Shown piece by piece: positions 1 to 64,000 of a stretch of DNA of 64,000 nucleotides. The stretch comes from Schmidtea polychroa (Eukaryota), in contig CM097885.1 in assembly GCA_044892525.1 (NCBI GenBank), positions 10,728,001 to 10,792,000 on the forward strand. The letters are read 5' to 3'. The notes under the pieces are model-generated. The model saw only the letters and a program-made list of their open reading frames with translations. It was not told the DNA's origin and searched no databases. The first letter of the stretch is position 1, and each line of letters begins with the position of its first letter. Made by a program: the position numbers and the translations under genes.

Positions 1-1103
1 TGATAATTTTCCGGAATTCCTTCTTTGTCCTGGATTTTTCCTTTTATCTTTTCAATTGTGTCCTTCCATTTAACGTCCAGAGTAATTGTCTTACCAGTAA
101 GAGTTTTGACAAATATTTGACTTTCCCATCGCAACTCAAAACCCATTACCCCGCTCGCCCTCACCCTTGACACAGCTCTGTTCTTTACCCTGTTCCCCTG
201 GCTTCCCCCTTTAAAAGAGTGCTGGGGCCCATAGCAGCACTTTCCCACGCTCGGTAGGGAAGGGAGGATGTTTAATTTTACAAAAGTATTATAATATATA
301 CATAATATGCGTGACCACAAACAAGATTTTTTATAGTACATATTAATTACCAAAATATTATTAATTACAAAAATATTATTTAACACATAATAAACATAAT
401 ATTTACATAATATATATAAAACCAAAAAAGACATCTTACAATACATATTAATTACCTTGTTCCGGCTGGCTAGCCGGAACCACGCTCTGCTACCATGAAT
501 GAATCGAAACCAACGATCGATAATTTTATTTTCCGCAATAGAAGCACATATTATATAGTTAGTTATTGTCTCATCGTTTCTGATGGAGAAATAGATGTCG
601 GCAATTTCTACATTATTATCCTCTAACACGAATGACAGATAGTTTTCACTTGAGAAACTTTTTATATTGAATGGCATTCTTTGACCAATTTTTCTTCCAT
701 TGAAATACACACAATCATCTTCTATGAGTAGAACTCCTACATTTGACTCGAATCGTTGAACTTCTAATTGTTGAGTAAGTACATGATGCAATTGCTTGAT
801 ACGCCTGGGGCATTCTATATTCATAAGTAATCGAAAAGCATCTTCAACATTTTGAAAATGCTGATTTTCAATTAAAAGCAATCCAATAATTGAGCTTTTC
901 GGGTCGCTCTTCGAGGCAACATTATTTATCGTCTCATTTTGAATTAATTGAATCTCATGGGAACAAAACTTCTTTGACGTTAATTCCTTTGATGATTCGT
1001 AAATTAAACAGCTATTCGGACCAACAAATGCATTCATTTTATCACCATCTGATAATTCACAATTGTTTTCTTCATATTCATCATCTACTTCATAATCCAT
1101 CAT
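1..1103 (-). CDS. ORF running off the left window edge, ending in a divergent ubiquitin-like domain (partial)
   Basis: Manual translation: the frame is open from ATG 1103 ([18 protein letters not shown]...) to position 1. The last ~40 codons read [39 protein letters not shown], close to ubiquitin [39 protein letters not shown]. It is absent from the ORF track, probably because there is no stop in the window. The AT-rich part at ~270-455 starts with a GTAATT donor-like site and may be an intron. Confidence 0.6.
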
Positions 1104-1270
1104 TGAAACCAAAACCAATTCTTCCAAATTCAAATTCAAACCTTCCACCAAATTTCGTCGATAAAAACAAACCCAAATCTTATTCTACCAAACAATAATC
1201 GAATTAAAATTACAATATCAAATAAAAAATTCACCATTAAACCTATGACAACCACCGAGCTTCCATTGCT

Positions 1271-1415
1271 CGCGTCTGTGTGCGCACACCATGAATATTC
1301 GGTCTAACCAGACCGCGCACACAGACGCGATAGAAAAACCACACCCACAACTATATGCGTCTGTGTGCGCCCACAGCCAACAACACAAGGATAGTAAAAG
1401 GCGCACACAGACCCG
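1271..1415. promoter_or_regulatory. Four alternating-orientation copies of a 15-bp GC-rich motif CGCGTCTGTGTGCGC
   Basis: Copies at 1271 (+), 1315 (-), ~1356 (+) and 1401 (-), spaced ~41-45 bp, upstream of the minus-strand ORF starting at 1103. A regulatory role is inferred from position. Confidence 0.5.
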
Positions 1416-1431
1416 AACATCGAATTAAACA

Positions 1432-2819
1432 ATAACATTGAAGGGCTTCCTATAGATAAACTCAACATTTGGAAATATTTGTCAAAGTAATAACGAAGCG
1501 TGAAATTTAGATTTTCTATGAAATTTTATCGATTTCCGATATTTCATAAGCTATTGATTTAATGATTTACATTGCTGTTTCAAATGGTTGAAAATGAAAT
1601 CATTTTTATACATTTTCTGCTTATCCTATTGGTTCAAAATAAAATTTATTTTATTTACCACATTTTCTATTTACCAAATAAAGCGGCCGTTTCAATAATA
1701 AAATGGCATCTCAATTTTTTATAAGTTTTAGATTGGCTTTGTCTATTTTGACAGAATTTCAGATCTTTTCAGTTTCTAGATATTTATTTGATGGAAATTT
1801 ATTTAAATGTTTTAAAATTTTCACATAAATTAAGATAGCTATTTAGCAGGAAATATTAAAATAATTTAATTTAATTTAAATAATATTTTTATTCTCATTT
1901 TCATATTGAATAAATCTCTATTCTCAAGAATTTTTATTTTTTGTCACTAAAATCCGAAATTAATTTTAATTACATAATATTATTGTGTGACAAAATATAT
2001 TTTATTATTAATTGTTTTCAATAGTCATAATCAATTATTTTATATTCCTTTAGTCTTTATCTGATTGGTCAAATGAACAAATTTTACATTGGCTGTGCCC
2101 AGTAATATTATTAGAATTGTCGCATTTATCTCCTTTTTGAATTTGGATGAATTTCGTGTCTGATTCCTTTCTAACAATAGCCTGAAATATAAAAAAATAA
2201 TAATAAAAATTCAAATATAATAAAATCACCTTGATATTTTTATCATCAGCCGATGTTTTATCGAATTCCTCGTCAAGTTTAAATTCACGTAAATTTTATT
2301 TTGAGACTTGAGATGTTCCGAAGGTTATAAATGTCTAAAATGTTACTAGTGTGTAATAAGGAGTATGGCCTGTGACATATTTGGCTTGAGGCATCATCGA
2401 AAATGTTTTGTGGGAGTTCAATTATTTTTTTCTTTAAATAAGTGAATTAATTTTAATTTTTGTTTAAATGAAGTGAATTATTTTTAATTTTAATTATTTG
2501 TTTTACACTATAGATGTGAGATGCGGACAAATCCGAATACTATTGAATAGACCTTTGTTTGTACTTCGGGAAAATATTTTTTTTAATATATACTTAATGT
2601 ATTATGTTCACTTGGTCATTCTACACGTGTTTCAAATTTTCAAATCACAATTATATCTTTAACTTTCATTTTTGACTTTTTATGCAATTTTATTCGGAGC
2701 TTAAAGGGTTAAATAAATATAAAAAAAATATTAATATTTTTTTGGTTCTCAAAACTTTTGTTCGAATAATTATGTCAATATGAAAAAGATTTTTAGGCTG
2801 TCTTTTTGCACAGGAATTT
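1432..2819 (+). repeat. ~1.4-kb duplicated segment, copy 1
   Basis: Near-identical to 15202-16617 (ataacattgaagggcttcctatag ... ctgtctttttgcacaggaattta). Confidence 0.95.
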
Positions 2820-3430
2820 AAGTTTCTGAATATGGTGATTTTATCTAATTGATGTTAGTTTCACAGATATTTCGTGATTCCATATGTCGCATGATTCTCA
2901 CCGTATGATTAGTTACAGAAACTTCCGATCTATGCTGCTGCCAGCTCTCATTATGGAATTTTATCATCGTCATCAACATCGACTGGAATTTTACCGAATT
3001 TCTCGACGATCGCTGGAAAACAACTCAAAAAAGAAAAATGCTGACATTCGACTACTCGCTATGCTAGGCCAAGATTGGAATTTGCTCATTTGGATAGACT
3101 ATCGTACCTCTCGCAAATTATGCCCCAAATCGTTATGTATTCAATGTACTGGATAGATATTGTGCTGGATTGGTTTTTAGAAATAAATTCACTAAATTGG
3201 ATTCGATGGTATTTTGTATTTTTACCTTTTTTAGAACTAGTTATTTTTCGGAATTAACCATAATATACGACCTTGGAAAATTTATCAAAATGGAGTGTAC
3301 GCGAGAGATATAGACGATAAAATAACGCTTACGGAGTTTTGGAAACTGAAAGTTGTAGGAATCATTTTGAGTAGAATTATGCCCTCAGATACTATATCCT
3401 ATAAGATGACACAAATTTTTAGACTAAAAT

Positions 3431-3778
3431 TTAGACTAAATTTTTAGATCCATGTTTATATCTAAATCGAGCTGCTTCCATTTGTGCACGACATACTTGA
3501 GATCGATAATCAGGGATCATACCAGTCATAACACCTCCAGTACTTTCAGTAATATTAAACAATCTTGTAGCTGAACTCTTCTCAATCATTTTATCTGGAA
3601 CCTTTCTTTGTGTAGTTACTACATCACAATTATTGCCTCGAATATCAACGGAAAGCAATCCACCAAATAAATTTGAGATTAGTTGGCCAAAAACACCATT
3701 GACGTTATCCAATTCAAAGGAACATTTATCCTGGATCATATTGTTTGAATCATAACTCTCTTCGTTAAAAGCAGCCAT
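3431..3778 (-). CDS. Hypothetical 115-aa protein
   Basis: ATG-initiated ORF of ordinary composition in AT-rich DNA, preceded by the same 15-bp motif cluster. No recognisable domain. Confidence 0.4.
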   Translation of the reverse strand: MAAFNEESYDSNNMIQDKCSFELDNVNGVFGQLISNLFGGLLSVDIRGNNCDVVTTQRKVPDKMIEKSSATRLFNITESTGGVMTGMIPDYRSQVCRAQMEAARFRYKHGSKNLV

Positions 3779-3926
3779 CTTTTATCCGAAAAATCATAAA
3801 CTCCAAAAAACCGAAATCGATACCATTAAACAACTCTCTAAATCCATTCACATTCAAAAAATCTAATTAACTTCTAAATCTAAAAAATTACAAAACATAC
3901 TTAATAAAATTGCCATACCTCTTGCT

Positions 3927-4036
3927 CGCGTCTGTGTGCGCACACAAACCAAAAACAAAGAAAAGAAAAGCGCACACAGACGCGAGATAAACTAACAACC
4001 CAACACAAAAATGACATTGTTCGCGTCTGTGTGCGC
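3927..4036. promoter_or_regulatory. Three alternating-orientation copies of the same 15-bp motif
   Basis: Copies at 3927 (+), 3970 (-) and 4022 (+), with a further single copy at 5327-5341 (-). Confidence 0.5.
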
Positions 4037-4499
4037 ACACAAACCCATCACACAATACACCTAATTCCACATGTTAAAAGTCTCTATAATACATGTTGGT
4101 GTGTTCATCAATCGATGATTCACAATTTATGAGAGAGTTTATTTCATTTTTTGATTTTCAATTCAATTTTTTCAATCAATTCAATATGATTTTAGAAGTA
4201 AGTTTTTTAAATTTAAGTATATTTTAAGGCTTGAATTTTGATTTCATATAATTATGAGATCATTATTCAAGCTCTTAAATATTACTTGTAATCAGCATTT
4301 ATAATATATTTATAATATATTGATAATTAAATTTCAGGTGCTTTTTTAGGTATTTTATGATATGTTATGAATTTGGAATTATTTCAATAAAATGTAAGTT
4401 ATATATATTTTTAACTAAAAAGAAATAAAATAATCACCAAATACATTTATTTTTTCAGACATTTAGGAAAAAATCGGCGTATATGAACGAAATAGTTTT

Positions 4500-5043
4500 T
4501 TAAGTTTTTGTAATCTTCTTTCTCCAGCTTTCGGCCACTTTTTTTGCCTTTTGAAACTTCACCATATTTTTTGTATCTATAAATAATGGTTTCAATCGAT
4601 TTTTAGGAGATTCCCAGTAATCTTCCAAAATCTTTATAATTTTCTCTATTTTCATATGCATTGATGAGACGGATTTTATCATTTTCTGAAATTCTTTGAA
4701 AATATTATTTTTTTAAAATAAGTTATTAAAATTTAAGATTTTCGAATTTTTTTCTTCAATTCCAAAGATGTCGATGGAACTTGTTGAATATCTTCACACA
4801 AAGACTAGAAATATCTGATATGCTGTAAAATATTTTAATTATTTGTAATTAAATAAAAAAATTCTTACATTGTCAGATCTTCACCTTCGCAAAATGGAAA
4901 TGTCTCCAAAGAAATATCTGAAAATCTAAAGAAATATTAACTTCAAAAATATTTTATAAATAGATCTTACGATGTTTTGTCGTCCATTTCTCGAAAACTC
5001 AAAGTTGAGTTGTTAGATTCAAAATCAAATTTTTTTCAGCCAT
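4500..5043 (-). pseudogene. Small spliced gene or pseudogene of unknown product
   Basis: ATG at 5043 and two ~45-47 nt GTAAG...AG introns (~4926-4970, ~4823-4868); the last part corresponds to the 4500..4682 ORF. The first exon needs one extra A in an A7 run to read MAEKKFDFESNNSTLSFREMDDKT. Confidence 0.3.
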
Positions 5044-5563
5044 GAATTTTAATAATTTTAAATTAATGATATGTTAACAGTATGTTAATGACTCTCTACT
5101 TTCGGAATAAAAAAGCTATATTAAATTTGCGTGTATTTTATATTATGTGTGCTATGTTTGTATGTAAAATTATTTTTCTGTCATTTTCTCAATTCCTATA
5201 ATAAAACTTTTAACATTCGGAACATTAAATTTTTGCACACAGGTAAGTTTGTGTGTTGCTATAATATAATTTTATCGATTTTTTTAGATTATGGAAACTT
5301 TTATATTGTGGATTTAGGTGTACAACGCGCACACAGACGCGCATTGAGCTCATTATTTACTACTCTGTGTGGATTAGTATTTAGTATTATGCGCTTATAG
5401 ACTAAGGTCATAGCTCATTTTTACAACCCAAACGCCAACAGAATTTACATTTTATATTCAAATTGATATTCTGTCCACTGATCAAAATAGCAATTCACAA
5501 ATTTGTAAGAATTTATAAAAATATTTGTGAAATGTTTTTTTGAATAAATTGATTAAAAGATTT

Positions 5564-5934
5564 ATTTAAATATCTGAAATTCAGATTTTGGATTAATAAA
5601 AATTATAACAAAAAAAACTTAGAACTTTTTATTTACAAAATGAGCCTAATGACAATTTACTTGCGGCTAACATTTAATAATGCAATCGAAATGCAATAGA
5701 GTATTTTTGTCTCATTTCAATTTCAATTTTGAATCATTAATAATGCAACCGAAATACGAAAATATCAGGAAATGCAATTTAAATTTAATGTCGAAAAAAT
5801 TTCTTGCAAAAAATGGAAACTTTGATTATATCAATATTTCCGCATACATATTTGTGTGATATAACGAATATTTTCGTATCTCATATTGAAATAGTGGATT
5901 TTGAGAAAATATTTTTTGCTGATTCATTTTTCCT
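5564..5934 (+). repeat. Dispersed ~370-bp repeat, copy 1
   Basis: Aligns by eye with 42874-43238 (tatctgaaattcagattttgga ... gctgattc.tttttccta) with moderate divergence. Confidence 0.85.
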
Positions 5935-6169
5935 ATATGTTATTAAACGGAATTTTTATGTGCTTTTCTAGTTTCAAATGTAATATATTAAATTATTCAT
6001 GGATTTGTATTGTTTAAATATTCATAATTTATTAAATTTTGTGAAATCTTTTAAATGTCTAAGATTAAAGATGAAGAAATGAAATTTTATATAAATGCAA
6101 TCAGTAATAAATACCAATTTTTGTATAAGATATAATTTAAAAGACAAATTAAACATGTTGATAAAGATG

Positions 6170-6672
6170 CATTTCAAATATTTGATGATATAGAATCAGG
6201 ATCGGATGAAGATTTTGTTGTTGGGTCTGATAATAAAAGACTTGGTCATATTTATGGACCAAGGAATTGAAGAAAGTGAAACGGAGCACAAATCTAAGGG
6301 AAATGGAAATAACTGAGATTAAAATTTGATACAAATATATCAAGTAAAATTGAAGAAGATATGAAGAAAAGAGAAAGTGAAATGATACTAGATAACTTGA
6401 ATGAATGTTTGACAATTGATAATAAAACTAAATGGTAAAATGTGATGATATGCATAATGTGTTTATTGGATTCTAGTTACTCTGACAAAGCTCTAGTGGA
6501 ATGTGATGGATGTGGAATTGTTGTATATACATGTGATTATCGAGTGAATTGGTACAGTTAGCATATATATTGCTATGAGATATCTGACAGCGTGTTCATG
6601 TCCGATGATACTAGTGATTCCAGCACTGATCCTTGGTTTTGTGATGCATGCTTATCAAATGTTTCTGATTCG
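6170..6672 (+). pseudogene. PHF14: PHF14-like PHD-finger gene fragment
   Basis: 6448-6672 translates ICIMCLLDSSYSDKALVECDGCGIVVY...CYEISDSVFMSDDTSDSSTDPWFCDACLSNVS, matching the distinctive PHF14 PHD1 pattern (CxxC..CDxCG.xVH..CYG..S..STEPWFCDAC). The zinc-ligand His is lost, there is an in-frame TAG at 6559, the upstream acidic region has stops, and no downstream exons follow. Confidence 0.75.
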
Positions 6673-6714
6673 GTGAGAATTATTATTATTATCTATTCTA
6701 TCTTTAGGACTTTA

Positions 6715-7690
6715 GAATTTTCCTGTTAATTCATAGAGATTAACTGCTGTGGCAAATGGTGAAAAATTATCATCAGGCACTGGCTGAGCTGGCTTTAAGC
6801 TATCTGGAATTGATTTTTCTGATAGTTGTTTTAATGTTCCATTTCCCGCTATTATTACATCATCAATATGACTTCATTATTGTCAGCTGCTGCGATATCA
6901 ATTTCAGCATTCACAGCATTATTTGCGCTGGCACTGAAATGCATTTTCATTAAAGCTTTTGCAGCTTTACCAATATCAGCTGTGCAGGTAAAACTGAATA
7001 AATCATCACCTTCACCCCGTGAAAAGTGGCGCCTTGAAGGAGTTTATCCAATGAAATTGAAGATTTATCCCTTATTTTTAATAATTGCACTTTTAGTTCA
7101 ATTAGTAATTTTTGGCTCAAATTGGCAGGTTTAGTTCTTGGAGTATTGAACATGGATTTGAGTATTCCTTCGCTTGTCAGGAGGTTTGCGTGTGCACGGA
7201 CGGCTTAATGCTTCAATTGCAGCTCTGACGGGCAGCCGTAATGTGTCGAGCATCGATTTTGCTGCATTTGATTCTCGAATTGTCCATTTTGCTGATCTAA
7301 ACCGCTTTACATAGAAATCAGGCATTTAGCCTGCAATATATAATAAATCCGATAGACAATGAATAAACTGAATGAAATAGGAAAATTTGTGAGCATGAAT
7401 AGATAATGATGAGTTATTTGTTTCAGCTTTCTCTTTTTTGCCAACATCAATTATATTTAGAGAAACATTAAAATTATTTTAAAATAAACCTAAACAGTCC
7501 ACAGATTTATCTGCTAATCAGGTTCTGCTTATTGATACACAATTTCCCGACACAGGAAAGTTGCGCTCATTTTGGGTTGATGTCGGTGTCATTGTAAATA
7601 AAGCTGTCCTCAAGAGATTTGAGTTGGTGATGAATTTTCCTGTTAATTCATAGAGATTAACTGCTCTGGCAATTGGTGTTGCTGTGAACT
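6715..7690 (-). mobile_element. Decayed hAT-superfamily transposase fragments
   Basis: 7690-7480 reads NLYELTGKFITNSNLLRTALFTMTPTSTQNERNFPVSGNCVSISRT*LADKSVDCL, the hAT C-terminal dimerisation motif (PTS..ER.FS.....R..L....D.L). 7330-6715 reads LPVRAAIEALSR...MFN...LSQKLLIELKVQLLKIRDK with frameshifts and stops. Confidence 0.75.
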
Positions 7691-8536
7691 TTGTAAAATA
7701 AATCTACAATTTTGTATGTTGTCATAACTTTTATTTTTAATCGACAACATAACATTTGTATTTCAATATTATCTGAAAATCGACTTTTCTCTATCGATTG
7801 GTGTTTAAATATTCGAATTTAGACAATGATTTCTGTCTCAATTGTTACACTATGTTACATAATAACAAAAACTATTTTAAATGAATTTAATTTATTGATT
7901 TGAATATTTGTTTAATAATTTTTCATTTCAATCGATAATCAAACATTTATTGCAACAATAAATATTATTATTTATCTCTATACAATTGAATATAGAATAT
8001 GAAATTATTGTATATAATAATCCAAATCCAGCAAGAATGAGCAAACAAAACATGAATGCATTTAACCAAATGGAAAATATCGCACAAATCAATGAATCGG
8101 AGTGAGAATATTAATATATGTGCTCAAATTTATAAGTATTTTATTTGAATATTTGATTTTAATTCTTTGTTAATGTATAAATTTATGCCCCATAAATATG
8201 CCCAAAAGAACTTATATGATTGCATTTAAAAAAGATATCTTATGATATATAGGTCAAGGCATCGCAATATTTTCATCCCGTGATCAATATATTTACGATC
8301 CATCAATGTTTTATCAATGCGCCTTGTATACTGTTTTGAACTTGATCACGATCTGTCGCGATGATTTGGATCTTTATGGTTCATTCATGTCGTTGTTAAC
8401 AATAACTATAAATTTCTAGATTGAAATTTATAATAATTATTTGCTTACTGGCTGTAGGTCACTTGTTATTGGTCACTGGCTGTAGATCACTGGGTATTGG
8501 TCCCTGAGTACTATATAAACTGATTCGAATATAATA

Positions 8537-8598
<62 letters not shown>

Positions 8599-8756
8599 TG
8601 TAATAAATTGTTATTAATAAATTAGTTGATATAATTTATAAAAATATCTAATAATGAAAAGAGTAATGAAACTATAACCAGTTTTCAATAATAAAAATTT
8701 TCTACATCATAAAATAGAACGCTAAAATAAAAGTTTTTAAAAGATTTATTAATCAC

Positions 8757-8955
8757 TTAATAAAACATCGTCGATATCGACGTCATCAAAATCAATATCT
8801 ACATTCACAATTTCTATATTATCATTGTCATCTGATGCAGTGTTATCGTCATCAAAGCTCGGGCTGAAACCTCCACATTGCGGCCCAACTTCTTCAAATA
8901 GTTGGTCACTATCTACAACTACAATATTAATAACCCTAACTTGTCCTTTATCTGC
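8757..8955 (-). mobile_element. Solo remnant of a Polinton pPolB acidic C-terminal repeat
   Basis: Translates DSDQLFEEVGPQCGGFSPSFDDD...DIDFDDVDIDDVLLSD*, homologous to the tail of the 24544..28158 pPolB (DQILEEVGPLCGGFSPDFDD...DVDIDDIILTD). Adjacent (AAT)n and a gaaactat..cagttttcaa motif also occur downstream of that gene. Confidence 0.75.
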
Positions 8956-9580
8956 AAATAAATAAATTTCGAAATATTTATTAAGTAATTATTACAATAA
9001 CTTTGAGTATATTTGTTATAGTAATGCATGTTTATTACTGCATTATACTGTAACTATTCTTGTATACTATTCTTGTATTATACTGTAACGAAAAGCCTTA
9101 TTGAATGAGAAATTTAAAAGGACTATTCTATGAAAGCTCATTTTTCTCTGAAAAGTTTAGTAAATATATTTGTCCAACCAGAAGCCTTATAATAGGAAAT
9201 GGTAATATTGATAATAATAATATTTTGTTTATTGATTAATCAATGCTAAATTAACTCAATTTATAAATAATTTCAAATTAAATTTACTTATTGATTTTAA
9301 TTGTAAATTTTATCCTCTATTTTTGGTACTTAATTTAATCTGTAATAATTAAAATCAAAATATATTTGTCAAAATGTTAACTTGGAGGTAAATGGGTTCC
9401 ACAGTCCACAACAATAAATGATTTTGTGTTTAAATATTCATATTGTAATAAATTTTATGTGAAACCATTTTTTTGCATTTTTGAAGTCTACTAGAAATCT
9501 GCTAGCAGTCCACCATGACCTTGCGACAAAATGTTATTATTATTTATATTATTATTATAATTATTTATATCAATTATAAT

Positions 9581-12500
9581 TATATTGACTAAAGTGCAAT
9601 AGTATAAAAATGATGATTAATATTGAGTTTCAGTTGAATATTTTGAGTGCACAAGTATGCAATCAAGTGCTAAAATATCCAAAAATATTTACTAATGCAA
9701 ATATAATCAATTCTTTGTTGATTCGTGCTGGGCATTTGATTATCGATCTGCAATTTTTGTATTTTACAAATGATCTACTCGACAGATTTCCTACCAACTA
9801 TACAATATTTGACTGTAAAATATGGGCCCCGCAACATGATTAAATATGTTTTACAGGAAATATTGATTAATCAGTATATTCAATTTGCCAACAATCAAAG
9901 CAATCCAGATAAATAATCTCTATATCGTTACATTCGTAATAAATTGCCTGTCAAGATGGTATAATAATTATCTAGAAATATTGATATTTTAATTTTGCAC
10001 TCTAAAATCATTATTTAATAAATATTAGAAATTAAATAAATTCTCTACATGATCCCTAAAGTTGAAATATTGATATTGATCAAAAATATTGATTTTATTT
10101 GGTTTGCAGCTTTCAGCTCAAATATTTAACATTTAAACAAAAGTACTTCTAAATCATTCGATTCGTAATCAAAGCTCTAGAAGCTGGCATCGTCATATTT
10201 TATTATTATTGATTATTAATAATTTTACTATAAAATGTTGCTGAAAATATTTATCTATCCAAGGGCGCCCAATAATGAGTTTGATATCTTGGACTGAATG
10301 CATTTATCTTTTTCATTGAAATCAATAGTGATAGGTTCATATATTGGGGCTAGATCTAGCACAGATTTAGTAATTACAATTTATAAATAAATAATACAAA
10401 TTAATTTAAATACGATTTCTAAACAATTTTTACTTTGTTTTCAAATTTTGATTTAAATAATTTTGAAAGATATTTAAAAATATTAATTTTGTTTCTTAAC
10501 AAAAATTTTAGAAATTAAGTTACAAATAAATAATAAAAAATTGAAAAATTAACATTAGTCGAATTTCAAATCTCATTTTTTTCTAAAAAACAATATTTCT
10601 AAAATGTTTGTTTATCTACATCAAAAAACATATTTTAAATATTGAAATTTCAAAAGTAAGAGGAAATAATTATTATTTATAATTATGATTGATAAATGTT
10701 GAAAAACTTTGAAATATTTTAATAATTTCATAATGAAATATTTAATTGATTTATTTTCACAATTACTGATTTGAAACTTAGTCGAATCTGACAAAATTTT
10801 TGGATTTTTAACATTTTCACAGTTAATTATTTTATTTATTTATTCATTTTATTAAAAATTTTCATTTTCCCTATTGACTTATTTTAATTATTTCATAAAA
10901 TTCTTGATACAAGATTTAGATTAAATCTTCTGAGTGAATTATATTCTAATATTTGGATCAGTGAAATATCCTTATCCAATTGTGGATCATTCCCAATATT
11001 TATAACCATAACGAGATCATTAGATCAAAGGCCAAAACCCCACAATTTCTGAATACATTAATAACCCGTTTAGCGTTACCCAGTAAAATGTTATTCAAAT
11101 CTTAAACAAATTTTCCTTTAAAAATTATTGAAAATTGCTGAAAAGTATTTTTAAAAAACAATATTGATTTTATTAAAAAGAGTTTGAAGACTATAAATGA
11201 GTAAATATATTAAAATCATCGATATTTATTCTCATAATTTTGAATTTCTTTTTAATCTGTTCAAATTAATTTTATTTTAATATTTTATGAAAAATATTTA
11301 TTTTTATATTTTGCTCTATTTTTAATTTAGATTTTCCGTTAAATATTACTTAATTTCCCATCAAACCTTTACGTAGTTTTATCAAATTTTAATTTAAATA
11401 ATTTTGTAAGATTTAAAATAAATGAGAAAAACACTGAAAATTAACATTAATAATATATCAAAAAGCGCGCGAAGCTAAAATACAATACTTATAAAATGTT
11501 TGTTTAGCGTTACCCACTAAAATGTTATTCAAATCTTTAACAATTAATAAAATGTTTGTTTATCTACATCAAAATACAAATTATAAATATTGAAATTGTC
11601 AACGTCAGAGGAAATATTAATATAATAAGTATGATTTATGAAAGTTGTAAAATGTTGAAATATTTTGTAAATTTTAGATAAAATGTTTGCAAGCGTATGG
11701 GAAATGATGAGGAGAAATAAATTTGAATTTGATAATGAAATTAGCAGTGAATTGATATGCAGAATTTGCAAGTGTTTAATGATAAAAGCTTGCCAAGCTC
11801 CTTGCGGTTGTCGCTTTTGTTCTGATTGCATTGAGCATTATTTGGATGGAAAAGATAAATTCTGTCCAGGAGCAGCAAAATATTGTCAAGTTCAAATGTT
11901 TAATTTCAATGAAAATGTTTTCCAAGATCAGGCGATTAACTTAAGAATATCTAAAGTCATTGTAAAATGCCCAATGCAAAATTGTGAATTCAAAACCGAG
12001 TTGTGCATGATGGAGAGCCACATGAGAACATGCAACAAGCAGCCAATCAGATGTCCGTTCAATAGAATTGGATGCGAAATGAATGAGGTGGAGAAGGAGG
12101 AAATGAAAGTCCATATCAATGAGAACAATGAAGCCCATAGCAAATTATTGATCGATCAGATCAGTAATTTATGCAATGAAATGCAATCAATGAGAGATGA
12201 GAATGTGAGATTGCGTAACGAAATTATCGAATTGAAAGGAGAAATGACGCAATTCAAACAACAATTTGATAATATCAATGTAAATTTTATTTTTAATTAA
12301 TTTTATTGATATTTTGCGATTGTAGGTAAAATTGAGTAATGTTGAAAGGAAAGAGGCGGAGAACAGAGAGGAAATAGAAGAATTGAATGAGGAAATGGCG
12401 GCATTGAAGAATGAGAATCGCTCATTGAGAATGGAGACGGAGACAAATATTGGATCAATCAATCGTATATTGATTTGATTTGTTATTGATTTGTTATTGA

Positions 12501-14822
12501 TGGAAAGCAGATCAGACAGCAAATTGATGTGATTGAATCAAAATGTCAACAGCAAATTGATGAGATGAAAGAGAAATGCGAGCAGCGGCTGCAACAGGAG
12601 AATGAAAAGGTGATTTATTGATTATTTGAAATGTTTGAATTTGAGATTCAGTTGCAGCTTGAAATGGCGAAACGCGTCAATGAAATTCGGCATAATGAAA
12701 CAAAATTAGCAAATAAAAAATATATAAATGACGGATTTTTTGAATGGGAAATCGATAAATTTTCACAAAAAAAGATATATGAAAATATTTACAGCGAGGC
12801 ATTTTATTCCGGGCCAATCGGTTACAAAATGTGCTTGTGGGTGAGCATTGGGGATGATTGGGTTTGGGCTGGTTTCTGTTTGATGCGTGGGGCAAATGAT
12901 GAGCAATTGGATTGGCCGTTCAATCAATCCGTGACAATCGATGTGATCGATCCAGCAAATGGCAGCATTTATATGAGAGAGTCAAGGAAATATTCAGATT
13001 GCCCTCTTTATGATGCCGGATGGAGGAAACCGTCAAATGACAGAAATAATCCAATTGAGATTTATATTGGTGATCGCTCAACCTATAAATTAGCAACCAA
13101 AAGTGATAAATTGCTGCTCAGGTGCAGAATTGAAAAATTATGAAAAATTATAAAAACATTTCAATAAAAAATTGATTTATTTTGGCTTTTGATCAGTTTT
13201 ATTATTTGCCTTGTGCTGGTGGATCAATTTGTCTGGATCAGTTATTGATGCATTTGCCCAATTATAAACTGATTGCAACATTATTGATGATGTGGATCAG
13301 CTGTAACCGCATTTAATGCTGATTGGATCAAATCGGATCAGCAATTAATGAGCTTTGTGCAGATCCATTTATTGATCTGTTTTGAATCAATTTTATTGTT
13401 GCTCGTGATTTTGAATTGAAATATTTTGAAATTTTTACTTTTTCATTTTATATTCAAAATATTTATTTTCTATTTTGAAACATTTTTAATTTTTATTTTC
13501 TTTCCGATAAGTGAAATTTTTGCATTTTAATTTCCCTTCAATTGTTACGCTGCTTTGTTTACAAATTCAGATTTCAATTGCTATTTTATATTTCTCAACC
13601 AATTTCCCTCAAATATCAATAATATCGGAATTGCCGCCACCAATAAATGAGAAAATCAATGAAAATTAGCATTATATTGATATGAAATTGAATTATTTAT
13701 TGAACAGCTGTCATTATGAGCATGCAACACACATCATCAGGGATCTCACAATTGCTGTCATTATCTGATCTATTATATCAATGCGGATCAGATATTATGG
13801 CAGCCATGTTAGATTTCTATCAGATCATTTATTTGAATTTATTATAATAATATTGCAACTGAGCATTTCTTATAATTGAAGGTGAAAATGCATTTGATAG
13901 AATCCCTTGAGGCCAGCCATATTATCATTATCATTATCGATAAATACAATTCCATAGTTATGTTGCTAGGTTCAAGGCAGCAACCAAATTTACACCTTTA
14001 GGAGTTCCTTGAAATCTTCATCACATTCCCAACAATAATATCCATGGAAACATTGAACATTTCAACATCAACACGTTTTCTAGAGTCACAAAGTCTCTCA
14101 TTTTACTGAGTTTATCCAATATTTGAACGCTTTCATTTTAAATTTCTTTATGTTTGTCTGTTGTTCAAAATAAATGTTTTTTTTGTATTGATTATTTTTA
14201 TATTTATTCAATTTTTTTAAAATTTTTTAATAAATATTTGTTAATTTCTTTTAATTAAATATGAAATAAATGCAATTTTGGCAACATTTATGTGGCACTA
14301 ATAAAATATTTATTTTACACCATTTCCAAATAAGATCTGTTATAAGCTGTAAATTTCTACGTGATATTCATTTGACTGTCACTCTTTCATTTTGCTTTTC
14401 TTTATGTTTGTTTATTGTTTGTGAATTTTAGAAATTTTTTTTTAATCTCAAAACTCATGATATTTGGCTTTTTGTGAGACCCCCTTCAAAAATTTTGTTT
14501 CTAACTGTGAATATCGATGTGAATGGTGTCAGTGTGAAGCAATAAATTGACCTGCGGGATTTGGTTTGAAAGCCATTTTACATGCTTGAAAAAAATAATT
14601 TTTTTTTAAATTAAATTTTTAAATTAATATTTATTTATTTAGATTTATTTTTTTTTTCGTTTTATATTTAGTACATATTATTTTATTGTTTTCCAAATCT
14701 ATTTATTTATAATTACTATTTATATTTAAATTATTATTTATATTTTTTATTGAACCAATAATTTTCTTAAAAATACAATGATAAAAATTATATTGACGAT
14801 AAATAAAGAACATGGATAATTA
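9581..14822 (+). repeat. Segmental duplication copy 1 (~5.2 kb, contains TRAF gene)
   Basis: Colinear and highly similar to 46836-54038 once the 2-kb insert in that copy is removed. Confidence 0.95.
11683..13143 (+). CDS. TRAF: TRAF-family protein (RING, TRAF zinc finger, coiled coil, MATH), copy 1; intron 2 donor damaged
   Basis: Exons 11683-12279, 12326-12464, 12511-12609, 12652-13143. RING CRICKCLMIKACQAPCGCRFCSDC, ZnF CPMQNC...H...C and CPFNRIGC...H, MATH FEWEIDKFS...YSEAFYSGPIGYKMCL...LMRGANDEQLDWPF. A 6-bp deletion relative to copy 2 removes the phase-0 donor of intron 2. Confidence 0.85.
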
Positions 14823-15201
14823 TATTTAATTTTATATTTATTTACGTTTTTAATGTATTTTTTAAATTTATTAAGTAAATATTATTTTTAAATAATTATT
14901 TATTTATTTTCTATAAAGACCTTCATTGCTATCGAACTAAAAATCTCGTTTAAATTACAATGATAAAAATAACCTATAAAAGCTAAAAATTATCATAATT
15001 TAATTACTATCACTTACTATAATGTAAATTTTATTTACAATAAAAAGACAAATAATAAAATTCCATATAAATATATGATAAATTATGATAAAAATAAACT
15101 GTCAAATGCTGAAATTAACTATAAATATCCCTTGACTTTAAATAAAAATTGCTTAAAAATAATTTACAATAAATAGAGAAATATTTCAATACTTTATTAT
15201 T

Positions 15202-16617
15202 ATAACATTGAAGGGCTTCCTATAGATAAACTCAACATTTGGAAATATTTGTCAAAGTAATAACGAAGCGTGAAATTTAGATTTTCTATGAAATTTTATC
15301 GATTTCCGATATTTCATAAGCTATTGATTTAATGATTTACATTGCTGTTTCAAATGGTTGAAAATGAAATCATTTTTATACATTTTCTGCTTATCCTATT
15401 GGTTCAAAATAAGATTTATTTTATTTACCACATTTTCTATTTACCAAATAAAGCGGCCTTTTCAATAATAAAATGGCATCTCAATTTTTTATAAGTTTTA
15501 GATTGGCTTTGTCTATTTTGACAGCATTTCAGATCTTTTCAGTTTTCTAGATATTTATTTGATGGAAATTTATTTAAATGTTTTAAAATTTTCACATAAA
15601 TTAAGATAGCTATTTAGCAGGAAATATTAAAATAATTTAATTTAATTTAAATAATATTTTTATTCTCATTTTCATATTGAATAAATCTCTATTCTCAAGA
15701 ATTTTTATTTTTTCTCACTAAAATCCGAAATTTATTTTAATTACATAATATTATTGTGTGACAAAATATATTTTATTATTAATTATTTGCAATAGTCATA
15801 ATCAATTATTTTATATTCCTTTAGTCTTTATCTGATTGGTCAAATGAACAAATTTTACATTGGCTGTGCCCAGTAATATTAGTAGAATTGTCGCATTTAT
15901 CTCCTTTTTGAATTTGGATGAATTTCGTGTCTGATTCCTTTCTAACAATAGCCTGAAATACAAAATAAAAATAATAATAAAAATTCAAATATAATAAAAT
16001 CACCTTGATATTTTTATCATCAGCCGATGTTTTATCGAATTCCTCGTCAAGTTTAAATTCAAGTAAATTTTATTTTGAGACTTGAGATGTTCCGAAGGTT
16101 ATAAATGTTTAAAATGTTACTAGTGTGTAATAAGGAGTATGGCCCGTGACATATTTGGCTTGAGGCATCCCTCGAAAATGTTCTGCGGGAGTTCAATTAT
16201 TTTTTTCTTTAAATAAGTGAATTAATTTAAATTTTTGTTTAAATGAAGTGAATTATTTTTTATTTTAATTATTTGTTTTACACTATAGGTGTGAGATGCG
16301 GATAAATCCGAATACTATTGAATAGACGTTATTTTGTACTTCGGGAAAATAGTTTTTTTAATATATACTGAATGTATTATGTTCACTTGGTCATTCTACA
16401 CGTGTTTCAAATTTTCAAATCACAATTATATCTTTAACTTTCATTTTGACGGATAATTGACATATTTCCTGACTTTTTATGAAATTTTATTCGGAGCTTA
16501 AAGTGTTAAATAAATATAAAAAAAATATTAATATTTATTTGATTCTCAAAACTTTTGGTCGAATAATTATGTCAATATGAAAAAGGTTTTTAGGCTGTCT
16601 TTTTGCACAGGAATTTA
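15202..16617 (+). repeat. ~1.4-kb duplicated segment, copy 2
   Basis: Near-identical to 1432-2819, with an extra ~20 bp at ~16450-16470. Confidence 0.95.
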
Positions 16618-16648
16618 TGTCTCGATGAAAAGCCATTCTTCTATTAAG

Positions 16649-16820
16649 AGTGGGAAATCATGTATCCGGTGAGAACAGTTTGGCATATCGAAGCGAAGAC
16701 GAAGTAAAGTATTGGGAATTAAATGGAAATCCAATATTGAGACTGAAAATCTTCCTTATATCCAAGTCATGGTGGAATGAAGAAGAAGATGTGGAATTTC
16801 GACAAAAAGTTTTAAAAGAA
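16649..16820 (+). pseudogene. BCKDHA: Isolated exon of a branched-chain 2-oxoacid dehydrogenase E1-alpha-like gene
   Basis: AG...GT-bounded 172-nt exon encoding VGNHVSGENSLAYRSEDEVKYWELNGNPILRLKIFLISKSWWNEEEDVEFRQKVLKE, colinear with BCKDHA [53 protein letters not shown]. No upstream BCKDHA exons recognised. Confidence 0.8.
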
Positions 16821-17245
16821 GTTAGAAAGATTTAATTCAAATTAATAAAAAATCATTCTCATTAGATGCCTGATATTGCGTTTTTCTTTTCAATCTTCTA
16901 TAAATTATATAAAGAAAATAATCTATCTCACTAAACATCAATCATACACATGCTCAATCTTTCATGGGTTTAGGTGGGGTTAGATATTTCCTCTTTTATC
17001 CCTCAGCGTACTGTAACCCATTTCAGTTAACTTCTAAGTTCTCTCGCTATCCACCGGTTGGTAGTAACTCCCGTCTTACTTAATACGTCTCGTTGTTAAA
17101 GTTATATTGGAATTCAAGTCAAAGTTATACTTATTATCCCACAACGAAACGATTTTATCGAATTCTAGATCATGTTAACTTTAGGCTTAACCCTTAAATG
17201 CATGATTATTTATATTTCCATTTAAAAAATATATTTAGATGCCTC

Positions 17246-17449
17246 AGTAGTGGTGAAATGAGCATTGTAAGCCAACGCACCAACTCACCGCAAAATGCAA
17301 GTATACATACATTTACATCATCGAAATAACCAACAATTTCTATAACATGTTGGTTTAAACTTTAAAGCTTCAAATAATTCAAGATATTGAACTTGTGAAA
17401 CCAGCAAAACGTAGGTGCGCTGCCTTACAGCGCTCATTTCACCGCTACT
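17246..17449. mobile_element. MITE-like element with ~36-bp imperfect TIRs
   Basis: agtagtggtgaaatgagcattgtaagccaacgcacc versus the reverse complement of the right end, agtagcggtgaaatgagcgctgtaaggcagcgcacc. No clear TSD. Confidence 0.7.
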
Positions 17450-17737
17450 ATAGTTTATTAAATTTAAAAATTTTAATCTATTTCTGTATTTACGTATGCA
17501 TGAATATAATTATCGAAATATTAACGCATAGAATTATTTAATTAACTATAAATAATCTAATCAACAATTTCATAACATGTTAGTTGAATATTCAAATTTA
17601 AAAAATATTCAAATTAAAAAAAATATTCTAATTAAAAAAAATTAAAAATTATAAAAATTGAAAATATTAAAAAAATAGAATTTATAAACCAATGAAATTT
17701 GTTTATTTTTAATATTTTTAATATTTTAATCTATAAA

Positions 17738-17860
17738 ATGTGATGCAAATATTTCTGTGAAACATGTAACAAAAACATTTCCAAATCTCATAAAGCAAAA
17801 CATGAAAGAACTAAAATAGGAGGTGACCTAAACTTCCAGAATTATTTAAGATTTTTATAA
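17738..17860 (+). pseudogene. N-terminal remnant of Polinton zinc-finger/PLA2 gene (element A)
   Basis: M*CKYFCETCNKNISKSHKAKHERTKIGGDL is homologous to the N-terminus of ORF 58980..59690 (MSKYWTCESCNCQVTRHHKASHLKTKKH...ITGGDL). It is convergent with pPolB, as in element C. Confidence 0.65.
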
Positions 17861-18383
17861 AAATATATTTAACAATGACGAATTCTAACGTTATTTACAA
17901 GTTTAATCTTATTATTTCCATAAGGTAATGTTGTAATTCCATTATTTAAAATATATCTCTTATCATCATAATTATTCAAACCTTTACGTGTTTCTTATCT
18001 TAACATTATATGGTGTTTATCAGATCTTATTTTCCAATCTTTTACATTAGCTTGAGGTTTTCCTTAAAGACAATCTACAGCTGTATCAAAATTAATATTT
18101 GTTGTAGATTGTTTTGTATAACCTTTCATTTTTTTATGGAGAATATTCGTATTCTTTTCCAAATCTAAAATATCCAAGAAATAATTTTAGATTTTTAACC
18201 ACAAAATCTGGTTATCTTTAAGATATCCCAACTTTGAGTCATGAATATAATCTTTTATTTTATCTATAGATTCATTATTTATCAATTCTAAAATTATTGA
18301 ATCTGTATCCCCAAAATGTATCTTAAAATCTTTTCTATAAGTTTTGTAGAGAACATCATATATAAATTTGTACATTACCAACT

Positions 18384-18708
18384 GAAAGGGTAGAATTCAC
18401 GTTTAAGTTAAAACTGAATATTGCTAATAAACATTTAAATTGTATTTGTCAGATTACATAAATTTTTATATAAATATTTAAATTAATAAATTAAAGTAAG
18501 TTTAAAATATAAAAATAAATTAAAATATATTAAATATTAAAATAAATTAAACCAGCATTGAAATCAGCATCAAAATTAAAATATTAAAAAAGCCTCGAAC
18601 AGATTGTTTGAATATTACAAAAAAGCGCAGTTTTGTGAATAAAATAAATTTAGTAATTTTATTTGGTTAATTTATTAATTATGAAGATTGAACATGAATT
18701 CGACGTTG
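18384..18708. mobile_element. ~325-bp AT-rich insertion in pPolB-A
   Basis: Interrupts ELS(K)/LVMYKFIY. Weak terminal inverted similarity (gaattcacgtt / aacatgaattc). Confidence 0.55.
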
Positions 18709-20109
18709 TTGATAATTCTAAAATTATAAACCCTACATAATTAAATTTATCAAATTTTATAAAACTCTTTTTAAAATGAACTGCAGCAAAATGCTCTGAA
18801 AATATTTTAATTCTTTTAAATCCAGTCTTTGCAGACAAAACAAGAAACCTCTCTTTATTATTTACAATTTCAATATTCTGACCGTTTCTAACATTCTCCA
18901 AAGGCTTGCCATAAAATGAATTATTTAATAATTTATAAAAGAACTCTCCAAATTTATCTTGTTTCCTTTTAGCCTTAAATCTCTTTTTTATATTAAACTC
19001 TATATAAGATTTCAACCATTTTGATTTTTTATACATTAATTTTGAATGAACTTTTTCCAAAATCATTCCATTTTTCAAATGCCAATCCAACATCCTTCCT
19101 TCCACAGCATAATTCTTTTTATCAAGTTGAGTTTGAATTAATTTGTCAGTTGTCTTGTATCTATTCAAATTATTTTTGATTTCCCAAGGAGATAACCATT
19201 GATGGGGTACTTTTATTTTCTCAGGACAAAATGGGAAATGTTTAGTTTTGTCTTTTATACTATTTGGATATTTTAAATCTACTTTGTAAATAAACCCTTC
19301 TACGGAATTCTCTGAAGGTTGCCAACTCAAGTCTCTACACCATTTCATTTCTCCAGCTGGCAACCCTTCAATCATTGCTGTTGGATAGAAAGAATTTGTA
19401 TCAAAATAATATAAATAATTATTTGGTTCAGCATTCAAATTATGTAATCCTAAATTTTTCAAGAATTTAGTTTTTTCATCATTGAATTCATTCTCTGATC
19501 CATATGCTCCAGAGGCTCCTCCTCTCACTCCAATTCCTATAAATAATAATTGATCAAAAGTCTCATGTTTAAAATATTTTAATTTTCCTTTAGTATGTTT
19601 CAATCCTGCCAACCATGTCAATCCTGAAGATGAATAACAATAACATGGATCCATTTCATAATACATCAACCAAGAGACATGCATCATCCATCTTTAAATA
19701 ATTCATGGTGTAATCTTTCATAGTTCTACAATTTAATAATTCCCAAGATCCTTGAGCATAATTATAATCTTGGGTGGAAATATTAGATTGTTTCAAATGT
19801 GAATAGAATTCTCTAATATTTGGTAATTCTTCCTCGCTCATTTTGTCATCAACATCTCTAAACTCCCTCCCAGAAATGTATTCATAAGGATATATCCCTT
19901 TTCTTACTGGAATATTTCTATAATATTCACTATACACTTTACATTCTTCAGGTTTTAAAAGTGAAGCTAAATAGTCTCATCCAAAAGCCATCATTCTATA
20001 CGAGTCTAGAAAACTAAAAACTCCAACATTGAATGATATATAATTTTCATCTCTACTTGTCAAAACCTTTCCAATTTTCGGAGCCAACTCTCTGAATATT
20101 AAATGATTA

Positions 20110-20938
20110 TACCAAACACCACTGAGAACCGTTTCCTATAATATAACAAAAAAATCAATAATCTTACATTATAGAAACATACTTACTTTAATTTCACGTT
20201 GATGTTCTCATTTATAGCTCAGTGAGATACATCTTATATTATAGAAAATTGAAAAGTGGAAGAAAAATAAAAAAACTGCACACAAACTCAACACATACTA
20301 AAAAGCACATTTTGATTCGTAAAAATGTAACGATGAGATACGTTTCTATAATAAACTTTATTTTAAACAATTTTTAGAAAAAAAGATCGTTGAAAATTTT
20401 TAAAATTATATTTTTAATGAAAATATCAAGAGCAGATGAATTTGGTTCAATATCTTTTCAATCTGGATTCGATTTCCTGAAAGAAGCTCCTCATATTAAG
20501 CTCAGAAAAAAAATTACAAAAATTAAAAAAATTATTTTAATCATCGATTTTCCCCAAAATGTTTTGAAAAATACAGTTTTTAGGTGATTGATTTATTTAT
20601 TTCATTAATTATAATTAAATTCCTAAAAAACCCTGAAAATTAATTAAAATAATTTATAATTATACTGTTAATTAAAAGTAATATTTAAGAACTTGAATAG
20701 TGATCTCATATCTCACATGGATCAGAATTCATGTCTTAAAATTTACTTTAAATTAAAAAAATTACTTGAAAGCCATTTGTAAAATGGCTAAAATAAATTT
20801 CCAAACTATATAAATGAGACATGATAAATTGACAAACATGATTTACAATTACAACCAATTACAATTGGTAAATAAATTGGTGAGTGAATTTACACGCCAA
20901 CCACCACTATAGAGAACGTATCTCAGTGGTGTTTGGTG
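20110..20938. mobile_element. Non-autonomous TIR transposon, probably Tc1/mariner-type
   Basis: ~30-bp TIRs accaaacaccactgaga..cgtt..ctata. Removing it restores pPolB GYDNHLIFRELAP. Flanks are TA and CA, consistent with a TA duplication carrying one mutation. Confidence 0.8.
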
Positions 20939-21663
20939 CATCATATCCACTAGCATTATGAAAATAAATTGGGATGAAAGTAATAGTTTTAGCTTGCATG
21001 TTACATGAATTATGAGCCACACCTCTATAATTATTTTCTTGTTTAAAATGATCATGATCCAAAACTTTCGGATTTCTCCAGAGAATTTTTTTTGCAATAA
21101 TAACATCTAGATGCGCTATTATATAATATAGAAACATCATTATGTGTAGAAATATTTATTGGATAATTAGTTTTTAATATTTTCCCTAATTTCTTATTCA
21201 TCTTATTAATAAATTTAGCAAATTATTTAACAGCATGCTCTCCATAATACTTGAAATATTTTGATTCAATCAATTCTGGATAATTACTCTTTAAATATAT
21301 TCCAAAACAAAACCCTCTCCAGTTTCTCCAGTTTCAGTATTGCTCTTATAATCCCAACATTCAAAATCTGCATAACATACAAATGGAACTTTATTCTTGT
21401 AATGATACTCTTTGAAATGTTTATATTCATCATGATGAAAAGTAGCTTTTGCTTCTTTTTGATGTACACATATTACTTGATGAGTTTCTATTGCATTCTT
21501 TGAACGAAATGAACAGAAACAATTTAGACAAGGAAATATATCATGGCTTGAACTATTTCCTAAAAATACACTAACATTTTAACACAAGACATAATGTTGT
21601 TTGTATAATAACAAGTTACAACCTTTCGGATTCAAATGTGATCTAAACAACATTGAAAGTTTT

Positions 21664-22021
21664 GGTACTTCCGCGTTATCTTACCCCGAAAAATTATATT
21701 AAAAAAGAACACATATAATTATTATATTTATTTTCTAAATCACAGTTACAAACTCAGCAAATGTTTGTAAAGAGTTTATAAATGGTCATCCAGGTGGCCA
21801 GAAAACCACAATGTCGTTGAGAATAGTGTCGAACACATCGGCACTGATGCTTAGAACACGTTTGCGCCACATAAACTCACATAATCACATAAATCACAGA
21901 TAGCCTAAATAAATTCATGTTCAATAATGTTCAAAAACGTCATCAATAATTTATTCTCTCATTTTTTATATTGTTATTTTAATTGTATTTTATAATTTAA
22001 TTTTTGGGGGTAAGAAGTACC
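21664..22021 (-). mobile_element. Merlin (ISXO2-like) deletion derivative
   Basis: GG...CC termini, TIR GGTACTTC..CTTACCCC.AAAAATTA, 8-bp TSD aaagtttt/atagtttt. The internal minus strand encodes LCEFMWRKRVLSISADVFDTILNDIVVFWPPG*, a typical Merlin transposase C-terminus. Confidence 0.85.
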
Positions 22022-22314
22022 ATAGTTTTTTCTCATCATTTATTTTAAATACATTGATTAAAATTTCAAGATTTTGTTTTTGGAATTTCTTTATCCCATC
22101 AATTGTAATTGGAAAATCTATCCCATTTAAATTCAATTCATTTTCAAATGGTTTATATTTTCCAACTCTATATGAATGTTCATTTGTAGAGATTGGTCAT
22201 AAAACTGCTAAAATACTCCAAACAAAACATTTGTTGCCATCATTTTGAATATTTAAAATGACATTTGATTTAAATGGAAGTTTTACAAATGTACCCCTTA
22301 TTGGTGATTTGTAT

Positions 22315-22547
22315 CCGATGACTCATTCAAGGTCATATGACTCATCCGATGACTCATTCAAGGCCATATGACTAATCCAATGACTCATTCAAGGTCATAT
22401 GACTCGTCCGATGACTCATTCAAGGTCATTCTCAAGGTCATATGAGTCATGCGATGAATCATGCAAAATTTTTTAAAATTTAAATTCTCAGAGTTCCCGC
22501 CAATGGTTTTTATTATTTAATAGCTCATTCGAAAGGTATTTGAATGG
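22315..22547. repeat. Left TIR remnant of element B with 30-bp minisatellite
   Basis: About 4 units of ccgatgactcattcaaggtcatatgactcat followed by unique TIR sequence inverted at 35004-35110. Confidence 0.9.
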
Positions 22548-22638
22548 TGAGTATTTGAGACCATCGAAGGTCTATGGAGGTTCAATAACCTTCAAAGAGT
22601 TCAATGGTATTGGTTACACTCACCATCTCACAAGGGAA

Positions 22639-22920
<282 letters not shown>

Positions 22921-23041
22921 TTAATATATATACTCCGAGTTTATCCGACAAAATATTCTATCCCCCTATGGGTAATGCTCACAAGGGTACTGCTCACGCT
23001 CAACAACTCGCAAATCAACAAATCAACAAACATACATTTAT

Positions 23042-23392
23042 TTAAACAATAAAATAATGTAAAATTAACAAAGATAAACTAAATATTGATGTACTACTAT
23101 TCGCAGCAATATTGTTTGAAATTGGTAACGTTGAATTGATTTTCAGATATTCTATTGATCCTTTGATTGTTTGAATTTCGCTTAATAATAATTCAATCTT
23201 TTTTAACAAATAATCATGTTTCTTATCAATAATTTTCATATTCTTTTTATTTTCAACAATAGAGTTATTGAAAACTTCAATATGATCAATCAATTTAATT
23301 TTTATATTTTGTATATTTACAAGTGATAGTTCATAGCTGTTTTCTAAATTCTCCAATCTTTGAGATATTCTTTTCCTGGGTGCTTTGACCAT
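23042..23392 (-). CDS. Hypothetical 116-aa coiled-coil protein with hydrophobic C-terminus (element B accessory ORF)
   Basis: ATG start, basic N-terminus (KAPRKR), heptad-like L/I pattern, C-terminal IFSLSLLILHYFIV. Confidence 0.45.
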   Translation of the reverse strand: MVKAPRKRISQRLENLENSYELSLVNIQNIKIKLIDHIEVFNNSIVENKKNMKIIDKKHDYLLKKIELLLSEIQTIKGSIEYLKINSTLPISNNIAANSSTSIFSLSLLILHYFIV

Positions 23393-23523
23393 TTTGGTTT
23401 GTCGTCAAACAAAGGTATACTCTGAGTTTATCCGACAAGATATTTTGTCCCCTTATGGTTATTGCTCACAATAGTATTGGTTACACTCAACATCACATAA
23501 TGGTATTATTATTATTATTATTA

Positions 23524-23627
<104 letters not shown>

Positions 23628-23655
23628 TTTATTGTTATTATTATTATTATTATTA

Positions 23656-23686
<31 letters not shown>

Positions 23687-23988
23687 ATCATTATTATTAT
23701 CATCATTATTATTTAAAAATGTATAAAATTGAAACTATCACTAGTTTTCAAAATACCAATAAAAATGAAAATGAGCATATTAAAAGTAGTTATCATTACT
23801 AATAATAAAAATGTTTAAACTTGAAAATTATCACATGTTTTCAATATAACAATAAAAATGCAAATATAAAAAAATGTTATTATTACGATTATTAAAAATG
23901 ATTAAACTTGAAAACTATCACAAGTTTTTAATACACCAATAAAAATGAACACATGAAGTCTAGTTTTTTTTTAAAAAAAGATATATTT

Positions 23989-24180
23989 TTAATAATATTC
24001 ATCATTATCATTATCAGTTAATAATATATCATCAATATCAACATCTATATCGATACTATCATCGAAATCTGGGTTGAAATCTCCACAAAGCGGTCCAACA
24101 TCATCCAATATTTGATCCTTATCATCGAAATCTTGGCTGAAATCTCCACATAGCTGGTTACAATCAACATATCGCAAGTT
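23989..24180 (-). repeat. Tandem duplicate of the pPolB acidic tail
   Basis: Encodes QLCGDFSQDFDDKDQILDDVGPLCGDFNPDFDDSIDIDVDIDDILLTDNDNDEYY*, a copy of 24544-24740, followed by the same aaacttgaaaactatcac 3' repeats. Confidence 0.85.
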
Positions 24181-24199
24181 TATTTTTATTACTATTATA

Positions 24200-24259
<60 letters not shown>

Positions 24260-24271
24260 AATATTATTATA

Positions 24272-24345
<74 letters not shown>

Positions 24346-24543
24346 CATTATTATTTTTATTAAAAAAATGTTTAAACTTGAAAACTATCACATGTTTTCA
24401 AAATAATAATAAAAATACACATATTAAAATTATTATTACGATTATTAAAAATGATTAAATTTGAAAACTATCCGAAGTTTTTAATACATCAATAAAAAAT
24501 AAAAATGAACACATTAAAATTCTAGTTTTTAAAGAAGATATAT

Positions 24544-27500
24544 TTAATAATAGTCGTCATCATCATCATCAGTTAATATTATATCGTCTATATCAACATC
24601 TTTATCGATACTATCATCGAAATCTGGGCTGAAACCTCCACAAAGCGGTCCAACTTCCTCTAATATTTGATCACTTTCATCGAAATCTGGACTGAAACCT
24701 ACAGAGAGCGGTCCAACTTCATCCAATACTTGATCATTATCTACAGCATCAACCCCAAAATAATGCCCAAATGCGATACTATTATTTTTCCCCACCCATA
24801 ATCGCTTGTCATCGTTATTTGTCAATGCGATTTTACTATTTTTGTTTGTATATAGCTGGTGGTTCCGCGTCCCTATCCTAGTTTGCTGCACTGCAAATTC
24901 TACGTTGTTATTGTAGCAGTCTAAATATGACAGGTGCCCAATCTCTGTCCCCATTAATTTCACCCCTTTAGCCCTCATAGTATCTTTGACACCTAATAAA
25001 CTATAGCACTTAGGTCTTAAGAAAACCCATTCCTTATACCCGAGACCTTTGCTTTCATCTTTTAATTTTCCTATCACAGAATCAAGGTTTCTCGAGTATA
25101 AGGGGTGTGCGGGATCATAATTAGAGGTATCTAGAAGATTATCTCTTATCATTGCCGGCAAAAGAGTGTCTAGCTTACAGTACTTAACCTCAAGAAAAAA
25201 CGAATCAGTATCGCCGGCAACGATATTTATATCACATAAGAATTCGGATCTATATTTTGCCAATTCATTATATTGTAGTTGATACATGCGTAGTTTAGAC
25301 AGGTCTAGCACTGATTGGCCTATGTAGCTAGGCCTGTCTAAACATATAATATCTTTATTAAGATGAACCGCAATCAGATCATCCGCTATTTTAATTGATT
25401 TTTTGAAAGTTGGTTTGGAGGCGTATACAATCATCTTTGCTGATGAATTGCATAGCCTCAAATTCATACGTTTTTTCAAATTCTCTACTGATTTACCATA
25501 GAGACTATTATTGAATAATTTATATAGATCTCTATACAGTTCACATGTTGATTTTGAACGTAAATTAGTATTTCGATCTATATATGTTTTGAAAATTGTT
25601 GATTGTTTAAATTTAATTGCTCTATGTACATGCTCAACTTCCCCACCTAATTCTATATACAGCTTGAGAAGCCGCCAATGAAGAACATGGTTCTTCTTAG
25701 GCCAATGCGTGAGCATAAGCTTCTCAACCTTTGAATTAGGTGGACACATTTTTTCCGGAGCAAGCGGAAAATCATTTAAATATTCATGCACACGATTAGG
25801 GATATTGATGTCTACTTCCATAGTATAACCATATGGAAGGTTTTCAATATCTGCATTCACGCATTCACTCAACACATCATTCAGATTTTCATACACCCAA
25901 ACAAAGTCACCATACGGAAGATTTTGGCTAAGAGCCCAACCATATAAATTATTTATATCTATATACAAAAGTTCTGTATCTTCAGAACTTGCTACATAAT
26001 GTTTGTTAACAAATGTTAACCCGCCCCGTATTCCACCTTCGTAGAAATTATACATTTCCATATCTTGTAGAACTTCTATAGGTTCCTGTAATGTCATGAG
26101 TACTGACGCCCATGACATACCTGGAATTCCATTGAAGTTTAGAGGTTCAAGGCCGTTATAAGCAATTGCTTTGGCACGGAATTTCTGAAAATAATCTGCC
26201 AAGAGGAATACGTCCAATTTAAGGTACGTTAACATATAGTCTAACATTGTTTCGCAATTTTGCTGAACCCAGATTTCTTGGGCGATAGCATATTCTTCAT
26301 TAGATACAGAACTCCAAATCGGTGGTAATTCATGAGTAGATTCAAGAATTTCGAGTGATGTTGCAAAGTCGTAAGGAAATATGCCCTTTGCTCTCACAAT
26401 ACTACCATCAAAAACAGAAGAAGTTAAAGGTAAATCTGAAAGAGTTTTAACTGCCTTTGCTAACGATGAGTTAACAAATTGCATACTGTCGATAAAACGA
26501 ACAGTCAATTTGTTAATATTTACAATCAAGGATATAAATTTTTCAGTGGTGGTTGGAATGATATTTAATTTCCAAGATGGAAAATCATTCAAACCATACT
26601 TTAAAATGTGATGTAAGTCATAATCCTTCAAATTATGAAAGACAATGGGTAACTGTTTGTTTATTCTCCTAGAAATATTGCAATTTCTACAGGCAGCACC
26701 AAGATACTTACCTGTGAAATGATCATGGTCCTTAATCTTATCTTTTATAAAATGTTTACAGAGATAACAAGTCCTACAGTTGTTGAACTCCCGTTCCTCA
26801 TTGGAAGACAGAGTATTAATGAATTTTCTACCATGAATTTCATAATACGGAAGGACAATTGTGACAGCAATTTCCTCCACCTTCTTTAAAAATTCAAAGA
26901 CACATTCCAAGCCTATAAAATTAAAATATGATGTTGTGTTAGTGTAATTGTTAATTAATAATAGACCTGCTGTTATTGGCTTGTGTATTTGGTGATGATT
27001 TATATCCCCAGGTAAAATAGCCTCAAAGTCCGCGTATATTACGAACGGTGGGGTAATCATCTTTGAATAATCTTTAAACGTTAAATTTTTATTTTTAGGG
27101 AGCGTGTAAAGGGTGGTTCCTATTTGATTTTTAGCGCACAATGCAACATGTACATTAAAAGTTTTGACCCGATAAAAACCATTTAAACAATGAGGGCACC
27201 ATCTAACTCTAATTCTAGTATTATATTCGATGGTTGAATGACCATTCATTAATCGGTTTAAATTAAAAATTGCGGTGTAATGATAATTATCACCGTCTTG
27301 TAGGAGTAAAAGATTAATAGGATTCCCTTCGGTAACCTTAGATCTATGAATTATATTTAGGTGTGGATGATGAGGTACATAATCTATATCATTATTTATT
27401 TTATTCCCTGTTATTGTGGGTTTATATTCAAAAACATTGATTGCCAATTTTAAATCTATGTTATTTCTTTCAAATTTCGGGATGTTGCATAACCTCATTG

Positions 27501-28158
27501 GGCAATCAGTAATGGGATCATAATTTAGTTCATCTAAGTAATTAGTATAATTGGAAACACGCTCCCTATGATTTAAAATTATATCACGCTTTAATAGTGA
27601 TAAAACACTATATATAAAACAAGCATTATCATTGTTTCTTACATTTACAATTGCTTTCTTTTTATATATTGCCGCTGGTGTAGGTATAAAACTATGGCCA
27701 GCTAATCGACTTATAGGGTAAAATGTGGTCAAAATAAAATCAAGTTCCTTAATCTTTACAACCCTCCATCCGCTACCTAAATAAGTAAATTTTTCAATTT
27801 TCTCATTTAATCGACTCACACCATCGATAAAAAAATTGTCGGAAAAAACACTCGCACTATTTGAAAAGAAATTATCTTTAATTTCTCCATCTTTTTCAAA
27901 TTGAATAAGAACTGTAAACTGGACTTTTACAGATCCCATCTTTTCAATTTCCACATTAATTTTATTTATAATTTTATCCGTAAGGGAGATTTGAATTAAG
28001 TTTTTATGTTCTAAATCAAATCGAATATTTTTACGGGAACCCTTTAAATCTATCTCTATTTCAGGTTCATCATTTATATCTATTTGAATATTTTCTATAT
28101 TGTTTATCGAACCCCCTATTTGGGTATTTAATAATTCAGATTCATCATCACTTATCAC
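24544..28158 (-). CDS. polB: Protein-primed family B DNA polymerase (pPolB) of element B
   Basis: 1204-aa uninterrupted ORF with GSGW, ExoI ADFEA, CYLC..DHDHFTGKYLGAACRNCN, ExoII HNLKDYD, KGIFPY, ExoIII YLKLDV, PolA DINNLYG, PolB KLFNNSLYGK, PolC GDTDS, PKCY and AKGV. The track start is a GTG; the frame stays open upstream through an Asn-rich tract to a TAG at 28453-28455, with an in-frame ATG at 28512, so the true start is uncertain. Confidence 0.97.
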   Translation of the reverse strand: MISDDESELLNTQIGGSINNIENIQIDINDEPEIEIDLKGSRKNIRFDLEHKNLIQISLTDKIINKINVEIEKMGSVKVQFTVLIQFEKDGEIKDNFFSNSASVFSDNFFIDGVSRLNEKIEKFTYLGSGWRVVKIKELDFILTTFYPISRLAGHSFIPTPAAIYKKKAIVNVRNNDNACFIYSVLSLLKRDIILNHRERVSNYTNYLDELNYDPITDCPMRLCNIPKFERNNIDLKLAINVFEYKPTITGNKINNDIDYVPHHPHLNIIHRSKVTEGNPINLLLLQDGDNYHYTAIFNLNRLMNGHSTIEYNTRIRVRWCPHCLNGFYRVKTFNVHVALCAKNQIGTTLYTLPKNKNLTFKDYSKMITPPFVIYADFEAILPGDINHHQIHKPITAGLLLINNYTNTTSYFNFIGLECVFEFLKKVEEIAVTIVLPYYEIHGRKFINTLSSNEEREFNNCRTCYLCKHFIKDKIKDHDHFTGKYLGAACRNCNISRRINKQLPIVFHNLKDYDLHHILKYGLNDFPSWKLNIIPTTTEKFISLIVNINKLTVRFIDSMQFVNSSLAKAVKTLSDLPLTSSVFDGSIVRAKGIFPYDFATSLEILESTHELPPIWSSVSNEEYAIAQEIWVQQNCETMLDYMLTYLKLDVFLLADYFQKFRAKAIAYNGLEPLNFNGIPGMSWASVLMTLQEPIEVLQDMEMYNFYEGGIRGGLTFVNKHYVASSEDTELLYIDINNLYGWALSQNLPYGDFVWVYENLNDVLSECVNADIENLPYGYTMEVDINIPNRVHEYLNDFPLAPEKMCPPNSKVEKLMLTHWPKKNHVLHWRLLKLYIELGGEVEHVHRAIKFKQSTIFKTYIDRNTNLRSKSTCELYRDLYKLFNNSLYGKSVENLKKRMNLRLCNSSAKMIVYASKPTFKKSIKIADDLIAVHLNKDIICLDRPSYIGQSVLDLSKLRMYQLQYNELAKYRSEFLCDINIVAGDTDSFFLEVKYCKLDTLLPAMIRDNLLDTSNYDPAHPLYSRNLDSVIGKLKDESKGLGYKEWVFLRPKCYSLLGVKDTMRAKGVKLMGTEIGHLSYLDCYNNNVEFAVQQTRIGTRNHQLYTNKNSKIALTNNDDKRLWVGKNNSIAFGHYFGVDAVDNDQVLDEVGPLSVGFSPDFDESDQILEEVGPLCGGFSPDFDDSIDKDVDIDDIILTDDDDDDYY

Positions 28159-28541
28159 GGTGGTTGATAATTTTATAATTTTAGTAGGGATACACGGAAC
28201 AGTATTTACAGCAGGTCTTTTAGATTTTTTATTATTTCGATTATTTGTATTATTATTTGTATTATTATTATTATTATTTGTATTATTATTTGTATTATCT
28301 ATATTTCTATTATTTGTATTATTAATATTTCCATTATTTGTAATATTATTATTTGTACTATTTCCATTATTTGGATTATCATTATTTGTATTATTTCGGT
28401 TATTTGGATTATTATTTATATTATTTGTATTATTTTGTAAACTAATTGTAAACTAAAATGAATCATATGAATTATTATTAATATTATTAATATCATAGGT
28501 TGGTAGTCGCATGCTGAATGCTAACTATGTGAAAGATATAA

Positions 28542-28629
<88 letters not shown>

Positions 28630-28807
28630 TATGACAGATTTGTTACATGTATTAATTTGTTAAAATATTATTATCAATTTATGATTTATAAAGATTTAAT
28701 TACTTATCAAATAAAGTTTTTGAATAATTAATCATTTAAATTAATACATTTAACGAAGTGTTTTATTAAAAATTTGTTAAATATTATAAAAAATAAATTA
28801 AAAAATG

Positions 28808-29441
28808 CTAACATTTCCATTCCATATCGGAATCAGAATCATCATCTAATTCATCCCGCATAGGGGCATCCCCAATATCAGTGGGGGCATCAGAATCATC
28901 AACTGCATTTGCAATAAATGTGGAGGCATCAGATTCATTGACGACATTTCCAATATCAGTGGGGGCATCAGAATCATCAACTGCATTTTCAATAAATGTG
29001 GATGCATCAGATTCATTGACGACATTTCCAATATCAGTGGGGGCATCATCGACGATATTATTAATTACTCCTTCATTTGTAACTACATTTGTTTCATTAT
29101 CTGAAGTTCCTTTTTAAATATATTTAATAAATAATATAAAACTTACCACTGTCATCAATAATAATGATTTCTTCATCATCGGTTATAATAATAAGTTCAT
29201 TATCTTCCATAAGATTAATTTCATCTAAATTTTAATAATTTAATAAATAAATAAATAATTTAATTTACCATCATCATCGTCACTAATAATAATTGGGGCA
29301 TCGTCCATATTATTTTCTGTTTCGGTAACTTCGTACCATAAATTAGCTAAATGTGAATAAAATAATAATAAATAAAAGAAAAAAAAATTTACCGTTTTCT
29401 CCAGGCAACATTGCTCTTAAAATATTATTTTGATTATTCAT
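28808..29441 (-). CDS. Four-exon acidic protein with SIM-like motifs and 26-aa repeats (inside element B)
   Basis: Exons 29441-29393, 29346-29269, 29224-29147 and 29100-28808, separated by 46, 44 and 46-nt phase-1 GT-AG introns. The spliced frame is open: MNNQNNILRAMLPGENANLWYEVTETENNMDDAPIIISDDDDDEINLMEDNELIIITDDEEIIIIDDSD...(DAPTDIGNVVNESDASTFIxNAVDDS)x2...DDDSDSDMEWKC*. Confidence 0.7.
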
Positions 29442-29523
29442 TTTGAAATTGTTGATAATTGTTTTGTTTGCAAATTTGTAAATAAATATTTTTTAAAAGT
29501 GACAAATTTGGAATTTGTGAATG

Positions 29524-29615
29524 TTTATAAAGAAAATGAAAATTTCCTGTCCCAGCCAATCAGAATTTAGACACACACATATATAAACTAAATATTTTAC
29601 TCTCTTGACCAATCA
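29524..29615 (-). promoter_or_regulatory. Putative Pol II promoter (TATA plus two CCAAT boxes) for the spliced acidic gene
   Basis: TTTATAAA at 29524-29531, agccaatcag at ~29554 and gaccaatcac at ~29607, 80-170 bp upstream of ATG 29441. Confidence 0.45.
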
Positions 29616-29857
29616 CATTGCGTCTACACATGCCTTCTTAATTTTCATGTGACTGTCTTTATTAGTCACGACTTTGTTAAGATGCACTGTGCATGCTCCA
29701 GGCATGTGATGTCTTTATGACAAAAATAATAATAATATTTTTTCAAAATAATAATAAATTTAAATAAAAATACTAATTTTTAATCAAATAATAATATTAA
29801 TAATATTATTATTAATAATAATAACAATAATAATAATAACAATATTAATAATAATAT

Positions 29858-29935
<78 letters not shown>

Positions 29936-29966
29936 GAAGAACAACAAAGGATACAATATACATTTA

Positions 29967-30314
29967 TTAAACATCAAATTTTTTATACAACAACCAAGCT
30001 AAACAATGTTGACCACATGTTTGGGTCAATGGATTTTGAAACATAGTTTTAATATACATAATAGGTTTCCCCATTGTTTGCAGTTTTGATATCAATAAAG
30101 CCGGGTAATAAAAACCCATAGGATCGAATACGAAAATATTACTAGGTTTCACGTATATAGCTATCCAATGTTCTCCACCAAGATGAGACGATTGAGTATT
30201 GACGATTATGGCTTGATTATTTCTCAAATATGGAATTTTATCGAGAGGAAAAACTCCTACAAATTCATTTCCCAATATCTGTTTTCCAATTCGATTAACC
30301 TGAACAGAACTACT
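29967..30314 (-). CDS. Adenain-like cysteine protease (start codon not evident)
   Basis: FVGVFPLD...IIVNTQSSHLGGEHWIAI...FDPMG...FQNPLTQTCGQHCL contains the His, Asp, Gln and Cys catalytic set of Polinton/adenovirus maturation proteases. Confidence 0.9.
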   Translation of the reverse strand, partial: SSSVQVNRIGKQILGNEFVGVFPLDKIPYLRNNQAIIVNTQSSHLGGEHWIAIYVKPSNIFVFDPMGFYYPALLISKLQTMGKPIMYIKTMFQNPLTQTCGQHCLAWLLYKKFDV

Positions 30315-30377
30315 TTAATAAATTAAATAGTATCAAAAAACTTACTCCATGACAACTTTCTATATTTCTGTACACAT

Positions 30378-31601
30378 TTATACCAACACTGTTCTATTTG
30401 CAGTAATTTGAACTTCATTTTCAAATACTCCATAGATTATTACATGGACTGGTTCAGTAATTGCTTTTGCAAACTTTATATCCAGTCGTAAATTTCAATT
30501 TTGGGGTAATTGACTCTGATTTAAATCAAAATCGGGGGCTAAAACAAATGTAAAAAAAGGGTATTTGGTTTTAAATTCTTCTAGAGTTATTCCACAATTC
30601 AAATTTTTATCTAAATAACCCAGATTTCTAACAATACTCTGCATATATGTCGCACAGTAATTGTCATTCTCGAAATCTTGAATATATGTTTCTCTATAAT
30701 CAGTATTTTTCGACAAAGTCAATGATGTAACACCAAAGTTTTTGAAAATTGAGCTGGACGCAGTATATGATCCATTATATTGTGTTTCACTTTGAAATGT
30801 TATCAGAATAAAATTAGGCATTCTTCTATCACCAAATATTTGTTCTTTATAGAATAATGAAGCACCTTTAGCAATAGCGAATTGTACAATTTCCTTTGTT
30901 TTTAAAGGATAAATTGCATGTTTTGAATTAAGACCTAATTGATGACCAGCTAATACTGACGGGTCTACTCGAACTCTTCTCACCAATAATTTTGCATCAA
31001 CTAATTGACATATTGGTGCACCAATTGCACTAGTAAGAGATAATGCAGAATCAGACCTTTTCAGTCTAATATGTACATTAACTCCCGGTAGTTAATATTT
31101 CGGTTGATCCATAAAATCGAGTTGTAATGATGAGCACATGGTGAAAACCTTTGAGCCTTTAACCCACTTTTTTCTTTCATCATCTGCTGCTGCATAACCC
31201 ATAGGAGTAAGACATGTATTTTTAGTATCGGAATTGTAATTTAAAATAGTTTCTATTAATGCCTTGTGAATGAATGTATTATTTCCACCCTCAATCTTGA
31301 TATTATTAAATCCCAACACTGCATCTTTAAACAAAGTATGAAACAGGAAATTGTTCGGTATTACATCTGCATTGGCATCCAAAACTTTTCTATCTTTATC
31401 TACAACCTTGATCTGAACAGTCAATAAAGTATCATTCAAATCTAAATATTCAGTTTGCGAACCATTAATATAAAACTCTATATCATTTCTACTATCGGTA
31501 ATTGAATTCATAGGAAAAACTTCCTCAAACGCCCCAAATTCAATTACCGCTTGAGGCGATGGTCTATCAAATATACATAATTCGGATTTACCACAAATCA
31601 T
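30378..31601 (-). pseudogene. Major capsid protein (double jelly roll) of element B, disrupted
   Basis: KSELCIFDRPSPQAVIE...IEFYINGSQTEYLDLNDTLL..., VRRVRVDPSV...AIYP, C-terminal LRLDIKFAKAITEPVHVIIYGVFENEVQIT. Premature stop at 31092 and frameshift near 30495. Confidence 0.9.
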
Positions 31602-31966
31602 TTTGCAAATATAGTTCCATGTCCTTTCATTCGTTTGTTTATACGTGATATTCCATGTCTTTTACGTTTTGGAACAGGAGATGGAGCTGGAGATTTTTCT
31701 TTTTGAAACATACCTGCAACCCCGGGTAAAACTTTACCTAATTCAGCTAAAGCATTTGTTTTTAGAGATGGTAAATTTTTCTGTTCATTCATAATAACAT
31801 CTTTTGCAGTTTTCATACCAAAACTACCAATACGTTTAAGAATAGGCAATGCAAATCTACCAATTGTTCTCAACCATCCCGATCCGTATTGTTTACCAAT
31901 AAAATATGGTAATTCACCGCCAGATTGGCTACCACTATACATACTAATAATATCAGAATTTGCCAT
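31598..31966 (-). CDS. Small basic virion core-like precursor protein
   Basis: SQSGGELPYFIGKQYGSGWLRTIGRFALPILKRIG, with basic tail PKRKRHG..KRMKG. It lies between the minor and major capsid genes, as in other Polintons, and overlaps the MCP start (ATGA). Confidence 0.75.
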   Translation of the reverse strand: MANSDIISMYSGSQSGGELPYFIGKQYGSGWLRTIGRFALPILKRIGSFGMKTAKDVIMNEQKNLPSLKTNALAELGKVLPGVAGMFQKEKSPAPSPVPKRKRHGISRINKRMKGHGTIFAK

Positions 31967-32975
31967 CTACTTTACGAAAATGTAATGTCAAATGAGTTTT
32001 TGAACCTTTTGGAAAGTTTATAAGTTTTCCACTATCATCACGAATATTTATTTATATATTGTTTATACATGAACTTGCTATTGGTAAATACATGGGATTA
32101 TCGATATTTATATTGACAACTTCTTCATGTTCATATTTTCCAATCCATACCGATTTCAAAAGAGGAACACTGGAATCACCAACAATTATGGGTTCGATAA
32201 TGTTAGTATATATGAACATTTGTTGATGATGTTCTAGTATTTTTGGTTTGCGTATACCAGTCGATTTTTCTCGATATTTTTGCTTATCTAATCCAAGTGA
32301 ATTTGCCAAATTTTTATCAAATGTAACTTCGCAAATATCCTCATTCAAACTGAAGGTAAACATCAAATCTTTCACAATTTCCAAATTTTTAAATATGTGT
32401 GAACAATTGAACTTTAAATATTTAAGTAATACATCAAGTTTATCAAAATATAATTCAACAGCAAAGGTAAATGATTCTTCAACTTCATCATTATACGACA
32501 CAGATATTTTGATTTCTTCTTTCACTATACTGTTTGCTTCAAATAGATTAAAACGTAATAAATACTCGGTATCCGTAATAATATTTTTCAACTTATTGCA
32601 ACCCATTCGTTTGGCATCTTCAATAGTTTCGAATGTTATTGTAAATGGTTTAAAATCACAACTGATATTTAATCCATCCTTGTAAAACATATAGCAATGC
32701 GAATCTAAAATTTGATTCGGAATATGATATGTTTTATCATAATTACTGATAACAAAGATACCGCTACATGTTTTCACAATATTCCTTTTGAAATCAATCT
32801 TACATTGACTATAAAATGGGAATGTATTGTACACGAATGTAAAATCTTGCAGTGCAACTTCCCAGTCCCCATTTAAAGAAATCAGATTCTGGAGATTGAC
32901 CATGAATTTACTGGCTTGATTGTCTGGATGAATTAATGGGCAACTATTGCTTGGCAAAATAGTATAAAAATTCAC
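31953..32975 (-). pseudogene. Minor capsid (penton-like) protein of element B with premature stop
   Basis: FYTILPSNS...PDNQASKF..L...L.GDWEVAL and FIYTNIIEP.IVGD..VPLL...NPMYLP...INNI*INIRDDSGKLINF...LTLHFRK. The stop at 32052-32054 interrupts the conserved C-terminus. Confidence 0.88.
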
Positions 32976-33617
32976 TTTACTAGATCTTTTGCTGATATCC
33001 ATGACGGGTTTTGATAACCATGCCATTTGACATAGTATTGTTTATCCTTGCCGACCTTTTTAGTTTTCAATATTTTTTGAATTCTAAATACTTTTGGGGG
33101 AGGAATGACTTGTAATTCCTGCTTATAAAATTTCCCTTGTACAATATTATTATCATTATCTTTGATGACATACATTACAGGATTCTGTTTAGTATTTATT
33201 TTTGAAATTACAAAGACTTCATCACTCCAATTTGTATCAAAATTTTTAATAAATGGTGATGCACTAATTTTACTAATTCTAACATGGTCACCAACTTTAT
33301 ATTTAGGTTTTGCAATTTTTACAGAATTTTTAGAAGTCAATGATGTTTTTGATGTAATATCAACCGGTCTCAATCCATTCAGTCCTCGATGTGATGAATG
33401 ATTATAACTTGTTATTATTTTCGGTAATACATTTACCCATTTTTTATTACCTTGATGCACGAAAAATTTCTTTAATCATTCAATTTTTCTTATCTCTCAA
33501 TGTTCGATTAAATCTTTCGACATGGGCAGCTTTGTATTGAGAATGTACCGAGTAGTGATTTATTTTCAGTTTATCGAGAATTTGTTTAACTTTGCTATTG
33601 TAGAATTCTTTACCTAA

Positions 33618-33698
<81 letters not shown>

Positions 33699-34110
33699 CA
33701 TAATAATAATAATAATAATAATACCTAAATCTGTTTGCACGTTATTAGGATGTCAATCTTTAAATAAAATATTAATTGCCTTGGACATTTCTTCTGCAGA
33801 TTTTGCCTTGACTGGTATTGCTCGTGCAAACCTGCTGTATACATTAATACATGTTAAAATATATTTATTCCCATTGTTAATTTTCGAATAAGGTATCATC
33901 TCCATCAAATCCATTTGCCATAAATCGTCAATACCAAATGTTTTATAGTCTCTTGTTGGAAATCTTTTCCGCATTGGTTTGTTCAAACTGTACGCAAGCT
34001 GATCTGATAACCACTTCTGGGTTTCTTTTTTCGAATTCGGAACTCTTTTGTTTAATTTTGCCACCACCGAAACCGGCTTCGTCTTCTGGGTTCGTCCAAA
34101 TCTTCTCCAT
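32972..34110 (-). pseudogene. int: Retroviral-type DDE integrase with C-terminal chromodomain (element B), disrupted
   Basis: MEKIWTNPEDEAGFGG..., WQMDLMEM, QTDLGKEFYN, KAAHVERFNRTL, KYKVGDHVRI, NWSDEVF and chromodomain FRIQKILK...YYVKWHGY..PSWI. Frameshifts near 34065, 33750 and 33480, plus an (AAT)n insertion at 33619-33721. Confidence 0.93.
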
Positions 34111-34168
34111 TACAACAAGAAGATTTAAAATTAAATTTAATGTCGGGCAATGAAGGATTAGCACCCAT
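33943..34168 (-). CDS. Putative ~75-aa N-myristoylated, di-Cys protein overprinted on the integrase 5' end
   Basis: MGANPSLPDIKFNFKSSCCNGEDLDEPRRRSRFRW, then (after the same 1-nt lesion that shifts the integrase) KIKQKSSEFEKRNPEVVIRSACVQFEQTNAEKISNKRL*. Homologous frame at 41115-41347. Confidence 0.6.
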
Positions 34169-34171
34169 TGT

Positions 34172-34462
34172 TTATGATTGATTTCCTACAACTCCACCTA
34201 ATAATGATAATGCCAGAGGTATCAATGCACCAATAAATCCACCTTGTTGTTTATATATAATTTTCCTCATTTGCTTACGATTTTTATTATTTACTAATGA
34301 TAAAAAAGGTTTCCTATGTTTACTCAATAAATGCTTTTTTGATTTACTGATTTTAATTTTGCCTTTGACTACTTTAAGTATAATATTGAGTAAATCATCG
34401 ACAACAAAATTTGGGAATGATTGCAATATATTCATTCTTTTAATACTCGGGGCCTTTAACAA
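34172..34462 (-). CDS. Small basic protein with C-terminal QxGG plus hydrophobic helix (Polinton virion protein)
   Basis: ...LLNIILKVVKGKIKISKSKKHLLSKHRK...KQQGGFIGALIPLALSLLGG. A homologous remnant lies at ~40860-41110. Start codon not evident. Confidence 0.7.
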   Translation of the reverse strand: MLKAPSIKRMNILQSFPNFVVDDLLNIILKVVKGKIKISKSKKHLLSKHRKPFLSLVNNKNRKQMRKIIYKQQGGFIGALIPLALSLLGGVVGNQS

Positions 34463-34496
34463 TGCATTAAAAAATGAAAACTGCGATGATTTTTAA

Positions 34497-34703
34497 TTAC
34501 TTTTTACCGGTTTTACGGGTTTTACGGGTTTGACGTTTAGGTTTAGGATTTTTCGAAATAAGATTCATTGCAGAGAAAATTTCAGTTACAAGTTTTTTAG
34601 ATGGTGTATAACTAGTTGTTGGTGGAACTTTTGGAACTTTAATACTCTTTCTAATACTTTTTCTTAATTTCCTAATATTTTTCACCCTTGCTTTTAGAAA
34701 CAT
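34497..34703 (-). CDS. 68-aa highly basic protein (DNA-condensing core-like)
   Basis: ATG start, very K/R-rich, tightly packed between the ATPase and the QxGG protein. Confidence 0.5.
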   Translation of the reverse strand: MFLKARVKNIRKLRKSIRKSIKVPKVPPTTSYTPSKKLVTEIFSAMNLISKNPKPKRQTRKTRKTGKK

Positions 34704-34721
34704 TATTATTCATAGAGGTTT

Positions 34722-35003
34722 TCAACTTTGTTTATAAACCATGACACCTTTTGGGTTGAAAATATCTGTTTTTACTCGTAAATCATCGGGACATTGTTGT
34801 GTGAAATCAAGAAATATATATCCATGAGGTATTTTTGTAGCATCTTGAAATGCACTGATAAGAAAATTACGATTGTTAGGGTATGCTTGACGTGCAAGAA
34901 AATCAATCACTGTTGATTCTCTAGGATTCTTGAAAATAACTAAATATTGTACATTTAAATTACGTGTTCGATGTGCCCCACCTTGATGAAATAGATTTTG
35001 TGT
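34722..35003 (-). pseudogene. C-terminal fragment of A32/FtsK-like packaging ATPase (element B)
   Basis: TQNLFHQGGAHRTRNLNVQYLVIFKNPRES.VIDFLARQAYP...AFQDATKIPHGYIFLDF...LRVKTDIF. The Walker A/B half is deleted at the junction with the TIR. Confidence 0.88.
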
Positions 35004-35953
35004 CCATTCAAATACCTTTCGAATGAGCTATTAAATAATAAAAACCATTGGAGGGAACTCTGAGAATTTAAATTTTAAAAAATTTAGCATGACTCATCGC
35101 ATGACTCATATGACCTTGAGAATGACCTTAAATGAGCCATCGGATGAGTCATATGACCTTGAATGAGTCATCGGATGAGTCATATGACCTTGAATGAATC
35201 ATCGGATGAGTCATATGACCTTGAATGAATCATCGGATGAGTCATATGACCTTGAATGAGTAATCGGATGAGTCATATGACCTTGAATGAGTCATCGGAT
35301 GAGTCATATGACATTGAATGAGTAATCGGATGAGTCATATGACCTTGAATGAGTCAGCGGATGAGTCATATGACCTTGAATGAGTCATCGGATGAGTCAT
35401 ATGACCTTGAATGAGTCATCGGGTGAGTCATATGACCTTGAATGAGTCATCGGATGAGGCATATGACCTTGAATGAGTCATCGGATGAGTCATATGACCT
35501 TGTATGAGTCATCGGTCGAGTCATATGACCTTGGATGAGTCATCGGTCGAGTCATATGACCTTGAATGAGTCATCGGATGAGGCATATGACCTTGAATGA
35601 GTCATCGGATGAGTCATATGACCTTGAATGAGTCATTGGATGAGCCATATGACCTTGGATGAGTCATCGGTCGAGTCATATGACCTTGAATGAGTCATCG
35701 GATGAGGCATATGACCTTGAATGAGTCATCGGATGAGGCATATGACCTTGAATGAGTCATTGGATGAGTCATATGACCTTGAATGAGTCATCGGATGAGT
35801 CATGGTCTTTGTTTCAATGACCTTGATGAGTCATATGTCTTTGTTTAAAATTTGACCTTTTTTAAAATAATTTTAAATGGCGGGGTGGGTGGGGGAGGGG
35901 GGTATGTCTTTGTCCCAGAGGGCCGCTGGTTTAGTGGCCGCTATCCCTCTACT
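35004..35953. repeat. Right TIR of element B with ~23 units of a 30-bp minisatellite
   Basis: Unit ATGAGTCATATGACCTTGAATGAGTCATCGG at ~35100-35802, then a G-rich tract and the terminus ...ccctCTACT. Confidence 0.92.
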
Positions 35954-37271
35954 TTCACAGCACTGTATTTAAAATTGGGGACAAGAAGGAGGGATTTCCC
36001 AAAGTTTGCGCGATCGACTAGATCAAGTTTGATCTAGTGTTACCTATATTAAACCCTCTGAAAATTTAATCTCCAACGAGTATGACAGGCAGAAATGCTG
36101 CTTCTCATGGCCGGGTTGTGCAATTAAATATTTTATTGAAAATCAAATATTCAAAAAACCTCACGGTTAAGAATATTGGTTGGATTCACTTTTCTGTGAC
36201 CAATTCACCAAGAAGCTTTATAGCTTTTAATTTCTCTTTGGGTTTGATATTTTATTCTAAGCAAAATTGCCTGAACAAATGTTTTTGCTAAATGAATTTT
36301 GCTTCTCGCTTTTATAGTAAATTTCTGTAGCAGTAACTGGTTAATTGCCTTGGTAACTGCTGATATTTTCTCTGCAGTGATAAATTTCACTAACTGGTAG
36401 AAAAGAATTTTTGTGTAAATCGCTGCTTAATCGTTATCGATTTTATCAGCAGTGTTCAATATTTATTTCTCTCTTAGCTAAGAAATTCCGACTTATTTAT
36501 ATTAATTTGATAATTGTAAATACTAATTTTAGTAATTATACATTACTATTTATACATATATTTATTTATGAATTACTTATTATAGTATTTTATTATTCAT
36601 AGTAATTAATTATTCCATATATAGTAATTATTTATTTATCTAAACTCTTTATAGTAATTTATTCTAAATTTAGTAATTATTAATTATTTATACTTATTCT
36701 TATTATTATTTATGTCCTAGCCTCTACATGGCTATTGAAAATTGCTCTTAGAACGAGCCAAACTCCAACACTAGTGAATTATTAAAATTAATATTCTTAC
36801 TTTTGACTTTGTATGTTTTATTCGCATTATTAAGCCAATACCCATGTGACAAATCATAACTAGTCATTATAACATCGTTTTTAAGCTTACTATTATAATC
36901 AAATTTTACGAACCATCTCATTGTTTGATCATTGTCGTCATCATCAGTAAATAAAAAGAAATACGGATCAATAATCTTTACAATCATAAAACAAGACCAT
37001 TCTTTACTATTTGTTGTTATTGAAATTGGCTCTGTTATATATTTATATGTATTAGATAATGCTCCATGATTCTCTTCTAATTCAGCAGCTGTTTTTCTAA
37101 TGGTGTGTGTAGGGTTAATATGTGTTGAGTGAGACTCTAAATTTGAAAATCTTTAATTAAATGATCTAATTAACTCGTTTATTGTGCTATATATTGTATT
37201 AAATTTAGTATTCATAATTTGTTTATCCGTAGAATCTAATATGGCAGCATTTAACTTTACAACCTATTTGG

Positions 37272-37691
37272 TTAACCCACTTTGTAACCTAATAAATCTT
37301 TTTCTTTTGCACATAATTCAGATGTTGAAATTTGATTTTTGAGAAAATCATTTATACCTCTACCTTTGTAAGGATCGAGGTATAAACCTGTTCCTTTCTT
37401 TTTTTGAATTGAATCAATTTCATTTTGTAATTTTTGTTTTTCTAATTCAGTTTTTTGAGCTTCTTTAGACTTTTGAACTGTAATTGCAATTACTCCAGCT
37501 ATTCCAGCAGCACCAGACAAACCCACAATAATTGCAGGTATTATAGCAGCCAAGGTATTAAAGCAGTCACGAATTTTCTCTTGCACTTTTTCTTTGACAA
37601 GTTTTTCAACAAAATATTTCTTGCAATCAATTATTATAGATTTATTTTTGTTATAATTGATTAATTCTTTCAGAGATTCTTCGGTCGTCAT
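37272..37691 (-). CDS. Polinton virion protein with Gly/Ala hydrophobic helix, coiled coil and GxGLYLxPYxGxG motif
   Basis: LAAIIPAIIVGLSGAAGIAGVIA...KKGTGLYLDPYKGRG. Probably frameshifted at the 3' end. Confidence 0.65.
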   Translation of the reverse strand: MTTEESLKELINYNKNKSIIIDCKKYFVEKLVKEKVQEKIRDCFNTLAAIIPAIIVGLSGAAGIAGVIAITVQKSKEAQKTELEKQKLQNEIDSIQKKKGTGLYLDPYKGRGINDFLKNQISTSELCAKEKDLLGYKVG

Positions 37692-37781
37692 TTTTAAAAT
37701 AATAAAATAGATATTTGGAATCCAATTTTAACAATACATAAAAGTAAATTTAATAATAAAATTTTTCCTGAAAATTTTAGA

Positions 37782-38330
37782 TTGTTAATTGTTGGATCTT
37801 CAGGGTGTGGAAAGAATGTACTTCTTTTGAGAATGTTACTCGAGGATGGTTTTTTAGATTATAATAATTTAATATTTTATTCTACAACTATAAACCAACC
37901 AGAACTACAACTAGTGAAATGTGAATTTGAAAATAAATTAACTAAAAAAGGAATCATTGATATTTTTAAAAATCAACACAGATGTCCCGATAAAGTTCAT
38001 CAACCTTGTGATATGGCTGACTGGTACAAAGAGAAGATTTTAGAATCAAACATTGCTAATAAAAATGATTATGTTAGTGATGAATCAATACAAGTTTTAT
38101 TCTCCAACAAACCTGAAGATATATTACATTGTGATTTTCTTTCCAAAGATAAAACGAATCTAGCTATATTTGATGATGTTGTAAATAAGAAAAATCAAGA
38201 AATTCAAAAAAGTTATTTTACTCAAGGACGTCATAATAATTGTAATGTGATTTACATCTCTCAAACATATTATGCCTTGGATAAAAATTCAATTAGAAAC
38301 AACTCCAATTGTTTCATAATTTTAAATTAG
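37782..38330 (+). pseudogene. A32/FtsK-like packaging ATPase (element F)
   Basis: Walker A GSSGCGK(N), Walker B LAIFDD, YFTQGRHNNCNVIYISQ and IRNN. Frameshift and stop damage at both ends. Confidence 0.9.
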
Positions 38331-38520
38331 ACAAGCGTGACAAGAATATGATTTATAGTGATTTATTTTCAAATGTTGAACCTGACAAGTACATGTTTGA
38401 TAAGTTTGTTACTAATCATTGAACAAAAAATACAATTATATTTATTTGGATACAGAAAAGGATGAGTTAGAGAAAAACTTGTTTTATTAAAAACTTGTTT
38501 TAATAAAAACTTGATTTCAG

Positions 38521-38852
38521 TTATTCATTATTGTAAAATCTATCCAATATTTCTTCATTATTTTCATAGATGATACCATATGTCATTGGAACTGTATGAT
38601 GTATTTTATATATAATAAAAATTTCATTTGTCCATTTCGCTGTGAATACTTTTTCAAATTTATTTTTATATTTAAATATTCTTACTCTATTATCAATTTT
38701 AAACTTTGGTTTTGTAGAAGCAGTTAAAGGTGTTTCTTTAATAAAGCTATGTAAATCATTATTATATTCATTCACTATCCTTTGTAACAATAGCTCTAAA
38801 ATATTTCCACATTTTATTTTTTAACGTTTTATTTAATCTTTCAACATTATGG
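38521..38852 (-). pseudogene. int: Integrase C-terminal fragment (element F)
   Basis: VERLNKTLKNKMWKYF..., YNNDLHSFIKETP, KFKIDNRVRI.KYKNKFEK...WTNEIF. Confidence 0.85.
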
Positions 38853-38876
38853 GTTTGTTTGCAGAAAAAATTAAAC

Positions 38877-39250
38877 TTTACACTCCATGAAATGTATGGA
38901 AGCAATTTCTGTTTGCTGTAATGTTAAGGGTCACTCCGCACTTCTCACACAGTATACGCGTGAACACTTTTCATCGCAATGGTTTTCACAATTTATTTTG
39001 GACAGTGTCCTATTCCGTCCGTTCTAACATCTTTCGGCGGAACATGTTGAACATGTCTCTTTTTCTTTTAAATAATTATCTCAGTTTGATATTCAACTTC
39101 AACATCAAGTTCGCACTCTTTCAAGAAGTCATCCAATATTTCTTCATCTCCAGACTCCATATCATCATCAGAAAGTCCCTCGTCTAATCTCTTAAATTAT
39201 TCTTCGATTTCTTATGAATTCAGAGATCGTTTCCTTTTGAATCTATAAAA
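38877..39250 (-). mobile_element. piggyBac-like transposase remnant (internally deleted)
   Basis: Acidic N-terminal piece joined to VPPKDVRTDGIGHCP...C...CEKCGVTLNITANRNCFHTFH*, the piggyBac C-terminal Cys-rich pattern. TTAA termini not found. Confidence 0.7.
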
Positions 39251-39697
39251 CAAAATAAAAGAAACACTACATTTCTCAACAAGATTTCGAAAAATTCATA
39301 ATATATTGAATAAAGTGACATAAACAAATTGTATTCACCAAGCGTGTTGTGTAGCCATTTGGCAACATTATTGTACAACAGGGTTTATGAAACTATAAAT
39401 AAAAAAATAGTAAAAACAGCATTTATACTTAATATATTACATTCTTTCTGTGCAAATATTATTTATTCACTGCAAATAATATAACGAACGCAAACTCTGT
39501 CAATGCAACACAACCATCAATGGTGCGATCTCAGATTAAACTAAAAGTTAGCTCACAAACACGTAGCCACAGGTACAAAACATAATTGGTTTTTAGTGTT
39601 TGTTTGTAAGCATTTGGCAACAGTGTGTATAAGTGGCATATTTTACATCTATACGGAGTAGTATTACTTTGAACGGAATGTTGACAAATGTCTACAA

Positions 39698-39937
39698 CAT
39701 GGGTATTCAACTAAATATTATGAAGGGCCAAATTATTCTTATAACGGCAATCAAGGGCCGTATCAATTAAAAAGTAGTTAGTTTTGTAGCGGATTACAAA
39801 GTAACAAAAATAAACTGGTTTTAGTGTGCGTTTTTATGCAGATATCACCAAATATTTTTATATATGTGTAATATTCCAAGATATTGAAAGGGTCTTTTTC
39901 AAATTATGGCCCGCGGGCCGCCAGTTGAAGATCCCTG
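39698..39937. mobile_element. hAT-type MITE
   Basis: TIRs CATGGGTATTCAACT / AGTTGAAGATCCCTG and a perfect 8-bp TSD GTCTACAA (39690-39697, 39938-39945). Confidence 0.92.
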
Positions 39938-40859
39938 GTCTACAATATGCATTTTAAAGTTAAATTAGTAAAAAATAATAATAATAAATTTCTCCTTGTG
40001 AATTTAATTTATTTTTCCTATTTTTCTAAAATCTTGGTTTATTTAATTTCATAAGTTAAGATTTCAAATTCTCGATATTTAAATAATGTATTACAGTATT
40101 TTAATATTGTTTTTTATTTACTTATGCTATCCGCTAATTATCATTAATTTATGGAATTACCGAAAGAATCAATTTTGCCGGTGATGGCGAGTTGTAGGTT
40201 CCCTACGTGGGTTTCCAACTCTTCTTCCTTAGGCAAAGTTATTCGACTCGGCTTATTCGTCGCCCGATGGGCCATCTGGTAAGGTTATATTCATTGTAGC
40301 TCCGATTTTATAACAATGTTATGATATATATTTATGATAAGCTAATTCATTTTCTGTTAATTAAGAATACGTTGGGGTATCCACGTACGATCTTTGCAAA
40401 TCTATCATCAGACTTTCATAGGAAGTGGTTATGTTATTTGTAACATCAAAAAACGTGACTATAGCCTAACTCACGATATACATGTAGACATTTGGCAGGT
40501 GGCATCCCCTTGCAATATTTGTAAATGTAGTTGCCTTTTGACAGTTAATCGATCACTTTGGAGTATTCTGAATGCTATCTCGATAAATATGCTATTGGGG
40601 TCCAATAGGCAGCGGTTCGTTAATTATGTCTACATGAAGAGTGAAGGTACACTTTATAGTAGGTAATCTTTCTACTGCAATAATATAAGAATTTTTATGT
40701 CAATATACTTGAAATTAAATTCTCGATTAAATGAGACTATAACCCTATGAAAATTGTGAAATTTCAATTTTAGTACACCATTTTTAAATTTACACATCTT
40801 TCTAAACAATTTGAGATATTTTCACTCAAACAATATATAGGTAGAATTTAAATCTCTAC

Positions 40860-42873
40860 AGAATGACATTGCTTGAAATTATTGTTAATGTTGTGCGTGG
40901 CTATGTTGACATTAGTAAAGCGAAAGAACTTGTATTGCAAAACCATAAAAAATAACTTTTATCGTCAGTAAATAGACAGAATAAACGGATAATGCGAGAG
41001 ATTATATACAAACAGCGAGAGGGATTTATATCAACTTTGATAATAATTGCATTATCTTTATTAGATGGATCTGGTTTATTAGGTTGAGTTGCTTTATTAT
41101 CATCATCATAAACAATGGGTCAATTACCTATAGGACATTTACCCAACCTTATTCTAAATTTAAATCATCTTGTTGTAATGGAGTAGATATAGACAAACTC
41201 ATAAGATCCAGCAAGTTTCGGTGGAATCAAACAGTTCAAGAAAAAAGTACCAAAATCAAAAAAGGAGATTCAAAAATGGTTGTCGAGTTAACTGGAATAC
41301 AGTTTAAACAAACCAATGTTGAAACGGTTTCCCACAAGACCATATAAAAAACATATGGTATCAATGATTTATGGCAAATGAATTTAATGGAAATGATTCC
41401 ATTTTCTAAAATTAATAATGGTTACAAATATATTTTGACATATGTAAGGAGTTAGTAAACCCCTATATATTATGGTTAAATGGTAGAAGTGAGATCAGTT
41501 AGTAGAAATAATTATTTCTGTTAAATTTTTATATTTAAATTCTATATTAAATTATATCATATTATATTAAATTATATTAAATTAAATCAATTAAATGTAT
41601 GACCAGTAATTACATTAATATTAATATTTATCACGCCTCGGCGTTTAAATACGCTAGTAAACAGCTCAATTTTGAAGTTATAAAAATTAATTCTTGAATA
41701 AGATTTGAATTTAATTGCGCCTAACAACATATATTGATGTTTTTAGTAGATTTGCTCGAGCTATATCATTGAAAACCAAATCTGCTAGTGAAATGGCTGT
41801 TGCAATAAAAACAATGTTTAAAAATGGTAAACAAGATAATTTACAAACTAATTTGGGTAAAGAATTTTATAACAGCAAAGTTAAAAAAAACCTAAAGGGA
41901 ATAAATCATTACTCTGTTTTTTTCTCAATTCAAAGCTGCTCATGTGGAAAGGTTTAATAGAACATTAAGAGATCATTTGAAAAAATATTTTGTACATCAA
42001 GGTAACAAAACTTGGATAAATCTTTTACCGAAAATAATTCATAGTTAAAATCATTCCGAACATGGATGTCTAAAGAGAATGAGACCGATTGATGTAACAT
42101 CTAAAAATACTACGAAAATATTATTATCACAACAATATGTAACAAAAACTAAGAAACATAAATATAAATTTGGTGATCATGTTAGCATAAGTAAAATATC
42201 GGCTTCACCATTCATTAAAAATATTGACAACAACTGGAGTGACGAAGTCTTTCAAATATTAAAGAATTTTACGAAACAGAGTCCCGTTATGTATGTTATT
42301 AAAGATATTGATTATAATGAAATCCAGGGTAAATTTTACGAACAGGATTCGCAAGTTATTTCGACACCATCTGTCTTTAGAATTGAAAAAATTCTTAAAT
42401 CAAAATATAAAGGAAAAACAATATTACGTCAAGTGGCATGGATATCAAAACCCAACTTGAATATCAGCATCTCAAATTGAATGAATAGAAACAGTTTTTT
42501 CACTATTTTACGAAGCAATAGCTGTCCATTAATTCATCCGAATAATGATGCTACGAATAATGAGTTACAAAATCCCATCTACCTGCATGATATGTGGGAA
42601 GTTGCTTTACTTGATTACACATTTGTATACAACACATTTCCATTTTACAGTAATTCTAAGATTGAATATAAAGAAATTGCACTGAAATAAGTCAGCAGCT
42701 TTTATGTTATTGAACCCGAAGATGATGAAATGCCAATACAAGAATTATATAATGATTGTTACATGTATATTACCAAGGGAGTTTTAAATATTTGTTGGGA
42801 TTACCATCCATTCGAGATAACATTTGAAGATTCAGCAAGAATAAAATGATTAGGAGTTCTTGAACCAATTTTG
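40860..42873 (+). mobile_element. Decayed Polinton fragment E, related to element B (QxGG protein, overprinted ORF, integrase-chromodomain, minor capsid 5' part)
   Basis: Same gene order as B in the opposite orientation: LWQMNLMEMIPFSKINNGYKYILT, QTNLGKEFYN, HVERFNRTL, KISASPFIKN..NWSDEVF, FFTILRSNSCPLIHPNN...WEVALLDYTFVYNTFPFY. Many stops and frameshifts. Confidence 0.92.
41443..41726. mobile_element. Solo LTR inserted in the integrase of fragment E
   Basis: TGTAAGG...CCTAACA termini and 5-bp TSD ACATA (41438-41442, 41727-41731). Excision restores YILT-YIDVFSR. Confidence 0.88.
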
Positions 42874-43238
42874 TTTAAATATCTGAAATTCAGATTTTGG
42901 ATAATTAAAAATTATAACAAAACAAATTTAGGACTTTTCATTTACAAAATGAGCTGAACGACAATTTTCTTGCAGCTAACATTTAATAATGCAATCGAAA
43001 TGCAATAAATGGTATTTTTGTATCATTTCAATTTCATTTTTAAAGCATTAATAATGCAACCGAAATACAAAAAAATCAAAAAATGCAATATAAATTTAAT
43101 GTCGAAAAAAATTCATGCAAAAGACTGAAACTAATATATTTGTTAATAAATATTTCTGTGCAATAACGAATATTTTCGTATCTCATATTAAAATAGACGA
43201 TTTTGATAAATAATTTTTTTGCTGATTCGTTTTTCCTA
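42874..43238 (+). repeat. Dispersed ~370-bp repeat, copy 2
   Basis: Homologous to 5564-5934. It truncates the minor capsid of fragment E. Confidence 0.85.
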
Positions 43239-43244
43239 AAAAAC

Positions 43245-46200
43245 AATAAGCCCCTGCTTTAGTACTACTCCTTCATCCCAACTCGACTTAACCAACTCCC
43301 GACTGCCGTTAGAAGGACTTACGTCATTTTCTATTGTTCGCGGTATTAGTGCTGCTCATATCATTTCACTCATCGACTAACCCACTACCATTATGCCCTT
43401 TCTGCTAAGACAGGTTACTGTTAAACACACAATACAAAGATCCACGACATTCCAGACACGAATTAACATCGCAAGTTTATCTTTACCCTACATCCTCACA
43501 TTGATACCATCACCATCTACCCAAGAATTTCATACAGACAAATCTCAACATTGACGGGGTCATTTAAAATAGGTTAAATTTGTCATTCAGCAACAAGTAA
43601 TATATAAAATATTTACAACATAGAAATAGTCACAAAGTATTTGGTGAAGTTCCGGCCAAAATTTCATCAAGGTCAAAGAAATCCTGGGCATCCTCTTCCC
43701 AAGCAGTGTTCGTGGGAGGCACTACCCGGAATGCAGGTGGAGAGCGAGATAGTACCTCCACCGGAAGTGCCAGGGGCTGTTGCTTAACTGCGGCGATCAA
43801 GGTCGCTTCTCTTTCGGCTTGGAGAGCCCTTCGTCTCTTGGTTCGCTCGGTCCGAGACGGTTGCCGGCGCTTACTAGCCTTTGTCGCCTCCGGAAGAGTG
43901 ACCGGAGCCGATGTGTCAGTTGCCTTTGGTGCCGCTTGGCTGACGCCTGTACAAACGACGTCAGAAGAGATCGTTGGCCGGGGGGCGTCCGAACTGCTAA
44001 CACTTGCCCAATGTGTGGACTTAGCCGAAGTCATCAGTTGGAAATGACGATGTGGGAACACATTATCCTCCTCTGCAATGGGGATGTCCATGATCTTCTT
44101 TGTGATCGACGCCTACACATAGACTTTGTGCAGCGCCTCCGATTGCTCCTTGATCAATGCTCGCTTAATGAGGTGTTAATGAGGAGGTTTTATCGGCACA
44201 GGAAAAACATGGTCGCAAGATGGTTGCGGATGTTGGGGTCTTCGACATATCTAAATGAATCGAAAGTGCAAGTTAAGATCATGCTTTCAGTAATAACCAA
44301 CATAATAATCATCATGCACAACCATGCTTCGCGGTATAACGGTAGACTTTAGAAAAATGAAGGAAAAACACTCAACTTCGTTTACCACACATACGTCGGA
44401 GAAATCTCGGAGTTTTGACAGTTCTAAACCGTGGCTGTTAAATTTTAATCCCATTAGTTTATTTGCACATTAAATTATCCATTTACTGGCTGGCGCGATA
44501 AACAATAGCCGAAAAATGATGTGTTTTTATATTAAAACGCTAAAATACATGCATCCCATTCATACGAACTAATTTTTCCCTGGTTCTCTACCTAAAATCT
44601 TTAATTACACTAGAACAAACTGTTACCATTAAAGAAGGGCTGGTTTGGATAAGTGATGAAGGAATTAGTTTTCACCCTAAAGAAAAAAACAGTCAATCAG
44701 ATCATTCAGCTTATGGCGTTTGAGGTATGAAACTGTAAAACAATTGAAATTTGAAGAGAAATCACGCCCTCATCTATACGCAGGCTACATCATCCCTATA
44801 AATAAATGCTACATCAAGGTGGGTATCCCATAACAATTATCGAAGTTTATAGTCTCGCTTCCAGTACAACGATTATAGGAATATCCGAATTAACCTAACT
44901 TACTTCAAGCATTCAACGGTCATCAAGAACTAAGTAATAATTTTACTGATAGAAAAATTAAATCAAAACCCTTGCGGATAACTGTAGCATTTCTATACGA
45001 ATTCCCGATCAGTACTGGGAGAAAATTGATTTAAAAATCCCAGGGAAAATGTTTAATTTAAATTCACTGTCTGACCTTACAGAAAAAAAAATCTATTCAA
45101 ATTATATTTGTTTGCGCTTTGAACGATTAAATAGACGCTCACGCATTGACCATTAAATATTGACTTATCGGAAAGCTACTATATTCTTGAAAAACAGAGA
45201 TAAGCCCGCCTAGTTATACGCATGACGTTATCGTGTGAATGTTTACATTGCATATAGAATTGTACCGCGGTTCGGATGAGATTAGATCCGCCGGGTTATT
45301 GTTTTACTACTTTGCTCTACCCGCCGATCGTACTGGCACTGCTAGTTTATCTACTGTGATTGATTTTACATATGTGAAAACCCCATCTTTAATTATTATC
45401 GAAAAACCGAAAAATCGTGTGTTGATTCCTAACCGTGCGCATTTGAGTAGCGATGCCGATCGGATGGTTGATTTTATCAGAAACGGTGGGTGTATTAATC
45501 CTTATGGCGTTCTCGTCGCCTGAAAAATTGTTTCGGATACTCGTGGCATATTCACTAATTAAAAGGGCAAATCAGCTGTCGGCAATTAGGCTGGCTTGGG
45601 CGCGGTAGATCTACCCATACCAAACAAAAAATTGGGATTTTTATCAGCTGTCTCGATCCAGGGGTATCCTCTACTACATGATCTGTCGAGAGCCTAGGTG
45701 GTACCCCTTATGATGGATCTGACATGGCTCGACGTAATATAAGTTGAAATTACTATTTTTATTCTATGAGACTAATTTGAAAAAACGGTTTTCGGTGGGA
45801 GTAAAACACTACCTCTTTGTCAATAATTTCCAGGCGACGCTAAAATCTTAGGGGCAAAAATCGTGAAAGTTTGAATCGCAGTTTCTGAATGAAATAAATT
45901 GATACTGGAAGTGATTCTCGGACGATCTGTAGCGATGACAGGTGATGCGTCAAGTGTGATAGTTTTCCTAGAAAGATGATAGAACGAGAGTTGTTTAACG
46001 TGCGGTTTTCGTCTCCCTTAGTCATTGCGATGGCCCATTCACATACGTAGCATTTTATAATTGTACCCATTTCAGTTGTAGTGACCTTCCTCTTCCTATT
46101 AGAGTCTTTGTCCTTCATCTCCTGTGGCGACAGATCAGTGGGGAAACCCCCACAATGACCCGATCCCAGCCACTACGATGCTGAAGAATCATCCGACCTT

Positions 46201-46260
46201 CTGGCAAGAGGAACAACTGGTGTCCCTCGAGCTGTGGCCAGCTGAACCTCAGCGTCGTGG
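43245..46260. other. GC-elevated decayed coding-like segment of unknown origin, possibly an LTR-retrotransposon accessory region
   Basis: Composition shifts toward GC. Broken ORFs include 43630..44091 (-; ..KRRQPSRTERTKRRR..EEDAQDFFDLDEIL). A purine-rich PPT-like tract lies on the minus strand near 43250-43280. No RT, RNase H or integrase motif recognised. Confidence 0.3.
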
Positions 46261-47651
46261 AATACATAAAAATTCATTAACACATGTTTTACTATGCTAC
46301 TAATTTTCATACATTTACCAAATAGTACTGATGGTTTAAAAAATTGTTTACTAAAAGTTTATGTTAACGTAAAAATAATAGGGAGCAAAAAAAAGCCGAA
46401 AATATTTATAAAATATTTAATTTAGAATAAATCATGAAATCGAAAATTCTAAGATAAAAATTTACTTTCTCTAACTGTAAAATGTTGCTTCTCGAAAATA
46501 TCAAATCCCTGAGTCCTCGCGTGATCTGTTGTTGAAATAATTAGCTCGAAATTAGTCCTTAACTGTTGTCAATTTGGATCCTTGAATGCTAGAAATATCT
46601 TAAGAATTGTTGGGTTAACACTGAAAATTTTATTTCAGTGTCTCCCTTATATACCTAATTGTGAATGTGTGTGGACCAATCAAAATCGAGGCGGTTTTTA
46701 ATTATTTAGATTCTCTGTTTTTCGTTAATTTTCCTATTGTTTATTTATTCTTTCTTTATTTTTTATTTATTTTGTTATTAATTATTTAATTTTTATGTTA
46801 TTTTGCTATTTTTCTCGGTTTTCTTATCTTGATTATATATTGATTAAAGTAAAATAGTGTAAAAATGATGATTACATGTAATATTGAGTTTTAGTTGAAT
46901 ATTTTGAGTGCACAAGTATGCAATCAAGTGCTAAAATGTCCAAAAATATTTACTAATGCAAATATAATCAATTCTTTGTTGATTCGTGTTGAGTATTTGA
47001 TTATCGATCTGCAGTTTTTGTAATTTACAAATGATCTACTCGACAGATTTCCTACCAACTATACAATATTTGACTCTAAAATATGGGCCCCGCAACATGA
47101 TTAAATATGTTTTACAGGAAATATTGATTAATCAGTATATTGAATTTGCCAACAATCAAAGCAATCCAGATAAATAATCTCTATATCGTTACACTCGCAA
47201 TAAATTGCCTGCCAAGATGGTATAATAATTATCTAGAAATATTGATATTTTAATTTTGCACTCTAAAATCATTATTTAATAAATATTAGAAATCAAATAA
47301 ATTCTCTACATGATCAATAAAGTTGAAATATTGATATTGATCAAAAATATTGATTTTTTTTGGTATGCAGCTTTCACCTCAAATATTCAACATTTAAACA
47401 AAATTACTTGTAAATCATTCGATTCGTAATCAAAGCTCTAGAAGCTGGCATCGTCATATTTTATAATTATTCATTATTAATATTTTCACTATAAAATGTT
47501 GATGAAAATATTTATCTATCCAAGGGCACCAATAATGAGTTTGATATCTTGGACTGAATGCATTTATCTTTTTCATTGAAATCAATAGTGATAGGTTCAT
47601 ATATTGGGGCTAGATCTAGCACTGATTTAGTAATTACAATTTATAAATAAA

Positions 47652-49653
47652 AAAAAGAGACGAAATAAAAATAATTATGTAGAACTTGAAGTGTTGATGC
47701 TTCAAGAGAGTCCAAGGGAGGACAAAGAGGAAAAGACTATGGTCATAGAACCAGAGGTCTGTGAGGGTTTACAGGTTTCACCCAGGAAAAATCTAGTGGC
47801 TGTGGCCATGGAGCCAGAAGCCAACAGAAAAATAGAAGGTTTACCGGTTTCACCAGTTAAAAATCGTAAGGCTATGGACATGGATCCAGTAGTTAATGAA
47901 AGTGTTCCAACAGAAGTTTTGGAAAAAAGATGGGCTTCGGTCATTGAGCCGGAAGTTCTTATAGCCACATCATCCATGCGAGGTGAGTGTGGTAGCGAAC
48001 CAATAAAGGTTAGAGAAGCATCGAAAGAGGAAAGAAATCCCATCGATGACTGTAGAAAAATACTATTACGCAAGAGCGTATGGCAAATAGAAATAAGACA
48101 GAAATTAGAAAATATTCGTTTAAACCCCGTTAATGAGAATGAGGTTGACAAAGTAATGGATATCATAACAGAATTAGACAGAAATGAGGAATATTATCCA
48201 GAATTGAGAGAAATTCTGAGAAATATTGGCCTAAATTGGAAACAAAGAGAGAATCTGGAGGATTCTATAATTTTTGTATCTTTCCCAAAGGGTTGTTTTC
48301 GTAGATATACAATTAACCCAAGTGAAAAGGTAGAAGCATTGGCAAAGAGAGTTTCTGTGGTAAAACCTCAATTGAGATGCAAACTATATTTATTGGGAGA
48401 AAGATTATTAGAGGGAGAAACCCTGTTAGATTGTGGTATATTACCAGGGAAAAATATGGTTATAAAAGCAAAGTTTCACAAGGAAACTGTTACAGTAGTG
48501 GACTTGGATAATGTCCTTACAATAAGCGAGATTGAAATTGATCAATTAAATCAAATATCAGCCGTACCACATAGATTGGGAATTGAGCTGATGAAAAGCC
48601 CAAGAGATGGGGAAGCCATTAAGATGATAATGGATTGGATACTGGAGTTGAGAATCCCAGTAGATACTCTTAGAGAGATAATGCCATTGGTGGTGCCTTT
48701 AGTAAAAGAGACATCACAATTTCAGACTCAAGCAAAGATGCTGTTGATTAAAAATGGACATGCTATCAGACATTTGGAAGGTAGACAAGGTCCAGTGATG
48801 CTAGATATCAGGATACCCAGGAGAGGACACCTGATACAACAATTCTCATGTTATCATAGAGTAAAGAAACTGAGAAAAAGAATATCAGAAATAGTAAAAG
48901 AGTCATTCCTAATAATGATACATGGTTGTCAGGTGGATGACGACGAATTTCTAGTAGATGTTGGATGTTTTCCCAACGAGGAGACAGTTGTATTAATATT
49001 ACTGGTAGAGTTTCCAGAGGATCAATGGGCAACTTTGAGATTGCCAGATAATGCTGAAATGGAGGATGAAACAGTACATCCTGAGCAAAAACAAATAGAC
49101 GGGAATACTCATCAGGAAACCGTAACTACAGTAGATTTAGATGAAGAGATAGATAAGTATCTCAAGGAACTTGATAACACTGAAGACGAGTTGGTCGAAA
49201 TATTTCCTACAGAGGAAGATAAGGAAGTACAATTAAATCGAAATGAAACAAACATCGGAGCTAGTACATCGCGACAAGTCGAGCCACCAAGAGCAAGGGT
49301 GAGCCCGAGGTTAATAGAGAATAAAAAGAAAAGGGAGAGAAGGGGTAGACCGAGGAAAAGTCAAATGAACCAACCTCCAAGAGAACTTCTTAAACCAGTT
49401 ACAATACAAAATGTAACGAAGCAGGCTCTAGCAGGGATAGCTAGCCAAATCGATAAAAGCGTTGGAGATGCTAGTGATAAAACGGAAACATGGAAAAGAT
49501 TGAATCAAATCTTACGACTGATTAAGCCCGATTGGCAAACCAAGAAAGATAAAAGTGTTAATGTTGACAAAATTGCAGAAAAAGTCAAGAAAGCTATGGA
49601 AAAGATTCCAGGAAGCACTACAGAACAGGAGATGTTAGACAGTTATTCATTTG
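47652..49653 (+). mobile_element. 2.0-kb insertion absent from the paralogous site
   Basis: The empty site is at 10391/10410 with ~18 bp of target replaced. No TSD, TIR or 3' poly(A). Purine-rich coding composition. Confidence 0.85.
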
Positions 49654-49694
49654 ATACAATTTCTCAACAATTTTACTCTGTTTTCAAATTTTGA
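47691..49694 (+). CDS. 667-aa intronless ORF with two putative ubiquitin-like domains, SIM-like motifs and an AT-hook; 3'-truncated
   Basis: IIFVSFPKG...INPSEKVEALAKRV......KLYLLGERLLEGETLLDCGILPGKNMVI (~48261-48475) follows the beta-grasp Ubl pattern. A second, weaker unit lies at ~48791-49005, and RRGRPRK at ~49336-49358. The last ~13 codons derive from host flank. Confidence 0.65.
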   Translation: MLMLQESPREDKEEKTMVIEPEVCEGLQVSPRKNLVAVAMEPEANRKIEGLPVSPVKNRKAMDMDPVVNESVPTEVLEKRWASVIEPEVLIATSSMRGECGSEPIKVREASKEERNPIDDCRKILLRKSVWQIEIRQKLENIRLNPVNENEVDKVMDIITELDRNEEYYPELREILRNIGLNWKQRENLEDSIIFVSFPKGCFRRYTINPSEKVEALAKRVSVVKPQLRCKLYLLGERLLEGETLLDCGILPGKNMVIKAKFHKETVTVVDLDNVLTISEIEIDQLNQISAVPHRLGIELMKSPRDGEAIKMIMDWILELRIPVDTLREIMPLVVPLVKETSQFQTQAKMLLIKNGHAIRHLEGRQGPVMLDIRIPRRGHLIQQFSCYHRVKKLRKRISEIVKESFLIMIHGCQVDDDEFLVDVGCFPNEETVVLILLVEFPEDQWATLRLPDNAEMEDETVHPEQKQIDGNTHQETVTTVDLDEEIDKYLKELDNTEDELVEIFPTEEDKEVQLNRNETNIGASTSRQVEPPRARVSPRLIENKKKRERRGRPRKSQMNQPPRELLKPVTIQNVTKQALAGIASQIDKSVGDASDKTETWKRLNQILRLIKPDWQTKKDKSVNVDKIAEKVKKAMEKIPGSTTEQEMLDSYSFDTISQQFYSVFKF

Positions 49695-50852
49695 TTTAAA
49701 TAATTTTGAAAGATATTTAAAAATATTAATTTTGTTTTTAAACAAAAATTTTGGAAATTAAGTTACAAATAAATAAGGAAAATTTTGAAAAATTAACATT
49801 AGTCGAATTTCAAATCTCAATTTTTTCTAAAAAACAATATTTATAAAATGTTTGTTTATCTACATCAAAAAACATATTTTAAATATTGAAATTTCAAAAG
49901 TAAGAGGAAATAATTATTATTTATAATTATAATTTATGAATGTTGAAAAACTTTGAAATATTTTAATAATTTCATAATGAAATATTTAATAGATTTATTT
50001 TCACAATTATTGATTTGAAACTTAATCGAATCTGACAAAATATTTGGTTTTTTAAAATTTTCTCAGATATTAATATTTTATTTATTTAATTATTTTACTA
50101 CAAATTTTCATTTTCCCGATTGACTTATTTTAATTATTTCATAAAATTCTTGATACAAGATTTAGATTAAATGTTCTGAGTGAATTATATTCTAATATTT
50201 GGATCAGTGAAATATCCTTATCCAATTGTGGATCATTCCCAATATTTATAACCATAACCAGATCATTAGATCAAATGCCAAAACCCCACAATTTCTGAAT
50301 ACATTAATAACCCGTTTAGCGTTACCCAGTAAAATGTTATTCAAATCCTAAACAATTTTTCCTTTAAAAATTATTGAAAATTGTTGAAAAGTATTTTGAA
50401 AAACAATATTGATTTTATTAAAAAGAGCTTGAAGACTATAAATGAGTAAATATATCAAAAGCAATATCAATAGCTCTTTTTAATAAATTCAATGGAAAAA
50501 AATCGAAGGTGAAATTGGAATATTTATTTTTATATTTTGATCTATTTTTAATTTAGATTTTCCGTTTAATGTTACTTAATTTCCCATCAAAATTTTACGT
50601 AGTTTTATCAAATTTCAATTTAAATAATTTTGTAAGATTTAAAATAAATGAGAAAAACACTGAAAATTAACATTAATAATATATCAAAAAGCGCGCGAAG
50701 CTAAAATACAATACTTATAAAATGTTTGTTTATCTACATCAAAATACAAATTATAAATATTGAAATTGTCAACGTCAGAGGAAATATTAATATAATAAGT
50801 ATGATTTATGAAAGTTGTAAAATGTTGAAATATTTTGTAAATTTTAGATAAA

Positions 50853-52340
50853 ATGTTTGCAAGCGTATGGGAAATAATGAGGAGAAATAAATTTGAATTT
50901 GATAATGAAATTAGCAGTGAATTGATATGCAGAATTTGCAAATGTTTAATGATAAAGGCTTGCAATGCTCCTTGCGGTTGTCGCTTTTGTTCTGATTGCA
51001 TTGAGCATTATTTGGATGGAAAAGATAAATTCTGTCCAGGAGCAGCAAAATATTGTCAAGTTCAAATGTTTAATTTCAATGAAAATGTTTTCCAAGATCA
51101 GGCGATTAACTTAAGAATATCTGAAGTCATTGTAAAATGCCCAATGCAAAATTGTGAATTCAAAACCGAGTTGTGCATGATGGAGAGCCACATGAGAACA
51201 TGCAACAAGCAGCCAATCAGATGTCCGTTCAATAGAATTGGATGCGAAATGAATGAGGTGGAGAAGGAGGAAATGAAAGTCCATCTCTATGAGAACAATG
51301 AAGGCCACAGCAAATTATTGATCGATCAGATCAGTAATTTATGCAATGAAATGCAATCAATGAGAGATGAGAATGTGAAATTGCGTAATGAAATTATCGA
51401 ATTGAAAGGAGAAATGACGCAATTCAAACAACAATTTGATAATATCAATGTAAATTTTATTTTTAATTAATTTTATTGATATTTTGCGATTGTAGGTAAA
51501 ATTGAGTAATGTTGAAAGGAAAGAGGCGGAGAACAGAGAGGAAATAGAAGAATTGAATGAGGAAATGGTGGCATTGAAGAATGAGAATCGCTCATTGAGA
51601 ATGGAGACGGAGACAAATATTGGATCAATCAATCAAGTTTGTATATTGATTTGATTTGTTATTGATTTGTTATTGATGGAAAGCAGATCAGACAGCAAAT
51701 TGAGGTGATTGAATCAAAATGTCAACAGCAAATTGATGAGATGAAAGAGAAATGCGAGCAGCGGCTGCAACAGGAGAATGAAAAGGTGATTTATTGATTA
51801 TTTGAAATGTTTGAATTTGAGATTCAGTTGCAGCTTGAAATGGCGAAACGCGTCAATGAAATTCGGCATAATGAAACAAAATTAGCAAATGAAAAATATA
51901 TAAATGACGGATTTTTTGAATGGGAAATCGATAAATTTTCACAACAAAAGATATATGAAAATATTTACAGCGAGGCATTTTATTCCGGGCCAATCGGTTA
52001 CAAAATGTGCTTGAGGGTGTGGATTGGGGATGATTGGGTTTGGGCTGGTTTCTGTTTGATGCGTGGGGCAAATGATGAGCAATTGGATTGGCCGTTCAAT
52101 CAATCCGTGACAATCGATGTGATCGATCTAGCAAATGGCAACATTTATATGAGCAAGTCAATGAAATATTCAGATTGCCCTGATCAGGATTCTGATTATG
52201 CAGATCATAGATGGAGGAAACCGTCGAATGACAGAAATAATCCAATTGAGATTTATGGTGATGATGAAGCCAGCTCAATCAATAAATTAGCAGCCAAAAG
52301 TGATAAATTGCTGCTCAGGTGCAGAATTGAAAAATTATGA
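50853..52340 (+). CDS. TRAF: TRAF-family protein (RING, TRAF zinc finger, coiled coil, MATH), copy 2, intact, ~449 aa
   Basis: Exons 50853-51449, 51496-51636, 51687-51785 and 51828-52340, with phase-0 GT-AG introns of 46, 50 and 42 nt. The spliced frame is open. Confidence 0.92.
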
Positions 52341-54609
52341 AAACATTTCAATAAAAAATTGATTTATTTTGGCTTTTGGTCTGATTTATTATTTGCCTCG
52401 TGCTGGTGGATCAATTTGTCTGGATCAGTTATTGATGCATTTGCCCAATTATAAACTGATTGCAACATTATTGATGATGTGGATCAGCTGTAACCGCATT
52501 TAATGCTGATTGGATCAAATTGGATCAGCATTTAATGAACTTTGTGCAGATCCATTTATTGATCTGTTTTGAATCAATTTTATTGTTGCTCGTGATTTTG
52601 AATTGAAATATTTTGAAATTTTTACTTTTTCATTTTATATTCAAAATATTTATTTTCTATTTTGAAACATTTTTAATTTTTATTTTCTTTCCGATAAGTG
52701 AAATTTTTGCATTTTAATTTCCCTTCAATTGTTACGCTGCTTTGTTTACAAATTGAGATTTCAATTGCTATTTTATATTTCTCAACCAATTTCACTCAAA
52801 TATCAATAATATCGGAATTGCCGCCACCAATAAATGAGAAAATCAATGAAAATTAGCATTATATTGATATGAAATTGAATTATTTATTGAACAGCTGTCA
52901 TTATGAGCATGCAACACACATCATCAGGGGATCTCACAATTGCTGTCATTATCTGATTTATTATATCAATGCGGATCAGATATTATGGCAGCCATGTTAG
53001 ATTTCTATCAGATCATTTATTTGAATTTATTATAATAATATTGCAACTGAGCATTTCTTATAATTGAAGGTGAAAATGCATTTGATAGAATCCCTTGAGG
53101 TCAGCCAAATTATCATTATCATTATCGATAAATACAATTCCATAGTTATGTTGCTAGGTTCAAGGCAGCAACCAAATTTACACCTTTAGGAGTTCCTTGA
53201 AATCTTCATCACATTCCCAACAATAATATCCATGGAAACATTGAACATTTCAACATCAACACGTTTTCTAGAGTCACAAAGTCTCTCATTTTACTGAGTT
53301 TATCCAATATTTGAACGCTTTCATTTTAAATTTCTTTATGTTTGTCTGTTGTTCAAAATAAATGTTTTTTTTGTATTGATTATTTTTATATTTATTCAAT
53401 TTTTTTAAAATTTTTTAATAAATATTTGTTAATTTCTTTTAATTAAATATGAAATAAATGCAATTTTGGCAACATTTATGTGGCACTAATAAAATATTTA
53501 TTTTACACCATTTCCAAATAAGATCTGTTATAAGCTGTAAATTTCTAAGTGATATTCACTTGACTGTCACTCTTTCATTATGCTTTTCTTTATGTTTGTT
53601 TATTGTTTGTGAATTTTAGATAATTTTTTTTAATCTCAAAACTCATGATATTTGGCTTTTTGTGAGACCCCCTTCAAAAATTTTGTTTTTAACTGTGCAT
53701 ATCGATGTGAATAGTGTCCGTGTGAAGCAATAAATTGACCTGCGGGATTTGGTTTGAAAGCCATTTTACATGCTTGAAATTTTTTTATTTTTTTTAGATC
53801 AACTGTAAAAAATACTTTTTTTTTAAATTAAATTTTTAAATTAATATTTATTTATTTTGATTTATTTTTTTTTCGTTTTATATTTAGTACATATTATTTT
53901 ATTGTTTTCCAAATCTATTTATTTATAATTACTATTTATATTTAAATTATTATTTATATTTTTTATTGAACCAATAATTTTCTTAAAAATACAATGATAA
54001 AAATTATATTGACGATATATAAAGAACATGGATAATTAGTAGTATGATTGGGGCTCCCCAGATCAGGAGCTCCCCGCATCACATATACCCCCCCCGGGGA
54101 AAAAATTTTTTTTTAGAACGATGCCACATATTTTTAGAACTATTACGTAATCAATGCCTAATATTTTTAGAACGATGCCTAATATTTTTAGAACTATTAC
54201 GTAATTTTTTTAAATTAATTGGTCCAGCGGTGACCTACTTTTTTTCTTCCCAAAAGTAATGTTCCCGCCAACAAATTTTATTGAACGATACCTCATCTTA
54301 AAGCCCAGTGCCAGACCTTTAAGATGTGCCATAGGTATTTTATATATCTTTATATATATATCTTTTAATGTTATTAACAATTGATGACCACCATCTTTTC
54401 AATGTTAAATTATTATTATTCAAAATATTATTATTTGGTCCAGCGGTGACCTACTTTTTTTCATCCCAAAAATTAATGTTTCCATCATCTGAATTTATTG
54501 GACGATACCTCATCTTAAAGCTTAGTGCAAGACCTTTCGAATGAGCTATTGACGGTATCATCATCCTTAATATTAACAAAGAGAATGACTCACCCAATGA
54601 CTCACCCAA

Positions 54610-55914
54610 CGATGCCTAATATTTTTAGAATGATGCCTAATATTTTTAGAACGATGCCTAATATTTTTAGAACAATTACGTCATACTTTTAGAATGGTGC
54701 CTCTTATTTTTAGAATGATTACGTCATAATTTTAGAACGATGCCTAATATTTTTAGAATGATCCTAATATTTTTAGAACGATTACGTCATACTTTTAGAA
54801 TGGTGCCTAATATTTTTAGAACGATGTCTAATATTTTTAGAATGATGCCTAATATTTTTAGAACGATGCCTAATATTTTTAGAACGATTACGTCATATTT
54901 TTAGAACGATGCCTCATATTTTTAGAACTATTGCGTAATCGGTGCCTCATATTTTTAGAACGATGCCACATATTTTTAGAACTATTATGTAATCGACGCC
55001 TCATATTATTATTCAAAATATTATTAGTGATCCAGCGGTGACCTACTTTTTTTTCTTCCCAAATATTAATGTTCCCGCCAACAAATTTTATTGAACGATA
55101 CCTCATCTTAAAGCCCAGTGCCAGACTTTTAAGATGTGCTATAGGTATTTTATATATCTTTAATAGTTTTAATGTTATTAACAATTGATGACCACCATCT
55201 TTTCAAAGTTAAATTATTTTTCAAAATATTATTAGTGATCTAGCGGTGACATGGTTTTCGTTTGCCCAAAAGTTATTGTTTTCATCATCTGAATTTATTG
55301 GACGATACCTCATCTTAAAGCTCAATGCAAGACCTTTAAGATGAGCTATAGATTCCTATCATACAATGACTCATCACATTTTTAGAACAAAGACAATGAC
55401 TCACCTTATTTTTTAGAACGATGCCTAATATTTTTAGAATGATGCCTAATATTTTTAGAATGATTACGTCATATTTTTAGAACGATGCCTAATATTTTTA
55501 GAACGATGACTCATCATATTTTTAGAACGATGCCTCTTATTTTTAGAATGATTACATCATATTTTTAGAACGATGCCTCTTATTTTTAGAACGATGCCTA
55601 ATATTTTTAGAATGATTACATCATATTTTTAGAACGATGCCTAATATTTTTAGAACGATGACTCATCATATTTTTAGAACGATGCCTCTTATTTTTAGAA
55701 TGATTACATCATATTTTTAGAACGATGCCTCTTATTTTTAGAACGATGCCTAATATTTTTAGAATGATTACATCATATTTTTAGAACGATGCCTAATATT
55801 TTTAGAACGATGACTCATCATATTTTTAGAACGATGCCTCTTATTTTTAGAATGATTACATCATATTTTTAGAACGATGCCTCTTATTTTTAGATCGATG
55901 CCTAATATTTTTAG
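54610..55914. repeat. 21/22-bp minisatellite in the D terminus (resumes at 61896-61990)
   Basis: Units such as gatgcctaatatttttagaac, gattacatcatatttttagaac and gatgactcatcatatttttagaac, interrupted at ~55000-55380 by a duplicated unique block. Confidence 0.92.
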
Positions 55915-56225
55915 AGTAGTGTGTATCTATCCCTAACGACCACAAGCCTCCCAACTGTTTTCATGTTTTATACCTATTTTTCCCGTTTTATACCTATTTT
56001 TCCCTCATAAACGTAAAAAAAAACACTTAAAACCTTAAAAACCTATATCTTTTAATTTCTTTATTCCGAAGACATTTTGCTTTCAAAATAAAAACTTAAA
56101 AAACAACAAAAATATTAAAAAAACAACACAAAATGTTAATAAAACAGGGAAAAAAAATACTGATAAAACTATGAAAAACGTTTGTCGGCTTGCGGTCGTT
56201 AGGGATAGATACACACTACTTGCAG

Positions 56226-56385
56226 GTCGCCAGTTTATCAAGTCGCCAGTTTATCAAGTCGCCAGTTTATCAAGTCGCCAGTTTATCAAGTCGATAGTTT
56301 GTCAAGTCGATGATGCAATCGCTGCGGTCTTGGCAAGTCGACAGCTTGGTAAGTCGACAGCTTGGCAGGTCGATAGCTTGGCAAG
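56226..56385. repeat. 16-bp tandem repeat (caagtcgccagtttat and variants)
   Basis: Direct reading: about 9 units, progressively degenerate. Confidence 0.85.
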
Positions 56386-56546
56386 CTGCTAGAATATAAA
56401 TATAAAAAAAATAAAAAAAAAATAAAAATAAAAATAAAAAAATAAAAAAAATAAAAATAAAAAAAAATAAAAATAAAAATAAAAATAAATATATAAAAAT
56501 TTAAAATTTAAAAACAACGTATCCAGTAAAAAAATTTTTTCTAAAA

Positions 56547-59021
56547 ATGAATTGTAATATTTGCAATAAAGTTTTTAAAAATAAAACAGGATTAATTTCT
56601 CACTATAAATCGAAAGCTCACTTACTAAAAGAAAATAATCTTAATGACACAAATTCAAAAGTTTGTACTAAATGTAAAGGAAGATTTCTACATTCTGGAT
56701 ATAATAAACATTTTGAAAATTGTATCGGGAAAAAAAGAGAAATATTTACATGTCCTCATTGTAACTTTTCAACAAAACTAAATTTCTATTATTTAAGACA
56801 TTTAAAAGAATGTAAAAATAAAAAACAAAATTCTGACGTTGAAGAATGTCATTCAGAAGGAGAACCTGATCATGTTGAAAGAGAAAAATACAACTGGGAT
56901 GATTTTAATCATATAGATGAATTTCAATTAAAAATTAATGGACCTGCAACCCCTGGAGAATATATAAGGAGAAATAAAAAAAATATTAAAAATTCTTTCA
57001 CTGAAGCTTTAAAAAATTATAAACCAACAAGGTATAATGTTATAAAATATAAAATTACAATCAAAGCAAAATATTGGAGAGGACCAGAAGAAAAGACAAC
57101 TCCTTTAGATGTTGAAATTGGAATACCTTTTAAATATTCATTTTCAACTAGAGGATTTGATAAAACCATCAAAGAAATAATTCAAGCAGTAGAAGCAAAA
57201 CAAGAAGAGGTTGAAAATGAATTAGGAGATTCAAACTTAGTATTCAATTCTTTCCAAACTTTAGTGATTGATTATTGGAGAGGATTACCACCTAATCCTA
57301 AATCTTATATTCAAACACCCTTTAGATCTAGGGTTGTTATAAATGTACAGAATAAGGATAACAAATGTTTCATGTGGTCAATACTTGCATATTTACATCC
57401 TCAAGCTGAAAACCCTCAAAGAGTTTCAAAATACAAACAATATGAAAATGAATTAATATTTCCCAAGGGATTCACACACCCAATGAAACTAGAAGACATT
57501 CCAGAATTTGAAAAACTAAATAATCTTAAACTTAATATTTATGAACATGTTAAAGGATGGGGACATGGAAGGAAAGATATTATTCCAATTTATATTTCTG
57601 ATAGTGATAGCACGAGGGAGATATATCTTTTAATCTTGGAAGAAGGAAATAATCAACATTATGTTTTAATAAAAGACTTTCAAGCTTTTACATCACCAGA
57701 GAATCCAACTAGTGGAGGAGGAACATGTAAAAGATGTCTTCATTATTCAACAACTAAAAACTCTATGATTAAACATGCAAGATTTTGTGAAAAAGATGAT
57801 CCAGCTTTAATTAGAATGCCTACAGATCCCAGGATGTATTTTAAAAACTTTTCAAATTTATTACAAACATTAGAAGTTGTCTATGGAGACTTTGAATCTA
57901 TAAATCGTAAACAAGATATAATTATGCAATATTTAAAAATAATAGAAAAATATAAACTCATGGATGAATGGAAAGCCTCTAAACAGAAGATGAAACCAGA
58001 GAGGATGAAAGCCTTTCTAAGAAAAAGAAATAAACCTAATAGTGTTAAAAAAACTAAACAATTACCATCTGCTTATAAATTATTATTTAAAAGTAATTAT
58101 CCTGAACTCATAGAATCTAGAGAATATGCATTTCAAGGAACTTCAGAAGATGTTTTAAATCATTTTACTAAAAGTATAAATGATCTAGAACATGAAATAT
58201 TTAAAATATTAAAAACAAAGTATCCTCAAAAAATTTCTAATCAACAACAACAAGAATATGAAAATACTTCCAACTGTTGGATGTGTAAACAAGACATTCT
58301 TCCTGATGATAAAGTTATAGATCACGATCATTTAAAAAAGGAAAATAATTATCGAGGAGCAGCCCATAGAAATTGTAATCTTAATTGTCATACTCCTAAA
58401 TTTGTACCAGTTATATTTCATAATCTTTTTGGTTATGACATACATCTATTTATTAAACATTTAGCAGAAAATGCTAAAAACTCTTTCAAAGTTATAGGAC
58501 TTACAAAGGAAAAATATAAATCAGTTGAATATGGAAAATTAAAATTTATAGACTCGTTAAACTTTCTCCAAATGTCTCTAGATGGAATAGCTAAAACAAT
58601 GAAAGCAGAAAATTTTAAAATCACTCGAGAATTCTTGGAAAAAAATAATATCCCCCCAGAAGAATATCCTACATGCTTAGCAAAAGGAATATATCCCTAT
58701 GACTATGTTGATTCATTTGAAAAATATAATGAAACAAAATTACCAGAGAAAGAAGATTTCTATTCCCAACTTCAAAAATCTCATATTACAAATCAAGAAT
58801 ATTCTCGAGCAAATAAAATGTGGGATCTTTTCAACTGTAAAACTTTAGGAGAATATACAAGTATGTACTTATCCCTAGATGTTTATATTCTAGCAGATTG
58901 CTTTGAAGAATTTACAAAGTCTTTTGTTCTTAAACCTTATAATTATATAACAGCTCCTTCTTTAGCTTGGGATACTATGTTATATACCATTTGGAGGAGT
59001 ATCTTCAGTAATGGGGAATAG
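56547..59021 (+). CDS. polB: pPolB of element C, C-terminally truncated (N-terminal zinc fingers and exonuclease, no polymerase domain)
   Basis: CNICNKVF...HYKSKAH and further CxxC..H units, INVQNKDNKCFMWSIL, ExoI YGDFES, DHDH..ENNYRGAAHRNCN, HNLFGYD, KGIYPYDY, YLSLDV, APSLAWD. It then runs into the antisense of the neighbouring gene; PolA, B and C motifs are absent. Confidence 0.92.
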   Translation: MNCNICNKVFKNKTGLISHYKSKAHLLKENNLNDTNSKVCTKCKGRFLHSGYNKHFENCIGKKREIFTCPHCNFSTKLNFYYLRHLKECKNKKQNSDVEECHSEGEPDHVEREKYNWDDFNHIDEFQLKINGPATPGEYIRRNKKNIKNSFTEALKNYKPTRYNVIKYKITIKAKYWRGPEEKTTPLDVEIGIPFKYSFSTRGFDKTIKEIIQAVEAKQEEVENELGDSNLVFNSFQTLVIDYWRGLPPNPKSYIQTPFRSRVVINVQNKDNKCFMWSILAYLHPQAENPQRVSKYKQYENELIFPKGFTHPMKLEDIPEFEKLNNLKLNIYEHVKGWGHGRKDIIPIYISDSDSTREIYLLILEEGNNQHYVLIKDFQAFTSPENPTSGGGTCKRCLHYSTTKNSMIKHARFCEKDDPALIRMPTDPRMYFKNFSNLLQTLEVVYGDFESINRKQDIIMQYLKIIEKYKLMDEWKASKQKMKPERMKAFLRKRNKPNSVKKTKQLPSAYKLLFKSNYPELIESREYAFQGTSEDVLNHFTKSINDLEHEIFKILKTKYPQKISNQQQQEYENTSNCWMCKQDILPDDKVIDHDHLKKENNYRGAAHRNCNLNCHTPKFVPVIFHNLFGYDIHLFIKHLAENAKNSFKVIGLTKEKYKSVEYGKLKFIDSLNFLQMSLDGIAKTMKAENFKITREFLEKNNIPPEEYPTCLAKGIYPYDYVDSFEKYNETKLPEKEDFYSQLQKSHITNQEYSRANKMWDLFNCKTLGEYTSMYLSLDVYILADCFEEFTKSFVLKPYNYITAPSLAWDTMLYTIWRSIFSNGE

Positions 59022-59690
59022 AGAAATAAAAGCTAGAAATGCAATAACTACTAGCCGAAGAATCTCTAAACACCCTGATCCATATATAAAACTTAACAAT
59101 GAGGAACTAAAAGAAGTATTAGGGGTTTGTAAGGGTTTATTCTCAAAGAGTTGATTCTCAAGGGATCTTTCAACGTCTGCTTGTTCAATAATCCTTTTAT
59201 TAGCAACATCTTTTGCTTTTCTAGGAAGTCCTGCTCCTATGAAAATCTTACCTTTCATTGCTAATTTAACTAGAGCTCTTTGAATCTTTTCCTTGCTTGA
59301 TGGATTTTGTATATTATTTAAATCATGTATTAAATTCACATCAGCAACATGTCTATCTCTAAGATCTTCAGAGTTGTAAGCAATGTCATGTTTTAAAGCT
59401 GCTTGATCAATTCTATTTATTGGTTCTTCTCCTTGTTTAGGATTATTATTTTCATCTAATCTAATATCTAATCTTGTTCCTGGTCCAGTATAATTGTGAC
59501 GGAATAAATGTCTTTCACCTGGATATTTTTCAGTAGTAAAAGGTTTTAATATTGTAGATGTTGTTTTTGAAGATTGTAGGTCGCCTCCTGTAATATCAAC
59601 TCTCGTATGTTTTTTAGTTTTGAGATGACTTGCTTTGTGATGTCTTGTAACTTGACAATTACAACTTTCACATGTCCAATATTTACTCAT
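58980..59690 (-). CDS. Zinc-finger plus parvovirus-type phospholipase A2 domain protein (adintovirus PLA2-like), C-terminus fused at the deletion
   Basis: Ca-binding loop NYTGPG and catalytic D.AALKHDIAY...D, with N-terminal CESC...HLKTKKH and ITGG/D. Confidence 0.88.
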   Translation of the reverse strand: MSKYWTCESCNCQVTRHHKASHLKTKKHTRVDITGGDLQSSKTTSTILKPFTTEKYPGERHLFRHNYTGPGTRLDIRLDENNNPKQGEEPINRIDQAALKHDIAYNSEDLRDRHVADVNLIHDLNNIQNPSSKEKIQRALVKLAMKGKIFIGAGLPRKAKDVANKRIIEQADVERSLENQLFENKPLQTPNTSFSSSLLSFIYGSGCLEILRLVVIAFLAFISLFPITEDTPPNGI

Positions 59691-59719
59691 TTTAAAAGTT
59701 TTTTTATGGGGGAATCTAC

Positions 59720-60860
59720 TTATGAAGAATCTCCCCTAACATTTTCAATAATTGAAATCTTTCCACAATATAATTTCATTTCTATTTTCTTTTCTTCTAA
59801 TATTAATGTATATACTTTAGCTTTAAAATTAGAATCCTTTGTTATATGAAGTGTAACATCAACATTATTTATAGCTAGGCGATCATCTTGGTCTGATACA
59901 TTTATACAAAATATAGAATATAAATTTTTGAAATCTTCTAAACTTAATTGCGGTTCAACTTTGAAATCATAACATGTTTCAATATAATTTAGATATGGGA
60001 ATATGTTTTCATTATTTTCAATATTAAATTCCATTCTATTTATTGGATAATAAGAACTATTTAATTGAATTTGAATTGTTTTTATATTATCATCTCCAAT
60101 CTTTTGAATAAATAGATTGTTATTTTTTTGGAAAGATGAATCTGTTTCTTTGAATCCAATCAAGATATATCTTGGTCGGTATGCTAAATTTGCTACCTTT
60201 ATAGAATATGTTGAACCCTCTGTCATACTAAATTCACTACAGATTCGATTTAAATAATTTACATTTATAGATTTGTTGGAATTTAATCTTTCAAGGAGTT
60301 TGATTTCAGAATGTGGATTTAATGTCCATTCAGGTATATGCAATTCAAGTGTTGATAATTTTAATTTAGCTTTTGTAGAACAATCTTTTATCACCTTCTA
60401 GTCTATTACAGATGAGTTCTATAAAAACATTATGGAGCACCCGGTTATAGTTTTGAAGGAATCCGAACAAGTGTTTTAATTCAAAATAACCTTCAAATTT
60501 TTTCAACTTATAAAGTTCAACTCTTTTATAGTAAGCATAATTTATATCTAAACCATCTTTATCTAAATCCCCTTTATTAACATCAGGAATCCAACCTGTT
60601 AATTCACCATATTCGTTTTTATAATCACAACCAGTCAAAATAAAATTTAACATTGTAGAATATACTCCTGGATGCAAAACAGTTTCAATTTCTGATGATC
60701 CTAGTTTTAATCTCATGTTGGAGAATAAATTTGGAAAGAAATTATTTTCTAGGGTTATATCTTTGTTTGCTTCAATTTCTAATTCAATTTTATAATATAA
60801 TTTGGCATTACAAATATCTATTGGGTTTGATGTTTGAAGAGATTGAAAAACTATATTCTT
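59720..60860 (-). pseudogene. Major capsid protein of element C, 5'-truncated and frameshifted
   Basis: ITLENNFFPNLFSNMRLKLGSSEIETVLHPG..., LKHLFGF..Y.RVL, LELHIPEWTLN, RPRYILIGF, IQLNSSYYP, FKNLYSIFCINVSDQ. Frame break near 60380. Confidence 0.85.
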
Positions 60861-61054
60861 TATTTGGATAGCGGTTCAAATCCTAACTACGGTTAGTTTT
60901 TTTTAACATAAAATAATATTAAAAATTTGAAAATAATATTGAAAATGGTGTGGGTATCTTAGATTTATATTTTATTTTATTTATTTTTATTTTATTTTAT
61001 TTATTTTATTTTATTTTTTTATTAATTAAAAATTTAAAAAATGACAAAAATCCG

Positions 61055-61138
61055 AACTCCGATAGCGCAGTGGGAATAGACTGGCATTGTGGTTCAAATG
61101 CTAGCGGTTCAAATCACGTCTGAGGTTAGTTTTTTTTT
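61055..61138 (+). ncRNA. tRNA-derived Pol III-type unit (tRNA-like or SINE head), with a partial second copy at 60869-60903
   Basis: A box TAGCGCAGTGG (61063-61073), TTGTGG anticodon-loop-like sequence (His GTG), B box GGTTCAAATC (61106-61115) and a T9 run directly after. Stems are too weak for a canonical tRNA. Confidence 0.55.
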
Positions 61139-62049
61139 CGACATAAAATAATATTAAAAATTTGAAAATAATATTGAAAATGGTGTGGGTATCTTAGGAA
61201 ATAAATCTTGTTTTTTTTCTTTATTTATTTATTAATTAATTAATTTTTAAACATAAATATGAAAAAAAAAATATTGAAACGGGTGATGGTGGCGAACCGG
61301 TAATTATCGCCACCAGTCTTTCGAACACCCCCGGATCGATTCTATAATGTGCACATTTATTTCTTGGTTGTTTTCGGACCTCTTTCGGATTCGCTTTCGA
61401 ATTCATTTGTACTTTCGAGCAGCACACTTAAAACGCCGATGAAATCGACTTCGTGAGCGAGAAGCGAATAATAAGGTGTGCTGCTATTATCGAATTGATT
61501 CTGATATATAAGTCTGGCCAGCTTGTATATTGGAAGAGATTTGATAAACGAAAGAGGTTGAAATAAAAAAAAAAATGATCCGGATCAAAAAAAACTGTTG
61601 AGAGGACAGTGAAAAAAAAAAAAAAATACCACTGTCCTCTCAGAGCAGTTTTACTATTTTCATAAAATTTTTTATTCTTCAAGATTAAGATTTATAAAAT
61701 TATAAATTAGTCAAATAGCAACTTTTTGTTGTTTTTTTTAAGTCTTTATTTTGAAACCAAAATGTCTTCAGAATAAAGAAATTAAAAGATATAGGTTTTT
61801 AGGGGTTTTAAGTGTTTTTTTTTACGTTTATGGGGGGGTATAAAACATGAAAACAGTGGGAGGCTTGTGGTCGTTAGGGATATAAACACACTACTTTTTA
61901 GAATGATTACATCATATTTTTAGAACGATGCCTAATATTTTTAGAACGATGACTCATCATATTTTTAGAACGATGCCTAATATTTTTAGAACTAATAATT
62001 TTTGTTTTAATTATCGATTACATAATAATTTAATTTGTTTAAATCGTTG

Positions 62050-62085
<36 letters not shown>

Positions 62086-62107
62086 ATTATTATTATGATT
62101 ATTATTA

Positions 62108-63395
<1,288 letters not shown>

Positions 63396-64000
63396 TATTT
63401 AGGCAAATTTTTGGTTATTATTTAGCATTAAATTCATTGGTAATTTTTAGAGTTAGCGGGATTTTACTAACATTATTACTAACTTTTTTGTGAATAATTG
63501 AAATATTTTGAAATTTAACGTTTTAGTGTTAATTCTAAGACAAATTTAATTAATTTCTTGATAATTTGCTATATTTTATTGACTTGTTTTTAAATTTACT
63601 TTTAAATAAAAATTATTTTTAATGACAGTTAGGTTAATAATTAGAGTTTTTACAATAATCAAGTGATTATTATTTAATTTTTGTAAAAATTATTGTAAAA
63701 TATACTGAAATTTGTGATTTGAAAGATATATCACGTTATAATTGCTATATAATTAGCTGAATCGATGAAGAATTATGATCAATCAATATATTTCATCTCT
63801 AGTTAGGTATTTGATGGTAAATGTGGTGAAATATTTGTAGAAAATATTGATTTTAGTAAATTTTGATTTTTTTAATGGGCTCTTTGAATTTAGCTACTAA
63901 ATTATTTCAATGGAAGGATGTCTGTAACAATTAAATAAAATTCATATTTTGAAGAGTTTTCTATGGATTTTAAGAGAATTGATATATTAAAGGTCTGAGA

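Follow-up and report, generated by a model that had tools for sequence, protein, structure and literature searches.

At the start of a Polinton integrase gene in the window (by which we mean the whole 64,000-nucleotide stretch of DNA analysed), a short open reading frame (ORF) begins with Met-Gly, continues to a pair of cysteines and then runs into the integrase in another frame, raising the question of whether it is a gene in its own right and, if so, what its product might do for the element. The initial annotation had proposed an unannotated, lipidated membrane protein acting in egress or entry. The comparisons described below support the first part of this proposal, an unannotated and selected ORF that overlaps the integrase start and carries an invariant Gly2 and Cys pair, and we are highly confident that it is a real, translated gene.

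The window belongs to an AT-rich eukaryotic genome of 781 Mb. The ORF was found in element B, a decayed Polinton-type element on the minus strand flanked by inverted arms (22313-22547 and 35004-35238, 95%); the inner part of the inverted repeats is a 31-bp tandem array spanning ~35100-35930 on the long side and 22313-22470 on the short side. The genes of B run in the order ATPase fragment, small pm-like gene, MG...CC ORF, integrase, penton-, PW- and capsid-like ORFs, adenain, and a 1302-aa ORF, and a second decayed copy, element E, occupies 41115-42481 on the plus strand (Table 1). With an integrase bearing a chromodomain, an adenain and a packaging ATPase, element B fits a Polinton/Maverick of the adintovirus type. 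Pfam searches returned rve (PF00665, E 1.3e-10) and chromodomain (PF00385, E 8.4e-6) for an E-family integrase protein, to which the integrase pieces of B in the window are 61-88% identical, as well as Peptidase_C5 for the adenain of the B module (E 2.9e-6), Pox_A32 for a sibling ATPase (E 3.6e-7) and a weak Adeno_PX match for the pm-like gene of the E family (E 0.084), and no family above the cut-off for the 1302-aa ORF and the capsid-like pieces of B. The names penton, PW, capsid, PolB, pm and pz are our presumptive assignments, made from position without a family match; the small upstream gene is taken to be pm from its position, the same as that of pm in vertebrate Mavericks.

Table 1. Coordinates of the small ORF and its neighbours in elements B and E of the window.
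Feature	Position	Strand	Remarks
Small MG...CC ORF, copy B	33943..34168	-	75 aa in siblings; ATG at 34168, stop 33945-33943
Conserved non-overlapping head of B ORF	34112..34168	-	Gly2 34163-34165, alternating-hydrophobic stretch, Cys-Cys 34112-34117
Overlap of B ORF with integrase codons 1-56	33943..34110	-	Basic, predicted-disordered tail, -1 frame
rve + chromodomain integrase of B	32972..34110	-	Broken: frameshift near 34064, at least one stop
Proximal ATAAAC box of B	34170..34175	-	7 nt before ORF ATG; overlaps stop of upstream gene
Distal ATAAAC box of B	34249..34254	-	86 nt before ORF ATG, within upstream gene
Upstream small core-type (pm-like) gene of B	34172..34492	-	Ends in amphipathic segment
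Packaging ATPase 3' fragment of B	34722..35027	-	Full-length sibling matches Pox_A32
Downstream virion module of B: penton-, PW-, major-capsid-like ORFs and adenain protease	29967..33041	-	
Small MG...CC ORF, copy E	41115..41347	+	77 aa in siblings
Proximal ATAAAC box of E	41108..41113	+	
Decayed integrase of E	41178..42481	+	Several stops, frameshifts, one insert

Both ORF copies are as initially described in coordinates and peptides, and in both families the integrase ATG (34110 in B) lies within the Asn-Gly codons that follow Cys-Cys. Each copy had been said to carry one 1-nt lesion; measured against one sibling each, E does have a 1-nt deletion, near 41159, but the lesion of B is a 2-nt deletion near 34064. 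An open 75-aa ORF was found in 29/29 fetched B siblings, which are the best 30 of 40 scored from 2419 candidates and are 98-99% identical, non-independent and biased to young copies. An open 77-aa ORF was found in 28/29 E siblings, the best matches among 1687 candidates, with the remaining one stopping after the Cys pair; the siblings of B and E thus amount to no more than two lineages. The ORF stop falls 56 integrase codons past the integrase ATG in the B and E families alike, an overlap of a length that has P = 0.0007 (B) and P = 0.0035 (E) under synonymous re-drawing of the integrase. The avoidance of T before stop-making junctions, noticed earlier in the integrase codons, was borne out by the siblings, where T occupied 0/14 such sites in B and 0/12 in E.

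A wider sample was assembled from metagenomes, using an alignment of 57 integrases to fetch 80 loci, the best of 145 confirmed. The close set comprised 41 loci, including one B and one E copy, with integrases at least 47% identical to that of E, and collapsed into 29 lineages at 85%, of which two had no upstream DNA, one was cut but had the motif, and 26 were complete (rows dropped were L123, with no anchor, L076 and L085/L089, with no upstream DNA, and L093, cut with the motif present). In 25/26 complete lineages, an ORF of the form Met-Gly...Cys-(x)-Cys begins before the integrase ATG and is again read in the -1 frame, and because it recurs in this way across the clade the overlap is more than chance. 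These ORFs start 49-277 nt before the rve integrase ATG and encode products of 50-160 aa. The sole complete close lineage without the ORF, L096, has kept the neighbouring genes. Among distant lineages, 0/30 had an MG...CxC ORF in any frame upstream of the integrase, in a check where 29/31 rows (L096 included) had at least 150 nt of upstream DNA. In trees computed without L005, which has an insert, and L104, a short contig, the carriers and L096 form one clade (support 100/99; 100/100 on columns outside the overlap). The MG form occurs in this clade alone, and the integrase domain has a longer history. Two ORF types were distinguished, one with a short head in 14 lineages, B and E among them (CC), and one with a longer head in 11 (CAC). 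The CAC lineages and L096 form a sub-clade (99/98), and CC monophyly was neither recovered nor excluded (p-AU 0.31); between the two types the overlap may have either lengthened or shortened.

Also found, in three loci with distant integrases (~40%), were Cys-Cys ORFs without Gly2 that lie just before the integrase in the same -1 frame (L120:2350-2583, L113 and L121). The frame in L120 is open for 54 codons from W-64, counting from the Trp (W) of the integrase WQMDL motif (P 0.002). The Gly-less ORFs match the family profile weakly, at 13 and 6 bits, and may be relatives or an independent case. Between the pm-like gene and the small ORF, some loci contain a further ORF, a presumptive pz (L081:2029-2334, L088:1223-1510, L120:1736-2347); it is 204 aa in the distant loci L113/L120 and ~100 aa in the CAC loci L081/L088, and in none of the inspected CC lineages was a pz-like ORF seen between the pm-like gene and the integrase. 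Identity of the small ORF with pz was considered and rejected, as the small ORF is too short and a pz-like gene coexists with the CC-type ORF in L113/L120.

Database searches indicated that this small gene family of one Polinton clade, itself real, is apparently unnamed. A profile built from 25 ORFs recovered 49 representatives at 50% identity among 1.84 billion proteins, and the 48 library matches that were fetched, which in part are the query loci themselves, included 40 that start Met-Gly, 5 with Met-Gly within 12 residues and 3 without Met-Gly, all of which have Cys in the first 20 residues. Ten library matches were looked up and none had an informative name. There was no match in a word-based homologue search with the 75-aa ORF, none in Pfam for the B and E ORFs and no Pfam family common to more than 2/25 members; a PDB sequence search gave one chance match only (E 0.29), the ESM Atlas gave no usable feature match, its structure rows falling below the bar, and scans of viral contigs yielded no relative of the ORF. 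A genome pattern search for the CAC-type motif returned 6 matches vs 5 in the control, none beside an integrase.

Conservation lies mainly in the non-overlapping head of the ORF, with M1, G2 and the two Cys invariant in 25 lineages. Gly2 uses all four of its codons (12/9/3/1) and follows the first in-frame ATG in 24/25 lineages, Ser codons in the head are of the TCN as well as the AGY kind, and identity at the three codon positions amounts to 0.68/0.72/0.50 for CC and 0.74/0.82/0.43 for CAC lineages, a codon pattern that points to selection on the head at the protein level. Part of the conservation of the CAC motif may be at the DNA level, because its Ile-Asn codons spell an ATAAAC box in 8/11 CAC lineages. 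Hydrophobic residues occupy positions -8, -6 and -4 from CC in 36, 38 and 39 of 40 library matches, compared with at most 6/40 elsewhere, a pattern suggesting an amphipathic strand. No transmembrane segment was found in the product, and the AlphaFold model is unstructured (pLDDT 58, pTM 0.14). Beyond the Cys pair, the first 12 residues range in net charge from -6 to +2, making the acidic patch variable; the 15 residues after the motif contain a mean of 3.8 Asp/Glu, and the tail is net basic in 13/14 CC lineages.

The head was initially read as an MGxxxS myristoylation signal with a nearby Cys-Cys palmitoylation site. N-myristoylation calls for a small uncharged residue at position 3 and Ser/Thr or a small residue at position 6. 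In 25/25 lineages residue 3 is neither charged nor aromatic nor Pro (Asn 15, Ala 5), and residue 6 is Ser/Thr in 9/25, Pro in 6/25 and Asp in 3/25, so that MGxxxS/T as such occurs in only 9/25 lineages although Gly2 is invariant; among library matches, Ser/Thr6 is found in 28/45. The full pattern is present in 10/25 lineages and 27/45 library matches, B fitting it and E, with Met6, not. Dual-acylation signals of the SH4 type have Cys within ~10 residues of Gly2; the Cys pair, invariant as it is, lies beyond this textbook distance, 11-18 (CC) or 22-44 (CAC) residues after Gly2, and some members have extra Cys near the start. Taken from these motifs, myristoylation of Gly2 and S-acylation of the Cys pair are probable.

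Evidence of a different kind comes from the overlapping tail, to which, rather than to the conserved head outside the integrase, the original description of the ORF as overprinted on the integrase applies. The CC overlap covers 38-129 integrase codons and is significant against synonymous re-drawing in 13/14 lineages (P<0.05). In a fixed segment of the conserved integrase domain, a test that also left out L005 and L104, T occurred at 3/115 sites where it would make a stop in the ORF frame, compared with 61/180 other contexts of the same segment and 366/670 in the core. The CAC lineages (25/80) and distant lineages (56/199, P 0.04) served as controls and were only slightly depleted, stop purging in CC being about tenfold stronger; by lineage, purging was detected in only 2/11 CAC. 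From a fixed start, the frame is open for at least 28 codons in 12/13 CC lineages, 1/10 CAC and 5/31 controls. At non-stop sites, two-fold codons end in C in 23/44 cases vs 74/342 (P 6e-5), a bias absent from CAC; L073 was excluded from this codon test, in which the GF-motif count matched only 6/9 CAC loci. Since the lineages are related, the pooled P values overstate independence. In L084, which has a duplicated 9-codon tail motif, 4/4 differences between the repeats are silent in the ORF frame. Stops in the frame and loss of the MG...CC start, named in the initial annotation as evidence against its reading, were not common among the 14 CC lineages. The CC overlap is selected for staying open, and the tail is truly dual-coded in the branch to which B and E belong.

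Two further expectations were not borne out. Synonymous variability is not reduced, with four-fold synonymous identity of 0.38 in the overlap vs 0.35 in the core, and the equivalent stop seen in B and E does not extend across the family: the ORF stop ranges from W-65 to W+14 and falls in the same place as in B and E in 3/14 CC lineages and 8/40 library matches. Because 24/35 B-vs-E changes in the overlap sit at the first codon position of the ORF and four-fold identity is not raised, we conclude that the tail drifts. The overlap only just reaches into the conserved integrase domain in the 11 CAC lineages, and across both types it ranges from 9 to 129 codons.

A promoter-like box links the ORF to other genes of the element. 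The hexamer ATAAAC occurs 45-25 nt before the ORF ATG in 12/14 CC and 3/10 CAC lineages, against a background of 0.011 per such interval, and in those 12 CC lineages it lies 30-38 nt before the ATG. It also precedes the ATPase (9/11), penton (5/11), capsid (MCP; 3/5) and PW (2/6) genes. In 10/14 CC lineages the TAA of the box is also the stop codon of the upstream gene, compared with only 7/418 TAA within ATAAAC in the core. No box stands between the ORF ATG and the integrase ATG in any CC lineage (0/14), so one mRNA likely serves both the small ORF and the integrase in 11/14, where leaky scanning to the integrase is plausible. Out-of-frame ATGs before the integrase ATG were not significantly depleted (0 vs 2.2 expected, P 0.08). 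B has boxes at -86 and -7 only and none at the usual distance, E-family siblings have boxes at -38 and -7, the -38 box being absent from the E copy in the window, and L061 has a sole box at -14. If transcripts start ~25-30 nt after a box, the -7 box of B and E may yield an integrase-only mRNA that skips the ORF ATG, and leaky scanning, part of the initial proposal, would then not be needed in these two; the ORF's own expression route in B is uncertain. Contigs from presumed-RNA runs cover the ORF and are uninformative on strand, start and translation.

Because its place and box tie the ORF to the structural module, the reading we favour, at slightly better than an even chance, is a late-expressed, likely lipidated membrane adaptor that would link virion parts to host membranes in assembly, exit or entry. 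Myristate on Gly2 and S-acylation of the Cys pair would anchor the product to membranes, the amphipathic beta-strand before the Cys pair would contact a partner or the membrane surface, and in the disordered, acidic-then-basic tail length and charge would matter more than sequence. Late timing and a role in the particle cycle are suggested by the promoter box and position, and in 11/14 CC lineages the shared mRNA would supply integrase at a lower level by leaky scanning. A more specific form of this adaptor, tentative and rather doubtful, is an envelopment or egress factor with two lipid anchors, translated from the late mRNA of the integrase, with strand and tail recruiting capsid or integrase to membranes in the manner of herpesvirus UL11. 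As described in the available part of PMC7403781, UL11 is a small disordered late protein with a myristoylated Gly, palmitoylated Cys, an acidic cluster and a basic, disordered C-terminus. The Polinton ORF resembles it in Gly2, the Cys pair, predicted disorder and a tail that is net basic in 13/14 CC lineages, and differs in having no Pfam or PDB match and a variable acidic cluster; moreover, the virions in which UL11 acts are enveloped, whereas the capsid genes of Polintons are adenovirus-like and no envelope step has been described for them. Were the UL11-like reading true, adenovirus-like elements would exit from or gain entry to cells by a membrane-bound step, and the overlap would couple the dose of integrase to it.

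Lipid anchors could instead be carried by a non-structural modulator of the host at the plasma membrane or Golgi, acting in signalling or silencing suppression as geminivirus C4/AC4 does. The likeness in anatomy is close, since C4/AC4, in the available text of PMC8496806 and PMC8160170, is a small (~10 kDa), disordered and fast-changing ORF over the 5' part of a gene for a DNA-processing, replication-type enzyme, with Gly2 myristoylation and Cys palmitoylation sites (PMC8496806), and the Polinton ORF can be lost, as in L096. We nevertheless consider host modulation unlikely, as the ORF has the same box as the ATPase/capsid module and is invariably located within this module, between the pm-like gene and integrase, whereas candidate host-modulating genes (Bcl-2-like, weak) sit in the accessory region. 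No C4/AC4 family appeared in the Pfam matches of the 25 members at E up to 5; C4 lies wholly within Rep in begomoviruses, in the sources available, but the conserved head of the Polinton ORF lies outside the rve integrase; and the Polinton ORF belongs to the virion module of an animal-type dsDNA element, with its own structural-gene box. Built like C4/AC4 and UL11, the ORF would be unrelated to either, alike in anatomy without a sequence match. A similarly low probability attaches to the idea that the Cys pair and strand, rather than being palmitoylated, bind a virion protein as a protease cofactor, of which adenovirus pVIc is an example, or as a disulfide-linked cement peptide; Gly2 may in that case still carry myristate, as capsid penetration peptides do. 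A virion partner would fit three observations: strand and Cys pair together are the most conserved feature of the ORF, with a specificity beyond what acylation usually requires; the Cys pair is distant from Gly2; and the element encodes adenain. The motif is internal, though, with no evident adenain site to release it (by eye, against the consensus), the Gly-less relatives have N-terminal Cys instead, as fits a membrane anchor, and no solved structure matched.

The remaining explanations assign the peptide a secondary role or none. An overlapping upstream ORF might mainly throttle integrase translation, which would agree with its strong start context (purine at -3 in 19/25), with the box-free stretch between the two ATGs in 14/14 CC lineages, and with an ORF end past the integrase ATG that prevents re-initiation. 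This seems quite improbable to us: a few codons of overlap would suffice for throttling, not 38-129, the invariant Gly2 and Cys and the codon-position pattern would go unexplained, and a second box in B, E and 8/11 CAC lineages may give the integrase its own mRNA. That no protein is made, and that signals in DNA or RNA (promoter, splice signal) together with integrase-frame constraints account for the conservation, is close to refuted. The integrase indeed imposes most of the similarity among tails, some of the CAC motif is at the same time a promoter box, and AT-rich, Lys-rich N-termini are slightly stop-depleted even in the distant controls, but third positions vary most in the head, its Ser and Gly2 codons are mixed as described above, and the purging of stops far exceeds that in controls. 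The membrane adaptor of the structural module remains the preferred reading.

Membrane-active accessory genes of other kinds have been reported from related elements. The available text of PMC8502044, which screened ORFs >100 aa, describes adintovirus PLA2X, GasderminX and Cupiennin together with numbered "Adintoc" ORFs, and that of PMC11071296 defines a "Macc" class, mentioning myristoylation signals only for Macc-class proteins such as polyomavirus VP2. The small ORF shares with Adintoc and Macc genes, as presented there, the character of small conserved virion-module genes with a proposed membrane role; PLA2X, GasderminX and Cupiennin differ in being separate ORFs with lipase, gasdermin-like or amphipathic domains, and in those sources none is described as overlapping integrase. 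The text and the readable part of the supplement of PMC8502044 do not mention myristoylation, and five motif terms of the ORF were found 0 times in the readable part of the protein-sequence supplements of PMC11071296. The vertebrate Maverick core set in the available part of PMC8097293 comprises polB, atp, pm, pz, int, mcp, pw, Mcp and pro. The same core genes occur here, in the order atp, pm-like, small ORF, int, penton, pw, Mcp, pro on one strand, and the difference is that the part of PMC8097293 available names no small ORF before int and no gene overlap. Membrane, myristoylation and overlap are unmentioned in PMC11161782, and the available portions of 10.1101/2025.04.19.649669 and 10.1101/2025.02.07.637071 contain nothing on the ORF. 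No description of it was found in this literature; GenBank adintovirus maps, slides and large supplements could still name it.

Particles of animal Polintons have not been observed, according to the available part of PMC8097293, and how they would cross membranes, if made, is a question touched by a late-module gene with predicted lipid anchors, a membrane step that in this form was previously not known to be encoded by Polintons. The small gene, shorter than the 100 aa usually required for annotation and concealed by the integrase, adds to the core map of a large Polinton clade, and it would represent a convergent C4/UL11 design in a third virus group. A 75-aa protein with two signals is also a small, cheap test object, and the series of overlaps from 9 to 129 codons offers natural material on the growth or shrinkage of gene overlaps.

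Several other features of these elements were recorded. The B-family integrase carries a GT..AG insert of ATT repeats (window ~33614-33724, minus strand; L005:2280-2354), with a length that ranges over 42-195 nt in 29 copies and is divisible by 3 in 28 of them, and 28/29 E copies are uninterrupted at the junction of this insert; the E integrase in the window has an AT-rich insert of ~275 nt at ~41447-41720. In two B copies, L013 and L014, the integrase frame continues into the penton-like frame, giving 604 aa to the locus end without the usual chromodomain end. A short TBP-like gene (PF00352, E 4e-15 and 3e-15) stands head-to-head with the ATPase in the B and E families (L157:7201-7626 and L158:6683-7147, both minus strand), with a similar ORF at L066:294-740, and a weak Bcl-2-like ORF was seen at L157:4850-5161. 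One metagenome locus has a tandem pair of penton-like ORFs (L066:3490-4545 and 4545-5558). Further Polinton-type pieces in the window, at 56505-60875, 37698-38330 and 18659-19976, include PLA2-like (E 4e-9), double-jelly-roll (E 1e-17) and A32-type ATPase (E 3e-8) matches, a zinc-finger ORF and polymerase-like fragments. The window also contains a duplication (~9600-14000 and 46900-53200) whose copies are 94-99% identical and ~39 kb apart, and the duplicated segment includes ORFs with TRAF-type zinc-finger and MATH domains (50841-51470, 51798-52340).
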